Source: a virus
Taxonomy: Duplodnaviria; Caudoviricetes
IMG/VR virus record: IMGVR_UViG_3300025890_003315
Coordinates: 11,907-75,906 of that record
Length of the DNA: 64,000 nucleotides
Direction: 5' to 3' (one strand)
Under the pieces are notes generated by a model. That model saw nothing but the letters and a program-made list of their open reading frames with translations, had not been told where the DNA came from and ran no database searches. Positions 1 to 64,000 of the stretch are shown here, piece by piece. A program made the position numbers and the translations under genes. Within the stretch, counting starts at the first letter, position 1; each line of letters begins with the position of its first letter.

Positions 1-3000
1 GATGCCGAAGGAATGGGGGCTAAAGTTGGACAAGCTTTTGTTGGTGGACTTGGTAAATTTATTGGTGGCCCCGGATTGATAATGGCTGGAGTTGTCACGG
101 CAAAACTTTTTGCAAGTTTCGCTAAATTTGCAAAAGAGGCTTATGTTGCATTTACAGGCCAAAATACAGCCGCGCAGCAAAGAGCGTCTATACAGCAAAA
201 TATCCTCAACCTTTTGCAGCAAGAGCCAAGTATATTGCAACAGGTTAAGAGTGGACAAATGACTGTCAATCAAGTAGCTCAAGCTTACTTGAGTACATTG
301 AGGCAGCAAAATCAACTTCAAGCTCAAAATGTAAATTTAGCAAGACAAGCTGCGGCAGTTACTTATGGAGCAGGAGCAAGAGTAAGAGGAGGCAAAACTA
401 CAACTCCGAGTTTTGCTTTGGCGACAACTCCTGTTCGCGCTGGTGGCGATGGAATGATTCCAAATTTTGCATTAAAGCCGGAAGTATCAATACAAAAAGC
501 TGGTATTACTTCGCCTGAAAAAGCAAGAGCCAAGGGATATTCAAATTCTCAGATATCTCAAGCGTTTGGCGCTCAAAGTAAACCAAAACAAAAAACAGCT
601 TCAAGAAATTTCACAGCAATAGGATTGACTGGAAGAATAGGGGTCTTGACTGGTATTGGAGCAAACACAGATAGAAGTTTAAAAGTAAATCTTTCTTCTT
701 TAACGACAAAAAATGCACAAGTGAAGAAGATGATGGAACAAGGTATTACATCAGTGACAGTTCCTGACGTTAAACATAGAACTGCATTTCAGAAGGGTCA
801 AGAAGATAAGTTTTCCAATTTGATAAACACTCCAACTACGCAATCTGCTATAGGTTCCATAGCAAGCGATTTGTCTTATAAACTTTTTGAGGATGAAGCC
901 AAAGATTTACAACCAAAGATAAAACAAAATGTAAAAAAGGTCAAATTGGACCACGGAACAGAAGGCTCCATTTTTGAAGCTGCATCTAGACTGTTTTTGG
1001 GGGGAGAATTTCCAACTAATCAACAAGCAGCGTTTGACTTTGAGGAAAAGGGTCCACCATCAGGACTTTTTAAAAAGTTCTTTAATTTTGGAGAAGGATT
1101 AGTAAAAGCAGATGCAAAAAGAAGTGGAGATAAAATTGCAAGTAATATAGTAAATAAAACTTTCAATGATTCTGCTACGGCTTCTGAGTACCCTAACTTT
1201 TCTGCTTTGGGTACAGCAATTGCAAGAGAAAAAGCGGCGGGTATTCCATCTGGCGCAATAAGAGTTGGCAGAAGTTCGCAACTCGTTAGCTCATCAAATC
1301 CAAATGGATTGGCGGTTTACAACACAATTGACGAGCCGCGAGGATTGAGTCAAGGAATCAATCGCTATAAAAGCGCGGGATTGAATCCAAAAATGGCTGG
1401 CACACCAAACTTTGCTACTATGACTCAGTTAGGTTTTTCAAGTGGAAATATAGGAAAAGCGGGAGGAGGAGCTTTGAGCAACGCAGAAAAAAAACTTTTT
1501 CTAAACGCACAAAGAAATTTGACGCGCCAATACGTCAAGTCGAATATGACTCAGGCTCAACTGGAGACTGAAACAAAAAAATTAGCTGAAAAGCACAAAC
1601 TTTCAAGAAATGCTGAAGGTAAATACGTTTCTGCGATGAAAGCTCATACTAGAAATCTAAGAACAAGAAATACTAGAATGAAAAGTGTTTCTGGTGGAGC
1701 AGGGCGAATGGCTGGTAGAATGGGTGGCATGGGATCATTTGGATCTAGTGGAGTTTTAGGAGCAACAATGGGCCTTAGTATGTTGGCTGGAAGCGCAGAG
1801 CAATTTATTCCGGGTCAAACAGGCAGGGCAATATCTGGGACTGCTGGCGGGGCTGCAACTGGAGCTTCTTTAGGTATGATGTTTGGTCCAATCGGAGCGG
1901 CTATTGGAGGTGTAGCTGGCGGATTGTATGGACTTGTAAAGGCGATAGACCCAGTTAAAAGTGCAATGGCAGATTTAGCTGAAGCTAGCTCAAAAGCAGC
2001 TAAACAATTAGAGCTACAGCAAAATGCTTCTAATAGGGTTATTGGCTTGGTTGAAGAAATAACATCTGGGAAATTGAGCGAAGAGCAATTGAAAGCAAAA
2101 AGGAAAGATTTGGGATTTGCTATAAGTCAGTTAACTCCAGATCAAAGAGTCTTATTTACTGAAGGAGACATAGTTGACGCGACTCAAGAGCTACAAAAAA
2201 ATCAAGCTCAAAAAAATACAGAAGAACAACAACGAGAGGGCTTAAGAAAAGCGAAGACAATTGAAGAATTCAATAGTCTTTTGGGGGCAGACGCTGTTTC
2301 TAAAATAGCAAGTTTTAAAGACGCCGCTTTGAGGAATATAGTAACCGAAACAACTACGAGCGATATTCCTGATTTCGGAGATTATAGGAGTGTGCAATTC
2401 TCAAAACCTCATTTGGTGACGGAAACTAAAGATGTATATAAATCTAAAGAAATAGAAGACTCTATAAGAAAAAGATTCGCCGCAGAATTAAAGGAAGCTT
2501 CCGGTTTAGAAGAAAATGAAGGAAAAAAAATATTTGATAGACTCGAACTCGGTAACGCAGCTAATTTTAAAAACTTTCTTGAATCTCTAAAAGCCACCAA
2601 TGAAATATCTGAAGCAATTGAGGAATTGGGTGAAAGCGCAAAAGAAACTGAAAATTTTACAAAAAAATTTGCTAAGGCACTAAAAACTGTAAATTCTGAA
2701 TTGGCTAAAAGTACAATTAGTTCAGCTAGAATGGCAAACGCAAGTGCTGTTTCTAACGCTGGATTTGCAAATAATATATCTTTAGCTAGAGCAAGGGGGG
2801 CTTCCGGGTTTGATTTGCTTGGTTTATCTGCGCGGCAATCAAGAAATAATTTGTTTTACCAACAGGAAGCTCAAAGAACAGCAAATAAGGATAGGGGGCT
2901 GCAATTAAGAGCGAAAATATTAGGGGACACTGGTCTTACAGAGTATGCGAAAGGTAGTCTCAAAGATGTAATAGAACGAGGAGAAGATTTTGGCAGCACA

Positions 3001-5013
3001 GAAGTTCAAAAGGCTTTAGAAGCAATCACAAATCCTAAAAAACGAGAAGAATACGCAAAAGCAATTCAAGATTACATTGACTTTCAAACTATTTTAAATG
3101 AAAAAATAAAAACTGAATCTAATATTCTTGAAGGAAAAACAAAAACTGATAGAGATGTTCTTTCTATCACTCAACAAAGAATAGAAGATGAAAGACAATA
3201 CAATGATTCAATAAGAAAACTTGGACTCACGCAGCAAAAAGCCATATCCGCGCTTGAAGCAAGAATTTCAGCCGATAGAGAAATAGCTGACTTTACTAGA
3301 AATTTAGCAATCCAAAGAGCCAGTATTGGCAAAGGGCCAGCCGAAAAAGCAAGAATGGAAGCTGCTGGAAAACTTTCAAACATACAAAGTGAGATAAGTG
3401 GAGCAAGAGAATTATACAATCTAAAAAACCGGCAAATTGGAGGCAGCTTCGCTGAAATAAATACACAGAGTATTTTTGGTGAAGATGTAGGAAGCACATT
3501 AGAAGCTAGAGATAAATTAGCTGTTATCAAAAGAAGTAAAATTAACTTAGATGAGGATAAAAAAAGAGAGCTTCAAAAACTTGATCAACTTTTAGAAAAA
3601 GAAGATGAGTTAAATTCTACCTATAAGCAACAAGAAATGTCTTTAAATAAAAGAAAGAGAATTATAGAAAAAACTTCTGCCTTAGAGATAGAAAATATAC
3701 AAAGACAAATCAGCTTGCGGGGAACATTGCAAGACATCATGTCAGAGTACGCAATGTCAAATGAAGCAATTCAAGCAGAGTTGTCTGATAATATGAAGGA
3801 AATTGCTCGCGGAATGAAGGCTGACTTCAAAGGCGCGTTCAAGAGCTTTATTGATGGTAGCAAAAGCGCAAAAGAAGCTTTCAGGAACTTCGCTTTGTCT
3901 GTGATGGATCGATTGATGGACATGGCGGCAAGTTATGCAACAAATCAACTTTTTTCAAACATAGGAAAGGGAGTAGGTTTGATGGGATTTAGTGGCGGCG
4001 GTAAAGTTCCAACCAAAAGAGCCAGAGGGGGGATGATTAGTGGGGGATCTGGTGTGCGTGATGACGTTCCAGCGATGTTGATGGGCGGCGAATATGTGGT
4101 CAAGAAGTCTGCGGTTGATTCATTGGGCGTAGGCTTTATGAATCGAATCAACAGTTACGCTGAAGGTGGCGTGGTTGCTGACAATAAATTCATAATGGGA
4201 ACAGAAGGTGACCCAACAAACTATGGCAAGCGCGGCAAATTTTCTGTTGGAAGCAGATTGTCGGCTATGGCTATAACAAGCGAAGACAATCCGCAAAATG
4301 CAAGAAGAGACGCTATGGCCGCTCAAGACGAGCAGCGAGTGCAAAGATTCAGAGATTATGAAGAAAGAAATCGTCAGGCAATGGCGGAATTCAAAAGAGC
4401 AAACAGGCAAAAACTGATTGGAGCGTATATAAACGCTGCAATGATTATTGGTATGGCTAAATTTCAACAGGCTATGGAACAACGGGCTTTTGACAAAGAT
4501 ATGGATAAAAATGCATTGCCAGCAACTGGTGGACCACTTGCACCACCCAGCCCCGGATCAGGAGGATCAGCAAGTATGTATGCAGCACAAGGCGGATCTG
4601 CAATAAGCTCACTTATAAGGCCAATCAAGCCAATCAATAGAGCCTACGGTGGCGGCACAGGCACAAGCATGAGTCCAAGTATGCCAATGGCGAACACTTC
4701 CACTGGAGTTGGTGGAGGAAGCGGGGCATTTGCGATGCTTGCATCTTCAATTCAGCAACTCAGTGCGTCGATACAGTCTAATGGAGGCTCAACTGGTGGC
4801 GGCGGCGAAACCACTGTAAATCTGACTTTCAACATCGACAAATCTGGAAAAGCAGAAGCCAAAGATGGAGAAAACAAACAAGGAATGGATTCAAAGAAAA
4901 AATCAACAGAAGACGAAAAGCAAGAAAGAAAGCTTGGTGATATGATGAAGGCTGTTGTATTGCAAACTATTAATGATCAAAAGCGTCCCGGTGGTATTCT
5001 TTATGAACCTTAA
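1..5013 (+). CDS. Tail tape measure protein (5' end lies upstream of the window)
   Basis: Frame is open from base 1 (DAEG-MGAK...), more than 1666 aa. Ala/Gly-rich hydrophobic segments, long coiled-coil stretches, and the C-terminal GGMISGGSGVRDDVPAMLMGGEYVVKKSAV motif typical of tape measure proteins. Adjacent to tail-tip genes. Confidence 0.9.
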   Translation, partial: DAEGMGAKVGQAFVGGLGKFIGGPGLIMAGVVTAKLFASFAKFAKEAYVAFTGQNTAAQQRASIQQNILNLLQQEPSILQQVKSGQMTVNQVAQAYLSTLRQQNQLQAQNVNLARQAAAVTYGAGARVRGGKTTTPSFALATTPVRAGGDGMIPNFALKPEVSIQKAGITSPEKARAKGYSNSQISQAFGAQSKPKQKTASRNFTAIGLTGRIGVLTGIGANTDRSLKVNLSSLTTKNAQVKKMMEQGITSVTVPDVKHRTAFQKGQEDKFSNLINTPTTQSAIGSIASDLSYKLFEDEAKDLQPKIKQNVKKVKLDHGTEGSIFEAASRLFLGGEFPTNQQAAFDFEEKGPPSGLFKKFFNFGEGLVKADAKRSGDKIASNIVNKTFNDSATASEYPNFSALGTAIAREKAAGIPSGAIRVGRSSQLVSSSNPNGLAVYNTIDEPRGLSQGINRYKSAGLNPKMAGTPNFATMTQLGFSSGNIGKAGGGALSNAEKKLFLNAQRNLTRQYVKSNMTQAQLETETKKLAEKHKLSRNAEGKYVSAMKAHTRNLRTRNTRMKSVSGGAGRMAGRMGGMGSFGSSGVLGATMGLSMLAGSAEQFIPGQTGRAISGTAGGAATGASLGMMFGPIGAAIGGVAGGLYGLVKAIDPVKSAMADLAEASSKAAKQLELQQNASNRVIGLVEEITSGKLSEEQLKAKRKDLGFAISQLTPDQRVLFTEGDIVDATQELQKNQAQKNTEEQQREGLRKAKTIEEFNSLLGADAVSKIASFKDAALRNIVTETTTSDIPDFGDYRSVQFSKPHLVTETKDVYKSKEIEDSIRKRFAAELKEASGLEENEGKKIFDRLELGNAANFKNFLESLKATNEISEAIEELGESAKETENFTKKFAKALKTVNSELAKSTISSARMANASAVSNAGFANNISLARARGASGFDLLGLSARQSRNNLFYQQEAQRTANKDRGLQLRAKILGDTGLTEYAKGSLKDVIERGEDFGSTEVQKALEAITNPKKREEYAKAIQDYIDFQTILNEKIKTESNILEGKTKTDRDVLSITQQRIEDERQYNDSIRKLGLTQQKAISALEARISADREIADFTRNLAIQRASIGKGPAEKARMEAAGKLSNIQSEISGARELYNLKNRQIGGSFAEINTQSIFGEDVGSTLEARDKLAVIKRSKINLDEDKKRELQKLDQLLEKEDELNSTYKQQEMSLNKRKRIIEKTSALEIENIQRQISLRGTLQDIMSEYAMSNEAIQAELSDNMKEIARGMKADFKGAFKSFIDGSKSAKEAFRNFALSVMDRLMDMAASYATNQLFSNIGKGVGLMGFSGGGKVPTKRARGGMISGGSGVRDDVPAMLMGGEYVVKKSAVDSLGVGFMNRINSYAEGGVVADNKFIMGTEGDPTNYGKRGKFSVGSRLSAMAITSEDNPQNARRDAMAAQDEQRVQRFRDYEERNRQAMAEFKRANRQKLIGAYINAAMIIGMAKFQQAMEQRAFDKDMDKNALPATGGPLAPPSPGSGGSASMYAAQGGSAISSLIRPIKPINRAYGGGTGTSMSPSMPMANTSTGVGGGSGAFAMLASSIQQLSASIQSNGGSTGGGGETTVNLTFNIDKSGKAEAKDGENKQGMDSKKKSTEDEKQERKLGDMMKAVVLQTINDQKRPGGILYEP

Positions 5014-5900
5014 ACCAATTTACTTTTAATCCAATCTATTTGCTCTTTCATGTCTTTTATTTGACTATCCAATTGCAATATGATGCTGTTGTATACTGCG
5101 GTTGGGTTTTGGATATTTTCATTCATCAATGGAAGCTTCAAATTTGGAGAAAACTTGTTTATCAATGAGTAAGAATACGCGCCATCTTCTTTTGTAAAAT
5201 TGGCGGCAAGAGTAACTTGCCATTTTTTAAACTCAAAGCTTGATTTATTCAAAAACCGCGAAATTGATTGATCCAAAACAAAAAATGTAAAACTGGGGGT
5301 TCTTTGAATGTCTACAACTTGTCTTTCTTGTTGTTTCTTTTCACTGCATTCTTCAAAGTCTAAAGTTATAACCGCGTTTTCTCCAGAGCCGCCTTGCAAC
5401 TGTAAAAGTTCTTGCTTTGGAACTTCAGAGTATTCTCCTTTTGATTTTAATTTCAACTTTTTAATCCCGCCGACTTCATCAGTTGCTGTGACTTCAAAAC
5501 TTGTGCAGTTTGCCAAATTGGTTACTGTGTCAATAGTAGGTTCTCCATCTGATATTTGAACAATATCTCCAACCAAATAGTCTGAGCCTTTTTGTTCTAT
5601 ACTCGACAATCCAAGTGCTTCATACTTTATCAAATTGATGGTGATAAAATCGCCAATTGACAGTTTGTTTTGTATGTCCTGTCTTATAAGAAGCTTTTTG
5701 TCTTCTGTTTTTTCAAAATTAAATTTGAAATTTTTTAATTGAACATCAGAGACATTTACAAATGAAGACTGGTTATCGATTTGCATCATCGATCCTTCTC
5801 TCATTCCAAGCAAATTGTCTGACCCCACTGAGTAAGCGATATTAGAATCTTTTTTTAAACAAAGAAGTCCTTTGGGGCTTTTTTTTGTTGCGGTTATCAT
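5010..5900 (-). CDS. Putative virion/tail-associated structural protein
   Basis: 296 aa, last gene of the tail-tip operon. Contains a KGSDYLVGDIV...GGIKKL...GEY...GGSGENA beta-module like those seen in tail/baseplate proteins. Confidence 0.45.
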   Translation of the reverse strand: MITATKKSPKGLLCLKKDSNIAYSVGSDNLLGMREGSMMQIDNQSSFVNVSDVQLKNFKFNFEKTEDKKLLIRQDIQNKLSIGDFITINLIKYEALGLSSIEQKGSDYLVGDIVQISDGEPTIDTVTNLANCTSFEVTATDEVGGIKKLKLKSKGEYSEVPKQELLQLQGGSGENAVITLDFEECSEKKQQERQVVDIQRTPSFTFFVLDQSISRFLNKSSFEFKKWQVTLAANFTKEDGAYSYSLINKFSPNLKLPLMNENIQNPTAVYNSIILQLDSQIKDMKEQIDWIKSKLV

Positions 5901-6622
5901 TTTAAGTTTATCAAATTCAATGGAAAGAATTCTACTTCTGGCTTTTTGCCGTTTGGTTCATCTGGTTCAGAAAATGTGATGGTTGCCTGTTCGGTATAGC
6001 CACACCCCCACTCTTCAACAAAGATATTTGACAGTTTTCCATTTTTTTGACTACATGATATTTTAGCTTTTTCACCTCTGTTACCAAAAATAAAATCAGG
6101 ATCTTCCCGTTTTGGTTTTGTGGGTTCTGATATTGTGGCTTGTATATTTTTAGTATATCCAGATCCGGGGTCTTTGATTTCGATGAAACCAATATTGAAA
6201 AAACGATTGATTTTTCCAGTTTCTGTATAAAAATCTTTGACTGAAAGATTTTGCAAGTACGTTTTGTTTTTTTCAAAAAGAACTTTATGTGCAGCGTTGT
6301 TATTCTGCTTTGCAATTTCGATATTTTGGTCATTCGCCTCAATCAGTCTTTGTATCAAAGGCAATTCATCTTGCGTGAATTTCATTTGCGCGAATTTTTC
6401 AAAGTCGCTTTGTATTTTTCTATCTTTTACAAAGAAGCTTTGGCAAACGCTTTCTTCTGGACAGCTTTCTTTAAAAAAAATAAAGTCAATTACTTTTTGT
6501 GATATTGAATTTTGTTTGCAAAAGTCATGAAACTGATCAATAGATTTTTTCTCATCAAATTTCTTTTGTGTTAGAAATCTTTGTATGGAGCCGTCTTCTA
6601 ATGCTAAAAATAGAGTGTTCAT
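5897..6622 (-). CDS. Putative tail-associated protein with GxGY repeats
   Basis: ATG at 6622 just after the J stop. Two copies of (D/E)xGxGYT..ATI.(I/F)SEP (DPGSGYTKNIQATISEP, EWGCGYTEQATITFSEP). Confidence 0.5.
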   Translation of the reverse strand: MNTLFLALEDGSIQRFLTQKKFDEKKSIDQFHDFCKQNSISQKVIDFIFFKESCPEESVCQSFFVKDRKIQSDFEKFAQMKFTQDELPLIQRLIEANDQNIEIAKQNNNAAHKVLFEKNKTYLQNLSVKDFYTETGKINRFFNIGFIEIKDPGSGYTKNIQATISEPTKPKREDPDFIFGNRGEKAKISCSQKNGKLSNIFVEEWGCGYTEQATITFSEPDEPNGKKPEVEFFPLNLINLK

Positions 6623-6635
6623 TGAAATTTCGTTA

Positions 6636-9600
6636 CTATAATGTTGGTTCAGGAATAACTTGAGCAGTCGGACCATTTAATCCATTCCAAAGTATTCCTA
6701 CTGTCATAATTTCTGCTGTGACATTTTTCTTTGGCGTTATCGTTACTGAGACGTATTCAACCGAAGCGAAAGTCCATTTCCTTATTACGTAGAATTTGTA
6801 AGAAAGGTCATTTTTCTGCCAATTTTCCGTTGATGTTACAGTTTGTCTATCCGGCGCTAGCGTTGCAACAGTAGAAAGTTTTATTTTATTATCCGTGCTT
6901 CCAATTGCCTGTTCAACATATCTACCATTTGAAAATAGTATTCTGCTATTTGCAGGTATTGGTTCTAAAAGAGATCCTTCGATACTCACTGTTGTCTCAA
7001 GGTCTTTGTATACGCTAGATGAAAGAGTCTCTGTGGGATCTCCGTTCCACATTATATGTAGAACATCCCCACCATTTATATTTGATGTGATGGTAAAGTC
7101 TTCTGCTAATCCAAAAGAGTAAATGTTAAATTGATTAACCCTTAAATTATATGCGTAATAAGCAAACTGCTGAAAGAGGGATGTATAGCGAATACTATTC
7201 GCTTTTGTTACGCATTCTAATTTAAGATAAGCTCTGAAAATACTTCTTGCATCTGGCTCGCCATTTCTTTTTATTAAAATTGCTGGGGATACTTCAAAGT
7301 TTTTCGCATTGTCCATTACACTACTTAATGTAGTCAATCCTTTTTGTGCTTTTTCAGCTTCGAAGCTATCAAGCAATGTTATAGCGACATATTTTTCTTT
7401 GGAAAAGATTTGCGCCGGAATAGTGATTTTTTCTTTGGCTTTTGCGTCATTCTTATTTACAAAAGTCGCAACTTTGGTGATAGTACCAGTAAATGGCTCT
7501 GATCTAGAGGCAAATATAGGAAATTCACTGGGAACTGTTGGTCTGTTTCCTGTATATCCTGTAAGTGTGTAGTCTCCATAAGCATCTTGTGTAAATCCAG
7601 ATTGTTTGACATCGTTTCCATTAAACCAAATGTCAGAGTAATAAACGATAGCTCCTGCTGTGTCGTTTATTCCATTCATGCTAGCATAATTTGTTTCGCC
7701 ATCTTCGTCCCTGAAGATTTTTAATTCAATGTCTCCATTAAAGTTTAAAAATTGTTGGGTAACATAATTCGTTGGGTCATCAGTGTTTGCCCCGAGAATT
7801 TTTGAAGTTGCGAAATTAAAGTTGAAGTCATCAAAAACTTCTGGTTGGTCTGGGCTGTATGGATTTGAAAATGAATTCTTCTCTTCAGCAACAATTGAGG
7901 CTTTTGCATTTGTTAAATGCACATCTGGAGTCATTATAATTTGCGGAATGGCTGGGTTTCTGACTTGCAAAATGTCGTAACCTTTATTTGCGTTGAGGCT
8001 TTGAGAGAAAACTGAATTTTCTCCAGAGTTTTCTGAGTCAGAAACGAAGTTATAGCCAACACTGCTGTTTCCATCAAGATCGTGAGCTTCTATAACAACG
8101 TCGTAGTTTCTAAAAGGTCCGTTTTTTCCATTTTTAACATTAAAAGTTTGAACGTTGTCTGGTAAATCTGCTCTTGGAAACACATAATTTTCATAATCAG
8201 GGTAATCTCTACCATTGGTTGCGATTACAGCAATTCCTGATAAATTTTGTTCGTAACTGAAATTCAGAGCATTTTCGTTCAATGACAAACCTGTTTGCTC
8301 AAAGTATATAACTGGACTTGGCAAATTGGAGTCTGGACCAGATGGTTCTCTTACTGTGAATCTATACAAAAGATCTTTAGCTTGTAAATTCAAAGTTGTT
8401 TGAGCTAGCGAGCTATTCCAAGAAAAGCTTGGTCCAAGAATATCTGTAGATTGACCTGTTTTGTGCGCTGGATTGTTTGATCCTGTTTGCGTTTCCAAAG
8501 TCAAATCAGAAATTATAATATTTTGAATGATTGGAGCTTGATCTATAGTCTGGAAGCCTGAAACTGAAGTGTTTGATGGTAAGCTGATTGGGTTTCTGGA
8601 ATAAGCCCTGAAAAGATAAGTTCCATCTTCCAGTGGAGCATAACTGCTTGAAATTTGTTCTCCTGTTGCTGGTAAAATGTTAATCAGATACTCTGAATCT
8701 GGAGTTGCATCTACTACCACGCCGCCTCTTTGAGAAAAGTCTGTTCCTATCCATCCGCCATCTCCTATCCCAGATTTTTTAGCATAAATAGCCACACTTT
8801 TTATTCCGCTCAAACTATTGTCTGGTAATATTACTGTAAAAGGAATTTGAGAAAATTCACTATCTTCACCTTCGGCATTTTGTATAAATTCAACATCTCC
8901 AATTATCAATTCGTTTGGAGGATCTGGTATAGCATATATGTTTGTATTTTCTATTTTTGTGGAATTATCTACTTTAGTATATTTCTCTGGCTTGTAAATA
9001 ATGCATTGGACATCATATTTTGATGCTGGCTCTGATTCTGCCACAGATATAACTCTGTATAATTCATCTGGATTTTTATCTATTTCCCCATTAGAATGAA
9101 TAGTAAATACATTGACGCCGCTTACTTGATAATCAGAAATATCTAAAGTGTCGTTAGTGGTTATTTGTGTTCTTACGATGTTGTCTGCGCCTGTTACTCC
9201 AGAAGCCAACGAGCCAGCAAAAGAAAATGATTGAATTGCACTTCTGTCAATTCCAGAAATATCATCAGATGTCAATCCGGTGACTAGTGCTGGGTCATAT
9301 TGATAAGTTGGAGTAAGAAGTGAGAACTCGTAAGTTTCAGCGCCACTTAGTGGTATTTCAGAATCAAGTGTTATTTGAGTTTCTGACGCAGTGGCAGAAA
9401 TGTTTTTTATTCTGCCGCCGTGCCTTTTGCTTGTTTTTGTGTTATCGGCTATTCTGACTACATCTCCGGGTTCAAGAAGCGCGGCTTCAATGCCAGCCCC
9501 AAAGCTCATTGTCTCTGTTTCTAAATTGTCAGTGCTAATAACCCATCTTCCAAGTCTTTGAGCTTGAGATTTCCTAGTGATACCAAAAGCTGTAACTTCT

Positions 9601-11276
9601 TTTCTGATCACTCCGTTTCTTCTTATTCCATCAATATCTTCTATTACTTCTATGGATGGTTCATAATCATTATTTCTATCGTTGTATCTTACTGCTATAG
9701 TATTGAATCTTGATTTTCTGGAGCTTGATTGATACTTAAAATCGCCATCTTCTACATTTGCATTTGTGAATGTATGAATTGGATCAGAAGGTTTGTCTTG
9801 AAAAGCGCGAATGCTACCGCCAGCGTAATAAATCAAACCTCTAAAAATAGATGCGAAATCTTGCAGTGCCGTGTACGCATCCAATCTATCATTAAAATAA
9901 AGATCGCAACTAAATCTTGGTTCGTATCCACCTTTTCCATCTGAAACCATTTCGTCGCAATACTGCGCGATTTCATATAAAGTCCATTTATCCACCAAAC
10001 TTTCTTGGATTTGATCGCCAAGGCCGTATCTTTTGTTTGTCAGTAAGTCGTAAAAACACCAAGCTGGATTGTCGGTCCATTGTTTTTCTGCGTGGAACGT
10101 GCCGTCCCAGCTTCCAGTATATCTCTTTGTAATTGGATCGTAATTTGATGGAACTTTGACTTTCAAAAGATCTACTTCAAACCTTCTGCTAGGAGTAGAA
10201 CTGAAGTATTCAGCTTCAAATTTACAGCTTACAATTGCACTATTAGGATATCCATATTGATCTCCATAGTATTCTATCAAACTGTCGATTACGCTTTGAT
10301 CTGTTCTATCGGAATTTATCGAGTCGGAAGTAAGCCTTCTTACCTTTATTTCAAAACCCATAAAATTTGGGTTATTTAAATCTTCTTGGGTTAGACCTGT
10401 GTCAAATGGAATAGCTTGTATGTACCCTTGAGATATTTTACCTTTTATAGTTTTAGCTTCTTTTAAAGTATAATCCTGCGTTCCATTATTTCCTTCTGCA
10501 TTTGAAAAAAGTTTTCTTGAAAAAATTTCTATTTCAACTTCAGTTTCTTTTGAATCCCCAAATCCTTTTCCGGCTGGTGCGCCGGGAGGATTTGTTCTTG
10601 GCCCAGTTTTATTTATGGCTCTTAATGTATTGAATCTTATGTTTACTTGCGCTCTCCTGCAAAACTTGTTTAGAATTCTGTAATATTTCGAAAATGTGTC
10701 TTCTCCAACATCAGGGTCAACTTGTGTTGAGCCATCTTCAAGAACAATGATGTTTGGCCCTCTTAATCTTTCTCCGATTGTTCTTGCAACCGAAAGTCCG
10801 TTTCCATCTGGATTGCTGATTTGCGTTTCTTCAGAAGGAGTTGGGCCACCTTTTGATTCTGTAAAATTGATTTGTTGAAAATTAAACTTGCCATCTCCAT
10901 CTACAAGTGGGACATTATTTAAGTAAACAGACTGAAGGTTGTAGTATGTTCCTTCGCCAAGTGCCACTCCGGGGTTTTTGATAAATTCAGAAGAATAATA
11001 TCCTGTTTGACCCTCAAGGCCGATATGGTTATAATAGCCAGTAACAAGACCTTGGATTTCTCCTTCTGACAAAAGATCGGATGCCCTAACTTTTGTGAGA
11101 GAAACGGCTCTGGTAAATGTTGTAGACTCTGTGTCATTTGGGTCTTCACGCTGATTTAAAACGCCTTCATCTACTTCTTGAGGGTCTCTAGGATCTCGGG
11201 GTGGAGGTGGGCCACCACCTTGCCCTTGATAAAAGACAATTTGCTCGTTTTCTTTTGATTCGTCTTTTTTCATCAA
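6636..11276 (-). CDS. Tail tip / host-specificity protein J (lambda gpJ-like)
   Basis: 1546 aa with hallmark motifs GEIQGLV, YPNSAIV..KF.AEYF, KVKVPSNYDP..K.Y.G.WDGTF...WTDNPAWCFYDLLTNKRYGLG and QAQRLGRW. Downstream of M-L-K-I. Confidence 0.95.
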   Translation of the reverse strand: MMKKDESKENEQIVFYQGQGGGPPPPRDPRDPQEVDEGVLNQREDPNDTESTTFTRAVSLTKVRASDLLSEGEIQGLVTGYYNHIGLEGQTGYYSSEFIKNPGVALGEGTYYNLQSVYLNNVPLVDGDGKFNFQQINFTESKGGPTPSEETQISNPDGNGLSVARTIGERLRGPNIIVLEDGSTQVDPDVGEDTFSKYYRILNKFCRRAQVNIRFNTLRAINKTGPRTNPPGAPAGKGFGDSKETEVEIEIFSRKLFSNAEGNNGTQDYTLKEAKTIKGKISQGYIQAIPFDTGLTQEDLNNPNFMGFEIKVRRLTSDSINSDRTDQSVIDSLIEYYGDQYGYPNSAIVSCKFEAEYFSSTPSRRFEVDLLKVKVPSNYDPITKRYTGSWDGTFHAEKQWTDNPAWCFYDLLTNKRYGLGDQIQESLVDKWTLYEIAQYCDEMVSDGKGGYEPRFSCDLYFNDRLDAYTALQDFASIFRGLIYYAGGSIRAFQDKPSDPIHTFTNANVEDGDFKYQSSSRKSRFNTIAVRYNDRNNDYEPSIEVIEDIDGIRRNGVIRKEVTAFGITRKSQAQRLGRWVISTDNLETETMSFGAGIEAALLEPGDVVRIADNTKTSKRHGGRIKNISATASETQITLDSEIPLSGAETYEFSLLTPTYQYDPALVTGLTSDDISGIDRSAIQSFSFAGSLASGVTGADNIVRTQITTNDTLDISDYQVSGVNVFTIHSNGEIDKNPDELYRVISVAESEPASKYDVQCIIYKPEKYTKVDNSTKIENTNIYAIPDPPNELIIGDVEFIQNAEGEDSEFSQIPFTVILPDNSLSGIKSVAIYAKKSGIGDGGWIGTDFSQRGGVVVDATPDSEYLINILPATGEQISSSYAPLEDGTYLFRAYSRNPISLPSNTSVSGFQTIDQAPIIQNIIISDLTLETQTGSNNPAHKTGQSTDILGPSFSWNSSLAQTTLNLQAKDLLYRFTVREPSGPDSNLPSPVIYFEQTGLSLNENALNFSYEQNLSGIAVIATNGRDYPDYENYVFPRADLPDNVQTFNVKNGKNGPFRNYDVVIEAHDLDGNSSVGYNFVSDSENSGENSVFSQSLNANKGYDILQVRNPAIPQIIMTPDVHLTNAKASIVAEEKNSFSNPYSPDQPEVFDDFNFNFATSKILGANTDDPTNYVTQQFLNFNGDIELKIFRDEDGETNYASMNGINDTAGAIVYYSDIWFNGNDVKQSGFTQDAYGDYTLTGYTGNRPTVPSEFPIFASRSEPFTGTITKVATFVNKNDAKAKEKITIPAQIFSKEKYVAITLLDSFEAEKAQKGLTTLSSVMDNAKNFEVSPAILIKRNGEPDARSIFRAYLKLECVTKANSIRYTSLFQQFAYYAYNLRVNQFNIYSFGLAEDFTITSNINGGDVLHIMWNGDPTETLSSSVYKDLETTVSIEGSLLEPIPANSRILFSNGRYVEQAIGSTDNKIKLSTVATLAPDRQTVTSTENWQKNDLSYKFYVIRKWTFASVEYVSVTITPKKNVTAEIMTVGILWNGLNGPTAQVIPEPTL

Positions 11277-11941
11277 GACGTTAATGGGTTAGTGTCTGCA
11301 TCTGCGTAAGTGATTTCGTATGTAGCGTCAATAGATTGACTTCCTATTTTAAGGCGACCATATCCAAAGGGTACTGCTCTGCCTTCGCCTTGCACGTTTT
11401 CTGGGCCGTTAAACAAATAAGATCTTTTGCCTCCTGCTGTACCGGTATCTTCAAAAGCTGCAAATACCGGCGGCTTGGACAAAAGCACTGATACGCCAGC
11501 AGCTAAAAGACCGAGTCCAGCCATTATCAAGGGTACGCCAAGTGCCGGGTTCCCACTAGCGGTAAGAACAACGCCAACTACTATCAAAACTACCGCGACA
11601 ATAACAGTTATAATTGCAAGAAAGCCATCTCCAGAACCTTGAATTACTGGCACAATGTCTATTGTATCAAGATTTTTTCTTTCTATTACAATTTCTGAAC
11701 TGTTTACTTTATCGACACTATCAATTTTTTTATGCTTTGAAGCTACACCTTTTCCATTTACAAGAATTCTATATTCATTATGAAAGTTATTGTCTTTCAT
11801 AAAATATTTACTCAGCTTTTTTCCGCTTATTTTATTTACAGCGTGAAGAGCCTCTTTGACAGATCCTACAGACAAATTATATTCTTTGCCCATATACTCG
11901 CCAAGTTCTCCATGAAATTTTATTTTTGTAAGTTTTTTCAT
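11273..11941 (-). CDS. Tail assembly protein I (lambda gpI-like)
   Basis: N-terminal ubiquitin-like part (FHGELGE..G...L.V.SV.EAL), IVPVIQGSG, hydrophobic hairpin, and C-terminal SYLFNGP.N..GEG.AVP.GYGRL.IGSQ. Confidence 0.92.
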   Translation of the reverse strand: MKKLTKIKFHGELGEYMGKEYNLSVGSVKEALHAVNKISGKKLSKYFMKDNNFHNEYRILVNGKGVASKHKKIDSVDKVNSSEIVIERKNLDTIDIVPVIQGSGDGFLAIITVIVAVVLIVVGVVLTASGNPALGVPLIMAGLGLLAAGVSVLLSKPPVFAAFEDTGTAGGKRSYLFNGPENVQGEGRAVPFGYGRLKIGSQSIDATYEITYADADTNPLTS

Positions 11942-13053
11942 AATAAACTTTCGTGTCTTAAAAATTTGATTTCTCCGTTGCTTTTACTTTCAAACTCTTG
12001 CATTGAACAAATTGCAGAAATACCGTTTCTTGCATAATCTAAAACTTTATCTTCTCCCAAATAAACAGATATGTGACAAAAGCCTTTGGCAAAATTGTAA
12101 GAATTAGACAGTATTATGTCATGTTTTCTTGGATCGCTCACTTCAATAAAATTTCTATTTAAGTAAAAATCTACTAAAACCATCGCATCTTCATTTTGCC
12201 AATATTCTTTACACTTTTTGATAAAAGCTTTATTGAATCTATGAAACCTGAATGGGTGGTTCATAGTCGGAAAGTCTATGTTTAATTCTTTTTTATAATA
12301 ATCCTGAGCTAAAGAAGAGCAATCGACAACACCGGGAACCAATGTCCTGCCGATGTAAGCGAGTTCTTTTTGCGGGAGAAAGCACTTGAATTCGTCAGTC
12401 AAAACATTGTATAATATATACTTTGTTTGAGTTTTTGTGGAAACTTGTTCATCTGCATCTGAAAAAGTAGCATATTCGTCTTTACAATGAGAATGAAAAA
12501 CAAATTCGACTTGCTCTTTGTATTTTTCTGACTCTGATTGTTGAATTGCGAAGAAATTTATTTTATCAGAAGATTTATTCTCGCAGAAAACAACTTGGCC
12601 ATTTTTAAGACCAAGACCGCAAGCTTCTTCTGGGTACTTTTCTAAACAATACTTTTTGATAGTTTCTTTCTGACTTTCAGTTAAATTGTCTTTTGGATTT
12701 TTTGAGACATACAAATCAATTGAGTCTTCTGACTCATCTGGTCGAATAATTTTAAATTTTTGATTTTTTCCGCTGAAAATGATGAGCGGCATTTGGTAGT
12801 TTTTTTGATTGAATTTATCATTGAGAGATGCTTCGGAAAAACTATCTGGATGAGAATGATAAACAGCCCAAGCTCCAAGATCTTTGGCTTTCAAGTAGTC
12901 AACTGGCGAAATTGTAAAATTGGAAATTTTATCTTTAGCTTGATTGTTGCATTTGAGTATCGTGTCTGGTAAAACAAAGCCACAACATTCTTCTGGATAA
13001 ATTTCTTCAGAATGTTTTTTAATTTCTTCTTTTTGTTTGTTAGATAAAATCAT
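11938..13053 (-). CDS. Tail assembly protein K-like: two JAB/MPN domains plus NlpC/P60
   Basis: EECCGF...YHSHPD..S..D, then EEACGL...FHSHC....S..D, then DCSSL...HISVYLG. Located between L and I. Confidence 0.85.
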   Translation of the reverse strand: MILSNKQKEEIKKHSEEIYPEECCGFVLPDTILKCNNQAKDKISNFTISPVDYLKAKDLGAWAVYHSHPDSFSEASLNDKFNQKNYQMPLIIFSGKNQKFKIIRPDESEDSIDLYVSKNPKDNLTESQKETIKKYCLEKYPEEACGLGLKNGQVVFCENKSSDKINFFAIQQSESEKYKEQVEFVFHSHCKDEYATFSDADEQVSTKTQTKYILYNVLTDEFKCFLPQKELAYIGRTLVPGVVDCSSLAQDYYKKELNIDFPTMNHPFRFHRFNKAFIKKCKEYWQNEDAMVLVDFYLNRNFIEVSDPRKHDIILSNSYNFAKGFCHISVYLGEDKVLDYARNGISAICSMQEFESKSNGEIKFLRHESLL

Positions 13054-14132
13054 GTTTTATTAACTGCTGGAAAACCTCCGTATGGCAAAACTCCTTGCCA
13101 TCTAAGTTTGCATCCTTGGATGCTTTTTGAACATTGATCTGCTATCCAATAATCAGTATTTGGTGGAGCAGTATCCAAATTCGGAGCATGTTCCACTTTG
13201 CATACAAAATGATATTCAACCCCATTTTTTGTTATAAATACCATTTCTCCAGCTGTATAATTTGACCCTTTGCCTTTGTCCCATAAACTTGGTGCTGGAA
13301 GATTTGGATTTAACCTTAAAATTCCATTTTGATTGTTTGGTGATTCATCGAAAATTCTTTCATTTAAATCGGTAGCAACTGGTGTATAATTTGAATTTTT
13401 AGGGTTTAAAATCCCACGACTTGTAGTTCCGTGTGTACTAGCTGATAAGTTATTAGTATAACAACATCCTTCTCCTCTGTATTGCCACTGACATCTATCT
13501 TGAATAACCAGTCTTTTTGGAACGCCAAAATTTTCCAAGTCAATGGAACTGGTCATTTCAAAAGAAAGAGTTTGATTTGACTCACTAGTTTTTCTGTCGA
13601 TATAATAAATATCGTAATTTAAAATTGCATTTGGATCTGGATCGTGATCTTTTATAAGTGAAGTTAAAAAAGAACTGTTTTTTCCGTCTGGATCAGAGCC
13701 GTCAATAAACTTTGCGAAAGTTCTTATTCGTGTAAATTTTGCTCCGGTTAGATCACCTATTTGAGCCAAAACTGTTTTCAGTTTAGAAAGAGCTTTTACT
13801 CCATCTGATTTTACAGCAATAGACATTGTTGGCCTCGGTAGCGAGCCTTTTGTTGCTAGCTCAAATCCTTCTACTGCTACAGGAGCGGCAATATACTCTT
13901 TATCGTTAAAATAAATACTTCTTGTTGTTAATGATATAGAGTTGTGAAATCTGAATATTCTATCGTTTTCATTATCTTCGGTTGAATTTCTAATTCCTAA
14001 ATCAAATTGAATATCAGAAGTATCTATTTCAAAGAAGTCAATTACAGCAGAAGGATCGATAGAATTGGCTTCCTTAGCAGCTTTTTTTATGCTGCTTCTA
14101 GCTTCTGCCGGTGTCATTGAGTAGTCAGCCAT
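13050..14132 (-). CDS. Minor tail protein L (lambda gpL-like, Fe-S binding)
   Basis: LPRPT.SI, GAKFTRIRTFAKF.D, YYIDRK..E, CQWQYRGEGC and C-terminal DQCSKSIQGCKLRW...LPYGGFP. Confidence 0.93.
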   Translation of the reverse strand: MADYSMTPAEARSSIKKAAKEANSIDPSAVIDFFEIDTSDIQFDLGIRNSTEDNENDRIFRFHNSISLTTRSIYFNDKEYIAAPVAVEGFELATKGSLPRPTMSIAVKSDGVKALSKLKTVLAQIGDLTGAKFTRIRTFAKFIDGSDPDGKNSSFLTSLIKDHDPDPNAILNYDIYYIDRKTSESNQTLSFEMTSSIDLENFGVPKRLVIQDRCQWQYRGEGCCYTNNLSASTHGTTSRGILNPKNSNYTPVATDLNERIFDESPNNQNGILRLNPNLPAPSLWDKGKGSNYTAGEMVFITKNGVEYHFVCKVEHAPNLDTAPPNTDYWIADQCSKSIQGCKLRWQGVLPYGGFPAVNKT

Positions 14133-14133
14133 T

Positions 14134-14676
14134 TTATACTGGTACTTCCGTAAATTCTGCGTTTATGGAAATATTATTGTAAAATTGAGATTGTTGCGTC
14201 CAGTTCATGCATATGAAAAGCCTCATTGTTGCGTATGGCTCGGGTGGAGTGAACGAAAATGCCTCTGATCCATTTCTGGCATTCAAAAAATGCAAAATAG
14301 CTTTAGCTTCTTTGGCGGATCTATTTTCAAAAGCAAATGTTCCTTGTAAAAGGATATTGTTTACAGATTCTGGAATTCTTTGCTGGTATCCTTCTCCGAA
14401 TTGAGTAATTTTTGTTCTTGGTTGGTTTTGTATGCTCGCTCCATAAGATGGTGTAAAGAAAAAATGTGGCCTTGTAGCATCAGTTGTATTAGTGTTTGTA
14501 ATTACTGTTCCGAATGGATCAGTGGTGTGTCCACCAAAATTATCTGTGCTGAAAGAAGCTGCTGAACTATCTCTTGTAGCATAGTATATTTTGTCATTGT
14601 ATTTGACAATGTCGTACTTTGTATAAGAAGTTGCCGCCGCCCACTCTGATACTGGACTGTATATAGATAATGCCAT
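14134..14676 (-). CDS. Minor tail protein M (distal tail) with N-terminal CBM5/12-like module
   Basis: FFFTPSYG....QPR....FGEGYQQR...INN...F.NRS..EA.AI..FL..R.G...F.FTPP is the gpM signature. N-terminus W...SY..YD.V.YN..IYYA. Confidence 0.88.
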   Translation of the reverse strand: MALSIYSPVSEWAAATSYTKYDIVKYNDKIYYATRDSSAASFSTDNFGGHTTDPFGTVITNTNTTDATRPHFFFTPSYGASIQNQPRTKITQFGEGYQQRIPESVNNILLQGTFAFENRSAKEAKAILHFLNARNGSEAFSFTPPEPYATMRLFICMNWTQQSQFYNNISINAEFTEVPV

Positions 14677-14697
14677 GACCTTTTACCTTATTATATT

Positions 14698-14729
14698 TTA
14701 CACGTTTTTTTTATAAAATACAAGTGTAA
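14698..14729. promoter_or_regulatory. Back-to-back GTGTAA motifs (divergent putative phage promoters)
   Basis: TTACAC at 14698-14703 (GTGTAA on -, pointing at gene M) and GTGTAA at 14724-14729 (+, 10 nt before ATG 14740). Confidence 0.65.
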
Positions 14730-14739
14730 TTTTAAAAGG

Positions 14740-15567
14740 ATGGCTTTATACAAACTAACAAGAGAAGACCAGCATTTTTTTATAAATACTGGAGAAGTGT
14801 TTGGAGTTCAAAGTGTTTCAGCAAGCTTTGAGAATCCAACGCAGACACTAGAATTTATTGGGATGGACAAAGGATCTTTGATTCCTGCTGGACCAAGAAA
14901 CGGTAGCGTGAGTGTATCTCAGTTTTTAGTAACTGACGAAAGTTTTCTTCAATACACTGGAGACGTAGCTTTTAGTGGGTATTTGCTTAAATCTAGAGAG
15001 GATTTTTCTCAAAATTTTAGTTTTAAATCTGGGTATATGACCAATTATAGAGTCAGTTGTGGTATTGGCAGTATTCCAGAAATTTCTGTAAATATAGAGT
15101 CTTTTGACAAAGCTGGAAATATTCCTGCTGGTGAGATACCAATAAATATTCAGAATTCATCCTCTTCTTTCGATTTTAAAGTCGCTGACCCCGGTTCTGT
15201 GGAATTGAGTTTGGATACGTTCAATACAAATAGATGCTCTTCTTTCGAGATTTCCATAGATTGCTCAAGGGAACCTTATTATATATTGGGTCAATATCAA
15301 CCAAAAGAAGTTGTATCTAGATATCCATTTCCAGTAGAAGTGAGTTTTACTTTAGAAGTAGACGACTACTCAGGACAAAATAATTTTGATTACCCTTGTT
15401 CAAAACAAGCAGAAGACTTGACTATAACATTAAAAGATTTGGAGAATCAACAAACTTTGGTGACTTATTCTTTTTCTGATATGACAAAAGTTTCTGAGTC
15501 TGTTTCTAGTGAAACCACCACAAATGTACAGGTCAATTTGTCTTATCGTGGGTATATAGGTAGATAA
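14740..15567 (+). CDS. Hypothetical protein, possibly tail-tube-like structural protein
   Basis: 275 aa, beta-rich and acidic, with two similar halves (VQSVSASFENPTQTL / CSSFEISIDCSREPY). Next to tail genes and behind a GTGTAA motif. Confidence 0.4.
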   Translation: MALYKLTREDQHFFINTGEVFGVQSVSASFENPTQTLEFIGMDKGSLIPAGPRNGSVSVSQFLVTDESFLQYTGDVAFSGYLLKSREDFSQNFSFKSGYMTNYRVSCGIGSIPEISVNIESFDKAGNIPAGEIPINIQNSSSSFDFKVADPGSVELSLDTFNTNRCSSFEISIDCSREPYYILGQYQPKEVVSRYPFPVEVSFTLEVDDYSGQNNFDYPCSKQAEDLTITLKDLENQQTLVTYSFSDMTKVSESVSSETTTNVQVNLSYRGYIGR

Positions 15568-16275
15568 TTATTTTTTAGCTTTGAGTTTTTTGATAATTTC
15601 TACCTGCCAAACAGGAGAGATCTCTTCAACGCAAGTAATTTTGTCAGCGTTTTTGAATTTAGCTTTAATCAGCTTGTCTTTGACTTGCTCAAAAGACACA
15701 TTCTTTTGTTCCATGAGCTTTTTTAGTGTTTCGGTTTTGTCAACCTCAATACAGCTTTGAGATTCTTCTGTGTAGGTTTCTTGACTTTTTACTTCTCCAA
15801 GCTCAATATCAGAAACAATATTGATTCTCAAAAAGCTTCTCACAGCCCTAGAGAAAGCTCTATTTTCTGCTATAGCAGCAAGAAAGTTTTTTGCAAAGCT
15901 TTTCGTATTGCCGATGTGAGCATCTGCGACAGAAGAAAAGGCTACATTTTTATTGTCAGATGTTTCAAAATTGGGAATCCAATCAATTTGGCAACTGATT
16001 GCAACATAATCTAGATTGGCATTAACAACTGTATAAAAAACATTTGCAAAACCTCTCCATTGCGCGAGTTCTTTTAGTCCACCAAGCATTATGCACAAGT
16101 CTTTGTCTTGTAACTCTGATACAGGAGTATTTCTTTTACAAATGCCTCTCTCGACGCTAGATGGATTAGGATAAAGCCATTTGTCGTCTAACATGGCTCG
16201 CCAATCAATAAGACCTTGGTCGTCATATTTGTATTCTAGTCCATCAACCAATCCATTCGCATCTCTTTTAAACAT
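15568..16275 (-). CDS. Hypothetical protein, possible ssDNA-annealing (Rad52/Erf-like) protein
   Basis: AIAENRAFSRAVRSFLRI resembles the conserved helix of phage annealases, followed by a charged C-terminal domain. Confidence 0.35.
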   Translation of the reverse strand: MFKRDANGLVDGLEYKYDDQGLIDWRAMLDDKWLYPNPSSVERGICKRNTPVSELQDKDLCIMLGGLKELAQWRGFANVFYTVVNANLDYVAISCQIDWIPNFETSDNKNVAFSSVADAHIGNTKSFAKNFLAAIAENRAFSRAVRSFLRINIVSDIELGEVKSQETYTEESQSCIEVDKTETLKKLMEQKNVSFEQVKDKLIKAKFKNADKITCVEEISPVWQVEIIKKLKAKK

Positions 16276-16310
16276 ATCTTATATTCACTTATAATTTACC
16301 TTTTGTCAAG

Positions 16311-16341
16311 AAAAAAAATGGCCCCAGCCGAAGCTGGGACC
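16311..16341 (-). terminator. Rho-independent terminator after the outer-membrane protein gene
   Basis: On -: GGTCCCAGC-TTCG-GCTGGGGCC followed by a poly-T run. Confidence 0.85.
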
Positions 16342-16371
16342 AAGGGTCCCCCACACAACTATGACGTATGA

Positions 16372-17067
16372 TCAGAAGGTAAAATTAATACCAAATGTAG
16401 TAGCAATTTCTTGGTCGAGAGCATTGGCTGGGTTAGTCAAGTTGTTATCAAGAACAGCAACGCTTACAAATGGAGTAAGATTGGATGTGATCTTGTAGCC
16501 AAGCTTTGCAGAAGCTGCCAAAAATTCGCTTCCAAAAGTAGGAATACCATACTCAAACTTTGGAGTAAAAACAAACTTCTTGTATGACAAGTCTGTAGTA
16601 AGGCCAACTGCTGCGCCTTTATTATCATAAGACAATGTATTAAAATAGCGCACATATGGAGTAATATATTTATTGTTCAAACTGACTCCAGCAGAAAATT
16701 CGCTATTGTCAACGATTGTGGTGGAGTCAAACTCTCTACGAGTATAAGACGCACTTACAGTAGGGCTAACAATCTTATCCTTGAGAAAAGACTTTTCGAG
16801 ACCTACGCCAAATACTGCTTGTGATTCTGAGCCTTTTGGAAGGTATGTAGCCGAAAGAGTTGGCGTGATAAAATCGTTTTTAGCTGAAATTCCTGCGCTG
16901 AAATATGCAGAGTTACCTATGTAACCGAGACCGTTAGCTTGGTTAAGGGTTGTATAGCCAGCTTCCAAACTAACTTCAGATTCAATCGCTCTCTTATTAA
17001 CGTCTTCTGCCGCGCTAGCGAAGGTAGCGGCAAGACCCAACATTGTAATTACAATCAATTTTCGCAT
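16372..17067 (-). CDS. Outer-membrane beta-barrel (porin-like) protein
   Basis: Sec signal MRKLIVITMLGLAATFASA, alternating amphipathic strands, and C-terminal TFGINFTF ending in Phe (BamA signal). Confidence 0.8.
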   Translation of the reverse strand: MRKLIVITMLGLAATFASAAEDVNKRAIESEVSLEAGYTTLNQANGLGYIGNSAYFSAGISAKNDFITPTLSATYLPKGSESQAVFGVGLEKSFLKDKIVSPTVSASYTRREFDSTTIVDNSEFSAGVSLNNKYITPYVRYFNTLSYDNKGAAVGLTTDLSYKKFVFTPKFEYGIPTFGSEFLAASAKLGYKITSNLTPFVSVAVLDNNLTNPANALDQEIATTFGINFTF

Positions 17068-17073
17068 TGATAT

Positions 17074-17101
17074 ATAGTAAATGAAATTTCTAAAAAGTCA
17101 A
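17074..17101 (-). promoter_or_regulatory. Sigma70-type promoter (leaderless) for the OMP gene
   Basis: TTGACT-16 nt-TACTAT with the ATG 6 nt downstream. Confidence 0.65.
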
Positions 17102-17102
17102 A

Positions 17103-17264
17103 TTATTTTTCTGAAATGTAAAATTCTTCTTTTTTTGTTTTTTTTAGTTTTTTCATATACTTTTCAGCTTTTTCAAAGCCTTCTTCTGTATGATCAAAGA
17201 CTCCGTATTGATAATTTTTCTCTTTTGATCGAATATAATAAAATTTTTGTTTTTTTCTAGGCAT
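17103..17264 (-). CDS. Small hypothetical protein (53 aa, not in ORF track)
   Basis: MPRKKQKFYYIRSKEKNYQYGVFDHTEEGFEKAEKYMKKLKKTKKEEFYISEK*. Overlaps the upstream gene stop. Confidence 0.65.
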   Translation of the reverse strand: MPRKKQKFYYIRSKEKNYQYGVFDHTEEGFEKAEKYMKKLKKTKKEEFYISEK

Positions 17265-17460
17265 CTTTTTCTAGCCTTTCTATTTCTTCTAGTTCTTGTT
17301 GAATAAGACGTAGTATCTCTACTCCTTCTTTTTCAAGAGCCTCCACTTCTTCTATTGTGCGAGCATTTTCTTTTTTTTTATTAAAAAGAGTTATTTTCTC
17401 TTCGATCCAAGAAGTTTGAAGACTGCTTAAATCAAGTTTTTCTTGAAGTTCACTGTTCAC
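17257..17460 (-). CDS. Hypothetical coiled-coil protein
   Basis: Probable GTG start at 17460, helical and charged, tightly packed with its neighbours. Confidence 0.55.
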   Translation of the reverse strand: MNSELQEKLDLSSLQTSWIEEKITLFNKKKENARTIEEVEALEKEGVEILRLIQQELEEIERLEKDA

Positions 17461-17641
17461 TTTGAATTTCTTGTAGAAGTTTTTGAAGTGAACGCAAGTG
17501 GAAAACAAAAAAGCTTTCTCCGACAGCTTGTTTAGCCTTCCCTCTAGCTATCATTTCTCTTTTCCATTCTTCGTCTTTTTCAATTGCAGATTGAAGAATA
17601 TCATCAGTAAGAGTGATAGCATTTTCTAATTTAGTTCTCAT
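17450..17641 (-). CDS. Hypothetical protein
   Basis: 63 aa, ATG 3 nt after the HNH stop. Confidence 0.65.
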   Translation of the reverse strand: MRTKLENAITLTDDILQSAIEKDEEWKREMIARGKAKQAVGESFFVFHLRSLQKLLQEIQSEQ

Positions 17642-17644
17642 TTA

Positions 17645-18256
17645 TTATATAATATCGACAAGAGTCTTTTTTATCAAAAAAATACTCCAATCTTTATGTT
17701 TTATTGGTATTTCGGTAGCAAGTGGCATTAAAGGCGGTTCTTCTGGTTTTTTTATCAACTTTAAACCAGCCTCTTCGTTTGTTCTGTTTCCTTTTCGTGA
17801 ATTGATTCTTTTGTCGCAAAAGACTAGATTATCCCAAGAGTTTTTCCCGCCTCTTGATTTTGGTAAAACGTGATCAATAGATCCTTCTTCTGGTTTTAAT
17901 TTTTTGCCAGAATATTGGCAGATATTTCTATCTCGTTCCCTTATGCTTTTTAAAGTTAGGGGTATTTTTTTGTATAATATTTTAGAAAAATTAACAGTTA
18001 TCAAAACAGTTGGTATTCTGATTTCCTTTTTGACTCCGTTTACAAAATAGTCTGTAGGTCTAATCTCTAGTTTTTCCCATTGCACCCATGTCATTGGTTG
18101 TATATTTGAAACTTCGTTCTCTATGTGTTCTATATTTAAAGCTTTGAACTTGTTCGAATACAATCCAGATAGTGCGTCAATAGTATTTTTATAACCTATT
18201 GGTTGCCAAGCTGAGTTCAAAACAAGCGAGAAACATCTATTGGCTAAATCTGACAT
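17645..18256 (-). CDS. HNH endonuclease (McrA-like)
   Basis: LVLNSAWQPI N-terminus and RD...CQYSG.....SIDHVLPKSRGG..SWDNLV.C...N.RKGN. Confidence 0.9.
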   Translation of the reverse strand: MSDLANRCFSLVLNSAWQPIGYKNTIDALSGLYSNKFKALNIEHIENEVSNIQPMTWVQWEKLEIRPTDYFVNGVKKEIRIPTVLITVNFSKILYKKIPLTLKSIRERDRNICQYSGKKLKPEEGSIDHVLPKSRGGKNSWDNLVFCDKRINSRKGNRTNEEAGLKLIKKPEEPPLMPLATEIPIKHKDWSIFLIKKTLVDII

Positions 18257-18286
18257 AGCAATTTTACGATAAAGTAGATATAATCA

Positions 18287-18292
18287 GTGTAA
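18287..18292 (+). promoter_or_regulatory. GTGTAA motif
   Basis: 9 nt before ATG 18302. Confidence 0.6.
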
Positions 18293-18301
18293 ATAGTATA
18301 A

Positions 18302-19129
18302 ATGTCAAGAAGAGATTTAAGATTAAACAACGTTCCAACGATGCGGACGGCCACGCTTCTTGGTACAGGTGAACTTATTCCGAGAAACGGAGATGATAGA
18401 ATAGCTATCACAGATATTTCTCATAATGGGTATAGGCCAGTTTTTCTAAGGCAAAGCCCATTAGCTGGCAATGTCCCATCTGGTATTATTGGAGAGCATT
18501 TTCTTGGAATTCCTGTTAGCGGAAGTTCGGATTTTAAATCTCCTGTTATTTCTGACGCTGGGGTATCGATATACAATGCGACAGATAGTTCTATTGAGGG
18601 ATCACAAAATCCAGTTACAGAAAAAGTCTTGGTATCTGCTAATTATTACTATTTTAGACAAAATGGATCTTACTTTGACAATGCTCTTAGATTAAGAATT
18701 AAATTCTCTGTGACATCTTCCGTGTTTACTAAACAGGAAATGGAAAGTAAGTGGGTTAGATTCATTCTTGCTGCTGGAGTACAGGTCGATGAAGTAATAC
18801 TTACTCAAACTGGCTTTGGCGTAACAGAAAGGACTGTTTACGAAATAGACGGAAGCAGCTTGTTTGATAGTCAAAATGTAGCTTTCACTATAACGAGTAA
18901 TACGGCTATGACATCTGCAATTTTTAAAGGCAGTAGTCAGCCTTGGACTCAAACTTCTGCTTATCCAAATGGGGATGTGAACGGATCTTTGCGGTATTGG
19001 TTGGAAAATTATAGTCAGCCAGCCGATACAGAAATATATGGAGGCATATCTTTTTACAAAGACGATTTAGAATACGGAATTCAATATGGAGTTGGAGAAA
19101 TTTTACTTGATGTAACTGTAGTTATTTAA
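18302..19129 (+). CDS. Hypothetical protein (paralog 1, RLNxVP family, extended)
   Basis: N-terminus MSRRDLRLNNVP...G.G......DRIAITDI, shared with the two following ORFs. Confidence 0.7.
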   Translation: MSRRDLRLNNVPTMRTATLLGTGELIPRNGDDRIAITDISHNGYRPVFLRQSPLAGNVPSGIIGEHFLGIPVSGSSDFKSPVISDAGVSIYNATDSSIEGSQNPVTEKVLVSANYYYFRQNGSYFDNALRLRIKFSVTSSVFTKQEMESKWVRFILAAGVQVDEVILTQTGFGVTERTVYEIDGSSLFDSQNVAFTITSNTAMTSAIFKGSSQPWTQTSAYPNGDVNGSLRYWLENYSQPADTEIYGGISFYKDDLEYGIQYGVGEILLDVTVVI

Positions 19130-19133
19130 TATA

Positions 19134-19139
19134 GTGTAA
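19134..19139 (+). promoter_or_regulatory. GTGTAA motif
   Basis: 8 nt before ATG 19148. Confidence 0.6.
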
Positions 19140-19147
19140 TAAATATT

Positions 19148-19444
19148 ATGGCTTCAAATAGAGATTTAAGATTAAATAGCGTTCCGGGTTTTACGGCTTA
19201 TAAAGCCGGGGTTGGTGTTTTGGCTTCAGCAAGTGATAGTGAGTCGATAGTAATTTCCGATATAATCGCAAATACAACTGGTGAACTGAGAGCAAACGAT
19301 GGATCTGGAGACGTTATTATGACAATTGCTGCTGCTGGTCATTGTAATTTGGTAACCCCCATTATAGTAGGGAAAGGAATTGATGTCTACAATGCTAATA
19401 GCGCGATGAATATCACTATAAATTATTGGAAGAATAGAGCTTAA
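19148..19444 (+). CDS. Hypothetical protein (paralog 2)
   Basis: MASNRDLRLNSVP...ESIVISDII...GDVIMTI...GHCNLVTPI.V.KG...INYWK. Confidence 0.75.
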   Translation: MASNRDLRLNSVPGFTAYKAGVGVLASASDSESIVISDIIANTTGELRANDGSGDVIMTIAAAGHCNLVTPIIVGKGIDVYNANSAMNITINYWKNRA

Positions 19445-19445
19445 A

Positions 19446-19763
19446 ATGTCTGATGCAAGATTAAATAGCGTACCTGTAGATGGGGGTACGAGAAACGCAT
19501 TTATTCAAGGGTATGGGATAATTTTGAACGCAGAAGAAGGCGAGAGTATTGTCATAACTGATATTATCGCAAGAAGCTCAGGTCAATTGACAGAGGATAC
19601 CGCTTTAGGAGATGTAATAATAACTATCCCAGTCTTTGGCCATTCAAACTTGACAACTCCTATTAAAGTTTCCAAAGGAGCATCTGTTTTTAACAATACG
19701 CTCGATGGAGCGATTAACAATGAAAATCAAATTTCTATAAATTATTATAAAGTCAGACATTAA
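19446..19763 (+). CDS. Hypothetical protein (paralog 3)
   Basis: MSDARLNSVP...ESIVITDII...GDVIITI...GHSNLTTPI.V.KG...INYYK. Confidence 0.75.
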   Translation: MSDARLNSVPVDGGTRNAFIQGYGIILNAEEGESIVITDIIARSSGQLTEDTALGDVIITIPVFGHSNLTTPIKVSKGASVFNNTLDGAINNENQISINYYKVRH

Positions 19764-20182
19764 ACGCCAGTGCTTCCGAAACCGCCAGTTCCTCTTTCTG
19801 ACTGATCGAGAAACTCTTCTACCTCTCCAAATTCTGCATCGAAACATTGCTCAATAATGATTTGAGCGATTCTATCTTCGTTCTTTACATCGAACGCTTC
19901 TTGTCCAAAGTTGATCAAAATTACACCAATTTCGTTTCTATAGCCACTATCGATCACGCCAGCAAGAACATCGATACCGTGCTTGTATGCAAGTCCGCTT
20001 CTTGGGGCTATTCTGCCATAATATCCATCTGGAATAGCCAAACCGATTCCTGTCTTGATTAACTTCCTTTCGCCGGGAAAAATAGTATGAAAGCCAATTG
20101 AATGCAAATCGTATCCAGCGTCAGTGTTATGCGCTCTAGATGGAATAATGGCTTGTGGGTTAAACTTTTTTAATTGAATCAT
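19760..20182 (-). CDS. dut: dUTPase (trimeric)
   Basis: All five motifs present: AGYDL, PRSGLA, GVIDSGYRNEI, DRIAQII, RGTGGFGSTG. Confidence 0.97.
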   Translation of the reverse strand: MIQLKKFNPQAIIPSRAHNTDAGYDLHSIGFHTIFPGERKLIKTGIGLAIPDGYYGRIAPRSGLAYKHGIDVLAGVIDSGYRNEIGVILINFGQEAFDVKNEDRIAQIIIEQCFDAEFGEVEEFLDQSERGTGGFGSTGV

Positions 20183-20218
20183 ACATTATGATTCAGGTAT
20201 TTTCTAAAAAAGTCAAAT

Positions 20219-20245
20219 AAAAAAGTGACCCCGAATGGTCACTTT
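20219..20245 (-). terminator. Terminator after hsp20
   Basis: Perfect 9-bp stem AAAGTGACC / GGTCACTTT with a 6-nt loop and a T-run on the minus strand. Confidence 0.75.
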
Positions 20246-20281
20246 AGTTTCGTGTGTCACATGTGGATCATTTTGGCACAG

Positions 20282-20656
20282 TCACTCAATGTCAATTTGT
20301 CTCGGTTTTTGTTGTTCAAGTTTTGGCGCAGTGACAATAGCTACGCCGTTTTTTAGTGATACTCTGACCTTTGAGATATCTGAGCCTTCTGGAAGCAAAT
20401 ACTGTTTATTTACTTCTTTTTTATAAAACTCATTTTCAATTGAGCCTTTTACAAATAAAATGTCGTCTTTTACTGAGATTTTGGCATCTTTTTTATCTAA
20501 TCCGGGGATAGTTAAAACTAAAACGCTATCTCCATTTTTTGATTCTGTCCAATAAGCTGAACTTAAATCAAAAGATTTGACGTTGTCTTCAAAAAATTCA
20601 TCCATCATTTGTGGAAATGGAAACCGACTTGAGTTTAGAGTTAATGTCTTAAGCAT
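20282..20656 (-). CDS. Small heat-shock protein (Hsp20/alpha-crystallin)
   Basis: L.IPGLDKKD.KI.V.DD.L.V.G......F...Y.LP...D...V...LKNGV..V..PK. Confidence 0.9.
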   Translation of the reverse strand: MLKTLTLNSSRFPFPQMMDEFFEDNVKSFDLSSAYWTESKNGDSVLVLTIPGLDKKDAKISVKDDILFVKGSIENEFYKKEVNKQYLLPEGSDISKVRVSLKNGVAIVTAPKLEQQKPRQIDIE

Positions 20657-20665
20657 ATAAATACC

Positions 20666-21466
20666 TTATAGCAAGTTTCGTGCCAAAATTTCATTCAAGT
20701 TTAGAAAATATGCAGAAAATATCTTTTTAATTTTTTGATATTGTATTTCTGGGGTGTTAGCTGACCCACTTAAAAAAAGATGATCTTCTTTTTTGATCAA
20801 CTTCATGATTTTTTTTATATCTTGAGTCCAGTCTTCTTCACTTGAAAAGTTGTCGTCTACTTTGAAAACGTCATTTATTTTATTGTTACTAATAAGCCAC
20901 TTAGAAACGTCGGAAGAGAATTCTGTCAGGACAAACTTTTCTAACTGCGTTGTGTTCAGATGGGATTTTGCTTTTATTTTATCGAAAATCTCAGCACCGA
21001 ATTTCTGTTTGAATTCTATCACATCAAAATTATCACAGAAAAAGAAATCAGAGTTTATTGATAAAAATATGTTTTCTTTATTTCTTTTTAAGTCGTTTAT
21101 TCCGCATATATCGAACTCCGCATCGAACGAATGATACATGTTGGATACTTCGCTTTTATTTTTATTTAAAAAGTCAACACATGAATCACAAGAAAATTGG
21201 TCTGCTGATAAATGGACCGACCCAAACGACAGTTTATTTTTTGAAAAATTTCCATATCTACAGTTTTCTGGCTTAACCCAAATAATTTTCTTAAATTTAA
21301 AAAAATAATAGAGTAAAAAATTTAAACTGTCTTGACATGATATATTCGTTTTTAAATTTGTCAAGCAAGAATTTGAGCCAAACCTGATGAGTGTTGCCCC
21401 TTCTGTTGGTGTTTCGTCAGTTTTTAAGTGTGATAGGATAGACAATTCTTTGTTAAAAATTTTCAT
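20666..21466 (-). CDS. Hypothetical protein
   Basis: About 266 aa from ATG 21466. Weak resemblance (IFLSINSDFF) to arginase/UPF0489-like folds. Confidence 0.6.
   Translation of the reverse strand: MKIFNKELSILSHLKTDETPTEGATLIRFGSNSCLTNLKTNISCQDSLNFLLYYFFKFKKIIWVKPENCRYGNFSKNKLSFGSVHLSADQFSCDSCVDFLNKNKSEVSNMYHSFDAEFDICGINDLKRNKENIFLSINSDFFFCDNFDVIEFKQKFGAEIFDKIKAKSHLNTTQLEKFVLTEFSSDVSKWLISNNKINDVFKVDDNFSSEEDWTQDIKKIMKLIKKEDHLFLSGSANTPEIQYQKIKKIFSAYFLNLNEILARNLL
20669..20686 (-). promoter_or_regulatory. Sigma54 (-24/-12) promoter upstream of hsp20
   Basis: TTGGCACGAAACTTGCTA on - matches the TGGCACG-N4-TTGC consensus exactly. The -12 GC lies about 15 nt before the hsp20 ATG. Confidence 0.8.
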
Positions 21467-21504
21467 TTTTTTACTTGACAACTTCTAAAAACAGCTTATA
21501 TATA

Positions 21505-21557
21505 ATTTGTACATATTATTTGTACATATTATTTGTACATATTATTTGTACAAATAA
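21505..21557. repeat. 13-bp tandem repeat (ATTTGTACATATT x3 plus a partial copy) ending in a 16-bp palindrome
   Basis: Units at 21505, 21518, 21531 and a partial one at 21544. TTATTTGTACAAATAA (21542-21557) is a perfect palindrome. Followed by about 55 nt of very AT-rich DNA. Confidence 0.9.
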
Positions 21558-21613
21558 GACATTCATATTATATATTCTATATATTAATATTTTATGTTCT
21601 ATTCATAATATTT

Positions 21614-22273
21614 ATGGAAACATGTTTTATTGGAATTGGTGGAGTAGCTAGGTCTGGGAAAGACACTCTTTCTAGATTGTTGGCAAGAGAACTTGAGTCT
21701 CTTGGCAACTCTTGTTCCATATTGTCGCTAGCGGACCCTCTGAAACAAGAATTGGATGATTTTTGTTATGAGAACTTTGGCATCACAGCAACCACAGATA
21801 AAACAGAAGAAAAGCTTATCATCAGAGATCTTTTAGTCGGCTATGGCGCTGCTAAAAGAAAGTTGACAGAAGGTAGATATTTCACAGAAGAAGCTGATAG
21901 AAGGATGCTACACTCAAAAAGAGACGTAGTTATCATTCCAGACATGAGATACGATGAATATGAAAAAGATGAAGTTCATTGGTTGAAGCAAGAACATGGC
22001 GGCGTATTGATTCATCTTTCTAGATTTGAATTTGATGTTATTGAAGAGCTAGAAGACGGGAATTGGACTGGGCTAAATGGAAGAAGTTTCGTCAAGCCAG
22101 CCAACGCTCACGAAGAAGCCAACGACCCTAGATTATCAGAAAAATCTGATTACAAGTTAAGTTGGCCTACGTTTAAAAAAAAATCTGACGAGATGTGTTT
22201 ACCTTATGTTGAAAAAATTGCTCAATGGTTGATTGATACAGGAAAGGTTTCTGCAAATGTGCTTGTATGGTAA
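21614..22273 (+). CDS. Deoxynucleoside monophosphate kinase (T4 gp1-like)
   Basis: ATG 21614. P-loop IGIGGVARSGKDT, SLADPLK, RDLL..YG...R, and VIIPDMRY..E. Confidence 0.85.
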   Translation: METCFIGIGGVARSGKDTLSRLLARELESLGNSCSILSLADPLKQELDDFCYENFGITATTDKTEEKLIIRDLLVGYGAAKRKLTEGRYFTEEADRRMLHSKRDVVIIPDMRYDEYEKDEVHWLKQEHGGVLIHLSRFEFDVIEELEDGNWTGLNGRSFVKPANAHEEANDPRLSEKSDYKLSWPTFKKKSDEMCLPYVEKIAQWLIDTGKVSANVLVW

Positions 22274-22707
22274 CTTCGAATACAACTATCGAAGATTTTA
22301 TCACTTATGAAATCAAGGACGCAGAAGGTAGATTATTCATCCCTCATGCTTTTAGGACTAATACAAAAAGCCTTAAAGAAACGGACTTCTCAAATGTCGA
22401 TGTGCCAGTCGGAGCATTTGACAAATACGTTTCTTTAAGTTTTTCGGTCTCTGATGAAAATCAATGGGTATCATTTTGTTTGACTGAGTTTTTGTTTGAT
22501 GATCAAAAAACAGTTTTAGATTTTGAAACTTTTTTTCAAGGGGAAACTATATTGGGCTGCATTTACAAATCCTTGAAGTACATGGAGAATGGAATAAAAT
22601 CAGTAACGCCACATGGCCACGAAATAAATCTAACGACATACAAAGAAGTTAGTTGCGTTTTTGAAGATTTTTTAAATTTAATAATAAAATGGAAGATGGA
22701 AAATTAG
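22267..22707 (+). CDS. Hypothetical protein
   Basis: 146 aa ORF overlapping both neighbours in operon fashion. Confidence 0.6.
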   Translation: MVTSNTTIEDFITYEIKDAEGRLFIPHAFRTNTKSLKETDFSNVDVPVGAFDKYVSLSFSVSDENQWVSFCLTEFLFDDQKTVLDFETFFQGETILGCIYKSLKYMENGIKSVTPHGHEINLTTYKEVSCVFEDFLNLIIKWKMEN

Positions 22708-23249
22708 TTGAGAATATAAAAAATAATGCTTGTTCTGATTCTTTTAACGAATTAAAAGAGCGTCATTCTGGTATCTGTTATAATACTTTCGCTAAATATT
22801 CAAAAGTCATGTCTGATGTTGGATACGAAAAGTCTGACATTAACACTGACAAAGATATTGTGATTTTCAAAGCCGCGAAATCTTTTGAGCCAAATAAAGG
22901 AGTCAAATTTGGTACATGGCTGTGCAATCAAATGAGATATTTCTGTTTGAATTACATAAATAAAAACAAAAAATTTCGATCCATTGAACTAACAAAAGAG
23001 CAGCAATACCCAAGTTTTTTAGGAAGCTTTCAAGCTGAAGAAAGAGCAAGTAAAGCCATGTCCAAAATAAAGCAAATGGAAGACCCAAGAGTTTTTAAAG
23101 TTTTCCAAATGAGATATTTTAATTCAAAACCCTCCGAAAAAAAGTGGAAGAATATAGCCAACTCATTGGGAGTCAGCAACCAGACAGCATTGAACATACA
23201 CAAGCGCGGAATAGATTTTTTGAAAAAAAACTTGACAGAAATAGAATAG
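22689..23249 (+). CDS. Phage RNA polymerase sigma factor (sigma70 family, regions 2 and 4)
   Basis: KAAKSFEPNKGVKFGTWL...MR (region 2) and C-terminal HTH WKNIANSLGVSNQTALNIH.RG..FL. Confidence 0.85.
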   Translation: MEDGKLVENIKNNACSDSFNELKERHSGICYNTFAKYSKVMSDVGYEKSDINTDKDIVIFKAAKSFEPNKGVKFGTWLCNQMRYFCLNYINKNKKFRSIELTKEQQYPSFLGSFQAEERASKAMSKIKQMEDPRVFKVFQMRYFNSKPSEKKWKNIANSLGVSNQTALNIHKRGIDFLKKNLTEIE

Positions 23250-23259
23250 ACATCATAAT
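23232..23259 (+). promoter_or_regulatory. Sigma70-type promoter
   Basis: TTGACA-16-CATAAT with ATG 23267 7 nt downstream. Confidence 0.6.
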
Positions 23260-23266
23260 ACAAAAA

Positions 23267-23587
23267 ATGAGCGTAGAAAATAAAACACCACAAAACGAAT
23301 GGCAAAAGAGAGAGATCGGCGCACTTTGGAAGCGTAAGTCTGCAAGTCAATCTTATCTTTCTGGTCATATTGACGTATCTAAAGCCGATGCTTTTCTCGG
23401 AGATTCAAAGCTTAAGTTTGTTGTTTTTAGCAACAGATACAAGGAAAAGGATTCTCATCCAGACTATAGGGTCTACTTGTCTAGAGACGATTCAGCGCAA
23501 AGCAATGAAGCTCCTACTAAAAAGGAAAACGTCTCTGCTCCAGAGACAAAAGAGATCGACAATCCTGACGAAGAAATCTTGGTATAA
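23267..23587 (+). CDS. DUF736-like small OB-fold / ssDNA-binding protein
   Basis: IGALWK......YLSG.I...VVF.N..KE...HPDYRVY with an acidic tail. True start is ATG 23267 after the promoter. Confidence 0.65.
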   Translation: MSVENKTPQNEWQKREIGALWKRKSASQSYLSGHIDVSKADAFLGDSKLKFVVFSNRYKEKDSHPDYRVYLSRDDSAQSNEAPTKKENVSAPETKEIDNPDEEILV

Positions 23588-23590
23588 GAT

Positions 23591-24676
23591 ATGTTTAAGT
23601 CCCTCAACTTACCAATAAATTCGGTCAGTTTTGGTCAAGTGTCAACTGCCCTGCTTCGTAAATTCTACGAGGCAGGGCTTTCGCCTAATCTTTTTACAAT
23701 CGGACAAGTAGACTTATCTTCTCAAAAGCAGGATAAAGACTTTGTTGCTTGGATTCAAGATTGTGTGAATAAAGCTGGCAAAAAGCACTCTAGAGATGTT
23801 CCAATTTTTAAATTGTGGCATATCATGCAGTCTCTTGAGTCTTTCAGCAAAGAACAAGTTCTTTTTACATTCTATGAATTGGATCAACCAACAGAGTTGG
23901 AACTTAATATCTTAACTAACAATAAAAAAGTTTGCGTATCTTCAAACTACACAAAACAAGTTTTTGAAACTTTCGGATTATCAAATGTTCAATATATCCC
24001 ACTTTTCTTTGATAAAAGTAACTTTAATAAAACAAGCAAAGAATATCACCCAGAAAGAATAGTTTTCAATATTGCTGGAAAATTCGAACATAGAAAACAT
24101 CACACCAAAGCTATTAGAACGTGGTTAAACAGGTATGGTAATAACAATGAGTATTTTCTTCAGTGTGCTATTTATAATCCTCATTTAAAACCAGAAGATA
24201 ATCAAAAGATCATCAATGAAATAACTCAAGGAAAACAATTTTTTAATATTAATTTCCTTAGCAGAATGGAGCAAAATCAAGCTTATAACGATTTTCTTAA
24301 TTCAGGAGATATCATCATAGGGGCTTCTGGAGCAGAGGGATGGGGCTTACCTGAATTTCAGAGTGTATGTTTAGGTAAACACGCTGTTATTATGAACGCA
24401 CATTCTTACAAAGATTGGGCGAATAAAGACAACGCTTGTTTGTTTGAGCCAAATAGCAAGGTTCCAGCTTATGACAACATGTTCTTCAAACAAGGCCAAG
24501 AAATCAATCAAGGCAATATTTTTGATTTCAGTCCTGATAACCTTATTGACGCTTGCGAAAGAGCAGTACAAAGAGTTAAAGACCAAAAAGAAAATACGAA
24601 AGGTCTAGAACTTCAAGAAAAATTCTCTTTAGACTTTTTCTATGAGAATATAAAATCTTTGTATGCCTCTTTATAG
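23591..24676 (+). CDS. Glycosyltransferase, GT-B (GT4-like)
   Basis: GKFEHRKH and SGAEGWGLPEFQS..LGK..V (EX7E-like region). Confidence 0.85.
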   Translation: MFKSLNLPINSVSFGQVSTALLRKFYEAGLSPNLFTIGQVDLSSQKQDKDFVAWIQDCVNKAGKKHSRDVPIFKLWHIMQSLESFSKEQVLFTFYELDQPTELELNILTNNKKVCVSSNYTKQVFETFGLSNVQYIPLFFDKSNFNKTSKEYHPERIVFNIAGKFEHRKHHTKAIRTWLNRYGNNNEYFLQCAIYNPHLKPEDNQKIINEITQGKQFFNINFLSRMEQNQAYNDFLNSGDIIIGASGAEGWGLPEFQSVCLGKHAVIMNAHSYKDWANKDNACLFEPNSKVPAYDNMFFKQGQEINQGNIFDFSPDNLIDACERAVQRVKDQKENTKGLELQEKFSLDFFYENIKSLYASL

Positions 24677-25025
24677 TTACAAGCATCCAGAAAAAGAAGA
24701 GTATATTGAAATCGTTCAAACAATGAACGAAGAGCATGTTTATGTAGATGAACAAGGCGTTCAATGGCAAAGAATTTTCCTGATTCCAAACGCTGCTATT
24801 AGCTCAAAAATAGACGGATCACAAGAAAACTTCAATTCCTATTTCGACAATAAAAAAGGTACATTGGGAGATGCTTTCGACGCTTCAAAAGAAGCAGCAG
24901 AAAAAAGAACAAAAATATACGGACACGATCCAGTTCAAAAAGAGTTTTTTAAAGATTATTCTGCAAAAAGAAAAGACCTTAAACACATCAAAGACACACC
25001 TGATACACAAAACATAGTCCTTTAA
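24663..25025 (+). CDS. FmdB-like hypothetical protein (no Zn-ribbon cysteines)
   Basis: MPLYSY..PE..E..E..Q.M.E.H N-terminus. Confidence 0.5.
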   Translation: MPLYSYKHPEKEEYIEIVQTMNEEHVYVDEQGVQWQRIFLIPNAAISSKIDGSQENFNSYFDNKKGTLGDAFDASKEAAEKRTKIYGHDPVQKEFFKDYSAKRKDLKHIKDTPDTQNIVL

Positions 25026-25090
25026 TCTTTTCTTTTTTTGGCCAAGATAAAAATTGACTTATCCCAAAAGTCGTTGTAAATACTATTCAT

Positions 25091-27055
25091 ATGTCAGAAG
25101 TCAATATCATTTCAGATCAGTTTTCTCAAACTTACGCAAACAAGCAACCAAATTGGGGGTTCAATGGATTGGGCTATATTGTTTACAAAAGAACGTACGC
25201 TCGCCTCAAAGACGATGGAAAAACAGAAGAGTGGCATGAAACAATTCAAAGGTGTATTAATGGAGCGCAAAAGCTTGGAGCAGGGTATACTAAAGAAGAG
25301 GCAGAAAAGTTATTTGATCTAATTTTTAATCTGAAGTGCAACTTCGCCGGAAGAATGCTCTGGCAACTTGGTACTCCAACTGTTGATCGCTTCGGAGCAA
25401 ATTCATTGCTCAACTGCTGGTTCACAACAATGAACCATCCAAAGTCTTTTAAATTTCTTTTTGAAAATTTGATGTTAGGTGGCGGCGTTGGATTTTCCGT
25501 TAGAAGAGAAGATATTCACGAGCTACCAAGAGTTAGAAAAAGTGTAAAAATTTATCATGATGAAATAGCAGGAAAGGCCACTAAAGATGCAGATTTTATT
25601 GTTCCAGACTCTAGAGAAGGTTGGATCGAGCTTCTTGGAAAAGTTCTCGATTCTTATTTTTATACTGGCAAAAGCTTTTCTTATTCTACTGTGTTGGTTC
25701 GCGGTGCTGGTGAGCTTATTCGTGGATTCGGTGGCTCGGCTTCTGGGCCTTCGATTTTGATTGATGGAATCACTAAAATTTGCAATGTATTCAAAACTAG
25801 AGAAGGTAAGAAACTTCGGTCTATCGATGTACTAGACATTAATAATATCATTGGGAGTATTGTTGTTGCTGGGAATGTGCGCCGTTCTGCTGAAATTGCT
25901 ATTGGAGACCCTGATGACTTTCTTTTCTTGAGGGCAAAACGCTGGGATTTGGGTGGCATTCCTAATTATCGCGCCATGTCCAACAACACGATTTACTGCG
26001 ATGACTACGATCATACTTCAGAAGCTCTCTGGGAGGGTTATAACGGCAATGGAGAGCCATATGGATTGTTCAATCTACCTCTTTCTGAAAAGTACGGCAG
26101 ACTCTCTGACGGTTTGATGAAAAAGTCAGATCTCTATCCAGAGAATAGGGATAATGTAGTTGGAACAAATCCTTGCGGCGAAATTTCACTTGGTAATTTT
26201 GAGTGCTGCAATCTCAGTGAATTGTATCTCAATAATATCGAGACGAAAGAAGAAGCTCTTGAATGCGCTATCCTTCTCAATAAAACCCAGAAGGCTATTT
26301 GCGCTATGCCATTTATTCACGATGAGACAAACGAGATCGTGCATAAGAACATGCGTATTGGTCTAGGTGTAACTGGAGTTTGTCAAAGTATGGACAAGCT
26401 TTCTTGGTTAGACTTTATCTACAAGGGTCTTCGTAAATTCGACAAGAAGAACAGCAAAGAAAGAGGATGGAGTCCGTCAATCAAATTAACAACCGTTAAA
26501 CCTAGTGGAACACTCAGTATTCTTGCTGGCTCTACCCCCGGTGTTCATCCAGCTTTTTCTAGTTTCTTTATTCGGAGAATTAGAATGGCTGCAAATGACT
26601 CTCTTGTTGAAACTTGCAGAGATCTTGGATACCATACAGAATTTGCTAAAAATTTTGATGGAACAGAAAATCACGATACAGTTGTGATTGAGTTTCCTTG
26701 TAAATTTGAAAATGCATTGCTAGCAAAAGACACTACTGCCGTCAAACAGCTTGATCTTGTGAAAGAACTTCAAGCTAATTGGTCAGACAACGCTGTTTCT
26801 TGCACTGTATACTACAAGAAAGAAGAGCTTTCTGAAATCAAAGAGTGGCTTAAATCTAATTACAAAGATAATATCAAAAGCGTGAGTTTTCTACTTCATA
26901 GCGATCATGGTTTTGTTCAAGCTCCATATGAAGAGATCGATCAAGAGCATTACGACAGAATCGTGAAACGAGTAAAACCGATTGTAGCAATCCAGACTTC
27001 AAATGAAATGATTGAAGGTATCGAATGCGAAGGAGGAGCTTGCCCTATTAGGTAG
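25091..27055 (+). CDS. nrdJ: Class II (adenosylcobalamin-dependent) ribonucleotide reductase, monomeric RTPR type
   Basis: VYKRTYAR, AGRMLWQLG, LLNCW, GGGVG, GNVRRSAEI, TNPCGEI, TTVKPSGT, and C-terminal CEGGACPIR. Confidence 0.95.
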   Translation: MSEVNIISDQFSQTYANKQPNWGFNGLGYIVYKRTYARLKDDGKTEEWHETIQRCINGAQKLGAGYTKEEAEKLFDLIFNLKCNFAGRMLWQLGTPTVDRFGANSLLNCWFTTMNHPKSFKFLFENLMLGGGVGFSVRREDIHELPRVRKSVKIYHDEIAGKATKDADFIVPDSREGWIELLGKVLDSYFYTGKSFSYSTVLVRGAGELIRGFGGSASGPSILIDGITKICNVFKTREGKKLRSIDVLDINNIIGSIVVAGNVRRSAEIAIGDPDDFLFLRAKRWDLGGIPNYRAMSNNTIYCDDYDHTSEALWEGYNGNGEPYGLFNLPLSEKYGRLSDGLMKKSDLYPENRDNVVGTNPCGEISLGNFECCNLSELYLNNIETKEEALECAILLNKTQKAICAMPFIHDETNEIVHKNMRIGLGVTGVCQSMDKLSWLDFIYKGLRKFDKKNSKERGWSPSIKLTTVKPSGTLSILAGSTPGVHPAFSSFFIRRIRMAANDSLVETCRDLGYHTEFAKNFDGTENHDTVVIEFPCKFENALLAKDTTAVKQLDLVKELQANWSDNAVSCTVYYKKEELSEIKEWLKSNYKDNIKSVSFLLHSDHGFVQAPYEEIDQEHYDRIVKRVKPIVAIQTSNEMIEGIECEGGACPIR

Positions 27056-27070
27056 GGCGATTAAAACCCC

Positions 27071-27110
27071 AAAGCCTCTCGTTACACAAAACGGGAGGCT
27101 TTTTTATTTT
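27071..27110 (+). terminator. Rho-independent terminator after nrdJ
   Basis: AAGCCTCTCGTT-ACACAA-AACGGGAGGCTT followed by a T-rich tail. Confidence 0.85.
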
Positions 27111-27143
27111 TATTATCTGTTGCATATTTTATACAATATAACA

Positions 27144-27149
27144 GTGTAA
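27144..27149 (+). promoter_or_regulatory. GTGTAA motif with no canonical start codon behind it
   Basis: Followed by about 90 nt of non-annotated sequence and then a second GTGTAA at 27250. Confidence 0.5.
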
Positions 27150-27263
27150 TTATACGTAGCTGAAAGCAATATTGGAGTATCACTGCACTGCGCAGGTAAC
27201 ACTCAACTTTTATCCGAGTAGGGTTTGCAAGTAAGTTTTTTTATTTTACGTGTAATAAGTTAT

Positions 27264-27683
27264 ATGCGGTTTGTAGAAGTAGAGATAAATATAAACGATG
27301 AAGCGGGATTCGAAGAAGAAGAAGTTTCCGCTAGCGAGATTTTTGCGCCAGAAGACTCCGAGTATTTGGACTTTGGAGAAATTTCAGAAGACTATGAAAT
27401 AGTAGCCGCAGAAACAAAAAAGAAGGTCAAACTAAACAAGCCTTTTAGAACGCCAAATGGACCAAAAAAATTCTCTGTTTATGTTAAAAACGAGAAAGGC
27501 AACATTGTTAAAATAAATTTTGGCGACCCAAATATGGATATCAAAAGAGACGATCCAGCCAGAAGACGAAATTTTCGCGCCAGACATCAATGCGATACAA
27601 ACCCCGGCCCTAAATGGAAAGCTCGTTATTGGGCGTGTAAAACTTGGGAAGCTGGTAAATCTGTAACCGATATAGTAAAATAA
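27264..27683 (+). CDS. Conserved phage hypothetical protein
   Basis: ATG 8 nt after GTGTAA (27250-27255). Acidic N-terminus, then KKFSVYV...V.INFGD..M.IKRDDP.RR.NFRARH.C....KARYWAC. Confidence 0.75.
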   Translation: MRFVEVEININDEAGFEEEEVSASEIFAPEDSEYLDFGEISEDYEIVAAETKKKVKLNKPFRTPNGPKKFSVYVKNEKGNIVKINFGDPNMDIKRDDPARRRNFRARHQCDTNPGPKWKARYWACKTWEAGKSVTDIVK

Positions 27684-27685
27684 TT

Positions 27686-27826
27686 ATGAATGATCAAAAT
27701 GACAATACGGTTTTTCTAAAAAAAGAAAAAGTAATTTCCAAACCTGTGGAACAGAAGCCACAAGTGACAAAAGAAAAAACTCAAGAGCAAAAAAACCTTG
27801 ACAAAAGGAAAAGTTTAGACAGATAA
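27686..27826 (+). CDS. Small hypothetical protein (46 aa)
   Basis: MNDQNDNTVFLKKEKVISKPVEQ...DR*. Fills the gap exactly; low complexity. Confidence 0.4.
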   Translation: MNDQNDNTVFLKKEKVISKPVEQKPQVTKEKTQEQKNLDKRKSLDR

Positions 27827-27829
27827 AAC

Positions 27830-27857
27830 TTGACATTTTCATAGTACCACGTATAAT
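27830..27857 (+). promoter_or_regulatory. Sigma70-type promoter for the glycan operon
   Basis: TTGACA-16-TATAAT with the GTG start 5 nt downstream. Confidence 0.8.
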
Positions 27858-27862
27858 AAAAC

Positions 27863-28753
27863 GTGAAAGTTTTTGTATGTGGTATCACTCAAAATCAGCT
27901 TAATAACATTACTGGTTTAGTAAAGTCGTCACAAGACTATGTTGACGGCTTTATTTTTGTTGATGGTTTATCAACTGATGGCACGTTTGAATTTCTAGAA
28001 GCCAATAAAAAAGAAGGTAAAATCATCCAAAGAGAATGGTCTAACGATCATGATCTTCAAATGAATCTTTTTCTCAGATCGAACGTCATGAAAAATGGCG
28101 ACTGGTTCTTTGTAAGAGATAGTACGGAAAGAGTTTCTGAAAATTTCTTAAAAAACATAAAGCTTTCAATCAAAGATTTTGAGCTTCAAGGCGTCACTTC
28201 GCTTTATATTCATAATAAAATTTTCCTTTGCAAGTATTCCGACTACCTTTATTTTAACGGAAGTCCGCATTGGGGTCTTCACGGCATTCAAGGTAAATCT
28301 GTTTCTCTTGATGCAGAGGATTCATTATATAAGAACAAGCTTGATCTTTTTGAATCAGATGTAAGACAAGATAGAGGAGAGGGTTGGCAAATCAATCAAA
28401 ATATAAAATATTATTTTTGCTACGGTCGATCAAATAATCAGTTGATGCACTATTACGACAATGGCAAAACTCCAGAACTATACAAACAAAAAGAAGGTGA
28501 TAGAATAAATTTTAGAAATATTTGTTTCAATTTAGGCATCGAATTTTCACTTTCTAGCTTAAAGCAGTTTATCGAACAAAACGGAATATTAAATAATGAT
28601 CTTCTGCCATTTTTTAAAAATGAAATTCTATTGAAAAATTGGTATAGATTTAACATTTTAGATCATTCAGAGGCGGAAATAAATGACTCCAATTTTTTTA
28701 ACACAGAGAAAGCTAAATGGGAAACTAATTGGGAGTTCCAAGCTATAAAATGA
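27863..28753 (+). CDS. Glycosyltransferase, GT-A (GT2-like)
   Basis: VFVCGIT.N....I...V......D..IFVDG.STDGT.E and W.F..DS.E. Confidence 0.8.
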   Translation: MKVFVCGITQNQLNNITGLVKSSQDYVDGFIFVDGLSTDGTFEFLEANKKEGKIIQREWSNDHDLQMNLFLRSNVMKNGDWFFVRDSTERVSENFLKNIKLSIKDFELQGVTSLYIHNKIFLCKYSDYLYFNGSPHWGLHGIQGKSVSLDAEDSLYKNKLDLFESDVRQDRGEGWQINQNIKYYFCYGRSNNQLMHYYDNGKTPELYKQKEGDRINFRNICFNLGIEFSLSSLKQFIEQNGILNNDLLPFFKNEILLKNWYRFNILDHSEAEINDSNFFNTEKAKWETNWEFQAIK

Positions 28754-29481
28754 ATCAGGATTTTTATTTAAATTATAGAGAAGCAAAGTCTTTCTATTGC
28801 GCTGTAGATATGGGGGACTTGGTATATTCTTTGCTTTTCGCTAAATATAAAAATGTTGACACAATTTATCTGGACGATACTAAAAAAGGAATTAGCAATA
28901 GAAATTTTAATGAAGCGTCTAGAAAATTTATCGAACCACTTTTATTGTCTCAACCTTATATAAGAAAAATAGAGAAATATACAAATCAAGTTTTTGATAT
29001 AAACTACGGAGAGCATCAAAAAGCGGATGTTGTAGTCGGAACAAACCTAACAGCATTTCATGCCAGCAAATTTAATTTAGAGTGTGATTCAAAAGAAGTT
29101 AATGAAAGTTGGCTTGAATGTCCATCAACTGATACTGGTAAAAATATAGTGATAAATAGATCTCTCAGGTACAGAGGAGATGCTAATTTTTATTTAGATT
29201 TCTTTAAACATATAAATCCGCAGAAATGTGTTTTTGTTGGATTGGAAGAAGAATACGAAGATTTCATTAAAACATTTAGGTATCCAGTAGATTACAAGGC
29301 GAGCGAAAACGCCTATGAATTAATGATGGCAATAAATTCTTGCGATGTGTTTTTTGGCAATGAATCTATTTCGTGTGCCATCGCTAAAGGGCTTGGGAAA
29401 ACTTGTTTTGTTGAGTTGTGTAGACAAGCAGCGAACTACATTTTTACGGGCAACAAAAAAATAAATTATTTTGGAATATGA
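28750..29481 (+). CDS. GT9 (heptosyltransferase)-like protein
   Basis: DMGDL.YSL at the N-terminus and FVG...E...F...FFGNES...AIA.GLG at the C-terminus. Confidence 0.6.
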   Translation: MNQDFYLNYREAKSFYCAVDMGDLVYSLLFAKYKNVDTIYLDDTKKGISNRNFNEASRKFIEPLLLSQPYIRKIEKYTNQVFDINYGEHQKADVVVGTNLTAFHASKFNLECDSKEVNESWLECPSTDTGKNIVINRSLRYRGDANFYLDFFKHINPQKCVFVGLEEEYEDFIKTFRYPVDYKASENAYELMMAINSCDVFFGNESISCAIAKGLGKTCFVELCRQAANYIFTGNKKINYFGI

Positions 29482-30185
29482 AAATCGCTTTACTAAACAT
29501 TTATACTGAAAACATAAAACAATTAGCTGTTATAACAACTGAATACAATAAAAGGAAATATTGCGAAAAGCATGGATATGATTTACTTGTTAAAACAAAA
29601 GATTTTTCATATAAAGATTTCGGATTTGAAAAAATTAAATTTGTCCTAGACACAGTTAAGTCTAACAAGTACGACTGGATTTTGTGGGTTGGTTCAGATA
29701 CTATGATCACTAACTACAACATCAAAGTAGAACATTTAATTGATGAAGAGAAAAGTTTTATTATCGCTAACGATGTTTGGGATTTCAATTCAGATGTTTT
29801 CTTAATTAAAAATCATCCACGTTCTATAGAGTATTTTGAAGAAATTTTATCACTACATGATAAATATATAGACGAAAATGGTAAACCAAGAGATCTTGGG
29901 GTTAGGCTCCCAGATGGAGGAGCTAGATGTTGGGCAGAACAAGAAGCAATGATAGACTTAAAAGAAAAATATAAAGATGCTATTAAAATAGTTCCACAAA
30001 AAATATTAAACTCTTATTTATATCATTTGTATCCTTCTCAGTGGCATCAAAAAGGTTTAGACTGCGAAGGCTATGATGGAAGGTGGAGTGAGGGCGATTT
30101 TATTGTGCATTGGCCGGGAATGAACAATGAACTAAGATTAAATCTAGCAGTAAATTTTATACCAAAGGTTAAAGGAGATGAGTAA
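29478..30185 (+). CDS. Nucleotide-diphospho-sugar transferase (GT34-like)
   Basis: NKRKYCEKHGYD, YDWILWVGSDTMITN, NSDVFLIKN, EQEAM, GDFIVHWPG. Confidence 0.8.
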   Translation: MKIALLNIYTENIKQLAVITTEYNKRKYCEKHGYDLLVKTKDFSYKDFGFEKIKFVLDTVKSNKYDWILWVGSDTMITNYNIKVEHLIDEEKSFIIANDVWDFNSDVFLIKNHPRSIEYFEEILSLHDKYIDENGKPRDLGVRLPDGGARCWAEQEAMIDLKEKYKDAIKIVPQKILNSYLYHLYPSQWHQKGLDCEGYDGRWSEGDFIVHWPGMNNELRLNLAVNFIPKVKGDE

Positions 30186-31485
30186 TGATACTTCTATTTC
30201 GCAGCTTGTAAGTGAAAGTCTGCAAAATAAAAAAAAGTGGATAAAAGGCGAAGATTGGGTCCAGTATGCTGGCCCATTCTTTTCTAACGAAGAATACGAA
30301 GCTGCTATTAATTCTATTTTAAACGGCTGGCTCGTTATGGGCAATGATTGTTTAAAATTCGAAAGCAAGTTTAGTAAATATTTGGGAAAAAATCATGGAG
30401 TTTTAACTAACAGCGGATCAAGCAGTAACTTACTTATGGTTAGCGCACTTTCTTCAAAAAGAGCCTATGCGCTTCCTAAAGGATCAAAAGTTATTACTCC
30501 AATTGCTGGATTTCCCACAACCTTAAATCCCATCTTACAAAATGGTTTTGATCCAGTTTTTGTAGACATTGAACTTGAAACATTGAATCTTGATTTAGAT
30601 CAAGTTGAAGAAGCCGCTAAAGCCGGGGCTAAAGCTATTGTTTTTGCTCACGTACTTGGGAACACGACTGATATCGATAGACTTCTTAGCATAGTAAAAG
30701 AATATGGGCTAATTTTCCTAGAAGACTGCTGTGACGCCTTGGGATCTACATACGATGGAAAGCCGCTTGGCTCTTTCGGAGACATGTCTAGCTGTAGCTT
30801 CTACCCAGCGCACCATATAACGATGGGAGAAGGGGGATACGTAGCCTGTAAAGATAAAAATCTTGAAATCATAGTTAGGAGTTTTAGAGAATGGGGCAGA
30901 GGATGCTTTTGTGTAGGCAAAAAAGCTAATTTGCTCAAAAATGGCTCTTGTGGAAAAAGATTCTCTAATTGGCTGGAAGCTTTTCCAGACAAAGTATTCG
31001 ATCATAAATATATTTATGATGAAATAGGATATAACTTGAAACCAATTGAACTTCAAGGTAGCATTGGATTAAAACAGCTTGATAAACTAGATCAGATTCA
31101 TTCTTTAAGAAAGAAGAACTACTCAAAGCTATTTTCCATATTCAAGCCGTATGAAGAACATTTTATTCTTCCAGTAGCCAGAAAAAAAGCTGATCCGAGT
31201 TGGTTCGCATTTCCCATTACCATCAAAGACGATGCTCCATTCCAAAGGTTTGATTTATGCAATCACCTTGAGTCAAACAAAATACAAACAAGAACTTATT
31301 TTGGTGGGAATCTTGGTTTACAGCCAGCTTATAAAGATGTGATTTCAACAGAAAAAGCTTTGACATTTAAAAATGCTACGAAAGCAACTACAGATACATT
31401 TTTTCTTGGAACTAGTCCAGTAATAACAGATGAGCAACTCGACTATATAGAAGAAATCGTAAATTCTTTTTTTAGTAAATTATGA
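30178..31485 (+). CDS. rfbH: NDP-4-keto-6-deoxyglucose 3-dehydrase (E1, RfbH/DdhC; PMP and Fe-S)
   Basis: NSGSSSNLL, FAHVLGN, EDCCDALGS, FYPAHHITMGEGG (His replacing the PLP Lys), and the Fe-S motif WGRGCFC...GSC. Confidence 0.92.
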   Translation: MSNDTSISQLVSESLQNKKKWIKGEDWVQYAGPFFSNEEYEAAINSILNGWLVMGNDCLKFESKFSKYLGKNHGVLTNSGSSSNLLMVSALSSKRAYALPKGSKVITPIAGFPTTLNPILQNGFDPVFVDIELETLNLDLDQVEEAAKAGAKAIVFAHVLGNTTDIDRLLSIVKEYGLIFLEDCCDALGSTYDGKPLGSFGDMSSCSFYPAHHITMGEGGYVACKDKNLEIIVRSFREWGRGCFCVGKKANLLKNGSCGKRFSNWLEAFPDKVFDHKYIYDEIGYNLKPIELQGSIGLKQLDKLDQIHSLRKKNYSKLFSIFKPYEEHFILPVARKKADPSWFAFPITIKDDAPFQRFDLCNHLESNKIQTRTYFGGNLGLQPAYKDVISTEKALTFKNATKATTDTFFLGTSPVITDEQLDYIEEIVNSFFSKL

Positions 31486-32453
31486 AAGTCGTATACGTAA
31501 CAGGATGTCTTGGATTTATAGGTTCTTATGTTACAAGGCTGTGCCTCCAAAAAGGTTGGTATGTAAAGGGTGTAGATAAAATCACCTATGCAGCCAATAA
31601 AAACCTTTTAAATGAATTCAATAAATACTCTAATTTTTCATTTGTCAATTGCGACATAAACGATTTAAAGTTTTTGTACGACTGTGATTACTTTATCAAC
31701 ACAGCAGCGGAAACTCATGTTGGCAATTCAATTGTAGATAGTACTGACTTTGTTAAATCAAACATTGATGGCGTTCATAATATTTTAAATCTTTTCAGAA
31801 GCTATAGACAAGAGAATAACCATAAACCAGTATTCCTGCATTTTAGCACTGACGAAGTTTATGGGGACATAGACGAAGGCGAACATACTGAGACAGATCT
31901 TTTGAAACCAAGCAATCCATATTCTGCCACAAAAGCTGCTGCTGATATGTTGATCTTGGCTTGGGCAAGAACATACAACATAAACTACGTTATCGTAAGA
32001 CCAACAAATAATTATGGAATAGGTCAATATGTAGAAAAATTGATCCCAAAGTCAGTAAAATTTCTTTCTTTGGATAGAAAAATTCCACTTCATAACAATG
32101 GTTCACCAGTTAGGAATTGGCTTCATGCTGAAGATACCGCAAATGGAGCGATCAAAATAATAGAGTCTGAAGTTATAAATGAAGTATTCAATATATGTGG
32201 AGGATACGAGCAAACTAATTACCAAACAGTAGAAAAAATAATCAAACATTTTTACGCTATAGATGGAAAACAAGCGTTATCTCAAGATCAAATTGACAAA
32301 AATTTAGATTTTACTTACAGTAGGGTTGGACAAGATGTTAGGTACGCTCTAAATGATAATAAACTAAGATCTATTGGATGGAGTCCCAAACATAATTTTG
32401 ACAATGATATCCACGATATAGCAAAATATTATAAAAATACATTTATATGGTAA
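31482..32453 (+). CDS. rfbB: dTDP/NDP-glucose 4,6-dehydratase
   Basis: VTGCLGFIGS, AAETHV, FSTDEVYG, PYSATKA, RPTNNYG..Q..EKLIP. Confidence 0.9.
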   Translation: MKVVYVTGCLGFIGSYVTRLCLQKGWYVKGVDKITYAANKNLLNEFNKYSNFSFVNCDINDLKFLYDCDYFINTAAETHVGNSIVDSTDFVKSNIDGVHNILNLFRSYRQENNHKPVFLHFSTDEVYGDIDEGEHTETDLLKPSNPYSATKAAADMLILAWARTYNINYVIVRPTNNYGIGQYVEKLIPKSVKFLSLDRKIPLHNNGSPVRNWLHAEDTANGAIKIIESEVINEVFNICGGYEQTNYQTVEKIIKHFYAIDGKQALSQDQIDKNLDFTYSRVGQDVRYALNDNKLRSIGWSPKHNFDNDIHDIAKYYKNTFIW

Positions 32454-34198
32454 AAATTAGTGATACAATAGCGGACTTTTTAGTTAAGCAAGGCATCGAA
32501 GTTGTTTTTGGAATTATAGGTTCGGCTAATTCATATATCTATGACTCAATAGATAAGAGGACTGGTATTAAAATTGTTCCTACCCATCATGAGCAAGCTG
32601 CCGTAATGGCAATGGGAGCTTATTATAGGTCCACTGGAAAAATGTCAGCAGCCTTAGTTACTGCTGGTGGAGGGTCATCAAATGCATTTACGGGCATACT
32701 TTCTAATTGGGCGGATTCAATACCCGGAATAATCATAGCAGGACAAGAGCAGACGCACTACATCGATGAATATAAAGACATGAGGATGTATGGCATTCAA
32801 GGGTATGATTCAGTTGAAACTTATAAAAAATGCACTAAATTATCTATACGTCTAACTAAAGATAATGTAATCAAAACTTTAGCATTAGCTTATAAAATCA
32901 CAAATAGCCAGCGCCCCGGCCCAGTATATCTAGAAGTACCATTTGATACACAAAGTCAAATGGTAGAAGAAGTCAAATTATCTGAGTCAAGCGATGCTAT
33001 AGAAATTCCAAATAAAGAAGCAGAATATATTATTAGTAAATTAAACATGTCAAAACGGCCATTAATTCTAGGTGGTCATGGAGTAAAATTGTCACATGCG
33101 GAAGATTTATTTAAAAAATTGGTTGACAAACACAGTATCCCTACAGTATTGACTTGGTCCGCTGTTGACTTATTAGCTACAGATAATCCTAATAATTTTG
33201 GTAGACCGGGGGTACAAGGGCAGAGAGCGGCTAACTTTATTGTTCAAAATAGCGATTTATTAATAGTCTTAGGCAGCAGACTCTCTCTGTTGCAAACAGG
33301 GTACTCCAGAAAAGATTTTGCGCCAAAAGCAGAAATAATTCATGTTGATATCGACCCAACCGAAACTAAAAAATTTAATGGAAAAAATTTTAATATAGAT
33401 GTCAATTTATTACTAAAAGAATTTGACAAGCTTGATTCTAGAATTGAAACTAACATAGACGACTGGAGACGTTACTGCGAGAATATAAAAAATGAATACC
33501 CACTAGTTATGCCAGAGCATCTCTCTGATCCAACTAATTCATATACATTCATTGATAAATTATCTAAGCTGCTGCCTGACAATTATACTGTTGTAACAGA
33601 TATGGGGACCGCTTTACTTAGTGGATTCTATGGTTTTAATATAAAATCGAATCAAAAAATGTTCACTTCGCTGGGACTAGGAGAAATGGGATATGGGCTA
33701 GCGGCGGCAGTAGGTGCTGGATTTGGAGATAAACCAGTTCTATGCTTAAACTGTGATGGTGGAATGATGATGAATCTGCAAGAGCTTCAGACGATAAAAA
33801 CGCATAATCTACCAGTCAAAATAGTCATATTTAACAATGATGGATACTTAATGATCAAGCATACACAAAAAATGCTTTTTGAAGGTCACAAGACATGCGT
33901 AGACAAGGAGACTGGAGTTGAACTACCCGATTACAAGAAGGTGGCGGAAGCATTTGGTTATTCATATTATAAAGAATCTCAAATCAGTGATTTTTTGAGC
34001 AGCCCAAACCAAGCAATTATGGAGGTATTTATGAGTCCAAATCAAGAATTTATACCTAAAGTGAAAGGTATGAAGCAGGAAGACAACACTATTAAAGCTG
34101 GTTTACTGGAAGAGATGTCCCCACTACTTCCACTAAAAAAAATAGAACAAGCAATGATAGCAGGAATCAATGAACGAAGTAGGCTAGCAAAAAGATGA
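32447..34198 (+). CDS. ThDP-dependent enzyme, acetolactate-synthase-like (YerE-type C-branching candidate)
   Basis: HHEQAAVMAMGAYYR, VTAGGG..NA.TG, RPGPVYLE, and GLGEMGYGL...DGGMMMNLQEL...IFNN (ThDP motif). Confidence 0.88.
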   Translation: MVKISDTIADFLVKQGIEVVFGIIGSANSYIYDSIDKRTGIKIVPTHHEQAAVMAMGAYYRSTGKMSAALVTAGGGSSNAFTGILSNWADSIPGIIIAGQEQTHYIDEYKDMRMYGIQGYDSVETYKKCTKLSIRLTKDNVIKTLALAYKITNSQRPGPVYLEVPFDTQSQMVEEVKLSESSDAIEIPNKEAEYIISKLNMSKRPLILGGHGVKLSHAEDLFKKLVDKHSIPTVLTWSAVDLLATDNPNNFGRPGVQGQRAANFIVQNSDLLIVLGSRLSLLQTGYSRKDFAPKAEIIHVDIDPTETKKFNGKNFNIDVNLLLKEFDKLDSRIETNIDDWRRYCENIKNEYPLVMPEHLSDPTNSYTFIDKLSKLLPDNYTVVTDMGTALLSGFYGFNIKSNQKMFTSLGLGEMGYGLAAAVGAGFGDKPVLCLNCDGGMMMNLQELQTIKTHNLPVKIVIFNNDGYLMIKHTQKMLFEGHKTCVDKETGVELPDYKKVAEAFGYSYYKESQISDFLSSPNQAIMEVFMSPNQEFIPKVKGMKQEDNTIKAGLLEEMSPLLPLKKIEQAMIAGINERSRLAKR

Positions 34199-35058
34199 AA
34201 ATAAAAGCTGCAATACTAGGTACAGGTAATATAGGTACAGACTTACTCATTAAAGCTTTAAAAACAGACTTTATTGAATTAGTAGCATTCGTAGGAAGAA
34301 GATTAGATTCTAGTGGAATAAGTATAGCTAGAAACAAAAACGTAAATACTTCTGATCAAGGGATAAAATACTTTATCGATAATCCTAAGTGTTGCGACAT
34401 TGTTTACGACTGCACAAACGCGATAGACGCTAGAACTCATTCCGAGATATTTAAACAACAAGGAATAAAAGTCATTGATTTGACGCCAGCAAAAGTTGGA
34501 GATATGTGTGTCCCAGATATAAATAGCGAAATCATATTAACAGATATGAATATAAATATGATTACCTGCGGAGGACAAGCGTCTATACCAATGCTTCACT
34601 TGCTAGCAAAACACTGTAAAGGATTAGAGTATATTGAAATTGTATCTCAAATAGCTTCTAAAAGTGCTGGCATGGCCACCAGAATAAATGTTGATAACTA
34701 TATTAACACTACAAAAAAAGCTATTTCAAAATTCACTGGTTGCAATAATATGAAAGTTATTCTAAACTTAAATCCAGCAGAGCCTTGCGTAGACATGCAA
34801 ACTACCATGTTTATCAAATCAAAATATGTTGAATATGAAAATTTAACAGAAAAGCTGCTAAACAAAATTGAAGAGTTGAAAGCTTATATACCGCATTACG
34901 AATTAATTGTTCCCCCAACACCAGATGATAGCGGAATTCTAACCTTAAGCATAAAGGTTAAAGGCGCTGGAGATTATTTGCCTGAATATGCTGGCAATTT
35001 AGATATCATAAATTGTTCTGCAATTAAAGTAACAGAAAAATTAAAAGAAATTTTATGA
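34195..35058 (+). CDS. mhpF: Acetaldehyde dehydrogenase (acylating)
   Basis: AILGTGNIGTDL, IDLTPA..G, NMITCGGQASIP, IAS.SAG..TR.N, GAGDYLPEYAGNLDI. Confidence 0.95.
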   Translation: MKIKAAILGTGNIGTDLLIKALKTDFIELVAFVGRRLDSSGISIARNKNVNTSDQGIKYFIDNPKCCDIVYDCTNAIDARTHSEIFKQQGIKVIDLTPAKVGDMCVPDINSEIILTDMNINMITCGGQASIPMLHLLAKHCKGLEYIEIVSQIASKSAGMATRINVDNYINTTKKAISKFTGCNNMKVILNLNPAEPCVDMQTTMFIKSKYVEYENLTEKLLNKIEELKAYIPHYELIVPPTPDDSGILTLSIKVKGAGDYLPEYAGNLDIINCSAIKVTEKLKEIL

Positions 35059-36053
35059 AAAAAGTTACAATAACAGACTCAAGCTTGAGAGACGGGAATC
35101 ATAGCGTCAAACACACTATAAGCTTAGACAGTATAGAAAAATATTGTAAATTTGCTGATAACGCAGGAATACCAATCGTTGAAGTTGGACACGGCAATGG
35201 CCTAGCAGCGTCTTCCCTATTGATAGGGAAATCTCCTAACACAGACGAAGAAATGTTGACTGTAGCAAGAAAAAATTTAAAAAATTCTAAATTAGGAATA
35301 CATACGATACCGGGGTTATCTACAATTGACGATATTAAGCTTGCGATTAACTGCGGGGTAGATGTTTTTAGAGTCGCTACGCATTGTACTGAAGCAACAC
35401 TATCGAAGACCCATATAGAGTACCTTAAAAAAAATGAAAGGACTGTCTATGGAGTTTTAATGATGACCCCTTTAGCAAGCTCAGACGAATTAGTTGAACA
35501 AGCTAAAATTATGGAAAGCTATGGAGCAGAAGCGGTAATCATAATGGATTCAACTGGAACATATTTGCCAAATAACGTAAAAGAAAGGATTGAGAAGCTC
35601 AAAGCATCTACCAATATCAGAATAGGGTTCCATGCTCACAACAACTTAGGCTGCGCAATTAGTAACTCTTTAATAGCAGCAGAATGTGGAGCAGATTTAA
35701 TTGACGCATGTATTCGCGGGTTTGGAGCGGGGGCAGGAAACGCCGCTTTAGAAGTGTTACTGCCAGTATTGGAAAAAAGTGGTTTTGAAACTGGAATTTG
35801 CTTTAAGCAGACAATAAAAGAAGCGGATAGCGCAATGGATTATTTGGTTACCAAAGTCCCATTAGTAAGTCCGATTAATATACTGACAGGGTTAGCTAAA
35901 TTATTTTCTGGATTCGAAAAGCCAATCATTAAAGCGTCAAAACTATATGGCATAGAATACTCTTCTTTGATATTTGAGCTAGGCAATAGAAAACTAGTCG
36001 CAGGACAAGAAGACTTAATTTTAGAGATAGCTCAAAAACTAAAAACAAAATGA
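35055..36053 (+). CDS. mhpE: 4-hydroxy-2-oxovalerate aldolase
   Basis: DSSLRDGNH, EVGHGNGL, FRVATHCTEA, DSTG, GFHAHNNLG, GFGAGAGN, LVAGQED.I. Confidence 0.95.
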   Translation: MKKVTITDSSLRDGNHSVKHTISLDSIEKYCKFADNAGIPIVEVGHGNGLAASSLLIGKSPNTDEEMLTVARKNLKNSKLGIHTIPGLSTIDDIKLAINCGVDVFRVATHCTEATLSKTHIEYLKKNERTVYGVLMMTPLASSDELVEQAKIMESYGAEAVIIMDSTGTYLPNNVKERIEKLKASTNIRIGFHAHNNLGCAISNSLIAAECGADLIDACIRGFGAGAGNAALEVLLPVLEKSGFETGICFKQTIKEADSAMDYLVTKVPLVSPINILTGLAKLFSGFEKPIIKASKLYGIEYSSLIFELGNRKLVAGQEDLILEIAQKLKTK

Positions 36054-36826
36054 GAGTATTAATAACAGGCGGCGGCGGATATATCGCTAAATCTATTCAC
36101 GCAGCACTGAAGGATAATTATGTTATAGTTAACCCAAACAGACAAGAACTTGATTTAACCTGCAACCACTCGATTAAAAGTTTTTTTGATAAACATGGAT
36201 ATTTTGACGCTGTTATTCATACTGCAATAAAAGGAGGAAGCAGACTAAATGTGGATGATTGGTCTGTTTTAGACACTAATCTTTCGATGTATTACAACCT
36301 ATGTTCCAAAGAAAGGCATTTTAACAAGTTTATTAACATAGGATCAGGCGCAGAAATTTACTCCCCAGACACTCCTTATGGACTCAGTAAAAAAGCGATA
36401 GCTAAATCCATAGAATCGAAAAGCAATAAATATATAAATCTTAGGATATTTGCGGTTTTTGATGAAAATGAGCTTGACACAAGATTCATAAAGGCTAATA
36501 TTAAACGAGCAATAAACGGCGAACCATTAGAAGTATACGAAGATAAGTATATGGATTTCTTTTACATGGAAGATTTTATAAAAGTGATCAAAGCTATTCT
36601 AAATTATAAAAATCATCAAAAAGAAATAAACTGCGTCTATGAAAAAAAATATAAACTTTCCGAAATAGCAAGCACAATAAATAACTTAAGTACTCATAAA
36701 GTGCCGATTTCTATTGCTCAACGTCAATCAGAAAATTATACCGGAGACTTTAATTTATCAATTCCTTATGTCGGTATGGAAAAAGGGATTGAGATAGTTT
36801 ACAAAAAAATGATTACTCAACAATGA
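36050..36826 (+). CDS. NAD-dependent epimerase/reductase (SDR; YerF-like candidate)
   Basis: LITGGGGYI, SGAE, PYGLSK (YxxxK), LR.F.VF. Confidence 0.8.
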   Translation: MRVLITGGGGYIAKSIHAALKDNYVIVNPNRQELDLTCNHSIKSFFDKHGYFDAVIHTAIKGGSRLNVDDWSVLDTNLSMYYNLCSKERHFNKFINIGSGAEIYSPDTPYGLSKKAIAKSIESKSNKYINLRIFAVFDENELDTRFIKANIKRAINGEPLEVYEDKYMDFFYMEDFIKVIKAILNYKNHQKEINCVYEKKYKLSEIASTINNLSTHKVPISIAQRQSENYTGDFNLSIPYVGMEKGIEIVYKKMITQQ

Positions 36827-36975
36827 AAATTTCCGTTTGTTATTTTTTGCATGACGAAGCTGACCTTATTGAAGAATCTTTGGCCAGTATATTCAATTTA
36901 ACTAAATATGATATTCATTTATCTATTTATCTAACCTCTGGAATATTCAATACAAAAATAAAACTTAACCTATAA
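36823..36975 (+). pseudogene. 50-codon ORF resembling a truncated GT2 N-terminus
   Basis: MKISVCYFLHDEADLIEESLASIFN... starts with an ATGA overlap and stops after 50 aa. Confidence 0.4.
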
Positions 36976-36985
36976 TACAAATGAC

Positions 36986-37891
36986 ATGATATACGACTGT
37001 TTTTTATTTTTTAACGAAAATGATTTACTTGAAGTAAGACTAAATCAGCATAATAAATTTGTAGATAAATTTATTATCGTAGAAGCAGCAGAGACGCATA
37101 CTGGAATCAAGAAAGATTTGTGTTTCGATCATAAAAGATTTGAGAGGTTCTCTGATAAAATTATTTATAGATCTATTCATTCATTTGAAGATGAAATCAA
37201 AAAAAATCCAAATTTAATATCACAAAATATATCAAATTTCATAACCCCGCAAAAACAATTGAATCATCAAGATTGGATCAGGGATAATTTTCAAGCGGAA
37301 TATATAACAAAAACGCTACTTGAACAAAATCCAAATCAAGAAGATATAGTATTATTTAGCTGTTTAGATGAAATTTTAAACGAAGAAGCTTTTATAGAGT
37401 GCCTATCAGTATTTAGCACTAATCAAAAGTTTTTTTTAAAATCAAAAATATTCAATAAATACGTTTTAGAAAAAAAGGTCGATCCTGTATTTTCATTTGT
37501 TTTAGATACTTATGCTTATAAACTTAATTTGTTCCATAAACAAGTTCCAGTTGGAACCATGACAAAAGTTTCTAATCTAGCTTTTATGAAATGGACTGAA
37601 TTGAGATATTTCGCTTGCACAACGCATGAATTCATAGAAAACGCTGGATGGCACTTTACATTTTTAGACAACACAGATGGCGAAAAAGCGTTGATGAAAT
37701 ATAAAAGCTGGGCGCATTCAAAAGACATTTCTTCAAATAGAAAAAGATATTTTGATATACAAACAAAGGAAGAAGCAGTAAACACTGTATTTAAAGATTA
37801 TAATTTAAAAAAAGTAAACATCACAAAACAAAGCTACCCTAAATTTATAATTGAAAATTTAGAATTTTTCTCAGATTACATATACAAATAA
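36986..37891 (+). CDS. GT17-like (beta-1,4-GlcNAc transferase family) glycosyltransferase
   Basis: MIYDCF.FFNE.DLLE.RL.......D.FIIVE...THTG..K, W.R.NFQ, D+I.F.S.LDEI, AGWHFT, K.KSWAH. Confidence 0.85.
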   Translation: MIYDCFLFFNENDLLEVRLNQHNKFVDKFIIVEAAETHTGIKKDLCFDHKRFERFSDKIIYRSIHSFEDEIKKNPNLISQNISNFITPQKQLNHQDWIRDNFQAEYITKTLLEQNPNQEDIVLFSCLDEILNEEAFIECLSVFSTNQKFFLKSKIFNKYVLEKKVDPVFSFVLDTYAYKLNLFHKQVPVGTMTKVSNLAFMKWTELRYFACTTHEFIENAGWHFTFLDNTDGEKALMKYKSWAHSKDISSNRKRYFDIQTKEEAVNTVFKDYNLKKVNITKQSYPKFIIENLEFFSDYIYK

Positions 37892-37892
37892 A

Positions 37893-38276
37893 ATGATAAA
37901 CGTATTTACAAATGGGTGTTTCGATGTAATACACGTTGCTCTCATCAGACTTCTTGAATTTGCAAAGAAACAGGGAGATCATTTAATAGTCGGACTCAAT
38001 AGTGACCGAAGCGTAAAGTCCCTAAAAGGAAACGGGCGACCGTTTTTTCATGAACAAGACAGGAAAGAGTTCTTAGAATCTATTCGTTTTGTTGATGAGG
38101 TCATTATTTTCAATGAAGAAACTCCATACGAGTTGATAAAAAAGCTTAGGCCAGATATAATTATCAAAGGTGGTGATTATAAAGACGAAGATGTAGTCGG
38201 ATCTGACATCGCTAAAGTAGTAATTTTTCCATTTGAAAATGGCTATTCTACTTCAAATATATTAAAAGATAAATGA
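37893..38276 (+). CDS. RfaE/HldE-like cytidylyl/adenylyltransferase with degenerate HxGH motif
   Basis: FTNGCFD.IH, LIVGLNSD.SV..LKG..RP, KGGDY, STS. The HxGH motif reads HVAL. Confidence 0.8.
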   Translation: MINVFTNGCFDVIHVALIRLLEFAKKQGDHLIVGLNSDRSVKSLKGNGRPFFHEQDRKEFLESIRFVDEVIIFNEETPYELIKKLRPDIIIKGGDYKDEDVVGSDIAKVVIFPFENGYSTSNILKDK

Positions 38277-38851
38277 AAAATATTATTCACATTGGATGCA
38301 ATGATGGAAATGACCATGTTTTTAAATTTGTTTGCGAAAATAAAAAAGACATTGGCGAAATAATTTTGATCGACGCTAACTTTAATGTAATTTCAAAAGC
38401 TAGAGAAACATACAAGGAAATTAAGAACACAACATTTTTAAATTTAGCGATTACCCCAATTGATATAAACGGTTGCGAAATCGAAATATTTACTCCAATC
38501 ACAGATGACTCATCAAATTTTGTTTCTGTAAATAGGGATTTTGTTAGAGCGCACGTTCACCATAATAATATACTTTCGACAAAAGTAAGAACCATGAGTC
38601 TGCAAAATTTAATCGACCAATACAAAGATACAACCCATTTGTTCTTAGATACAGAAGGTCTTGACGTACTCAACGTATTTAGCGTGGACTTCGATAAAAA
38701 TAAGATCGAGGAATTAACTTTTGAATACATACACTCTGATGGAATCGTAAGACACGGCAAAAGGCTAAATTCATTGCTAGGGTATCTTGAACAATTTGGG
38801 TTTTCGTTTGAAGTTGTACAATACAATGTAATAGCTAAAAGAAAAACGTGA
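38273..38851 (+). CDS. FkbM-like methyltransferase
   Basis: IHIGCNDG, LIDAN, LFLDTEGLD, FEYIH. Confidence 0.7.
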   Translation: MKNIIHIGCNDGNDHVFKFVCENKKDIGEIILIDANFNVISKARETYKEIKNTTFLNLAITPIDINGCEIEIFTPITDDSSNFVSVNRDFVRAHVHHNNILSTKVRTMSLQNLIDQYKDTTHLFLDTEGLDVLNVFSVDFDKNKIEELTFEYIHSDGIVRHGKRLNSLLGYLEQFGFSFEVVQYNVIAKRKT

Positions 38852-39915
38852 AAAAAATAATCATCACAGGAATTTTAGGTCAAGACGGCGCGAACATGGC
38901 AGAATACCTTCTGTCTTTGTATGATGAACTCGGTCTTGAAGAACATGATTATGAGATTTATGGCATGATGCGTAGATCTGCAAACCCAAATTTTAAAAAC
39001 ATCGAAAAAATTAAAAATCATCCAAGATTCAATTTACAGTTCCTTGATCTTGGTGATAGCGCAAGTATTGATACAGCAGTAAAAGAGATTCAGTCAGATT
39101 ATTTTATTAATTTTGCCGCAAATAGTTTTGTTGGTATCAGTTGGAAAATGCCAGAGCAAGTTATGAATGTAAACGCTCTTGGTGTTTTGCGCTGCCTTGA
39201 AGCCATTCGCAAATTCAAACCAGATTGCCGATTTTACAGCGCAGGTTCAAGTGAAGAATGGGGCAATGTCGATTATAGCCCACAAGACATCGCTCATCCA
39301 ATCAAGCCTCGTAGCCCTTATGGCGCGTCAAAAGCGGCAGCAAGACATCTTGTAAAGGTTTACAGAGAGTCCTACGGTCTCTATGCTGTTCACGGTATCC
39401 TCTTTAACCACGAAGGAACAAAGCGTGGAGAAGAATTTGTAACAAGAAAAATTTCAAAAGGAGTAGCTAGAATCAAAAACTCTATTGATAGAGCTATTGG
39501 GCTTGGAGATGAAATTTATATTGAACCAATCGAACTTGGAAATCTTGACGCAAAAAGAGACTGGTCAGATTCCAGAGACTTCGTAGAAGGTGTTTGGTTA
39601 ATGCTCAATCAAGATACCCCAAAAGATCACATTCTAGCAAGTGGAGAAACACATAGCATCAGAGAATTTGTCGAAAAAGCTTTTGCTGTTGCTGGAATCA
39701 ATGGATCTTGGCACGGACAAGGTCTCGATGAGGTATTTGTGACTGGTCAACAAACTTTAGTACGAATCAATTCAGATTTTTACAGACCGGCAGAAGTTGA
39801 TCTTCTTTTGGGTGATTCAACCCCAATACGCGAAGAACTTGAATGGGAGCCGAAAATTTCATTTGACAAATTGGTAGAATCGATGGTACTATATGACATC
39901 GAGAACCATGCCTGA
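38848..39915 (+). CDS. gmd: GDP-mannose 4,6-dehydratase
   Basis: ITGILGQDG, AGSSE..G, PRSPYGASK, GILFNHE..RG..FVTRKI, LGNLDAKRDW, RPAEVDLL.GD. Confidence 0.95.
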   Translation: MKKIIITGILGQDGANMAEYLLSLYDELGLEEHDYEIYGMMRRSANPNFKNIEKIKNHPRFNLQFLDLGDSASIDTAVKEIQSDYFINFAANSFVGISWKMPEQVMNVNALGVLRCLEAIRKFKPDCRFYSAGSSEEWGNVDYSPQDIAHPIKPRSPYGASKAAARHLVKVYRESYGLYAVHGILFNHEGTKRGEEFVTRKISKGVARIKNSIDRAIGLGDEIYIEPIELGNLDAKRDWSDSRDFVEGVWLMLNQDTPKDHILASGETHSIREFVEKAFAVAGINGSWHGQGLDEVFVTGQQTLVRINSDFYRPAEVDLLLGDSTPIREELEWEPKISFDKLVESMVLYDIENHA

Positions 39916-40429
39916 TTACGAGATAGTAACACGACAACAAGCCAATAAATTTCTGGCGTACGTAAAAGGCGACTCTACCGTACAAACAAACCATCTACTT
40001 TTCTCCGTAGAAAGCTCTCTTTCTGTCCAGAAAGACAAGCTGCTGCAAACTGAACTTTATTACGATAAAGAGTCTGGTTTGATGGATGAGCCAGTCGCCA
40101 AATCTTTTTTTGAAATAGAAAAGAATATTGCGATGTGCCAGATTTTAAAACTGGGACTGAATAGTCTTCCTGTGCAGAAAAGTAGGCCAAAGCTTTTTGT
40201 AAAAGCGTTTCCAGATGCATGTAGGCAATTAGTGAAACTCTTTGATCTCAAAGAAACAGAATCCGAATTACTCTACGCTAAAAAGCTTCTTTCAGAATAT
40301 AAGAAACCAAAGCTTTGGAGCCAAATGGTAGCGGACAATCCAGAGTTAAAAATAAGAACATTGAGTTTCTTTTTTGACGGGGCAGGTAAAAAGTTTTTAG
40401 AAAAGCAGATTAAGAAATACGAATTATGA
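39908..40429 (+). CDS. Hypothetical protein
   Basis: Operon-packed ORF of about 173 aa. Confidence 0.6.
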   Translation: MPDYEIVTRQQANKFLAYVKGDSTVQTNHLLFSVESSLSVQKDKLLQTELYYDKESGLMDEPVAKSFFEIEKNIAMCQILKLGLNSLPVQKSRPKLFVKAFPDACRQLVKLFDLKETESELLYAKKLLSEYKKPKLWSQMVADNPELKIRTLSFFFDGAGKKFLEKQIKKYEL

Positions 40430-41514
40430 ATAATGTAAAAGAAAAACTAGATAGCATTCTCAAGCAAAAAGATAAAAAAGACCACGTTTATAACTTTGTA
40501 AAAGAAGTTGATTACAGAGTTTCTAGTGGCAGCTTGAAGTTAGATATTGAAATGGAAGGTGGTCTTGGCCCCGGCTTGGCTAGGTTTTCCGGTGGCACGG
40601 AATCAGGAAAGACTTCTTGTGCGCTTACTTTCGCAAAGTATCATCAAGAAACAGTCGAAAACGGTTTTGTTGTATATTTTAAAGCCGAAGGGCGACTGAG
40701 CAAAAAGATGCTTGAAAGGCACGGTTTGAACCCAGAAAAGCTGTACGTTGTTGAAACCAATGTTTACGAAGTTGTTATCGACACAATGCGTGAACTTGTA
40801 AACAACAATCCAGAAGAAACCAAGTATTTTTTTATTATTGACAGTGTAGATGGATGCATAAGAAAAGAGGATCTCGACAAAGGTACTCAAGAAGCTGTAA
40901 AAGTAGCTGGTGGAGCATTGCTTACTTCTGAATTTTTGAAACGCATGACCCTAAAACTCGGAAAGCTCGGTCATGTGTGCATTTTGATTCATCAAAACAG
41001 AAGCAAGATTCAACTCAATCAATACGAAAAGAAAGACCCGAATAACATCACTCAAAGTTCTGGCGGCAATGCTGGTTTGCATTATTCAGATTGGATTTTT
41101 GAGTTTATGGACAAAAACACCGAAAGCTGTAGAATTAGAGGCCCAAAATCAGAATCTGCTGATGCAGATCCAAAGGGTGAAATCATTGGTCATTTTTGCA
41201 GAATCATTTTCAAGAAAAGTCCAAATGAAAAAACCAACAAGACTGTAAGCTATCCAGTAAGATATGGCACCAAAGGCGGTAACACTGTTTGGGTGGAATA
41301 TGAAATTTTACAGGTTTTACAGCAATTTGGATTCTTGAATAAAAGTGGTGCTTGGTTTAAGTTTGATGAAGACGCCCTTGAGCAACTTGAAAAAGCTGGA
41401 ATCAAAGATGTCAAAAATCAGTTTCAAGGTGAAGCCAACGCTTTGGCATACTTGTCAGAAAGAAAGGACTTAGTGGATTATTATTATGAGCATTTTAAGA
41501 CTACATTTTCATGA
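40426..41514 (+). CDS. recA: RecA/UvsX-like recombinase
   Basis: SSGSL.LD, GGTESGKT (Walker A), AEGR, FIIDSV, IHQ.R, SGGNA. Confidence 0.9.
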   Translation: MNNVKEKLDSILKQKDKKDHVYNFVKEVDYRVSSGSLKLDIEMEGGLGPGLARFSGGTESGKTSCALTFAKYHQETVENGFVVYFKAEGRLSKKMLERHGLNPEKLYVVETNVYEVVIDTMRELVNNNPEETKYFFIIDSVDGCIRKEDLDKGTQEAVKVAGGALLTSEFLKRMTLKLGKLGHVCILIHQNRSKIQLNQYEKKDPNNITQSSGGNAGLHYSDWIFEFMDKNTESCRIRGPKSESADADPKGEIIGHFCRIIFKKSPNEKTNKTVSYPVRYGTKGGNTVWVEYEILQVLQQFGFLNKSGAWFKFDEDALEQLEKAGIKDVKNQFQGEANALAYLSERKDLVDYYYEHFKTTFS

Positions 41515-41927
41515 GACTGTATAATGTAAGAGGTAGGTTAACAAATAAAAATGTTAGTCCATACATCATAAATTGGAACGCAGATTCACGATCAAAAATG
41601 CAAAAACAAGTCAAAGATTTTTTGCGTGAATTTTGGTCTGGCTGCGTGGTTTATGAAGAGTTCCCGGTTTACGGTACTCGACTCAAGGTTGATATCCTAA
41701 ATGCCTCTAGAATGCAAGCTGTAGAAGTTCATGGGGACCAACACATCAAGTTCAACAAATTCTTTCATAGTAACTCAAGAGAAAATTATTTAAATTCTAT
41801 TTCTAGAGACACGCAAAAATATGAGTGGCTAGAAGCTAACAGCTTTAAGGTGATTGAAATATATCAAAAAGATATAAAAAAATTATCAAAAGATTGGTTC
41901 GAACATAAGTTTGGCGTTTTACTTTAA
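41511..41927 (+). CDS. Vsr/DUF559-like endonuclease
   Basis: EEFPV......VD.......VEVHG.QH..F..FFH....D..K..W. Confidence 0.7.
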   Translation: MRLYNVRGRLTNKNVSPYIINWNADSRSKMQKQVKDFLREFWSGCVVYEEFPVYGTRLKVDILNASRMQAVEVHGDQHIKFNKFFHSNSRENYLNSISRDTQKYEWLEANSFKVIEIYQKDIKKLSKDWFEHKFGVLL

Positions 41928-41930
41928 CTT

Positions 41931-41936
41931 GTGTAA
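41931..41936 (+). promoter_or_regulatory. GTGTAA motif
   Basis: 8 nt before GTG 41945. Confidence 0.6.
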
Positions 41937-41944
41937 AATATTTT

Positions 41945-42217
41945 GTGGAGAAATTTATATTTCCAAAAGCAGTTTTAGAACAAGTGAACGAATGTTCAAA
42001 CGGTGGTTTTGTCTTGTTCAATTTTGATATAGATAAAAACCCTCAAATTTTTTCTAACTTTGATGACTCAATGTCCGCTTTAGCTTTGCAAAGCTATATC
42101 GATATTTGTAGCAAGACTTTTCAAAAGATGAATTATCAAATAGCCATGAGCGAAGCTTCTTCTCCACCTTCTAGCGAAGATTGTGACGACGATGACAAGG
42201 ACGACGAAGTTTCTTGA
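41945..42217 (+). CDS. Hypothetical protein with acidic tail
   Basis: 90 aa behind a GTGTAA motif. Confidence 0.7.
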   Translation: MEKFIFPKAVLEQVNECSNGGFVLFNFDIDKNPQIFSNFDDSMSALALQSYIDICSKTFQKMNYQIAMSEASSPPSSEDCDDDDKDDEVS

Positions 42218-42242
42218 CTTTTTCCCAAAAGTCGCTCATACT
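42214..42242 (+). promoter_or_regulatory. Sigma70-type promoter of the replication operon
   Basis: TTGACT-17-CATACT with the ATG 8 nt downstream. Confidence 0.6.
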
Positions 42243-42250
42243 ACATCTTC

Positions 42251-43762
42251 ATGACTAGTTTGTACTCCCAAAAGCTTGAGAGACACGTTTTATCTGGAGC
42301 TATCAAAAATCCAGAGACATTCGCTGAGATCGACAGCTTGATTTCTGAAAAAGACTTCTATTTCAAGATTCATGAAGTTATTTTCAAGCTTGTACGAGAA
42401 AAACTGATCAAAGGTGAGACCGTTGATCAAGTAATTTTATCTCAAAAAATTCAAAATCTTGGAGTGTCATTCAATGACATTTCGGATATTCCTGCTTATG
42501 TAGAAAACGTCTGCTTCATCAAGCCGTCTAAAAAGGCTGCTGTAGAAGCCGCAAGCGAGCTTAAAAAGCTTTCTGTCAAGAGAGAGTTATGTACCACCTT
42601 AGAGAAAGCCAAAGCAACTGTATCTAAATCTGGAAACAAAGATTTGGACAAGATTGTTGCCGAAGCAGATGCTTTATACAATTCTACTGCTCTTAAGTTT
42701 GATTTAAATGATGCCCCCAAAAACATCTTTGCGAATCTAAAAGACCAAATTATAGATAGAGCAAATAATCCAGTTGACGACACTGGATTAAAAACTCCTT
42801 TTCCTGAATTTAATAGAATGTACGGAGGACTTAGATCTGGAAATCTTTATGCAATTGCATCAAGACCGGGACAAGGAAAGTCGAGTTTCTTGATGAGCCT
42901 TGGGGTTAATGTATCTAGAATTAATAATTGCCATGTTTTATATCTTGATACCGAGATGAGCAATGCAGAGCAGCAATTTAGGCTCGCTGCATCGTTGTCT
43001 GGTGTTCCTCTTTGGTATCTTGAAACTGGAAAATGGAAAACGAATGATGAATACAGAGAAAAGGTAGAAGAAAGTTTTTCTAAATTCAATGATTCTAAAT
43101 TTTATCATTTTGAAGCTGGCAACAAAGATGTTGATGAAATTATTTCTGTTATCAGAAGATGGCATCTCCAAAGAATCAAAAAAAACGAAAAGTGCATGAT
43201 TATTTATGATTATGTAAAAATGACAGGAGAAAGAGTTGGTCAAAACTGGGCAGAACATCAAGCTATTGGAGACAAAATTGATAAGTTGAAAAAGATCTCT
43301 GAAGAAATCAATGCCCCACTTTTCACGGCGATTCAGTTGAACCGTAGTGGTGAAAACCAAAACAGGAGAGGCTCTGATATTGTTGATGATAGCTCTGCTA
43401 TTTCACTGTCAGACAGACTACAGTGGTTTGCTAGCTTTGTTGCTATTTTTAGGCGCAAAACGCTTGACGAGATTGCTTCAGATGGAGAGCAGTTTGGTAC
43501 TCACAAATTAGTTCCCACAAAAACTAGATTTCAAGGACAAGATGCTGCTGGGCATCAAGATTTAGTTAGAAGACGAGTAGAAGAAATAGTAAGAGGTGAA
43601 CCCACTACAGTTGAAAGATGGTGTCTTAACTTTTTGAATTTCAACATCGACAATTTTAATGTGGTCGAACAAGGATCACTTCGTGATATAGTAGAATTTG
43701 AAGACGGTAGAGTAAATATAAGTCAACCACTCAACGATATGGAGGAAACACTTGGAGACTAA
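42251..43762 (+). CDS. dnaB: Replicative DNA helicase DnaB
   Basis: E..VL.G.I.N N-terminus, G..TPF..FN...GGL..G.LY.IASRPGQGKS, YLDTEM, IIYDY, AIQLNR. Confidence 0.95.
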   Translation: MTSLYSQKLERHVLSGAIKNPETFAEIDSLISEKDFYFKIHEVIFKLVREKLIKGETVDQVILSQKIQNLGVSFNDISDIPAYVENVCFIKPSKKAAVEAASELKKLSVKRELCTTLEKAKATVSKSGNKDLDKIVAEADALYNSTALKFDLNDAPKNIFANLKDQIIDRANNPVDDTGLKTPFPEFNRMYGGLRSGNLYAIASRPGQGKSSFLMSLGVNVSRINNCHVLYLDTEMSNAEQQFRLAASLSGVPLWYLETGKWKTNDEYREKVEESFSKFNDSKFYHFEAGNKDVDEIISVIRRWHLQRIKKNEKCMIIYDYVKMTGERVGQNWAEHQAIGDKIDKLKKISEEINAPLFTAIQLNRSGENQNRRGSDIVDDSSAISLSDRLQWFASFVAIFRRKTLDEIASDGEQFGTHKLVPTKTRFQGQDAAGHQDLVRRRVEEIVRGEPTTVERWCLNFLNFNIDNFNVVEQGSLRDIVEFEDGRVNISQPLNDMEETLGD

Positions 43763-44663
43763 TGTTAAAGAAATTTTAACATCTATTGGTTATAGACTCA
43801 GAGATGTCGGTAGAGAATTCAGAACCAAGCCTCTTTACAGGGATTCTGATAGCGACAATGTTCTTAGTATCAAAAAGGATACTGGTTATTGGTATGATTT
43901 TAAAACAAATCAGCACGGCTCTTTTGACAAGTTAATCAAGATAACCCTCAATCTCGATGATGCAAAAGCTGAAGAGTATCTAAAGAATAGAAATTGGCAA
44001 TATGAGTCTTCTGGTATCGAGAAAGAGAAACTGGAAGAATTAAAGATCTTCCCTTCAGAACTTTTAGACAAGCTTGAAAAAGATCATTCTTACTGGTTGA
44101 CTAGAAATATCAACGAAGAGACTGTCAGCGTATTTGAAGGCGGTGTAGCCAAAGAAGGAAGAATGAAAGACCGATATGTGCTTCCTATTTTCAATTCTAA
44201 AAAGCAGATAGTAGGTTTTACTGGTAGGGATCTCACCGGAACAAAAAAAGCCAAATGGAAGCATCTGGGAGACAAATCTAAGTGGGTTTACCCTCTTTAC
44301 TTTAATAAAAAAGAAGTCTTAAACGCAAAAAGCGTCATATTGGTAGAAAGTGTTGGTGACATGCTATCCCTTTGGCAATCTGGAGTCAAAAATTCCGCTG
44401 TTACTTTTGGTCTAGATATAAACAACTCTCTTTTAAATCTGTTCATTAGAATGGATTTGGATACTATTTATATATCTTTTAACAATGATGAAAACCAAGC
44501 TGGAAATCAAGCGGCTAAAAAACTTTATTTTAAACTTTTAAAATTCTTTGATAAAAATCAAATCAAAGTAGCTTTACCTACCAAAAATGATTTTGGTGAA
44601 ATGAATAAGGACGAAATAGGACAATGGCTGAAAGCAAAAAATATCTATCTGCCTCAAGGATAA
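43752..44663 (+). CDS. dnaG: DNA primase (DnaG/toprim)
   Basis: RYVLPI.N...IVGF.GR, ILVESVGD.LSL, FNND...G..AA, NDFGEM. Directly after dnaB. Confidence 0.85.
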   Translation: METNVKEILTSIGYRLRDVGREFRTKPLYRDSDSDNVLSIKKDTGYWYDFKTNQHGSFDKLIKITLNLDDAKAEEYLKNRNWQYESSGIEKEKLEELKIFPSELLDKLEKDHSYWLTRNINEETVSVFEGGVAKEGRMKDRYVLPIFNSKKQIVGFTGRDLTGTKKAKWKHLGDKSKWVYPLYFNKKEVLNAKSVILVESVGDMLSLWQSGVKNSAVTFGLDINNSLLNLFIRMDLDTIYISFNNDENQAGNQAAKKLYFKLLKFFDKNQIKVALPTKNDFGEMNKDEIGQWLKAKNIYLPQG

Positions 44664-45673
44664 AAACTCTCAAAGGTTGTAGCTGGCAGTATTACTGTAA
44701 ATATGTTTTGAAGTTGCCAGAAGAAGGCAACTCTGGAGCAGACAGAGGTACAACGTGCCATGCTGTGCTGGAATGCCTGACAAATAAAAGGCACTCTAGG
44801 CATTTCAATAAAATTGTAAAAGCTCAAACTATCACTGCTTCAAAAGCTGTGACAAGAATGGTCAATATTTATTTGAAAAAATTCAAATTGATAGACGACG
44901 AAAATGAAGATCATTTTGAAATGTGCGATCAAATGATCGTTGTTGGACTCAATGAGGACTTCCTAGGAAAAGGCGGCTCTCATCCAATTGCAGAAACTGA
45001 TTTCAAATTAGAGAAAGACGATTATAGCATACTAGGTTTTATTGACAAAACAGTGTTCTACAAAAAAGGAACAGAAGCAATAATTACAGACTATAAAACT
45101 AGCAAAAGAAAATTTGAAGGAGAAGATTTAAACAATAATGTTCAAGCCAAATCTTATGTTCTAGCGGCCAAACAAATGTGGCCTAAGTTAAAAAGCGTTA
45201 AAGTTAAATTTTTGTTTTTAAAATTCCCAGATGACCCAGAAATAGTAATGGAGTTTTCTGAGGACGAATTAAATAACTTTCAGGATATCCTTCCAAAGTA
45301 TTATAAGCAAATAAACAACTTTGATTATGAACAAGCTATTTCTAATTTTGCTGTTGACCAAGGCTACCCAGCAAAAAACGAAGGCTTCTGCAAAAATTTG
45401 AAGTGTGGTAGAGCAGAATACCCCGGCCATCTTAAAAAAGATGGCTCGATTATGTGGCATTGTTCATTCAAATTTCCTTTCGAATATTTTGTTGTCAAAG
45501 ACCAAAAAGGTGGTATAGTAAGAACAGAACTTCACTCTGAGGCAGTAATGGACATTCCAGATGACCATTCTGTTTCTATTATGAAGTATCTCGGTTGCCC
45601 AAGATTCAAAAAAGATGAATTCTTGAAAGACGACGGTGACGACGAAAAAAAACTTGACGAATTCCTAGATTGA
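44624..45673 (+). CDS. PD-(D/E)XK exonuclease (Cas4/RecB-like)
   Basis: LSASRI....CSW.Y, RGT.CH..LE, GFIDK...ITDYKTS, Q...Y, and C-terminal Cys cluster. Confidence 0.85.
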   Translation: MAESKKYLSASRIKTLKGCSWQYYCKYVLKLPEEGNSGADRGTTCHAVLECLTNKRHSRHFNKIVKAQTITASKAVTRMVNIYLKKFKLIDDENEDHFEMCDQMIVVGLNEDFLGKGGSHPIAETDFKLEKDDYSILGFIDKTVFYKKGTEAIITDYKTSKRKFEGEDLNNNVQAKSYVLAAKQMWPKLKSVKVKFLFLKFPDDPEIVMEFSEDELNNFQDILPKYYKQINNFDYEQAISNFAVDQGYPAKNEGFCKNLKCGRAEYPGHLKKDGSIMWHCSFKFPFEYFVVKDQKGGIVRTELHSEAVMDIPDDHSVSIMKYLGCPRFKKDEFLKDDGDDEKKLDEFLD

Positions 45674-45689
45674 AATAATAATACAAAAT

Positions 45690-46436
45690 ATGCTTTGCCT
45701 CCCATTATTCAAGAGTCACTTTTCTTTTGGAAGAAGCATCTTGACATTAGAAAATAAAGAAGAGAATACAGATAATTTTCCAGATTCCATTTTTCCGCTT
45801 CTAAATCAAGCGCAATTAAAGGAACTCTTTTTGGTGGAGGATCATTTCTCTGGATTTCTACAAGCTAATAAAAACTGCGCAGACTTGGATATCAAGCTTA
45901 ATTATGGCCTAAGATTTACTGTTTGCGACGATTTCAAAAATAAAAACGAAGACAGCTTAAACTCAAACAGCAAGGTTATAGTTTTTGCTAAAAACCTTAA
46001 AGGCTACAAAAGACTTGTCAAGCTTTATACTCACGCAAGCACAGAGGGTTTCTATTATGAACCTAGAACAGACTGGAGGGTCTTGCAAAAAATTTGGAGT
46101 GACAAAGACTTGTTGATGGCATTTCCATTTTACGACTCTTACGTATTCAATAATCTTCTCACCAATAAAATTTGTCAGCCAGATTTGTTTACAGATCATT
46201 TTTATTTCCACGAAGATAATGACTTGCCATTTGACGATATCGTGTCAAACAAACTCAACTCTATGGACGTAAATTTGATTAACGCGAAATCTATTTATTA
46301 TGCTAAAAAAAATGACTTTCCAGCATATCTAACATTTAGATGCATGAGCAAGCGGACGACACTGAGTAAACCAAACTTTGAACATATGAGCAGCGACGAA
46401 TTCTGCTTTGAAAGCTGGAGGCAAGCAAATGGATGA
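45690..46436 (+). CDS. Stand-alone PHP domain of DNA polymerase III alpha
   Basis: KSHFS.GRSIL, ED..SGF, YGLR, FAKN..GY..L.KL.T.A..EGFYYEPR.D. Confidence 0.85.
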   Translation: MLCLPLFKSHFSFGRSILTLENKEENTDNFPDSIFPLLNQAQLKELFLVEDHFSGFLQANKNCADLDIKLNYGLRFTVCDDFKNKNEDSLNSNSKVIVFAKNLKGYKRLVKLYTHASTEGFYYEPRTDWRVLQKIWSDKDLLMAFPFYDSYVFNNLLTNKICQPDLFTDHFYFHEDNDLPFDDIVSNKLNSMDVNLINAKSIYYAKKNDFPAYLTFRCMSKRTTLSKPNFEHMSSDEFCFESWRQANG

Positions 46437-47070
46437 TCATCTTTTAAGATTTGCTAAAGATAAAAAGTTCACATTCATTGATTGTGAGACTTTTAACTTG
46501 TGCTTAAACGAATGCAACAATCTTCCTTGGCAGGTTGCCGTAATCGAGACTCTTGGCGCAGAAAAAATTGAAGAGAAACATGATTTTTATCTTGATTGGG
46601 ACACAGACTTAACGATTTCTGAAGAAGCTAAAAAAATCACAAGATTCAGTCAAACAAAGTTTGACGAGAGAAAAATCTCTGCTGAAATTTGCGCTAAAAA
46701 AATTTATTCAATTTTAAATAACTCTGATTATATTTTAGGGCATAACCTTCTTGGTTTTGATGTTTACTTGCTCCGAATTGTTTTTTCTAAATTTGGCTTG
46801 GATTGGAAATTTATGATGCCAAAGATTTTAGATACACTTGCCTTAATGAAGGGTATTCGTTTGGAGTCTAAATACAGCAAGGATGTTGACCTATTGACTT
46901 TTCAATACAAACAGATTCATACAATCAAAAAGAATTTAAAGTGTTCTTTGGGAGTGTTAGGAAAAGAGTTTGATATAAAGCACAATTATGATAGTTTGCA
47001 TGATGCGTTAGTAGATTTGGAGCTAAATTTGAAAGTGTGGAATAAAATCAAGTATTTAATTGAAATATGA
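46429..47070 (+). CDS. DnaQ-like DEDDh 3'-5' exonuclease
   Basis: FIDCET, GHN..GFD, DTL, HDA.VD. Confidence 0.85.
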   Translation: MDDHLLRFAKDKKFTFIDCETFNLCLNECNNLPWQVAVIETLGAEKIEEKHDFYLDWDTDLTISEEAKKITRFSQTKFDERKISAEICAKKIYSILNNSDYILGHNLLGFDVYLLRIVFSKFGLDWKFMMPKILDTLALMKGIRLESKYSKDVDLLTFQYKQIHTIKKNLKCSLGVLGKEFDIKHNYDSLHDALVDLELNLKVWNKIKYLIEI

Positions 47071-49619
47071 TAAAGCAATTTAGAAAAAGTTTTAGTGGAG
47101 TAAAACTCCCAATCAATGGAGTTAGGCTTCCTGCATTCGAAGTCGAGCAAAAATATCTTGATAAAATTAGCACAGAAGATAAAGTCTCTAACTTTGTTTT
47201 TCTACAAAGACTTTGCTTGAAAGGTTTAAAAGAAAAAGGGCTAGAAAAAAACGAAAAGTATCTTGAAAGACTAAGGCATGAGCTTAAAACTCTTCATGAG
47301 CTAAGTTTTACGGATTATATTCTTTTAGTCTGGGACGTAATTAATTTTTGCAAAGACAATGACATTCCTGTAGGTCTTGGTCGCGGAAGTGCCGCTGGCA
47401 GTCTGACGCTATATTGCATTGGGGTCACTGGTATCGATCCTGTAAAATACGACTTGTTTTTTGAGAGATTCGTCTCAAAAACTAGAGCTAAAAAACAGGT
47501 GATTGATGGAGTTGCTTATCTTGATGGATCTTTGATGGTTGACGTTGACCTCGACATCTGTTATTACAACAGACCAAGAGTTCTTGAGTATATCAAGACA
47601 AAGTTTAAAGGTAATACAAGTAAAATTCTTACTCTAAATACTTTGTCAGGAAAACTTCTGATGAAGGAGTGCGGAAAAATTGTTGATGAAAAAGAAGAAT
47701 CAGAGATGAACCATGTAACATCTTTGATCCCAAAGGTATTTGGAAAAGTTAAAGATATTGAAGAAGCGTGTGAAGAAGTAGAAGAGTTTTCTGAATGGTG
47801 CCAAAACAACCCGCGCACTTTTAGGATAGCCAAAAAATTAAAAGGGTTAAATAAAAATCGAGGAGTACACGCATCAGGAATGCTTGTGTCTTATGATAAG
47901 CTCGTAAACCAATGCCCTACGGAATTAGATTCGTCTAAAGCAGTTGTATCATCTTATGATATGAATTGGGTTTCTCTCATCAACGTGAAACTCGATCTAC
48001 TTGGACTCAGGAGCGTCTCTGTCGTCAATGAAGCTTGTAAGTTGATCGGGATTACTCCTGCTGATATTGATTTTAATTGTCCAGAAATTTACTCTAATCT
48101 TCAGGAGCTTTTGGCTCCACACGGTCTATTCCAGATTGAAGCCGATACAAACTACAAGGTTTGTAAAACTGTCAAGCCTCGTAACATTGAGCAGTTGAGC
48201 GCGGTTCTTGCTCTCGCTCGCCCCGGCGCACTTGATTACGTAGATAAGTACGCTTCCTATGTAAATACAGGAACTTATGACTCTATTCATCCATTTTTCG
48301 ACGACATTTTGGAGTATACTGGAGGAGTATGCTTGTATCAAGAACAGATGATGAAGATGGCTCATAAAATTGGGTTTACTCTTGATGAAGCAGAAATTTT
48401 AAGGCGTATTGTTGGCAAAAAGAAGGTTGATCAGGTTGCAGAATGGAAAGAGAAAATCTCAGACAAAGTAAAAGACAATAAGTTGCCTACAGAAGTTGGA
48501 GATGTGTTGTGGAAAGTACTTGAAGACTCGGCTAACTACTCTTTCAATAAATCTCACTCTCTAGGATACGCCGCTCTTGCTGCATCTACAATTTATTTAA
48601 AATTCAAGCATCCAAAAGAATTTTTCTTGGCTTTGTTAAAAATGACTCGCCATGAACCAGATCCAATTGAAGAAATCAACAAGATTAACAGAGATTTATC
48701 GTTTTTTAACATTGAGTTACTGAAGCCCCATATGGTAAAATCTGATTTGGATTTTAAAATTGAAGGAGATGATATTAGATTCGGTCTTTTGTCTATCAAA
48801 GGTGTTTCTGATAAGTCAATGGAAAAAATCAATGACTTCAAGTCTGAAAAAAACAACAAGTTTGAAGTATTTGAAGCAGCAAAAGAATGCGGCATTAATA
48901 TTGGCGTTCTGTCTAGCCTTATTCAAGCTGGCGCACTAGACGGATATCCTGTTTCAAGAAGCTACTTGTGTTACGAAGCCCAATTGTGGAATATTCTTAC
49001 CAACAGAGAAAAGGTATTAATGATGGAGGCTGGAGAGCAAGAAGACTACCACGTAGTAAGGACTCTCAAGAAAGTCAAAGAGTTGAAAAACGAAAAAGGA
49101 AAACCTTTCATTAAACCAAGCAGAATCGAAACTATCACCACTAAAGCAAATGGCTACAAAGAAATTTTCGATCAGAATAGAAAGAGCGAAGATTTTGCAA
49201 ATTGGTACTATGAAAATATGTTGCTTGGATACTGCTATGGAAAAACTCTTAAAGATATTTTCTCAGAAAAGCACCCAGAACTTCTTACAATCAGAGAGCT
49301 TCAGCAACAACCCAACCGCAGCACGGTTTATACTGTAGTTAGAGTAAAAGAAAGCAAGAGCAGAAAGTCCAAAAAGGGAAACAAATATATTTGGATGGAT
49401 GTCTACGATGAAACTGGCGACCAAGTAGTCATGTTATTCAATGGTAAAAAAGGTCAATTGATGGATATGTGTATTGAGCAAAACAATGGACTACCAAAAA
49501 AAGACTCTATTTGTATTATCAAGGGAGAAAAGCAAGAAGATACTATGTTCGCAGAGTTGGTAGCCATGCAAAGCAACAAAATTTACACAAAATTGTCTCA
49601 GTTGCAAAATTCTGTTTGA
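47067..49619 (+). CDS. dnaE: DNA polymerase III alpha catalytic core (no PHP domain)
   Basis: GLGRGSAAGSL..Y..G.T.IDP.KY.L.FERF, DVDLD, HASG, KLDLLGL, FQIE, YQEQ, YSFNKSH, C-terminal OB fold. Confidence 0.95.
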   Translation: MIKQFRKSFSGVKLPINGVRLPAFEVEQKYLDKISTEDKVSNFVFLQRLCLKGLKEKGLEKNEKYLERLRHELKTLHELSFTDYILLVWDVINFCKDNDIPVGLGRGSAAGSLTLYCIGVTGIDPVKYDLFFERFVSKTRAKKQVIDGVAYLDGSLMVDVDLDICYYNRPRVLEYIKTKFKGNTSKILTLNTLSGKLLMKECGKIVDEKEESEMNHVTSLIPKVFGKVKDIEEACEEVEEFSEWCQNNPRTFRIAKKLKGLNKNRGVHASGMLVSYDKLVNQCPTELDSSKAVVSSYDMNWVSLINVKLDLLGLRSVSVVNEACKLIGITPADIDFNCPEIYSNLQELLAPHGLFQIEADTNYKVCKTVKPRNIEQLSAVLALARPGALDYVDKYASYVNTGTYDSIHPFFDDILEYTGGVCLYQEQMMKMAHKIGFTLDEAEILRRIVGKKKVDQVAEWKEKISDKVKDNKLPTEVGDVLWKVLEDSANYSFNKSHSLGYAALAASTIYLKFKHPKEFFLALLKMTRHEPDPIEEINKINRDLSFFNIELLKPHMVKSDLDFKIEGDDIRFGLLSIKGVSDKSMEKINDFKSEKNNKFEVFEAAKECGINIGVLSSLIQAGALDGYPVSRSYLCYEAQLWNILTNREKVLMMEAGEQEDYHVVRTLKKVKELKNEKGKPFIKPSRIETITTKANGYKEIFDQNRKSEDFANWYYENMLLGYCYGKTLKDIFSEKHPELLTIRELQQQPNRSTVYTVVRVKESKSRKSKKGNKYIWMDVYDETGDQVVMLFNGKKGQLMDMCIEQNNGLPKKDSICIIKGEKQEDTMFAELVAMQSNKIYTKLSQLQNSV

Positions 49620-49643
49620 CAAAATTGATTAATAATATATAAT
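49616..49643 (+). promoter_or_regulatory. Sigma70-type promoter
   Basis: TTGACA-16-TATAAT with the ATG 5 nt downstream. Confidence 0.8.
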
Positions 49644-49648
49644 AAAAT

Positions 49649-50197
49649 ATGATTAATTTTTATAAGCCGAACGCGAAAAAGACGGGTCATGCTTGCTCAT
49701 TCCAGTATGCCAAAGATGGAAATTTTTATTTCAGCTTTGCAAAGCAAACAGGGTGGAATGACGCTAATAAAACTGGCTCTTTTAAGTCAAGTGACAAGTC
49801 TAACTCTGTTAATGGCAAATTGAGTACAACAGAAGTTTGCTCGATAATTGATTCAATTGATTCCAACAGAGAGTTTTCCGCTTTTCATAAATCCGCAAAG
49901 CAAACTCTATCTATCAAATTCGGCCCATACGTCAGAAATGATGAGCAAGTAGGATATACGTTCGCAGTAAACAAAAAGAATGAATCAGGTGAAGGTAAAG
50001 GTTTTTTGATCGGGCTAAATTTTGGAGAAGCAGTTCAAACAAGAGAATATTTAAAAACAGCACTGCAAACTGTTTTCAATGGACAAATTGAAAAGTCTCA
50101 AAACCTTAACTTGAACAATAGAAAACAAGAAATAAAAACGGAGAGTCAAGAAGTCCAAGAAGATCAGGGTCCACAAGAAGATCAATTGGATTTTTGA
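49649..50197 (+). CDS. Putative single-stranded DNA-binding protein
   Basis: Aromatic/basic beta-rich N-domain and an acidic unstructured tail ending QEDQLDF (SSB-Ct-like). Follows dnaE. Confidence 0.5.
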   Translation: MINFYKPNAKKTGHACSFQYAKDGNFYFSFAKQTGWNDANKTGSFKSSDKSNSVNGKLSTTEVCSIIDSIDSNREFSAFHKSAKQTLSIKFGPYVRNDEQVGYTFAVNKKNESGEGKGFLIGLNFGEAVQTREYLKTALQTVFNGQIEKSQNLNLNNRKQEIKTESQEVQEDQGPQEDQLDF

Positions 50198-50198
50198 T

Positions 50199-52109
50199 AT
50201 GTCCAAATTAAAGGTTCTTTATCATAGCGATAACTCTTTAGCTAAGACGGGCTTTGGTCGAGTATCCAAAGCTCTTCTTAGTTATTTGTACAAGACTGAC
50301 AAATATGAGATTCATCAGTATTGCTGCGGAACGCATGAAGCGCATCCAGATTTGGTGAGAACTCCTTGGAAAAGCCGCGGCTGTTTACCTGCTGATCAAA
50401 ATCAAATAAATGAACTGAACAAAGATCCTCAAGTCGCTCGCCAAGCCAGTTATGGAGCGAACCTTCTTGATAAAGCTATAGAAGAAATAAAACCAGATGT
50501 ATATATTGCGACACAAGACATTTGGGGTGTTGATTATGCTATTGATCGTCCTTGGTTTAAAAAAATTAATAGCGTAATTTGGACTACGTTAGACTCTCTT
50601 CCAATTCTTCCTTCTGCTGTTGAAGCCTCTAAAAAAGTTGACAATTTTTGGGTGTGGAGTAATTTTGCAGAAAAAGAACTGCATAAAATGGGTCGTACAA
50701 ATGTTAAAACAATACACGGATGTATTGACTCAAGCCCATTCTTTAAATATGAACAACAAAGAAAACTTGAGTTAAGAAAAAAATTTAATATAGACCCAAA
50801 TGATTTTGTTATTGGATTTGTATTCAGGAATCAATTAAGAAAATCTGTGCCAAATCTTTTGGAAGGTTTTTCTAAATTTAAAAAAAGAACAACTTCAAAA
50901 ACAAAACTTTTACTTCATACACATTTTTCCGAAGGTTGGGATATCCCACGCCTTATGGAACAATATGGAGTAGATCAATCTGACGTTCTTACTACTTATA
51001 TTTGTAAGAATTGCAAGAACTATTTTGTTCACACATTTGTTGGGCAAGAGAAACAATGCCCGATGTGCAAGTCTGAAAAAGCTTTATCCACAACAAGTAC
51101 AGGGCTTGGCGTTACTGAAGATCAACTCGCAGATATTTATAATTTAATGGACGTTTACTGCCACCCATTCACTAGTGGGGGTCAAGAAATTCCTATTCAA
51201 GAAGCAAAACTTTGTGAGCTTATTACTCTTGTCACAAATTATTCGTGCGGAGAAGAAATGTGCGAAGATAAAGACGGTAGCCTTGAGTTGGATTGGTCTA
51301 AATATACCGAACATGGAACGCAGTTTATCAAAGCTTCAACACGCCCAGAGTCTATCTGCAAACAGCTAACAAAAATTTTTAAGTTAGACGAAAAGAAAAA
51401 AACACAAAGAGGAGCGAAAGCGAGGCAATGGGCGTTGGACAACTTTTCTGCACAAAATGTTGGAGCAAAATTTGAGCAGTTTTTAGATAATTGCCAAAAA
51501 ATCAATTATGATTTTTCTATTAAAAAAGAAAATAATCAAAACCCAGATGCAGAAGTAAAAGATATTGCTGACAATGGAGAGTGGCTGATTCATTTGTACA
51601 ATGATATTTTAGCAATGAAAGTCGATCAAAATGATGATGGACATAAACATTGGATGACGCAGCTAGAAAGAGGAATGGATAGGGCCACAATTGTGGATTA
51701 CTTCAGAAAGGTTGCTCAAAATGATATCAATAAAAACAAGCAGATAGATTTTGCGGAACTTTTAGACAAAGATGATGAAGGGAAAAGGATTTTATATGTG
51801 ATGCCAGAAAGCATTGGGGACGTTTATATGTCCACTGCTCTTTTTAAAAATATCAAAAATCTTTATCCAGATTATAATTTGTACGTTGCTACAAAACCAG
51901 AGTATCACCAAATACTAGAGGGAAACCCTTATATTCATAAAACCATTCCTTTTGTAGAACAAATGAACAATATTTTATGGCTAGAAGGTCAAGGCGAACA
52001 CAATGGATATTTTGAAGTAGCTTATTTGCCACACGTAGGCACCCAAAAGATCTTCGACTATCAGCATAACGGTAAAGATAAAATCGAATTTGACTTATGC
52101 ACTTACTAG
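50199..52109 (+). CDS. Multidomain glycosyltransferase (GT4 + Zn ribbon + DUF4214-like + GT9-like start)
   Basis: TGFGRV, RNQLRKSVP.L, CKNC..CPMC, HPFTSGGQEIPIQEAKL, LY..IL....D..G..HW...L..G.DR..IV..F, SIGDV. Confidence 0.8.
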   Translation: MSKLKVLYHSDNSLAKTGFGRVSKALLSYLYKTDKYEIHQYCCGTHEAHPDLVRTPWKSRGCLPADQNQINELNKDPQVARQASYGANLLDKAIEEIKPDVYIATQDIWGVDYAIDRPWFKKINSVIWTTLDSLPILPSAVEASKKVDNFWVWSNFAEKELHKMGRTNVKTIHGCIDSSPFFKYEQQRKLELRKKFNIDPNDFVIGFVFRNQLRKSVPNLLEGFSKFKKRTTSKTKLLLHTHFSEGWDIPRLMEQYGVDQSDVLTTYICKNCKNYFVHTFVGQEKQCPMCKSEKALSTTSTGLGVTEDQLADIYNLMDVYCHPFTSGGQEIPIQEAKLCELITLVTNYSCGEEMCEDKDGSLELDWSKYTEHGTQFIKASTRPESICKQLTKIFKLDEKKKTQRGAKARQWALDNFSAQNVGAKFEQFLDNCQKINYDFSIKKENNQNPDAEVKDIADNGEWLIHLYNDILAMKVDQNDDGHKHWMTQLERGMDRATIVDYFRKVAQNDINKNKQIDFAELLDKDDEGKRILYVMPESIGDVYMSTALFKNIKNLYPDYNLYVATKPEYHQILEGNPYIHKTIPFVEQMNNILWLEGQGEHNGYFEVAYLPHVGTQKIFDYQHNGKDKIEFDLCTY

Positions 52110-53257
52110 AAAGATATGCTCTTGGCTGCGGGGTAAAAATAGACAAGCCATTTATTTATGACAAATACTTTCCATTGCCTATTGAAAAGTATATCACTCT
52201 TCAACCATTTTCAAAGTATCCTTCAAAATGTTACGACTACTGGAATGAAGTAGTCAGTATTTTAAATCCTATTGTAAAAAAACTTGGGATAACTATTGTT
52301 CAAATAGGTGGCCCTAATGAATCTAATATAGAAGGATGCATCAACATTCAAGGTCAGACTAGTATTCCCCAATGTGCTTATATAGTCAAAAATTCTCTTT
52401 TGCATTTTGGCGTAGATAGTTTTGCTGCCCATATTGCTTCTGGATTTAATAAAAAAATTGTTTGCATGTATTCTTCAAATTATATTGAGAATGCAAGTCC
52501 ATACTGGAGCAACAAAGAAGATTTAATCTTACTTTCTCCAGATTTTTCTGTTAAAAAACCAAGCTTTGCGACCATCGAAACCCCTAAATCGATAAATACT
52601 ATCAAGCCAGAAACAATAGTTCAAGCCGTACTTGATTTATTGGGAGTAAACCAAACAGTAAACCGAGAGACGCTATATATTGGCGAAACATACGGCAAGA
52701 AGACTTTTGAATGGATTCCAAATTGTTCGGTTGACACAAATTCTCTGAAAGTTGATAGTTTAATTTGCAGATACGATTTGCTACAAGACATTGAATGCGT
52801 AAAAAAACAAACAGAGATCTCAAAGCTTTGTATAGTTACAGATCAGCCGTTTGAATTACAAGTTAAAAAAGAACAAATAAAAGAAGTCGTATTTTTTATT
52901 GACAAGGAAAAGTACAAGCCGGGATTCAATAATTGGTGTAGACAAATTGACAATCTTGGAATTAAATTGATTGTGGTATCTAAACATCCAGAACACGAAA
53001 TCAATGACATCAAAATGGATTTTATGGATGTTGCGCCAATTTTTTATAAAAAACAAATTGATACAACCGCATTGCCAATTGGGTCAAAAGTAAAATACAA
53101 GAGTCGTAGATTGATCATATCAAAAGGTAAAATGTATCCTTCAGAACAAGCTGTAAAGACTAACACTTCAGTAGTTTCCGATAAAGATTTTGTTGTAGGA
53201 GAGGTAGACGCAGACTTTTTGAAAGAAGCGGAGTATTTTTATGTTGAAAAAATGTAA
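52097..53257 (+). CDS. GT9-like glycosyltransferase
   Basis: K.YDYW.EV, IVQIGG..E, G.T...Q.AYI....L..GVDSF..H.A. Confidence 0.7.
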   Translation: MHLLERYALGCGVKIDKPFIYDKYFPLPIEKYITLQPFSKYPSKCYDYWNEVVSILNPIVKKLGITIVQIGGPNESNIEGCINIQGQTSIPQCAYIVKNSLLHFGVDSFAAHIASGFNKKIVCMYSSNYIENASPYWSNKEDLILLSPDFSVKKPSFATIETPKSINTIKPETIVQAVLDLLGVNQTVNRETLYIGETYGKKTFEWIPNCSVDTNSLKVDSLICRYDLLQDIECVKKQTEISKLCIVTDQPFELQVKKEQIKEVVFFIDKEKYKPGFNNWCRQIDNLGIKLIVVSKHPEHEINDIKMDFMDVAPIFYKKQIDTTALPIGSKVKYKSRRLIISKGKMYPSEQAVKTNTSVVSDKDFVVGEVDADFLKEAEYFYVEKM

Positions 53258-53405
53258 AAGATGTCATGAGAATATGAGATCTTCTTACAGTACTTGTCCA
53301 CGATGCGGATTTTGCTCGCTTGAAAAGTGTGATTCAAAATCTTACGAGGACCATGACGATTTTCCTATTGAGGAAAAAGTCTTTCTGTCAAAAAAAACCC
53401 CTTGA
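53241..53405 (+). CDS. Small Zn-ribbon protein (54 aa, not in ORF track)
   Basis: MLKKCKRCHENMRSSYSTCPRCGF...; CxxC/CxxC, overlapping the upstream stop. Confidence 0.6.
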   Translation: MLKKCKRCHENMRSSYSTCPRCGFCSLEKCDSKSYEDHDDFPIEEKVFLSKKTP

Positions 53406-53429
53406 CTTTTCTAAAAATACATTTATAGT
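53402..53429 (+). promoter_or_regulatory. Sigma70-type promoter
   Basis: TTGACT-16-TATAGT with the ATG 9 nt downstream. Confidence 0.7.
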
Positions 53430-53438
53430 AGAGATACT

Positions 53439-53801
53439 ATGAACGTATTTGGTAAAATCAATCAAGTCTCTGAAGTCGCTAAACATTCTGACCGTTTCAA
53501 GTCTGCAAAATTCTTGCTTGAAACGCAAGAACAGTACCCTCAAACGATTCAGTTCCAACTAATTAACGATAAAACGTCTTTAGCCTCAAATCTCAAAGTA
53601 GGTCAATTCGCTAAGATCCACTTTAACATTAAAGGAACTGAATGGAATGGAAAACATTACGTTAACTTGAATGCTTGGAAAATTGAAGGTCAAAACAACC
53701 CTTCTCAAAAAATCAAGGAATTTCAAGAAGAGCAAGTGGAACGATCTAACGAAATTGAGGTCGAAGAAATTTCTCTAAATGAAGATGACTTGGAGTTTTG
53801 A
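53439..53801 (+). CDS. DUF3127-family OB-fold (SSB-like) protein
   Basis: F.LET.EQYPQ.I.FQL..DK......L.VG....F.IKG.EWNGK.YVNL.AWKI and acidic tail EDDLEF. Confidence 0.85.
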   Translation: MNVFGKINQVSEVAKHSDRFKSAKFLLETQEQYPQTIQFQLINDKTSLASNLKVGQFAKIHFNIKGTEWNGKHYVNLNAWKIEGQNNPSQKIKEFQEEQVERSNEIEVEEISLNEDDLEF

Positions 53802-53803
53802 CG

Positions 53804-53809
53804 GTGTAA
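53804..53809 (+). promoter_or_regulatory. GTGTAA motif
   Basis: 8 nt before GTG 53818. Confidence 0.6.
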
Positions 53810-53817
53810 AATAAATT

Positions 53818-54096
53818 GTGGTTTGCGAAGTAATAAGACCAGAGATAGGTGACAAAAGCGATAAAATAGAATGTCAAATTTGCGAACTAAGCTACACATT
53901 AGGTGAGTATGGCATTCTAAGCAAGCATCAAAAGTTGGGTTATTTTTATAACGAAGAACTTGGTTTTTTTTGTCACCAATGTCTGTTTGAAATAGCTACA
54001 AATTTGGCTTCGAAATCAGAAGAAAATAAATACAATGTTTTAGTAAAAGAAAATGACAAACAATATTTTTTGACATTTCATAAAAAAAATGCCTAG
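53818..54096 (+). CDS. Hypothetical Zn-binding protein
   Basis: CQIC ... CHQC. Confidence 0.65.
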   Translation: MVCEVIRPEIGDKSDKIECQICELSYTLGEYGILSKHQKLGYFYNEELGFFCHQCLFEIATNLASKSEENKYNVLVKENDKQYFLTFHKKNA

Positions 54097-54373
54097 AAGA
54101 AGTAAAAATGAATACAATGATTTCCCAGTTGTAATAAGTTCTCCGCGCTGGATAGAAAAAAAATTAGGCAGAACTGGAGCTATTGGTTTATGCTATAGTG
54201 ATGGTAATATCGAGATAGACCCTAGACTCAATAGTAAAGAGTATTTAGATACTTTGATTCACGAAATGCTTCATCATCATTTCCCAGAGTTAGAAGAAGA
54301 AGACGTAGCGATCATTGCTACAAAAATGATGCGGCAACTCTGGAAAGCTGGTTATAGAAAAATTAAAAAGTAA
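54089..54373 (+). CDS. Small zincin-like (HExxH) protein
   Basis: GLC......I.IDPRL......TLIHEMLH. Confidence 0.7.
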   Translation: MPRRSKNEYNDFPVVISSPRWIEKKLGRTGAIGLCYSDGNIEIDPRLNSKEYLDTLIHEMLHHHFPELEEEDVAIIATKMMRQLWKAGYRKIKK

Positions 54374-54397
54374 TTTCTTAAAAAAGATTATTAAATA

Positions 54398-55024
54398 ATG
54401 CCAAAATTAATAGTAAATCTGCCAGCAATACAATGTTACGTTAAAGGAGAGTACCTTCACAATTTAGAGAAAGATTTCAACAATTACTATGACTGTTTTT
54501 GGGTTACAGCAAAAGCGGTTCATGGTCGCGCTTTTTTGATAGAGTCAATGGTTCTTGATTACGGGGCTTTATACGACAAACTACCTCTTTCTGCGTACAC
54601 TTGGAAAAAAGATGTAAAAGACCCACTCCCTCTGGATTATTTGCAAATGTGGGACTGTTTGTCTTATGATATTGAAATTATATACAAAAGATTTCTTCGT
54701 GACAGAGACTGCAAAGTAATGTTGCCAAATAAAAAGTTCATGAAAGGACAATACATGTTCACTATTGACCCTTATGGTCAATTCACAGAAGCTGAGACCC
54801 CGAATGAACATAAGTCTTACAACTTCATAAAGCTTGATAACGGTCAATTTTGCGCCTATCCTAATAACAGAATCCAATTCTTAGATAAATCTTATATTCC
54901 AGCGGAACCAGAAAGACCGAAATTTAAAACTTGTCAACAATATTACTACGCAGAAAGCGATGTAACCAATTTCAGTCAGACAGACGAATACTTTTATCAA
55001 TCAAATGAAGAAGCTGAAACCTAG
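54398..55024 (+). CDS. Conserved phage hypothetical protein
   Basis: YDKLP..A...LQ.WDC.SY...G.Y.FTID...EHKS.N...LDNGQF..YPNNRI pattern common in aquatic phages. Confidence 0.65.
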   Translation: MPKLIVNLPAIQCYVKGEYLHNLEKDFNNYYDCFWVTAKAVHGRAFLIESMVLDYGALYDKLPLSAYTWKKDVKDPLPLDYLQMWDCLSYDIEIIYKRFLRDRDCKVMLPNKKFMKGQYMFTIDPYGQFTEAETPNEHKSYNFIKLDNGQFCAYPNNRIQFLDKSYIPAEPERPKFKTCQQYYYAESDVTNFSQTDEYFYQSNEEAET

Positions 55025-55433
55025 AAAAAGATTGTCTTGGCCTAAAACTGCTATAAAACTGGCTTTTACTATCGCAGAGTCAAGAAGCGAAGACCCACAT
55101 CTTCAAGTTGGAGCAGTGGCTTTTAAAAAAGATAAAAGTATTCTCGTCGGCTACAACGGTGCGCCATCAGGCATTGATATAGATTGGTCAGACCGTGATC
55201 ATCGTAGAGCAAGAGTGGTTCATGCAGAAGCCAATGTTTTGAATTATTGCAAGCCGGGAGAAGTTGATTTTGTAGCTTGTACTCATATTCCTTGTCAAGA
55301 ATGCTTGAAAGTGATTGCTTCAAAACAAGTTAAAACTGTCTTTTACTCAAAAGAAGCAGAAAACTATCCAACTGAAATTTCTGCTAAACTAGCTCAAGAA
55401 TTTAAAATAACTTTATTGAAAATCGAGGAATGA
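55005..55433 (+). CDS. dCMP deaminase-like protein
   Basis: S.DP...VGA, GYNG.P, HAE.N, PC..C. Confidence 0.9.
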   Translation: MKKLKPRKRLSWPKTAIKLAFTIAESRSEDPHLQVGAVAFKKDKSILVGYNGAPSGIDIDWSDRDHRRARVVHAEANVLNYCKPGEVDFVACTHIPCQECLKVIASKQVKTVFYSKEAENYPTEISAKLAQEFKITLLKIEE

Positions 55434-55804
55434 ATTTAATTAAAACATTATCCAGAAAGCCACAATACATAAAAAAAAATTGGGGATACGAACTAGTTTT
55501 TGCAAATGATGAACGCAATAACTATTGCGGAAAGATTCTTCATTTTAATAAAGGAGAAAAGTTTTCAATGCACTTTCATGATATAAAAGTGGAAACATTT
55601 TATATTTTAAATGGAAAACTCAGATTGAGTTTGCTAGACTTAAATTCAAAAGACGGCGAGGTTTTTACTGATACAATCGAAAAAGGGTTTTGTTTGGACT
55701 TACCCAGATTGCAGCCACATCAAATCGAAGCTCTTGAGGACTCTGACATAATTGAAGCAAGCACATTTCACAGAGACGAAGATAGCTACAGGATTTGGCG
55801 ATGA
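55430..55804 (+). CDS. Cupin (sugar isomerase-like)
   Basis: KNWG.E, YCGKIL, SMHFH..K.ETFY, P...H...A. Confidence 0.8.
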   Translation: MNLIKTLSRKPQYIKKNWGYELVFANDERNNYCGKILHFNKGEKFSMHFHDIKVETFYILNGKLRLSLLDLNSKDGEVFTDTIEKGFCLDLPRLQPHQIEALEDSDIIEASTFHRDEDSYRIWR

Positions 55805-56244
55805 TATACGTTTTATTTGGACAACCTGAATCTGGAAAAACTACTCTTGCGAATAATTTAAGGCTGGAGTTGAGAAAAATATATGGGCCAAATATGAGCA
55901 TCTTTAATATTGATGGCGATGAATTGCGATCCATGATTCCAAATAATAATTATACCATCGCTGGCAGATACGATAACGTAAGAAGAGCAAATGCGATTGC
56001 CACATATTTAAATCATATGGGATGCGAAGTAATAGTATCTTTAATCAATCCATATGAAGAATTAAGAAAAGAACTGAAAAATTTAAATCCAAAGGACACA
56101 AAATTCATTTATTTGCTTTCTGATAGAAAAAATAAAGAAAAATTCAATGTGGAAAATTTCGAGGTGCCAAAGAAAACAGACTTGACTTTGAATACAAGTC
56201 AGCTTAATATACAACAGTGCTTGAAAACTATTCTCGACCTGTGA
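55801..56244 (+). CDS. Adenylylsulfate kinase-like P-loop kinase
   Basis: GQPESGKTTLA, IDGD.LR, Y...GR..N, VS.I.PY...R. Confidence 0.75.
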   Translation: MIYVLFGQPESGKTTLANNLRLELRKIYGPNMSIFNIDGDELRSMIPNNNYTIAGRYDNVRRANAIATYLNHMGCEVIVSLINPYEELRKELKNLNPKDTKFIYLLSDRKNKEKFNVENFEVPKKTDLTLNTSQLNIQQCLKTILDL

Positions 56245-56441
56245 AACAACAAGTTGAATACGATGTTAAAGTTTATTGCGATCAAATTTCCACAATAGCA
56301 ATGTGTATTGGTACAGCTTTTATGCAAGGCAACTCTTCTCAAGAGCAAACAAAGCTGGAGTTAGAAAATATTTGCAATAAAGTTGAAAATGTAATCAGAA
56401 TGATAAATCAAAATAAGACAGAACAAGGAGATGTTCAATAA
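56241..56441 (+). CDS. Hypothetical protein
   Basis: GTGA overlap with the upstream stop. Confidence 0.5.
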   Translation: MKQQVEYDVKVYCDQISTIAMCIGTAFMQGNSSQEQTKLELENICNKVENVIRMINQNKTEQGDVQ

Positions 56442-56464
56442 TCAGAAAAACTGATGAAGACGCA

Positions 56465-56974
56465 ATGAATCTTTGGAAAAATTTATCTTTAAAAATTCAC
56501 GAAGACTACTTTAGCGTAGTAGAAATTCCGAGAGGATCAAATGCTAAGTATGAATACAATCATCTTCTTGGAGTTTTCGAGCTTGACCGATGCTTGGTGA
56601 CAGCAATGAATTATCCAACCAATTATGGTTTTATGCCTCAAACCATTGCTCCAGATGGCGACCCGCTCGACTGTATGATTTTTACAGATGTCCCACTCAA
56701 CAGCGGCACAGTAGTTCGCGGTATTCCCCTTGCAGTTCTTAAAATGTTAGACAAAGGACAAAGGGATGACAAAATTCTTTTTATGCCAAAATTTAACACA
56801 AGATACTCTAATCATAAAGAAATTAAAAAAGAGTATTTGGATGTATACGAAGATTTTTTTAGAAATTATAAAAATTTAACTTCTGGCTCTATAGAAACCA
56901 TAGGTTGGGGAGACAAAAAAGAAGCGGAAGAAATAATTGCTGCTGCCAGCGAAAGTTTTAAGCGTGAAGGATAA
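56465..56974 (+). CDS. ppa: Inorganic pyrophosphatase (family I)
   Basis: VEIPRGS..KYEY, LDR, YP.NYGF.PQT...DGDPLD, D.G.RD.K, FF..YK. Confidence 0.93.
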   Translation: MNLWKNLSLKIHEDYFSVVEIPRGSNAKYEYNHLLGVFELDRCLVTAMNYPTNYGFMPQTIAPDGDPLDCMIFTDVPLNSGTVVRGIPLAVLKMLDKGQRDDKILFMPKFNTRYSNHKEIKKEYLDVYEDFFRNYKNLTSGSIETIGWGDKKEAEEIIAAASESFKREG

Positions 56975-56977
56975 AAT

Positions 56978-57574
56978 ATGGGAATGTTCGACAATGTGGC
57001 TTGTGCGTATCCGCTTCCAATGCCGGAAGACTTGGGTGAACTTACTCAAGAGCAAATACAAAACGCCAGTTATCAAACTAAAAATCTTGCAAACTGTCTT
57101 GATAGGTTCAGGATTGATAAAGATGGATTCTTGTGGCGCGAAAAAGTCGATGGATATCACGAAGAGGGCGACCCAAAAGCCAAATCTATGATGGGTAGAC
57201 TTGGGAGATTTGTAGAAACCAGCAGAAATTGGCGAAAAGAAATCATAACTTGTACTGTTGATTTTTACGAGTTTTTTACAGAACAGGAGTCTAATGATTA
57301 TTGGGTTGAGTATCAAGCCTGTTTTGTGGATGGTAAATTAAACCAAATTTCTCTTATTAAATTTGAAAAAGAAGATAATGCAGAAAGAAAAGCCAGAGCA
57401 GAAAAATGAAAAAAACAACTCAAAGATCGAAATGAGTTTTTAAACAAGTGGTGTATCAAATATTGCTATGCTCCTTGGAGATACATTGTAAGAATGGCGT
57501 TTAGAACTTACCGTAAAATTAAGCGTCATATCCCTTCTGACTGGCAAGTGGAGAATTTTTTATTACCTTGGTAA
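56978..57574 (+). pseudogene. Hypothetical protein (MGMFD family) whose frame continues past an in-frame TGA at 57407
   Basis: The annotated ORF ends at 57409, but the same frame stays open for 54 more sense codons (KKQLKDRNEFLNKWCIKY...LLPW*) to TAA at 57572-57574. Confidence 0.5.
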
Positions 57575-57575
57575 T

Positions 57576-57848
57576 ATGAGACCTTCACGCAAAGATAAAA
57601 AAACAGTTTTTTTAAAAAAAGTACTGAACGAACTTTTTAAGAGAGTTGGGTTTGATGGATACGACCAAAAACTTGTTGACAAATATCCAAACAACTGGTA
57701 TGTTCAGAGAGAGTGGACGGAAGAACAAGAAGAGTCCTACAAACAGTGGTTTGCAGAGCAACATCAAAAGGCTTTTAAATCAACAAAAGAGTATGCGCGA
57801 TCAGAAGCGGGTTGGTTTCTGTTTTCGTATGGATGGAAACTTAAATAA
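57576..57848 (+). CDS. Hypothetical protein
   Basis: 90 aa, Trp-rich, operon-packed. Confidence 0.7.
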   Translation: MRPSRKDKKTVFLKKVLNELFKRVGFDGYDQKLVDKYPNNWYVQREWTEEQEESYKQWFAEQHQKAFKSTKEYARSEAGWFLFSYGWKLK

Positions 57849-57861
57849 GGAAAATGGATAA

Positions 57862-58050
57862 ATGAATATGTTTAAATCAGAAAGAAAACAAAAAGCCCAA
57901 AACCTAGCTGATCGGTTGTATCAAATGGTGAGATTTTCTGATATGCGAGCGTATAATTCTTTGATATCTGACAAAGAAAGGGAGATCCATAAAGTTACAT
58001 CAGAGACGTTGATTTTTTGCGCTAAACTTATCGAAAAAGAAATTGTATGA
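57862..58050 (+). CDS. Hypothetical protein
   Basis: 62 aa, operon-packed. Confidence 0.6.
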   Translation: MNMFKSERKQKAQNLADRLYQMVRFSDMRAYNSLISDKEREIHKVTSETLIFCAKLIEKEIV

Positions 58051-58641
58051 AGCTCAACGAACAGTTTGACAAAAAGCCTAAACCCGCCAATAATAGTGAC
58101 ACGTTGGTTGGAATGATTTTGCAAAGCTATGACGATCAGATTTGATACCACATTAAATCAGTTTGAGTCTTACTGCTGGATTGCCGGTGGTGCAGTTTTG
58201 AGTCATTTGATGCAGACCCCGATAAAGGATCTGGACATCTTTTTTTCTACAGAATCAAACAGGCAAAATGCCGTTGATCGTTTGATCAGAAAAGGTGGCA
58301 TCCATGTCAAGAAATTAAGGCTTGGCGACTCAATTGAATTTGAAGATAAAGTTTATGACTTGCTTCACATGGGGGCAACGCCACAAGAAACTATTGAGTG
58401 TTTCGATTATACTGTTTGCAGTATTGCGGTAGACTTGCTTGGTAAAACATACAAGCACCCAGACTTTGACGAACATTTTGAAAACAGAAAACTCGTTTAT
58501 ACCGGTGGATATGATAGATGGTTTTCCGACATTTCAAAAACTGTCAACCTCAACGTACTGAAAGCAACAAGAATGGCTAGATACTTGAAAAAAGGATTTG
58601 ACATTGACAACGAAAACATAAAAAACATTTTTAAAACATGA
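58047..58641 (+). CDS. Pol-beta-family nucleotidyltransferase (CCA/poly(A) polymerase head-like), possibly frameshifted near 58141
   Basis: WIAGGAV......KDLDIF and FDYTVC. A 32-codon ORF (58047-58145) joins the 58129 frame if one T of ATTT at 58140-58143 is removed. Confidence 0.65.
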
Positions 58642-58805
58642 GCAATGCCTTTTTAAATTCAGAACGCCCATTTCACTCTTTGACGCAAAAAGAATTTGAC
58701 GAACTCAAAAAGAGTGGTATGCTCTGGGAGTTGTATCCAGAAGCACCTGAATATTGGAAAGAGATCGAAGAATATGAGAGAAATCAAATTCAGAGTTTGG
58801 GATAA
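58638..58805 (+). CDS. Small hypothetical protein (55 aa, not in ORF track)
   Basis: MSNAFLNSERPFHSLTQKEFDELKKSGMLWELYPEAPEYWKEIEE...; ATGA overlap. Confidence 0.6.
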   Translation: MSNAFLNSERPFHSLTQKEFDELKKSGMLWELYPEAPEYWKEIEEYERNQIQSLG

Positions 58806-59094
58806 TTTAAAGAAGTCTTTTCTTAAAGATAAAGGTGTTTTCATTCATACTGAAAAGCCTTTTGTCCAACACGATCAAGGTCATATTTTCCAACAGTTCA
58901 CTGGTCTAAAAGACAAGAACGGTATGGAGATTTATGAGGGTGATATTGTCAAAACTCCGAAAAGCCATATGTTTAGAAAAAATATACTTGTAGTTGAATA
59001 TCGCGAGAATAGATTCGTACCGGATGATATTCTCGATAAAGATGATGTTGAAGTAATTGGTAATATATTTGAAAAAAAAGAACTTCTTACTTAA
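58774..59094 (+). CDS. YopX-family protein
   Basis: MREIKFRVWD...QQFTGLKDKNG.EIYEGDIV...EVIGNIFE. Confidence 0.9.
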   Translation: MREIKFRVWDNLKKSFLKDKGVFIHTEKPFVQHDQGHIFQQFTGLKDKNGMEIYEGDIVKTPKSHMFRKNILVVEYRENRFVPDDILDKDDVEVIGNIFEKKELLT

Positions 59095-59272
59095 TGAAGA
59101 GTTCTACACATTAGAAGAAGAACTTTTAATAGCAAACCACGTCACAATTGAAATATGCGAATGCTGTGGTGATTATTATCCTATAATTAAATACTACTGC
59201 GACAAATATACAAATAACTTCATTGAAATAACATTAGAAGGATATTTTTATTGTGAGAAATGTTTAGGATGA
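59057..59272 (+). CDS. Hypothetical Zn-binding protein
   Basis: CECC ... CEKC; start uncertain. Confidence 0.5.
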   Translation: MVIYLKKKNFLLNEEFYTLEEELLIANHVTIEICECCGDYYPIIKYYCDKYTNNFIEITLEGYFYCEKCLG

Positions 59273-59288
59273 AGATTCATGTCTTTGA

Positions 59289-59294
59289 GTGTAA
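59289..59294 (+). promoter_or_regulatory. GTGTAA motif upstream of the DUF1501 operon
   Basis: 26 nt before ATG 59321. Confidence 0.5.
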
Positions 59295-59320
59295 TTTCTT
59301 ATGATAAGAAAGAGCAAAAC

Positions 59321-60718
59321 ATGAAACAATATTGCAATGAAAACGATATCAAACACTCAGATTTAATAATGACAAAAAGAGAGTTTTTGTCTAAATTTGG
59401 TATGGGTTTTGGTACTTTAGGGCTAACCGATATTCTTTCCTTGGATTTAAATGCTGCTTCAACGCAGTCTAATATCCATTATCCCGGTAAAAAAGCCAAA
59501 AGAGTAATTCAAATATTGTTTAGTGGAGGTCAGTCTCACATTGACACTTGGGACGACAAGCCAGAGTTGAGAAAAATTGACGGTCAACCAGTTCCCGGTA
59601 TGAATGGTTTGGCTAATGGTTCTCCATTCGAATTTAAAAATTATGGAAAATCTGGATTAAAAGTTAGCTCCGCTTTTGATAAAACGGCTAAATTTATCGA
59701 TGATGCACTCATAATCAACTCCTTAACTACAGACGTTCCTGCTCATGAAGTTGCTACAATCATGATGAACACTGGAAATCTTCGTTTGGTTCGCCCAAGC
59801 GTTGGTAGCTGGGTTGTTTATGGTCTTGGTAGCATGAACGAAAATTTACCAGCCTTTGTTAGCCTTCGCACTGGAGGCTTGCCTCTTGGCGGCACACAGA
59901 ACTTTGGTAGTGCTTTTTTACCGGGAATGTATCAAGCCACGCCAATCGATACTTCTCTCAGAAGTGTTGATCAAATGATCGCAAATATTAAAAATAAAAA
60001 TATATCTTCTGTTGAGCAAAGAAAACAACTTGACGCATTTATATTGATGAATGAAGTTCATAAGCAAAAGTTGATGAAAGATAAAGAGCTTGAAAGCAGA
60101 ATGAATAGTTTTGAGCTTGCATTCAAGATGCAAACAGAAGCTACTGACGCTTTTGATATCAACAAAGAAGATAAAAAAACTAGAGATTTGTATGGCAATA
60201 CTGCTCAAGGCAAGCAAATGCTAATTGCTCGCAGACTTGCTGAAAGAGGAGTTCGTTTCGTCCAAGTTTGGACTGGAGGCTGGGACAATCACAATGAAAT
60301 TAAAAGGTCTCTTGGTAATGCAGCTTCACAAGTTGATCAACCAATTGCGGCACTCATCCAAGACCTCAAGCAGAAAGGAATGCTTGAAGACACTCTTATT
60401 GTAATGACTGGAGAATTTGGTCGTACTCCAACAAGAGATGGGAACGGAGGTAGATATGGATACGGTCGCTCACATTGGAATAGAGCCATGAGTTGCGTTA
60501 TGGTTGGAGGTGGAGTCAAAGGTGGTACAGTTTATGGCAAAACTGATGAATTTGGCAAAGACGTAATTGAAAATAAAATGAATATTCACGATCTTCATTC
60601 AACAATTCTTTACGCCCTTGGCATGGATCACCGTAAGTTAGAATACGTTTATAATAATAGACCATTTAGACTAACAGACGTATCAGACTCTGAACCATTA
60701 AAGGAATTATTCATATGA
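59321..60718 (+). CDS. DUF1501-family protein (Tat-like signal; PVC-type, sulfatase-like fold)
   Basis: MTKREFLSKFG.GFG.LGL, KAKRVI..F.GG.SH.DTWD.KP, RPS.GSW..YGLGS.NENLP.FV, FGSAFLPG.YQ, ARRL.ERGVRFVQV..GGWD.H, GEFGRTP, G.T+DE.G, H.TIL..LG.DH..L.Y. Confidence 0.92.
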   Translation: MKQYCNENDIKHSDLIMTKREFLSKFGMGFGTLGLTDILSLDLNAASTQSNIHYPGKKAKRVIQILFSGGQSHIDTWDDKPELRKIDGQPVPGMNGLANGSPFEFKNYGKSGLKVSSAFDKTAKFIDDALIINSLTTDVPAHEVATIMMNTGNLRLVRPSVGSWVVYGLGSMNENLPAFVSLRTGGLPLGGTQNFGSAFLPGMYQATPIDTSLRSVDQMIANIKNKNISSVEQRKQLDAFILMNEVHKQKLMKDKELESRMNSFELAFKMQTEATDAFDINKEDKKTRDLYGNTAQGKQMLIARRLAERGVRFVQVWTGGWDNHNEIKRSLGNAASQVDQPIAALIQDLKQKGMLEDTLIVMTGEFGRTPTRDGNGGRYGYGRSHWNRAMSCVMVGGGVKGGTVYGKTDEFGKDVIENKMNIHDLHSTILYALGMDHRKLEYVYNNRPFRLTDVSDSEPLKELFI

Positions 60719-63519
60719 AAAAGATAATATGGTTTTTTATTTGTTTTTTTATATTTTTCATTTACGATTGCAACGCGCAAAATAGCCAAGATATAAAATT
60801 TTTTGAAACAAAGATCAGGCCCGTTTTAGTAGAAAAGTGCTATAAATGCCATAGTACTAAAAGCGAAAAAATAAAAGGTGGTTTAAAATTAGATACGAAG
60901 GACGGCACCTTAAAAGGTGGCAATACTGGTCCAGCCATTGTTCCAAAAGATTTGAATAAAAGCTTGCTTGTCAAATCAATTCGCTACACTGATGAAGATT
61001 TAAGTATGCCTCCAAAAGAAAAGCTTCCTGATAATATTATCAAAGACTTTGAGACTTGGGTTAAAATGGGAGCTTATGATCCAAGAACGTCCACTTCTAC
61101 AATTACAGCTTCTGAAGCTGCTGCTAAAAAACATTGGGCTTACGAACCGTTAGTAAAACCTTCGGTGCCAAATGCGAAAAGCAAATGGATAAATAATGAA
61201 ATAGACTCTTTTATCTTTTTAACAGCTAAATCTAAAAACGTCCTACCTTCCATTGAAGCTGATAGAAAAACTCTGCTTCGTCGCGTGTATTATACATTGA
61301 CGGGTTTGCCGCCAACCATAGAGGAAGTAAATGAATTTGTTAACGATGAATCTTCAAGTGCTTATGAGAAAGTTGTCAATCGTTTGCTTTCGACTCGCGC
61401 ATTTGGAGAGAAATGGGCTAGATATTGGTTTGATACCTCTCGTTATAGCGATACTACTGGATCTGTAAATAGAAATAGGGAAAATAGATACACGTACTCT
61501 TGGACTTACAGAAATTACGTGATTGACGCTTTTCAAAACGATAAACCATTTAATCAGTTCATCGTTGAACAAATTGCTGCCGACAAGATTCCCAATCTTC
61601 CCAAACAAAATCTAGCGGCTCTTGGGTTTCTTACTCTTGGAAAGAACTCTGGTAACGCTAACGACATTATTGATGATCGCATTGATGTTATCACCAAAGG
61701 GCTTATGGCTACTACTGTTGTTTGTGCAAGATGCCATGATCATAAGTTTGATCCCGTTTCAACCAAAGATTATTACGCTCTTCATGGAATTCTAAACAGT
61801 AGTTATGAGCCTACCGATAAAGATAAGCCGCTTCTGTTAACTATAACAGAAACTCCAGAGTATAAAAATTATTTCGCCAAAAAACTCGCTTTAGAGCAAA
61901 ATGTAGAAAACTTTAAAATAAAAAAATACGTTGAAGCATTTCAAGACTTTCAAACTAATACTTATAAGTGGATGTATAGCTCGTATGCTCTCCAAGATGT
62001 GACAAGTTCCAACAAGCAAGCTTACATCAGAACAAATACCCTTAATCCCCGCATGATGCAAAGATGGGATCAAGCTAGAAAATTTACTATCAATAAAAAG
62101 GTAAATAATAAAAATACTAAAATAAGTCATCCAGTTTTCCTCCCATACTCTAAAATGTATAATGTCAAGAAAGATTTTGGCGCAGAATATAAGAAGATGT
62201 TAGAAGCAAATAAGGACGACATCAACCCGTATCTTTATTCAAAAATTAAAACAAGCAGAGTACAGTCAATGTACGATTTGGCGGTTATTTATCAACAAGT
62301 AATTATTGAAGCTCAAAAGAGAAATTTTAAATTTCAAGGTAAAAAAGACAAAGCTCCAGAAGGGTTAATTGATTTTTGTAATGCTATTTACTCAAATAAT
62401 GGTCCGATGGATATGAACAAGGATAACTTCCAAAGATATTATAGCGACAATGGTAAAACAATGCGTTATGACAGGGAGGTAAGAAGAGAAATCGCCAAGC
62501 TTGTAACACACGAATTGACAGATCCTGCTACTCCTCCAAGAGCGATGGCTATGTATGACAAAAAAAGACCTTCAAATAGCAGTGTGATGATAAATGGAGA
62601 CCCAAGAAAAAGAGGGGCAGTTGTTCAAAGGCGATTTATAGAATTTTTTAATAATGTAAATTCAAACATATTTACCAATGGAAGCGGAAGACTTGAATTG
62701 GCTATGGCTATAGCAAATCCAAAAAACCCACTTACACCAAGAGTTGCAGTAAGCAGGATCTGGCAAAGAATTATGGGGAACAGCTTTGTTGCGACCCCAG
62801 ACGACTTTGGAATGAATACTCCTCGCCCTGTTCATAATAATTTAATAAACTGGATGGCGGCTGAATTTATTGAAAAAGGATGGTCACAAAAACATATTAT
62901 TAAAAAATTAGTAATGTCCGCTACTTACAGGCAGTCTAGTTTAATAAGTCCCAAATACTACAATATCGACCCAGATAACGAGTATTACCATAGAGCTAAT
63001 TTACAACGCTTAGATTTCGAAGGATTAAGAGATACAATTCTTTCGGTGTCTGGAATATTAGAAGAAGGAAAATTCAAGCAGCACATTGATCTTTTCGCAA
63101 AAGGCAATAATAGAAGAACTATTTATGGAACTATAGATAGAAGTAGATTTCCAGAGCTTTTGCTTACATTTGATTTTGCAACCCCAGAAATGACAACCGG
63201 CAAGCGATTTGAAACAACAGTTCCTAAACAGGCTTTGTACTTGATGAATTCTGATGATATGAAAAACTACTGCGAAGCAGTATTCAATGATTACAGAGTA
63301 GCCAGATCAATTGACTTTGAAACCCGTGTTACAACATTGTTTAACATATTTTACCAAAGAGATCCTAACAGTCAAGACATGATAATTGCCAAAAGGTTTT
63401 TTGAAGCAGAAGAAATTGATCCAACAAATATGTCTGAAAAAGAAGAAAAAGAGTTCAACAAATGGAAGCAATATATCCAACTTCTGTTTATGAGTAACGA
63501 GTTAATTTATGTAAATTGA
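60715..63519 (+). CDS. Planctomycete cytochrome c / DUF1549 / DUF1553 (PSD1) protein with two heme-binding motifs
   Basis: Sec signal; FFETKIRP.L..KCYKCH (60838-60852); HWAY.P; AD+.TL.RR.Y..LTGLPP; FGE.WARYW.D..RY.D; CARCHDHKFDP (61723-61737); GSGRLELA..I.NP.NPLT.RV.V.R.WQ; RL..E..RD..L.VSG; T.P.QALYLMN. Confidence 0.92.
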   Translation: MKKIIWFFICFFIFFIYDCNAQNSQDIKFFETKIRPVLVEKCYKCHSTKSEKIKGGLKLDTKDGTLKGGNTGPAIVPKDLNKSLLVKSIRYTDEDLSMPPKEKLPDNIIKDFETWVKMGAYDPRTSTSTITASEAAAKKHWAYEPLVKPSVPNAKSKWINNEIDSFIFLTAKSKNVLPSIEADRKTLLRRVYYTLTGLPPTIEEVNEFVNDESSSAYEKVVNRLLSTRAFGEKWARYWFDTSRYSDTTGSVNRNRENRYTYSWTYRNYVIDAFQNDKPFNQFIVEQIAADKIPNLPKQNLAALGFLTLGKNSGNANDIIDDRIDVITKGLMATTVVCARCHDHKFDPVSTKDYYALHGILNSSYEPTDKDKPLLLTITETPEYKNYFAKKLALEQNVENFKIKKYVEAFQDFQTNTYKWMYSSYALQDVTSSNKQAYIRTNTLNPRMMQRWDQARKFTINKKVNNKNTKISHPVFLPYSKMYNVKKDFGAEYKKMLEANKDDINPYLYSKIKTSRVQSMYDLAVIYQQVIIEAQKRNFKFQGKKDKAPEGLIDFCNAIYSNNGPMDMNKDNFQRYYSDNGKTMRYDREVRREIAKLVTHELTDPATPPRAMAMYDKKRPSNSSVMINGDPRKRGAVVQRRFIEFFNNVNSNIFTNGSGRLELAMAIANPKNPLTPRVAVSRIWQRIMGNSFVATPDDFGMNTPRPVHNNLINWMAAEFIEKGWSQKHIIKKLVMSATYRQSSLISPKYYNIDPDNEYYHRANLQRLDFEGLRDTILSVSGILEEGKFKQHIDLFAKGNNRRTIYGTIDRSRFPELLLTFDFATPEMTTGKRFETTVPKQALYLMNSDDMKNYCEAVFNDYRVARSIDFETRVTTLFNIFYQRDPNSQDMIIAKRFFEAEEIDPTNMSEKEEKEFNKWKQYIQLLFMSNELIYVN

Positions 63520-63522
63520 ATC

Positions 63523-63550
63523 TTGACCTTTTTCAAATTCCGTCTACCAT
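63523..63550 (+). promoter_or_regulatory. Sigma70-type promoter of the tRNA cluster
   Basis: TTGACC-16-TACCAT, 8 nt before tRNA-Ser. Confidence 0.7.
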
Positions 63551-63558
63551 ATAAGTAT

Positions 63559-63648
63559 GGTTGGATGGCTGAGTGGTCTAAAGCAACAGTTTGCTAAACT
63601 GTCGTACTTGAAAGAGTACCGGGGGTTCGAATCCCCCTCCAACCGCCA
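63559..63648 (+). tRNA. tRNA-Ser(GCT)
   Basis: Acceptor GGTTGGA/TCCAACC, anticodon arm ACAGT-TT-GCT-AA-ACTGT, long variable arm, GTTCGAATC, encoded CCA. Confidence 0.95.
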
Positions 63649-63649
63649 A

Positions 63650-63723
63650 GCATCGTTAGTTTAATGGTAAAATAGAAGTCTTCCAAACTTCAGTTGTGAG
63701 TTCGATTCTCACACGATGCCCCA
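63650..63723 (+). tRNA. tRNA-Gly(TCC)
   Basis: Acceptor GCATCGT/ACGATGC, GAAGT-CT-TCC-AA-ACTTC, TTCGATT T-loop, encoded CCA. Confidence 0.92.
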
Positions 63724-63767
63724 ATTTACAGAAAGTAACTCATAAAGAACGTAATAAAGATTTTTCA

Positions 63768-63845
63768 CCGCGCATCGCCTAGCTTGGTATGGCACCTGCT
63801 TTGGGAGCAGGAATAACGGGAGTTCGAATCTCTCTGCGCGGACCA
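63768..63845 (+). tRNA. tRNA-Pro(TGG)
   Basis: Acceptor CCGCGCA/TGCGCGG, CCTGC-TT-TGG-GA-GCAGG, TTCGAAT T-loop, encoded CCA. Confidence 0.92.
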
Positions 63846-63851
63846 TTTTTA

Positions 63852-63857
63852 GTGTAA
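63852..63857 (+). promoter_or_regulatory. GTGTAA motif upstream of tmRNA
   Basis: 12 nt before the tmRNA 5' end. Confidence 0.55.
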
Positions 63858-63869
63858 ATAAAGTTTTAT

Positions 63870-64000
63870 GGGGGCGTACTGGTTTCGACAGTATTGCTGA
63901 CGAATGAAGAAGCACGTATGAGTTGGTCGAATGGTCTCATTAAAAATCGACTAAAAAAACTAAATGGCGAAGATAACATTGCCGGTCTTCTTGACGAAGC
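63870..64000 (+). ncRNA. ssrA: tmRNA (5' portion; truncated by the window end)
   Basis: GGGGGCGTACTGGTTTCGAC 5' signature. Pseudoknot 1: ATGAG 63918-22 / CTCAT 63936-40 and GGTCGA 63925-30 / TCGACT 63947-52. TAAAT then the resume codon at 63966, giving GEDNIAGLLDEA... Confidence 0.88.

Follow-up and report, generated by a model that had tools for sequence, protein, structure and literature searches.

The six genes at 30178-36826 of a tailed-phage DNA are best read, with a probability that we put at roughly 0.8 from sequence comparison, as a phage-borne variant of the pathway for erwiniose-type acyl-branched sugars. The preliminary description had proposed that an MhpFE pair running in the anabolic direction leads to a C10 erwiniose-like sugar. 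This route is indeed supported by gene linkage, with the ThDP gene beside the dehydrogenase-aldolase pair in most viral and bacterial relatives, and it equals the ErwJ/ErwI/ErwE/ErwF scheme published for Pectobacterium atrosepticum (PMC9306805).

The window, the whole 64-kb stretch of DNA that was analysed, encodes a tape measure protein, tail J and minor tail proteins of a siphovirus-like tailed phage, together with an RNR, a RecA-like protein, DnaB, primase and Pol III alpha, and these genes bear out the claimed phage origin. The six contiguous overlapping genes described earlier were all found at their coordinates as intact ORFs on the plus strand, with overlaps of 4-7 bases between neighbours, the RNR gene on one side and the RecA/DnaB/Pol III genes on the other (Table 1). 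The coupled block is larger than these six, as three glycosyltransferase-like genes (27863-30185) run by overlap into the E1 gene, giving nine overlapping genes downstream of a consensus promoter-like site.

Table 1. Features of the coupled gene block and its surroundings (positions in the window).
Feature	Position	Strand	Basis and remarks
Terminator-like hairpin	27071-27102		Closes the upstream RNR gene; consensus-type match only
Promoter-like site, exact TTGACA-16-TATAAT	27830..27857	+	12/12 consensus match only; after the hairpin, directly 5' of the first glycosyltransferase-like gene
GTa, glycosyltransferase-like, first in coupled block	27863..28753	+	Weak SunS-family GT match
GTb, putative virus-specific glycosyltransferase	28729..29481	+	Closest Atlas clusters "putative glycosyltransferase", at least 90% viral
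GT34-like (GMA12/MNN10 family) glycosyltransferase	29478..30185	+	PF05637, 55.6 bits; 8-base overlap with E1
E1-type NDP-4-keto-6-deoxyhexose 3-dehydrase (PMP, [2Fe-2S])	30178..31485	+	RfbH/E1 NF011936, 463 bits (cut-off 423)
NDP-glucose 4,6-dehydratase, RmlB (dTDP-glucose) type	31482..32453	+	TIGR01181, 280 bits (cut-off 365); CDP type 78 bits
YerE-like ThDP carboligase, JanthE (CDG-motif) clade, proposed branching enzyme	32447..34198	+	Three-domain; PDB 8rph, 474 bits
Acylating acetaldehyde dehydrogenase (DmpF/MhpF/ErwJ type)	34195..35058	+	TIGR03215, 313 bits (cut-off 282)
4-Hydroxy-2-oxopentanoate (4-hydroxy-2-oxovalerate) aldolase (DmpG/MhpE/ErwI type)	35055..36053	+	TIGR03217, 338 bits (cut-off 286)
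Short extended-SDR NDP-sugar ketoreductase, predicted YerF/ErwF role	36050..36826	+	258 aa; TGGGGYIA and YGLSK motifs
GT17-like glycosyltransferase	36986..37891	+	PF04724, 58 bits; 159-base gap after the SDR
Island remainder	37893..40429	+	RfaE-domain-II-like nucleotidyltransferase, FkbM-like methyltransferase, Gmd-like 4,6-dehydratase, 178-aa unknown

In the pathway that we infer, including its substrates, step order, nucleotide, stereochemistry and acceptor, the RmlB-like 4,6-dehydratase would convert host NDP-glucose, probably dTDP-glucose, into NDP-4-keto-6-deoxyglucose, and the E1 dehydrase would remove the 3-OH to yield NDP-4-keto-3,6-dideoxyglucose. Because no E3 is encoded, the electrons for E1 would come from a ferredoxin or flavodoxin reductase system of the host. 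In parallel, the dehydrogenase would convert acetyl-CoA into acetaldehyde, which the coupled aldolase would join with pyruvate to form 4-hydroxy-2-oxopentanoate, probably as the 4R enantiomer. The JanthE-type ThDP enzyme would then decarboxylate this keto acid and add the resulting 3-hydroxybutanoyl unit at C4 of the keto sugar, the SDR would reduce the branch carbonyl to afford NDP-3,6-dideoxy-4-C-(1,3-dihydroxybutyl)hexose, a C10 erwiniose-like sugar, and the soluble, co-transcribed glycosyltransferases may transfer it onto an acceptor.

The E1 homologue, 40% identical to Yersinia E1, retains the FYPAHHITMGEGG histidine in the alignment with PDB 3bcx (350 bits; 3bb8 was also aligned), and its four Fe-S cysteines align to Cys-rich stretches of the Yersinia enzyme, with a 5-residue insertion, so the description of this protein as a "His-type, Fe-S" enzyme held. 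We take the Yersinia E1 ligands to be numbered C193/C251/C253/C261. A histidine in place of the PLP lysine and a four-Cys [2Fe-2S] motif are the hallmarks of E1 enzymes (PMC8987622). The second gene was likewise confirmed as an NDP-glucose 4,6-dehydratase, of the RmlB type according to its best profile, and all of its PDB matches are dTDP-glucose 4,6-dehydratases. Homologues with 55-72% identity occur in 49 of the 78 viral loci, directly 5' of the ThDP gene in 44, and in 1 of the 80 bacterial loci. The nucleotide is ambiguous because the two enzymes point in different directions, the E1 scoring as an RfbH equivalog of the CDP type and the dehydratase as a dTDP-type enzyme; dTDP appears more likely than CDP. 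A six-frame search of the window gave no homologues of DdhA or DdhD, and a sugar-1-phosphate nucleotidyltransferase (DdhA or RmlA type) and an E3 are absent from both the window and two near-complete related phage genomes, so that the pathway steps needing them rest on assumed host functions. Thus, of a complete Ddh route (DdhA, DdhB, DdhC/E1, DdhD/E3), the phage encodes only the E1 and an RmlB-type dehydratase.

With no E3 found in the window or in the related complete phage genomes, the E1 homologue might instead be a transaminase or stand idle, in which case NDP-4-keto-6-deoxyglucose itself would be branched, or the product would be an amino sugar or otherwise different; SpnQ indeed shows aminotransferase activity when the reductase is omitted (PMC8987622). 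We nevertheless regard this as unlikely, since the enzyme conserves the Fe-S cysteines and has the His of dehydrases rather than a Lys, 31 viral loci keep an E1 of at least 50% identity, and SpnQ, an E1-type precedent with a dTDP-sugar substrate and no E3 of its own, is satisfied by general ferredoxin/flavodoxin reductases (PMC8987622).

The ThDP enzyme scored far better against JanthE of Janthinobacterium sp. HH01 (PDB 8rph/8rpi/8rpj; 474 bits, ~41% identity), its best solved relative, than against PpYerE (251 bits) or AHAS (230 bits). The assignment as an AHAS (IlvB/I/G) was rejected, as the best equivalog model, whose cut-off is 738 bits, gave a score of 314, and no ilvH/ilvN-like gene for a small/regulatory subunit adjoins the ThDP gene. 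At the ThDP motif column the enzyme has CDGG, in which Cys replaces the first Gly of GDG(X)24-27N; the LNCDGGMMMNLQELQT ThDP motif is identical to that of JanthE, and the residues at JanthE M406, Y297 and K567 are kept, as read by eye from the alignment. In the phylogenetic tree, the window enzyme falls within the YerE-like radiation, in the CDG clade that also holds JanthE (support value 99), and there in a mostly viral subclade (100) separate from bacterial JanthE; it lies apart from YerE and outside the ErwE clade, with the YerE-type enzymes of loci L270 and L273 as the basal clade and E. coli IlvI as a distant outgroup. The phylogeny proposed earlier as a check therefore upheld a YerE-like carboligase over an AHAS, but the enzyme proved to be of neither the ErwE nor the YerE type. 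JanthE itself belongs to a cluster with DdhA/DdhB-type genes, and an orthologue with 98-99% identity is found in a DdhA-DdhB-E1-ThDP-AcDH-aldolase cluster (L176).

Since JanthE, the closest characterised relative, accepts several keto acids in vitro, pyruvate as well as 4-hydroxy-2-oxovalerate among them (PMC12188165), the donor of the window enzyme is one that we infer. If it were pyruvate, the product would carry a yersiniose-type C2 branch whose acetyl group is reduced by the SDR, and the dehydrogenase-aldolase pair would serve another purpose. The chemistry of YerE/YerF in Yersinia pseudotuberculosis is established (PMC9306805), and yersiniose A biosynthesis resembles the proposed route in that a ThDP enzyme branches an NDP-4-keto-3,6-dideoxyhexose at C4 before an SDR carries out the reduction. 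Gene linkage, however, makes the C2 branch a poor prospect: the coding regions of the ThDP gene and the pair overlap and are thereby coupled, the two are neighbours in 69 of the 78 viral loci and 76 of the 80 bacterial ones, and the pair stands alongside 164 of the 176 CDG enzymes (12 without) but only 3 of the 58 GDG enzymes (55 without). Indeed, the true YerE-type loci L270 and L273, with a pyruvate (C2) donor, encode GDG enzymes ~30% identical to the window enzyme and lack the pair, whereas ErwE, whose neighbours likewise include the pair, uses the (R)-donor and rejects pyruvate in vitro (PMC9306805).

The MhpF and MhpE assignments stood as well, as both proteins exceed the NCBIfam equivalog cut-offs and keep their catalytic residues. 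The catalytic Cys of the dehydrogenase is present in the window and in all 198 relatives compared, and the pyruvate- and metal-binding/catalytic residues of the aldolase are invariant. With catabolic DmpFG/MhpFE/BphIJ the pair shares the fold, the domains including the DmpG communication domain (PDB matches of 230-237 bits), the conserved catalytic Cys, Arg, Asp and His, and the metal ligands. In contrast, the 4S-enforcing Leu87/Tyr290 of BphI are replaced by His and Phe in the window aldolase, and the synthetic direction is expected. Among 197 cluster aldolases, Leu87 is changed to His in 196 and Tyr290 to Phe or His in all 197, both positions being substituted in every one; E. coli MhpE has Leu/Tyr, and the substitutions are likewise not seen in PDB 8ih7. 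An engineered L87N/Y290F variant of BphI is 4R-specific (PMC3962088). By analogy, the His87/Phe290 signature resembles a 4R-type active site and fits the (R)-donor used by ErwE. It is hardly credible that these are auxiliary genes of catabolism or central metabolism, with MhpF/MhpE degrading aromatic intermediates and the ThDP enzyme as an acetolactate synthase, despite the strong MhpF/MhpE and moderate AHAS model matches and the annotation of viral mhpE along these lines in virome surveys (PMC9554406, PMC13303688, PMC12482060), since no meta-cleavage genes (hydratase, hydrolase or dioxygenase) lie near the cassette, unlike in the E. coli mhp operon, the AHAS models fall far under their cut-offs and the small subunit is absent, the genes are flanked by sugar dehydratases, an NDP-sugar reductase and glycosyltransferases, and the aldolase lacks the catabolic Leu87/Tyr290 pair.

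The last gene of the cassette encodes an extended SDR, as had been described, with a confident AlphaFold model (pLDDT 96) whose closest folds are GDP-fucose synthase, GDP-heptose C4 reductases and RmlD, an NDP-sugar reductase fold. It is only distantly related to YerF-like and ErwF-like reductases (blastp E 5e-7 to a Yersinia protein of the former kind and 3e-5 to one of the latter), and is predicted to be the NAD(P)H-dependent branch-carbonyl reductase in the ErwF/YerF role.

The erwiniose cluster of P. atrosepticum (ddhABCD, ErwE, ErwF, ErwJ and ErwI), the scheme of which is published and partly tested in vitro (Steitz 2022, PMC9306805), shares with the window the E1 route to NDP-4-keto-3,6-dideoxyhexose, a DmpF/DmpG-type pair, a YerE-like carboligase and a reductase. 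In the orthologous locus of P. versatile (L258), ordered E1-ThDP-SDR-AcDH-aldolase, the AcDH and aldolase are 47% and 50% identical to those of the window, and both aldolases carry His87/Phe290. The phage version differs in its ThDP enzyme, which shares only 32% identity with the ErwE-like protein, carries the CDG motif where that protein has GDG, and belongs to a separate clade, in its RmlB-type rather than DdhB-type dehydratase without DdhA and DdhD/E3, in its shorter, distant SDR, in its gene order, and in its location in a phage accessory island with soluble glycosyltransferases.

This island spans 13 kb, is missing or different in related phages, and has counterparts with 60-81% identity in unrelated phages; it is thus an accessory, swappable glycosylation island. 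GTa, which has no TM segment, and GTb, for which the Pfam search gave no match, are 96% and 97% identical to proteins of the related phage contig L344. Homologues of the GT34-like gene lie immediately 5' of E1 in the viral loci L065, L069 and L070, and a 47% identical homologue of the GT17-like gene lies 3' of the SDR in L070. The remainder of the island probably forms a second sugar module, with its RfaE-domain-II-like nucleotidyltransferase (TIGR02199, 152 bits, below the cut-off of 181.5; PF01467) and Gmd-like 4,6-dehydratase (TIGR01472, 337 bits, below the cut-off of 415; PF16363).

The pathway type is already known from bacteria (PMC9306805), for which the idea is not new; no description of the viral setting and variant was found in the literature searched. 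New here are the JanthE-clade enzyme, the linkage of CDG enzymes with the pair, the 4R-type aldolase signature, the RmlB-like dehydratase without DdhA/E3, and the exchangeable island. A virus making such a sugar had been called highly unusual, which did not hold, as uncultured phages commonly carry the cassette, many of them in close copies, in which the genes are usually mistaken for ones of pollutant degradation or amino-acid metabolism. C10 C-branched deoxysugars of this kind have hitherto been described only from bacterial cell-surface glycans. In the phage the sugar may serve virion glycosylation, conversion of the host surface or evasion of defences, as had been suggested. We tentatively suggest, as a possibility that is still rather doubtful, that phages of several unrelated lineages themselves synthesise a C10 branched erwiniose-like sugar, which soluble virus-specific glycosyltransferases link to virion proteins, with a hypervariable glycan island exchanged like bacterial O-antigen loci to give glycan "serotypes". 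If true, the DmpG family would include, in the His87/Phe290 aldolases, a branch that is 4R-specific by nature.

The six-gene cassette can be assigned, with a probability of about 0.8, to an erwiniose-type pathway, a pathway type already known from bacteria, of which the viral form is a variant. The acyl-branching route inferred in the preliminary description is indeed identical to the published erwiniose scheme of Pectobacterium atrosepticum, in which the acetaldehyde dehydrogenase ErwJ and the aldolase ErwI are the proposed makers of (R)-4-hydroxy-2-oxopentanoate, the ThDP enzyme ErwE adds the branch derived from this keto acid to CDP-4-keto-3,6-dideoxyglucose, and ErwF reduces the branch (PMC9306805). 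In vitro, ErwE accepted (R)-4-hydroxy-2-oxopentanoate and rejected pyruvate (PMC9306805). Within the available portions of the literature mentioning erwiniose, no report appears to concern viruses. Compared with bacterial erwiniose-type clusters, the viral form has a branching enzyme of the CDG/JanthE clade (named after its ThDP motif variant), an RmlB-type dehydratase, neither DdhA nor E3, a compact SDR, and a setting in a mobile island.

All six ORFs were present as a contiguous block on the + strand, with neighbours overlapping by 4-7 bases, and profile searches gave family matches spanning nearly the full length of each. The description of E1 as a His-type, Fe-S dehydrase also stood, since the dehydrase His was kept in the alignment to the Yersinia E1 (3bcx); the cysteines aligned to the Cys-rich Fe-S stretches of 3bcx were likewise kept, with a 5-residue insertion in a loop (features of E1-type dehydrases as given in PMC8987622). 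The coupled block is larger than six genes, as three upstream glycosyltransferase-like genes overlap into E1, and a GT17-like gene follows the block, ahead of the likely second sugar module. The window is a tailed phage, with dUTPase, dCMP deaminase and YopX genes in addition to those in the table.

Features of the window, with positions, strand and best matches where available
Feature	Position	Strand	Match or remark
Tape measure, tail J, minor tail proteins	13-14676		
Glycosyltransferases outside the island	50199-53257 and 23591-24676		636-aa GT1/DUF4214 protein, GT9-like, PHROG glycosyltransferase
RNR	25091		
Promoter-like site TTGACA-16-TATAAT	27830-27857		perfect match, to the consensus only; downstream of a terminator-like hairpin behind RNR
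Three glycosyltransferase-like genes	27863-30185		
Six-gene cassette	30178-36826	+	
E1/RfbH		+	NF011936, 463 bits (cut-off 423)
4,6-Dehydratase		+	best model TIGR01181 (dTDP-glucose type), 280 bits, below cut-off; CDP-glucose type, 78 bits
ThDP enzyme		+	three domains
Acylating acetaldehyde dehydrogenase		+	TIGR03215, 313 bits (cut-off 282)
4-Hydroxy-2-oxovalerate aldolase	35055-36053	+	TIGR03217, 338 bits (cut-off 286)
SDR		+	extended SDR, 258 aa
Likely second sugar module	37893-40429		RfaE-domain-II-like nucleotidyltransferase, FkbM-like methyltransferase, Gmd-like 4,6-dehydratase, 178-aa unknown
RecA-like, DnaB, primase, nuclease, PHP, exonuclease, Pol III alpha	40426-49619		
Small cupin, APS-kinase-like P-loop protein, inorganic pyrophosphatase	55430-56974		P-loop protein PF01583, 53 bits; beside dCMP deaminase
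DUF1501 protein, 934-aa PSCyt1/PSCyt2/PSD1 protein	59279-63519		planctomycete-cytochrome type; after YopX gene
tRNA-Ser, -Gly, -Pro	63559-63845		following the DUF1501 and PSCyt1/PSCyt2/PSD1 genes

We then examined the ThDP branching enzyme. A PDB search gave JanthE of Janthinobacterium (8rph) as by far the best match (474 bits, against 251 for PpYerE and 230 for AHAS), and the two enzymes share the unusual CDG motif inside an identical 16-residue block. JanthE takes 4-hydroxy-2-oxovalerate as one of several donors, and which substrates it uses physiologically is described as unknown (PMC12188165). For its locus we used a 98-99% identical orthologue from Rugamonas rivuli (L176:6175-13165), where the gene order is DdhA-DdhB-E1-ThDP-AcDH-aldolase (AcDH, acylating acetaldehyde dehydrogenase), suggesting that the physiological role of JanthE is erwiniose-type sugar branching. 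A Pectobacterium versatile locus (L258), serving as proxy for P. atrosepticum ErwE, has the same ErwE-F-J-I order, and the Yersinia YerE/YerF loci (L270, L273) contain no aldolase pair. Among 238 distinct homologues, the dehydrogenase-aldolase pair adjoined the ThDP gene in 164 with the CDG motif and 3 with the GDG motif, and was absent beside 12 CDG and 55 GDG enzymes. In a 70-row tree (IQ-TREE 'quick', rooted on E. coli IlvI, with ErwE represented by ErwE-like rows), the window enzyme fell in the CDG clade (support 99), the YerE clade was basal, and the ErwE-like rows lay in a GDG clade. Within the CDG clade it belonged to a mostly viral subclade (support 100), its nearest neighbour being L020 at 83% identity, and two further viral rows nested beside JanthE, indicating that viruses gained the ThDP gene at least twice. 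Searches of GenBank phages gave no match by blastn with the cassette and, by tblastn with the ThDP enzyme, AHAS-like matches only (<=32% identity), many of them on host-contaminated records.

The donor-forming enzymes have retained their keto-acid chemistry, since the catalytic Cys of the dehydrogenase and Arg16, Asp17, His20, His198 and His200 of the aldolase (BphI numbering) are invariant in the cluster alignments. Two other aldolase positions, which in BphI determine stereochemistry, are replaced throughout the 197 sugar-cluster DmpG-type aldolases aligned (loci L001-L333). At the column of BphI Leu87, 196 have His and one has Phe; at that of Tyr290, 180 have Phe, 16 have His (all of them viral) and one has a gap. 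The replacement includes the ErwI-like protein of P. versatile, whereas the catabolic MhpE of E. coli has Leu and Tyr, as does PDB 8ih7. BphI is strictly 4S-specific; its Y290F variant loses stereocontrol and L87N/Y290F becomes 4R-specific (PMC3962088). Taken with the R-donor used by ErwE, this signature would support an anabolic, 4R-producing role.

As for the sugar half, every PDB match of the window dehydratase was a dTDP-glucose 4,6-dehydratase. Of the 78 viral loci, 49 had an RmlB-like gene with 55-72% identity to the window dehydratase, and in 44 this gene immediately preceded the ThDP gene; of the 80 bacterial loci, just 1 had it. In this last locus, a 6.6-kb contig of an Ignavibacteria MAG (L079), the gene again immediately precedes the ThDP gene; the locus falls within the viral subclade and is probably viral DNA binned in error. 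Neither DdhA nor DdhD/E3 was found by tblastn in the window, nor in the near-complete genomes of two related phages (G002, G003), and PF00175, a domain of E3-type reductases, was not found in five viral records. SpnQ is an E1-type enzyme that acts on a dTDP-sugar and is served by general ferredoxin/flavodoxin reductases (PMC8987622). From the dehydratase matches, the missing DdhA and E3, and the SpnQ precedent, we infer that the pathway here would be dTDP-linked and host-primed. In G003, the dehydratase gene is immediately preceded by one for a protein of 601 aa (L014:7182-8987), which carries an NTP_transferase domain and gives a weak HAD-like match; this protein has no counterpart in the window, and G003 may be able to activate its sugar phosphate itself. 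The window SDR has GxxGxxG and YxxxK motifs and gave no match in a sequence search against the PDB; a fold search with its predicted model (pLDDT 96) matched GDP-fucose synthase, GDP-heptose C4 reductases and RmlD. A YerF-like protein of Yersinia is a distant homologue.

Such a virus had been expected to be highly unusual, which did not hold: in a pattern scan of IMG/VR, 78 loci encoded a protein related to the ThDP enzyme (42-83% identity), and the dehydrogenase and aldolase genes adjoin the ThDP gene in 69 of them. All six genes lay inside the fetched flanks in 20. The contigs reach 326 kb and include one complete genome (G003, 162 kb, with terminal repeats). Some contigs bearing the trio of ThDP, AcDH and aldolase genes are giant-virus MAG fragments; in four of these (L040, L042, L045, L050) the trio is rearranged, with AcDH-ThDP and the aldolase on the opposite strand, and the proteins are ~50% identical. 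Five viral loci (L043, L044, L051, L061, L077) have the RmlB-like dehydratase and a ThDP enzyme, of the GDG type in L061, with no dehydrogenase-aldolase pair, and presumably use another keto-acid donor.

Comparison with related phages concerned the surrounding region. G002 and G003 share with the window essentially the cassette genes only (47-81% protein identity; 59-81% for the first five), with further matches to RNR (25%) and four small ORFs (34-54%), and no structural or DNA-replication gene. Two more distant members of the window's lineage (L356, L358) have RecA within ~1.3 kb after RNR and no island. In a 98% identical sister contig (L339/L340), the 3.4 kb preceding the RfaE-II-like gene hold two methyltransferases and unknown genes, unlike the window, which has the GT17-like gene and the cassette end there; the sister contig ends at this point, so a cassette may lie farther upstream. 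It also lacks window 38281-38835, and the FkbM-like methyltransferase gene is deleted. In L344, backbone proteins are 27-91% identical to those of the window, and the three upstream glycosyltransferase genes 96-99%. On these comparisons, the island (~27.2-40.4 kb) appears to be accessory, variable and horizontally exchanged. In its likely second sugar module, the RfaE-domain-II-like (152 bits) and Gmd-like (337 bits) matches were each below their own cut-off, and the product may be a 6-deoxyhexose or a 6-deoxyheptose. Outside the island, the APS-kinase-like gene and its neighbours (55430-56974) may point to PAPS made by the phage to sulfate glycans. The DUF1501, PSCyt1/PSCyt2/PSD1 and tRNA genes recur at 98-99% identity on IMG/VR contig 3300021964_010058 (L343). 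The DUF1501-PSCyt1/PSCyt2/PSD1 region is either phage cargo or a host junction; in a bacterial search for the host, the best match of the DUF1501 protein was 36% identical, from a Verrucomicrobia single-cell genome, and PHROGs gave no informative match beyond the tRNAs of the sister contig.

As to the acceptor of the sugar, the soluble glycosyltransferases and the lack of a flippase or polymerase fit a target in the cytoplasm, for instance virion proteins, and host envelope precursors may also serve; virion glycosylation as such is a tentative and rather doubtful reading. Some of the island glycosyltransferase families are better known from eukaryotes and viruses. Seroconversion via Wzx/Wzy is disfavoured because the island encodes no membrane protein, transmembrane-like segments being absent from all of its proteins; the enzymes could still act peripherally on lipid-linked acceptors. 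DNA glycosylation was set aside, as the annotated window ORFs include no dNMP hydroxymethylase.

With the assignment to an erwiniose-type pathway, a rare chemistry of bacterial surface sugars, the ThDP-dependent addition of long-chain branches to dideoxyhexoses, is extended to viruses, and JanthE, a crystallised biocatalyst, gains a physiological context. The two-residue aldolase signature is a candidate diagnostic for telling 'glycan-type' DmpG aldolases from catabolic ones, and inverted stereochemistry is predicted for the former. Virome papers have assigned viral mhpE to aromatic degradation or to amino-acid metabolism (PMC9554406, PMC13303688, PMC12482060); the sugar-cassette context argues that viral mhpE-type genes so placed are glycan genes, which corrects a recurring misannotation in which viral mhpE, mhpF and 'acetolactate synthase' are counted as auxiliary metabolic genes in virome surveys. 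Finally, the presence, absence and replacement of the island between near-identical phages suggests that a phage-made glycan is under diversifying selection, with implications for host recognition and for defence.

What the first reader, a model, noticed from the sequence alone, without database searches (positions are those of the whole stretch)
59289..63519. Phage-borne DUF1501 plus di-heme PSD1/planctomycete-cytochrome operon
Seen: an intact, ATGA-coupled gene pair in phage-like AT-rich codon usage. The DUF1501 protein has a Tat-like KREFL signal; the 934-aa partner has a Sec signal and two CxxCH motifs. The pair lies downstream of the phage GTGTAA motif and between phage genes (YopX) and phage tRNAs. 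Established: this pair is expanded in Planctomycetes and Verrucomicrobia and its function is unknown. Inference: a domesticated auxiliary system exported to the host periplasm or surface during infection, for redox or polysaccharide-related metabolism. I am not aware of it as a recognised phage AMG, and the phage context could reveal the function of the family.
Basis: partly seen in the sequence, partly recalled or inferred. Interest (0 to 1): 0.85.

Follow-up and report, generated by a model that had tools for sequence, protein, structure and literature searches.

The report
Phage-borne DUF1501 and haem-motif partner pair
A large uncultured water phage carries an intact, strongly conserved copy of a two-gene exported enzyme module (a phosphatase/sulfatase-fold protein plus a large haem-motif protein) that is abundant but functionally unexplained in Verrucomicrobia and Planctomycetes. 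Related copies sit in dozens of other uncultured phages, so it is a real and recurrent phage auxiliary gene set, not an assembly accident.

Summary
ORF 59279-60718 is a full-length DUF1501 protein. ORF 60715-63519, coupled by an ATGA overlap, is a PSCyt1/PSCyt2/PSD1 protein with a signal peptide and two CxxCH motifs. The window is a tailed phage.

Four independent contigs from other samples keep the pair at 98-99% identity. GC3 (0.30) matches the phage, against 0.68-0.93 in the closest cellular copies, and dN/dS is about 0.1. A chimera or a decaying passenger is therefore excluded.

The pair is not unique. An IMG/VR scan found 39 viral loci with DUF1501 relatives, 17 of them with the partner. 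None of 50,697 deposited phage records has it, and no paper in the searched library mentions it. This scan has already noted phage DUF1501/PSD1 on other DNA (52 notes, at least 38 genomes).

The window's copy lies in a virus-only clade, sister to Verrucomicrobiota copies. At least two transfers are needed.

Function is still unknown. The best reading is a host-derived periplasmic metal-dependent ester hydrolase with a haem-motif helper, used for nutrient supply during infection. DUF1501 has an alkaline-phosphatase-superfamily fold but no sulfatase motif. The partner matches no solved fold.

This is a new member of a known kind, of moderate interest.

The parts
59289..59294 (+). GTGTAA hexamer upstream of the probable start; candidate phage promoter element (unproven)
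   Evidence: Present. Other intergenic copies lie 8-10 nt before start codons, but the hexamer is not enriched overall (22 found, 26 expected).
59301..59324 (+). 7-codon mini-ORF (ATG 59301 to TGA 59322-59324) whose stop overlaps ATG 59321; possible leader or coupling element
   Evidence: Read directly from the sequence. Inference only.
59279..60718 (+). DUF1501 protein: a Tat-type (Lys-Arg variant) exported enzyme of the alkaline-phosphatase superfamily. Longest ORF 479 aa; probable start 59321 (465 aa)
   Evidence: Pfam PF07394, 2.9e-130, full length. AF2 model pLDDT 75.7. VIA Z 19-20 to NPP phosphodiesterases, tied with sulfatases and PafA. All family-invariant residues are present. dN/dS 0.09.
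60715..63519 (+). PSCyt1-PSCyt2(DUF1549)-PSD1(DUF1553) protein, 934 aa, with a Sec-type signal and two CxxCH motifs; translationally coupled (ATGA) to DUF1501
   Evidence: Pfam hits 4.9e-17, 2e-67 and 1.7e-65. Motifs at residues 42 and 337 are kept in all 16 full-length viral partners. AF2 pLDDT 81.5, mostly helical. No PDB fold match. dN/dS 0.11.
58696..59094 (+). YopX-family phage gene: upstream boundary of the pair; its allele varies between strains
   Evidence: PF09643 1.6e-17, phrog_98. It is replaced by a 40%-identical allele in L001, L213 and L214.
63559..63845 (+). tRNA-Ser(GCT), tRNA-Gly(TCC) and tRNA-Pro(TGG): downstream boundary of the pair
   Evidence: ARAGORN. The same tRNAs are present in L001.
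63870..64000 (+). 5' part of a phage tmRNA gene, cut by the window end
   Evidence: Collinear with L001:13156-13587, which is Rfam tmRNA RF00023 at 121.8 bits.

Best explanation
SHOWN:
- This is a phage-encoded copy of the bacterial DUF1501 + PSCyt1/PSCyt2/PSD1 two-gene module.
- It sits inside a large tailed phage.
- It has been in phages long enough to take on phage codon usage, and it is kept by purifying selection.
- It belongs to a virus-only branch whose nearest cellular relatives are Verrucomicrobiota copies with the same DUF1501-then-partner, 4-nt-overlap layout.

INFERRED (how it works):
- During infection the DUF1501 protein folds and takes up its metal in the cytoplasm, then leaves by the Tat route.
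- The partner leaves by Sec and, if its CxxCH motifs are real haem sites, is haem-loaded by the host's cytochrome c maturation system.
- In the periplasm or at the outer membrane the two act together.
- DUF1501 would be a metal-dependent hydrolase of phospho- or sulfo-esters. It has an NPP/alkaline-phosphatase-type Asp/His/His site. It has no Ser/Thr/formylglycine nucleophile; an Asp sits in that place.
- The large helical partner would bind or present the substrate, or pass electrons.
- The benefit to the phage is most likely extra supply of phosphate (or sulfate), or of nucleotide precursors, for replication.
- The host is probably a member of the Verrucomicrobiota.
For: Phage identity of the window:
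- Tape measure, tail J/L/K, class II RNR, DnaB and Pol III alpha.

Contiguity:
- L001/L215, L213, L214 and L216, from other samples, keep the pair plus tRNAs and tmRNA at 98-99% identity.

Amelioration:
- GC3 is 0.30 for both genes, against 0.28-0.35 for other phage genes and 0.68-0.93 for the nearest cellular DUF1501 genes.

Selection:
- dN/dS is 0.09 and 0.11.
- All invariant residues, both CxxCH motifs and the signals are kept across viral copies.

Phylogeny:
- The window lies in a virus/metagenome-only clade (support 98), sister to a Verrucomicrobiota clade.
- The best identity to a species-representative genome is 57%.
- The same gene order and 4-nt overlap occur in Opitutaceae-type loci L042 and L047.

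Fold:
- Alkaline-phosphatase superfamily, Z 19-20.
- Sulfatase-like 'GDHGR' aligns to GEFGR.

Context in phages:
- Neighbours are dCMP deaminase, PPase, a kinase, ThyX, RNR, GMP reductase and phosphoesterases.
- A related phage (G004) places a type I signal peptidase directly before its module.

Literature:
- The module and its export signals are described, with function unknown, in PMC3542564 and PMC5615132.
Against: - No substrate, metal or activity is known for any member of either family.
- The fold match does not separate phosphodiesterase, phosphatase, sulfatase or transferase.
- The mapping of active-site residues rests on motif comparison from memory plus predicted secondary structure, not on a superposition.
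- The residue at the nucleophile place (D152) is not invariant (D41, E9, N5, P4 among 59 sequences).
- The Lys-Arg Tat motif may export less well than Arg-Arg.
- Clustering with nucleotide genes is weak evidence, because phage auxiliary genes cluster anyway.
- The host is not identified. The phage's 35% GC is far below that of known Verrucomicrobiota carrying the closest copies.
Confidence: 0.55

Rival explanations
1. Envelope remodelling. The exported pair changes a surface or periplasmic polymer of the infected cell (LPS, capsule, a sulfated or phosphorylated glycan). This would block superinfection, mask the receptor or ease release. DUF1501 would act as a transferase or esterase like other envelope enzymes of the same fold.
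For: - The alkaline-phosphatase superfamily includes LtaS, YejM/PbgA and phosphoethanolamine transferases. These are among the Foldseek hits, and there is a weak NCBIfam hit to YejM.
- The phage carries many glycan genes.
- An APS-kinase-like gene and a pyrophosphatase lie 2-3 kb upstream.
- In bacteria, PSCyt proteins often carry carbohydrate-binding domains (PMC3542564, PMC5615132).
Against: - The phage partner has no recognisable carbohydrate-binding domain.
- DUF1501 has no membrane anchor of the LtaS/EptA kind.
- The APS-kinase-like match is far below the family cut-off (52 against 139 bits), so it may be another kinase.
- No glycan gene is adjacent to the pair in other phage lineages.
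Confidence: 0.2
2. Redox module. The partner is a true c-type cytochrome that feeds or drains electrons for a periplasmic oxidoreductase reaction of DUF1501. This would sustain energy or detoxification in the infected cell.
For: - CxxCH at residue 42 together with invariant Met98-Pro99 looks like a class I cytochrome c domain. The second motif, CARCHDHKFD, is invariant.
- Tat export often marks cofactor-bearing redox enzymes (PMC3542564).
- PSCyt genes are enriched in oxic-layer Verrucomicrobia (PMC5615132).
Against: - DUF1501 has a hydrolase or transferase fold with no known redox member.
- Some relatives of the partner lack PSCyt1 altogether.
- Haem binding has not been shown for any member.
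Confidence: 0.12
3. Artefact or passenger. The pair is host DNA joined to phage DNA by mis-assembly, or a recently picked-up gene pair with no role.
For: - One related contig (L001) does change partner inside the tmRNA gene, with a GC jump. This shows that chimeras or recombinants occur right next to this locus.
- One viral partner gene (in L005) is split.
Against: - Four independent assemblies share both junctions.
- GC3 equals that of the phage.
- dN/dS is about 0.1.
- The cluster of proteins at 90% identity or more has 21 members on contigs up to 150 kb.
- The virus-only clade has deep divergence.
Confidence: 0.03

Closest known systems
DUF1501 + PSCyt1/PSCyt2/PSD1 'conserved genetic module' of Planctomycetes, Verrucomicrobia and Lentisphaerae (Kamneva et al. 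2012, PMC3542564; PSCyt genes of freshwater Verrucomicrobia, He et al. 2017, PMC5615132)
   Same: Same two Pfam architectures, adjacency, Tat-type signal on DUF1501, signal peptide and CxxCH motifs on the partner, and unknown function. The nearest cellular copies (Opitutaceae-type) share the gene order and the 4-nt overlap.
   Different: It is encoded by a phage and has phage codon usage. It belongs to a virus-only clade at most 57% identical to any sampled cellular genome. The twin-arginine motif is Lys-Arg. There is no added lectin or CBM domain. It occurs in one or a few copies, not tens.
Alkaline-phosphatase superfamily enzymes (NPP phosphodiesterases, PafA phosphatases, S1 sulfatases, phosphonate monoester hydrolases)
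   Same: Core fold (VIA Z 18-20 over residues 70-479). A probable Asp/His/His metal site (D336, H338, H399). The sulfatase 'GDHGR' segment aligns to GEFGR.
   Different: No C/S-x-P-x-R formylglycine motif and no Ser/Thr nucleophile motif: D-V-P-A-H sits in that place. The second-site Asp and His are replaced (G83, F380). There is a long helical insert at residues 244-322. No member has been characterised.
Phosphate-acquisition auxiliary genes of cyanophages (pstS, phoA) (from my own knowledge, not checked here)
   Same: Host-derived, exported, periplasmic proteins carried by phages, thought to raise nutrient supply for nucleotide synthesis during infection.
   Different: Those families have known substrates and regulation. 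Here the substrate is unknown and a large partner protein is co-inherited.
Other phage-borne DUF1501 sets noted by this scan (e.g. e1-5813377, e1-5401012, e1-5653154; AI notes)
   Same: The same module, or DUF1501 alone, in large uncultured aquatic phages, read as captured from Verrucomicrobia or Planctomycetes.
   Different: This one is a lambda-tailed, Pol III-type phage with 35% GC. Its partner keeps PSCyt1. A near-identical strain (L213) adds a short DUF1501 paralogue after the tmRNA.

Membership tests
DUF1501 (PF07394) | Full-length match to the family profile above the curated cut-off | tested here: met
   435.4 bits against 27; residues 73-478 on profile positions 1-390 of 390.
DUF1501 (PF07394) | Family-invariant residues present (D92, K94, D141, H156, D336, H338, E379, R382, R397, H399, D423, H440) | tested here: met
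   Invariant in 59 aligned viral and cellular sequences, the window's included.
DUF1501 (PF07394) | Twin-arginine (Tat) signal | tested here: inconclusive
   The motif is T-K-R-E-F-L followed by a hydrophobic stretch. Relatives have T-R-R-x-F-L. The Lys-Arg form recurs in viral copies. Export was not tested.
PSCyt1/PSCyt2/PSD1 proteins (PF07635, PF07583, PF07587) | All three domains in order, above their cut-offs | tested here: met
   62.7, 227.6 and 221.2 bits.
PSCyt1/PSCyt2/PSD1 proteins (PF07635, PF07583, PF07587) | Conserved CxxCH in PSCyt1 and C-x-R-C-H-D-H-K-F-D in PSCyt2 | tested here: met
   CYKCH at residue 42 and CARCHDHKFD at residue 337. C42, C45, H46, C337, C340, H341, D342 and H343 are invariant in 50 sequences.
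c-type cytochrome | Covalently bound haem | not testable with these tools
   Only the motif and the Met98-Pro99 pair are seen. The predicted PSCyt1 domain has low confidence (pLDDT 39-47).
DUF1501-PSCyt/PSD1 gene module (Kamneva 2012) | The two genes adjacent and co-oriented | tested here: met
   ATGA overlap at 60715-60718. The same order and 4-nt overlap occur in L042 and L047. The partner is adjacent in 17 of 39 viral loci and in most cellular loci.
S1 sulfatases | C/S-x-P/A-x-R formylglycine motif | tested here: not met
   No such motif anywhere in the protein. The only Cys residues are 19 and 406.
Alkaline-phosphatase superfamily (fold level) | Core alpha/beta fold shared with NPP, AP and sulfatase | tested here: met
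   VIA Z 19.9 (rmsd 3.0, 242 residues aligned) to 7cba NPP. Z 18-19 to sulfatases and PafA. Foldseek E about 1e-5.
Phage auxiliary metabolic gene | Host-type gene inside a viral genome, with viral genes on both sides | tested here: met
   59 kb of phage genes lie upstream. Downstream lie tRNAs and a tmRNA, and further phage-side sequence in L213 and L214.
Phage auxiliary metabolic gene | A known metabolic reaction | not testable with these tools
   No member of either family has a known reaction.

The most novel reading that the evidence does not exclude
Phages of Verrucomicrobiota-type hosts have kept, for a long time and through several captures, a minimal form of the largest orphan exported gene family of PVC bacteria, because it performs a specific periplasmic reaction that limits phage yield. 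That reaction would be release of phosphate or nucleotide precursors from an abundant organic ester. The enzyme would be an alkaline-phosphatase-fold protein that uses a carboxylate in place of the usual Ser/Thr/formylglycine nucleophile and needs a new-fold haem partner. The phage copies (single, small, without lectin domains, in one lineage sitting beside a phage signal peptidase) would then be the shortest route to the family's chemistry.
Probability: 0.25. Interest if true: 0.7.

Novelty: new member of a known kind. Interest (0 to 1): 0.5.

Why it matters
DUF1501 and PSCyt/PSD1 proteins number tens to hundreds per genome in Planctomycetes and Verrucomicrobia. They have had no assigned function since 2004-2012.

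Phages keep only genes that pay during infection. Repeated capture, deep divergence and strong purifying selection in phages therefore argue that the pair is a self-sufficient functional unit with a direct effect on cell physiology. The pair also points to Verrucomicrobiota-type hosts for a set of large freshwater and estuarine phages for which no host is known.

The phage versions are compact and lack accessory domains, so they are convenient constructs for expression, haem and metal analysis, complex formation and substrate screening.

Tried and rejected
Tools not available:
- No whole genome is held for the window.

Searches that found nothing useful:
- Deposited phage genomes: no tblastn match for either protein. 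megablast found only a 44-nt tRNA match.
- PHROGs and NCBIfam gave nothing useful for the pair.
- PDB sequence search gave only weak sulfatase/LtaS matches around GEFGR.
- The partner's model found no solved fold by Foldseek (best E 0.08) or VIA wide (best Z 5.2 on the last 90 residues). The model is long, and single domains were not folded separately, so this does not show that the fold is new.
- The ESM Atlas returned only other PSD/PSCyt clusters at chance-level scores.

Host search:
- Looking for a host through the tmRNA 5' end found Negativicutes and others, which reflects a conserved tRNA-like stretch and is uninformative.

GTGTAA as an enriched motif:
- Not supported.

Second module in this phage (PSCyt2/PSD1 + two DUF1501, L001:14247-19489):
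- I first read it as part of this phage and withdrew that.
- The right part of L001 is 99% identical to another phage (L037/G004).
- GC jumps from 0.35 to 0.42 inside the tmRNA gene.
- It is therefore a chimera or a recent recombinant.


Full report
**What is in the sequence**

The window has two overlapping ORFs on the plus strand, 59279-60718 (479 aa) and 60715-63519 (934 aa). The stop of the first overlaps the start of the second as ATGA.

The first ORF matches Pfam DUF1501 over the whole profile (2.9e-130). It also has weak sub-threshold hits to Sulfatase and Phosphodiest around residues 329-387.

The second ORF carries PSCyt1 (42-102), PSCyt2/DUF1549 (162-363) and PSD1/DUF1553 (658-895). 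It has a hydrophobic N-terminus ending CNA|Q and two CxxCH motifs, CYKCH at 42 and CARCH at 337.

The DUF1501 N-terminus reads T-K-R-E-F-L followed by a Gly-rich hydrophobic stretch. This is a Lys-Arg version of the relatives' T-R-R-x-F-L.

The longest ORF probably over-extends. Close relatives are 465 aa and begin at the equivalent of M15 (ATG 59321). GTGTAA is not enriched in the window as a whole (22 found, 26 expected). Intergenic copies do sit 8-10 nt before start codons, so its role stays open.

**The surroundings are a phage**

Large ORFs of the window match:
- a tape measure protein, a lambda J-like central tail fibre, and minor tail proteins L and K;
- a class II ribonucleotide reductase, DnaB and a Pol III alpha-type polymerase;
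- sugar-modifying enzymes.

Just upstream of the pair lie a dCMP deaminase, a cupin, a P-loop kinase with a sub-threshold adenylyl-sulfate-kinase match, an inorganic pyrophosphatase and a YopX gene. Downstream lie tRNA-Ser, tRNA-Gly and tRNA-Pro and the start of a tmRNA.

GC is even across the window at 0.31-0.41. GC3 of the two genes (0.30) equals that of the phage's replication and tail genes (0.28-0.35). The nearest cellular DUF1501 genes have GC3 of 0.68-0.93.

**Not a chimera, and under selection**

An IMG/VR contig (L001/L002, the same record as L215) is collinear with window 49998-64000 at about 98% identity across both junctions of the pair.

Three further metagenome contigs from other samples (L213, L214, L216) keep YopX-DUF1501-partner-tRNAs-tmRNA at 98-99%.

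The 90%-identity protein cluster of the DUF1501 gene has 21 members, on contigs up to 150 kb, from several data sources.

Between the window and L001:
- the DUF1501 gene has 19 nucleotide and 5 amino-acid differences (dN/dS 0.09);
- the partner has 83 and 25 (dN/dS 0.11).

**How common it is in viruses**

Neither protein has a tblastn match in 50,697 deposited phage genomes.

A profile-based scan of IMG/VR returned 39 loci with DUF1501 relatives at 36-99% identity. All but one of these loci have 31-44% GC, against mostly 50-74% for 80 loci from cellular species-representative genomes.
- 17 viral loci also encode a PSCyt/PSD1 partner next to DUF1501.
- Many others carry DUF1501 together with a short DUF1501 paralogue (419-434 aa) and no partner.

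Shared genes show several phage lineages. One of them shares tail protein L, dCMP deaminase and the cupin with this window.

The contigs with the closest non-self copies are large phages:
- G002: 164 kb, CheckV 100% complete, with a terminase.
- G004: 119 kb, with a terminase.
- G001 and G003: 174 and 123 kb, 41-49% complete, even GC of 0.41, 24 and 20 tRNA genes, and a class II RNR 65-67% identical to the window's.

All 16 full-length viral partners keep a signal peptide and both CxxCH motifs.

BFVD holds one automatically named DUF1501 protein from an uncultured Caudovirales phage.

The searched literature (12 papers naming DUF1501, 7 naming the PSCyt or DUF1549/1553 terms) does not mention phage copies. 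This scan's own notes list 52 earlier findings of phage DUF1501/PSD1 in at least 38 genomes. My results agree with them, but they are not independent evidence.

**Origin**

I built a 212-row FastTree and a 70-row IQ-TREE (LG+C20+F+G4). In both:
- The window's DUF1501 lies in a clade made only of IMG/VR and unlabelled metagenome proteins (support 98).
- That clade is sister to a clade of Verrucomicrobiota copies (Opitutaceae, Pedosphaeraceae/Limisphaerales, Chthoniobacter; support 98).
- The Verrucomicrobiota clade itself contains a second virus-only clade next to Chthoniobacter.
- A third viral group sits among Planctomycetota copies, and the short paralogues form a further virus-only clade.

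An AU test rejects joining the first two viral clades against the cellular rows (delta lnL 119.7, p 3e-49). The caveat is that the groups were named after the tree was seen.

The Verrucomicrobiota relatives share the DUF1501-then-partner order and, in L042 and L047, the same 4-nt overlap. Most Planctomycetota loci have the partner first.

This points to old capture from Verrucomicrobiota-type cells, followed by spread among phages. It makes such bacteria the likely hosts, but no direct host link was found.

**What the proteins look like**

The AF2 model of DUF1501 (pLDDT 75.7; core above 90) has the alkaline-phosphatase-superfamily fold. VIA gives Z 19.9 (rmsd 3.0 over 242 residues) to NPP phosphodiesterases. 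This is statistically tied with sulfatases and PafA-type phosphatases at Z 18-19.

There is no C/S-x-P-x-R sulfatase motif.

By motif comparison with NPP and sulfatase motifs recalled from memory, and by the predicted strand-helix order, I infer the following:
- D336/H338 and H399 form the Asp/His/His metal site.
- E379-F380 replace the Asp-His of the second site. HMMER aligns GEFGR with sulfatase GDHGR.
- D-V-P-A-H (152-156) occupies the place of T-F-P-N-H or C-x-P-x-R, so a carboxylate stands where the nucleophile normally is.

D152 is common but not invariant. No structural superposition at residue level was possible, so this mapping is inference.

The partner's model (pLDDT 81.5) is mostly helical and matched nothing in the PDB. 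Its domains were not folded separately.

**Function**

Nothing is known experimentally for either family. I commit to the following model:
- It is a two-protein periplasmic enzyme.
- DUF1501 is a metal-dependent ester hydrolase, exported folded by Tat.
- The partner, exported by Sec and possibly haem-loaded, binds substrate or passes electrons.
- The phage uses it to raise the supply of phosphate, sulfate or nucleotide precursors.

Support for this model is indirect:
- the fold;
- the export signals;
- the strict conservation;
- the company these genes keep in different phage lineages: ThyX (lying between DUF1501 and its partner in L022, L023 and L038), RNR, GMP reductase, dCMP deaminase, metallophosphoesterases and pyrophosphatase.

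In phage G004 a type I signal peptidase directly precedes a PSCyt2/PSD1-DUF1501-DUF1501 trio. It has the SGKSMEPTL, KRVIA and GDNS boxes and one membrane helix. This fits real export of these proteins during infection.

Envelope remodelling and a redox role remain possible.

**A caution on the neighbouring island**

In L001 the signal peptidase and the trio follow the tmRNA. But from position 13661 onward L001 is 99% identical to G004, and GC rises from about 0.35 to about 0.42 within the tmRNA gene.

Other strains differ at this point:
- L213 has a 419-aa short DUF1501 paralogue after the tmRNA. GC there is 0.371, the same as the rest of the contig.
- L214 has a phosphoesterase.

What follows in the window's own genome is therefore unknown. 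L001 is either a recombinant or an assembly chimera joined at the conserved tmRNA.

**Verdict**

The phage-AMG reading is supported. The claims of rarity, di-haem chemistry and a polysaccharide or redox role are not.

It is a further member of a recurrent but unpublished class of phage-borne DUF1501/PSCyt-PSD1 modules, and it is useful mainly as a compact handle on an orphan bacterial family.

Noticed in passing
L001:13613-14227 (= L037:6864-7328; just beyond the window's end in the related contig): Phage-encoded type I signal peptidase (Pfam Peptidase_S26, 5.9e-12; boxes SGKSMEPTL, KRVIA, GDNS; one membrane helix). It sits directly before a PSCyt2/PSD1 + DUF1501 + short DUF1501 trio in the 119-kb phage G004.
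   Followed up: partly
L001:13407-13661: The related IMG/VR contig switches from window-like (98%) to L037-like (99%) sequence inside the tmRNA gene, and GC jumps from 0.35 to 0.42. This is either a recombinant or an assembly chimera joined at a conserved RNA gene.
   Followed up: partly
L213:7049-8308: A strain 98% identical to the window carries a 419-aa short DUF1501 paralogue (33% identical to the window's DUF1501, 69% to the G004 one) right after the tmRNA. The short paralogues form a virus-only clade with Arg-Arg Tat motifs and an altered site (A86, E89, G152, A154, A/G440).
   Followed up: partly
window 63870-64000 and L001:13156-13587: Phage tmRNA (Rfam 121.8 bits) with an unusually long predicted tag of 32 residues that starts GEDNIA and ends VVA.
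   Followed up: partly
window 55795-56244 and 56465-56974: A P-loop kinase with a sub-threshold adenylyl-sulfate-kinase match (52 bits, cut-off 139) lies next to an inorganic pyrophosphatase. With the sulfotransferase fusion that another reader noted upstream of the window, this could be a phage PAPS supply. The kinase's substrate is unproven.
   Followed up: partly
window 59301-59324: A 7-codon mini-ORF starts 6 nt after GTGTAA. Its TGA overlaps the probable DUF1501 start (ATG 59321) as ATGA.
   Followed up: no
DUF1501 N-termini of the window, L001, L003, L007, L008, L017, L019 and L034: The Tat motif is Lys-Arg (TKR[EQ]FL) in these viral copies and in 26 metagenome members of the viral clade. 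No true Lys-Arg Tat motif was seen in the cellular loci sampled; the regex hits there were the beta-1 strand.
   Followed up: partly
G001 (L121-L129) 124.7-136.5 kb and G003 (L130-L136) 105-116 kb: These large phages carry the closest non-self pair and have arrays of 24 and 20 tRNA genes. In G001 one of them has anticodon CTA (called tRNA-Pyl by ARAGORN), a possible amber suppressor.
   Followed up: no
L005:11379-14164: The PSCyt/PSD1 partner is split into 537-aa and 345-aa ORFs in this viral contig (frameshift, decay or sequencing error).
   Followed up: no
L012:4823-7606: A class I ribonucleotide reductase large subunit interrupted by an intein with a LAGLIDADG domain, next to DUF1501 in another phage lineage.
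   Followed up: no
window 59057-59272: A small 71-aa ORF between YopX and DUF1501 with two Cys pairs (C-E-C-C ... C-E-K-C); it looks like a zinc ribbon.
   Followed up: no
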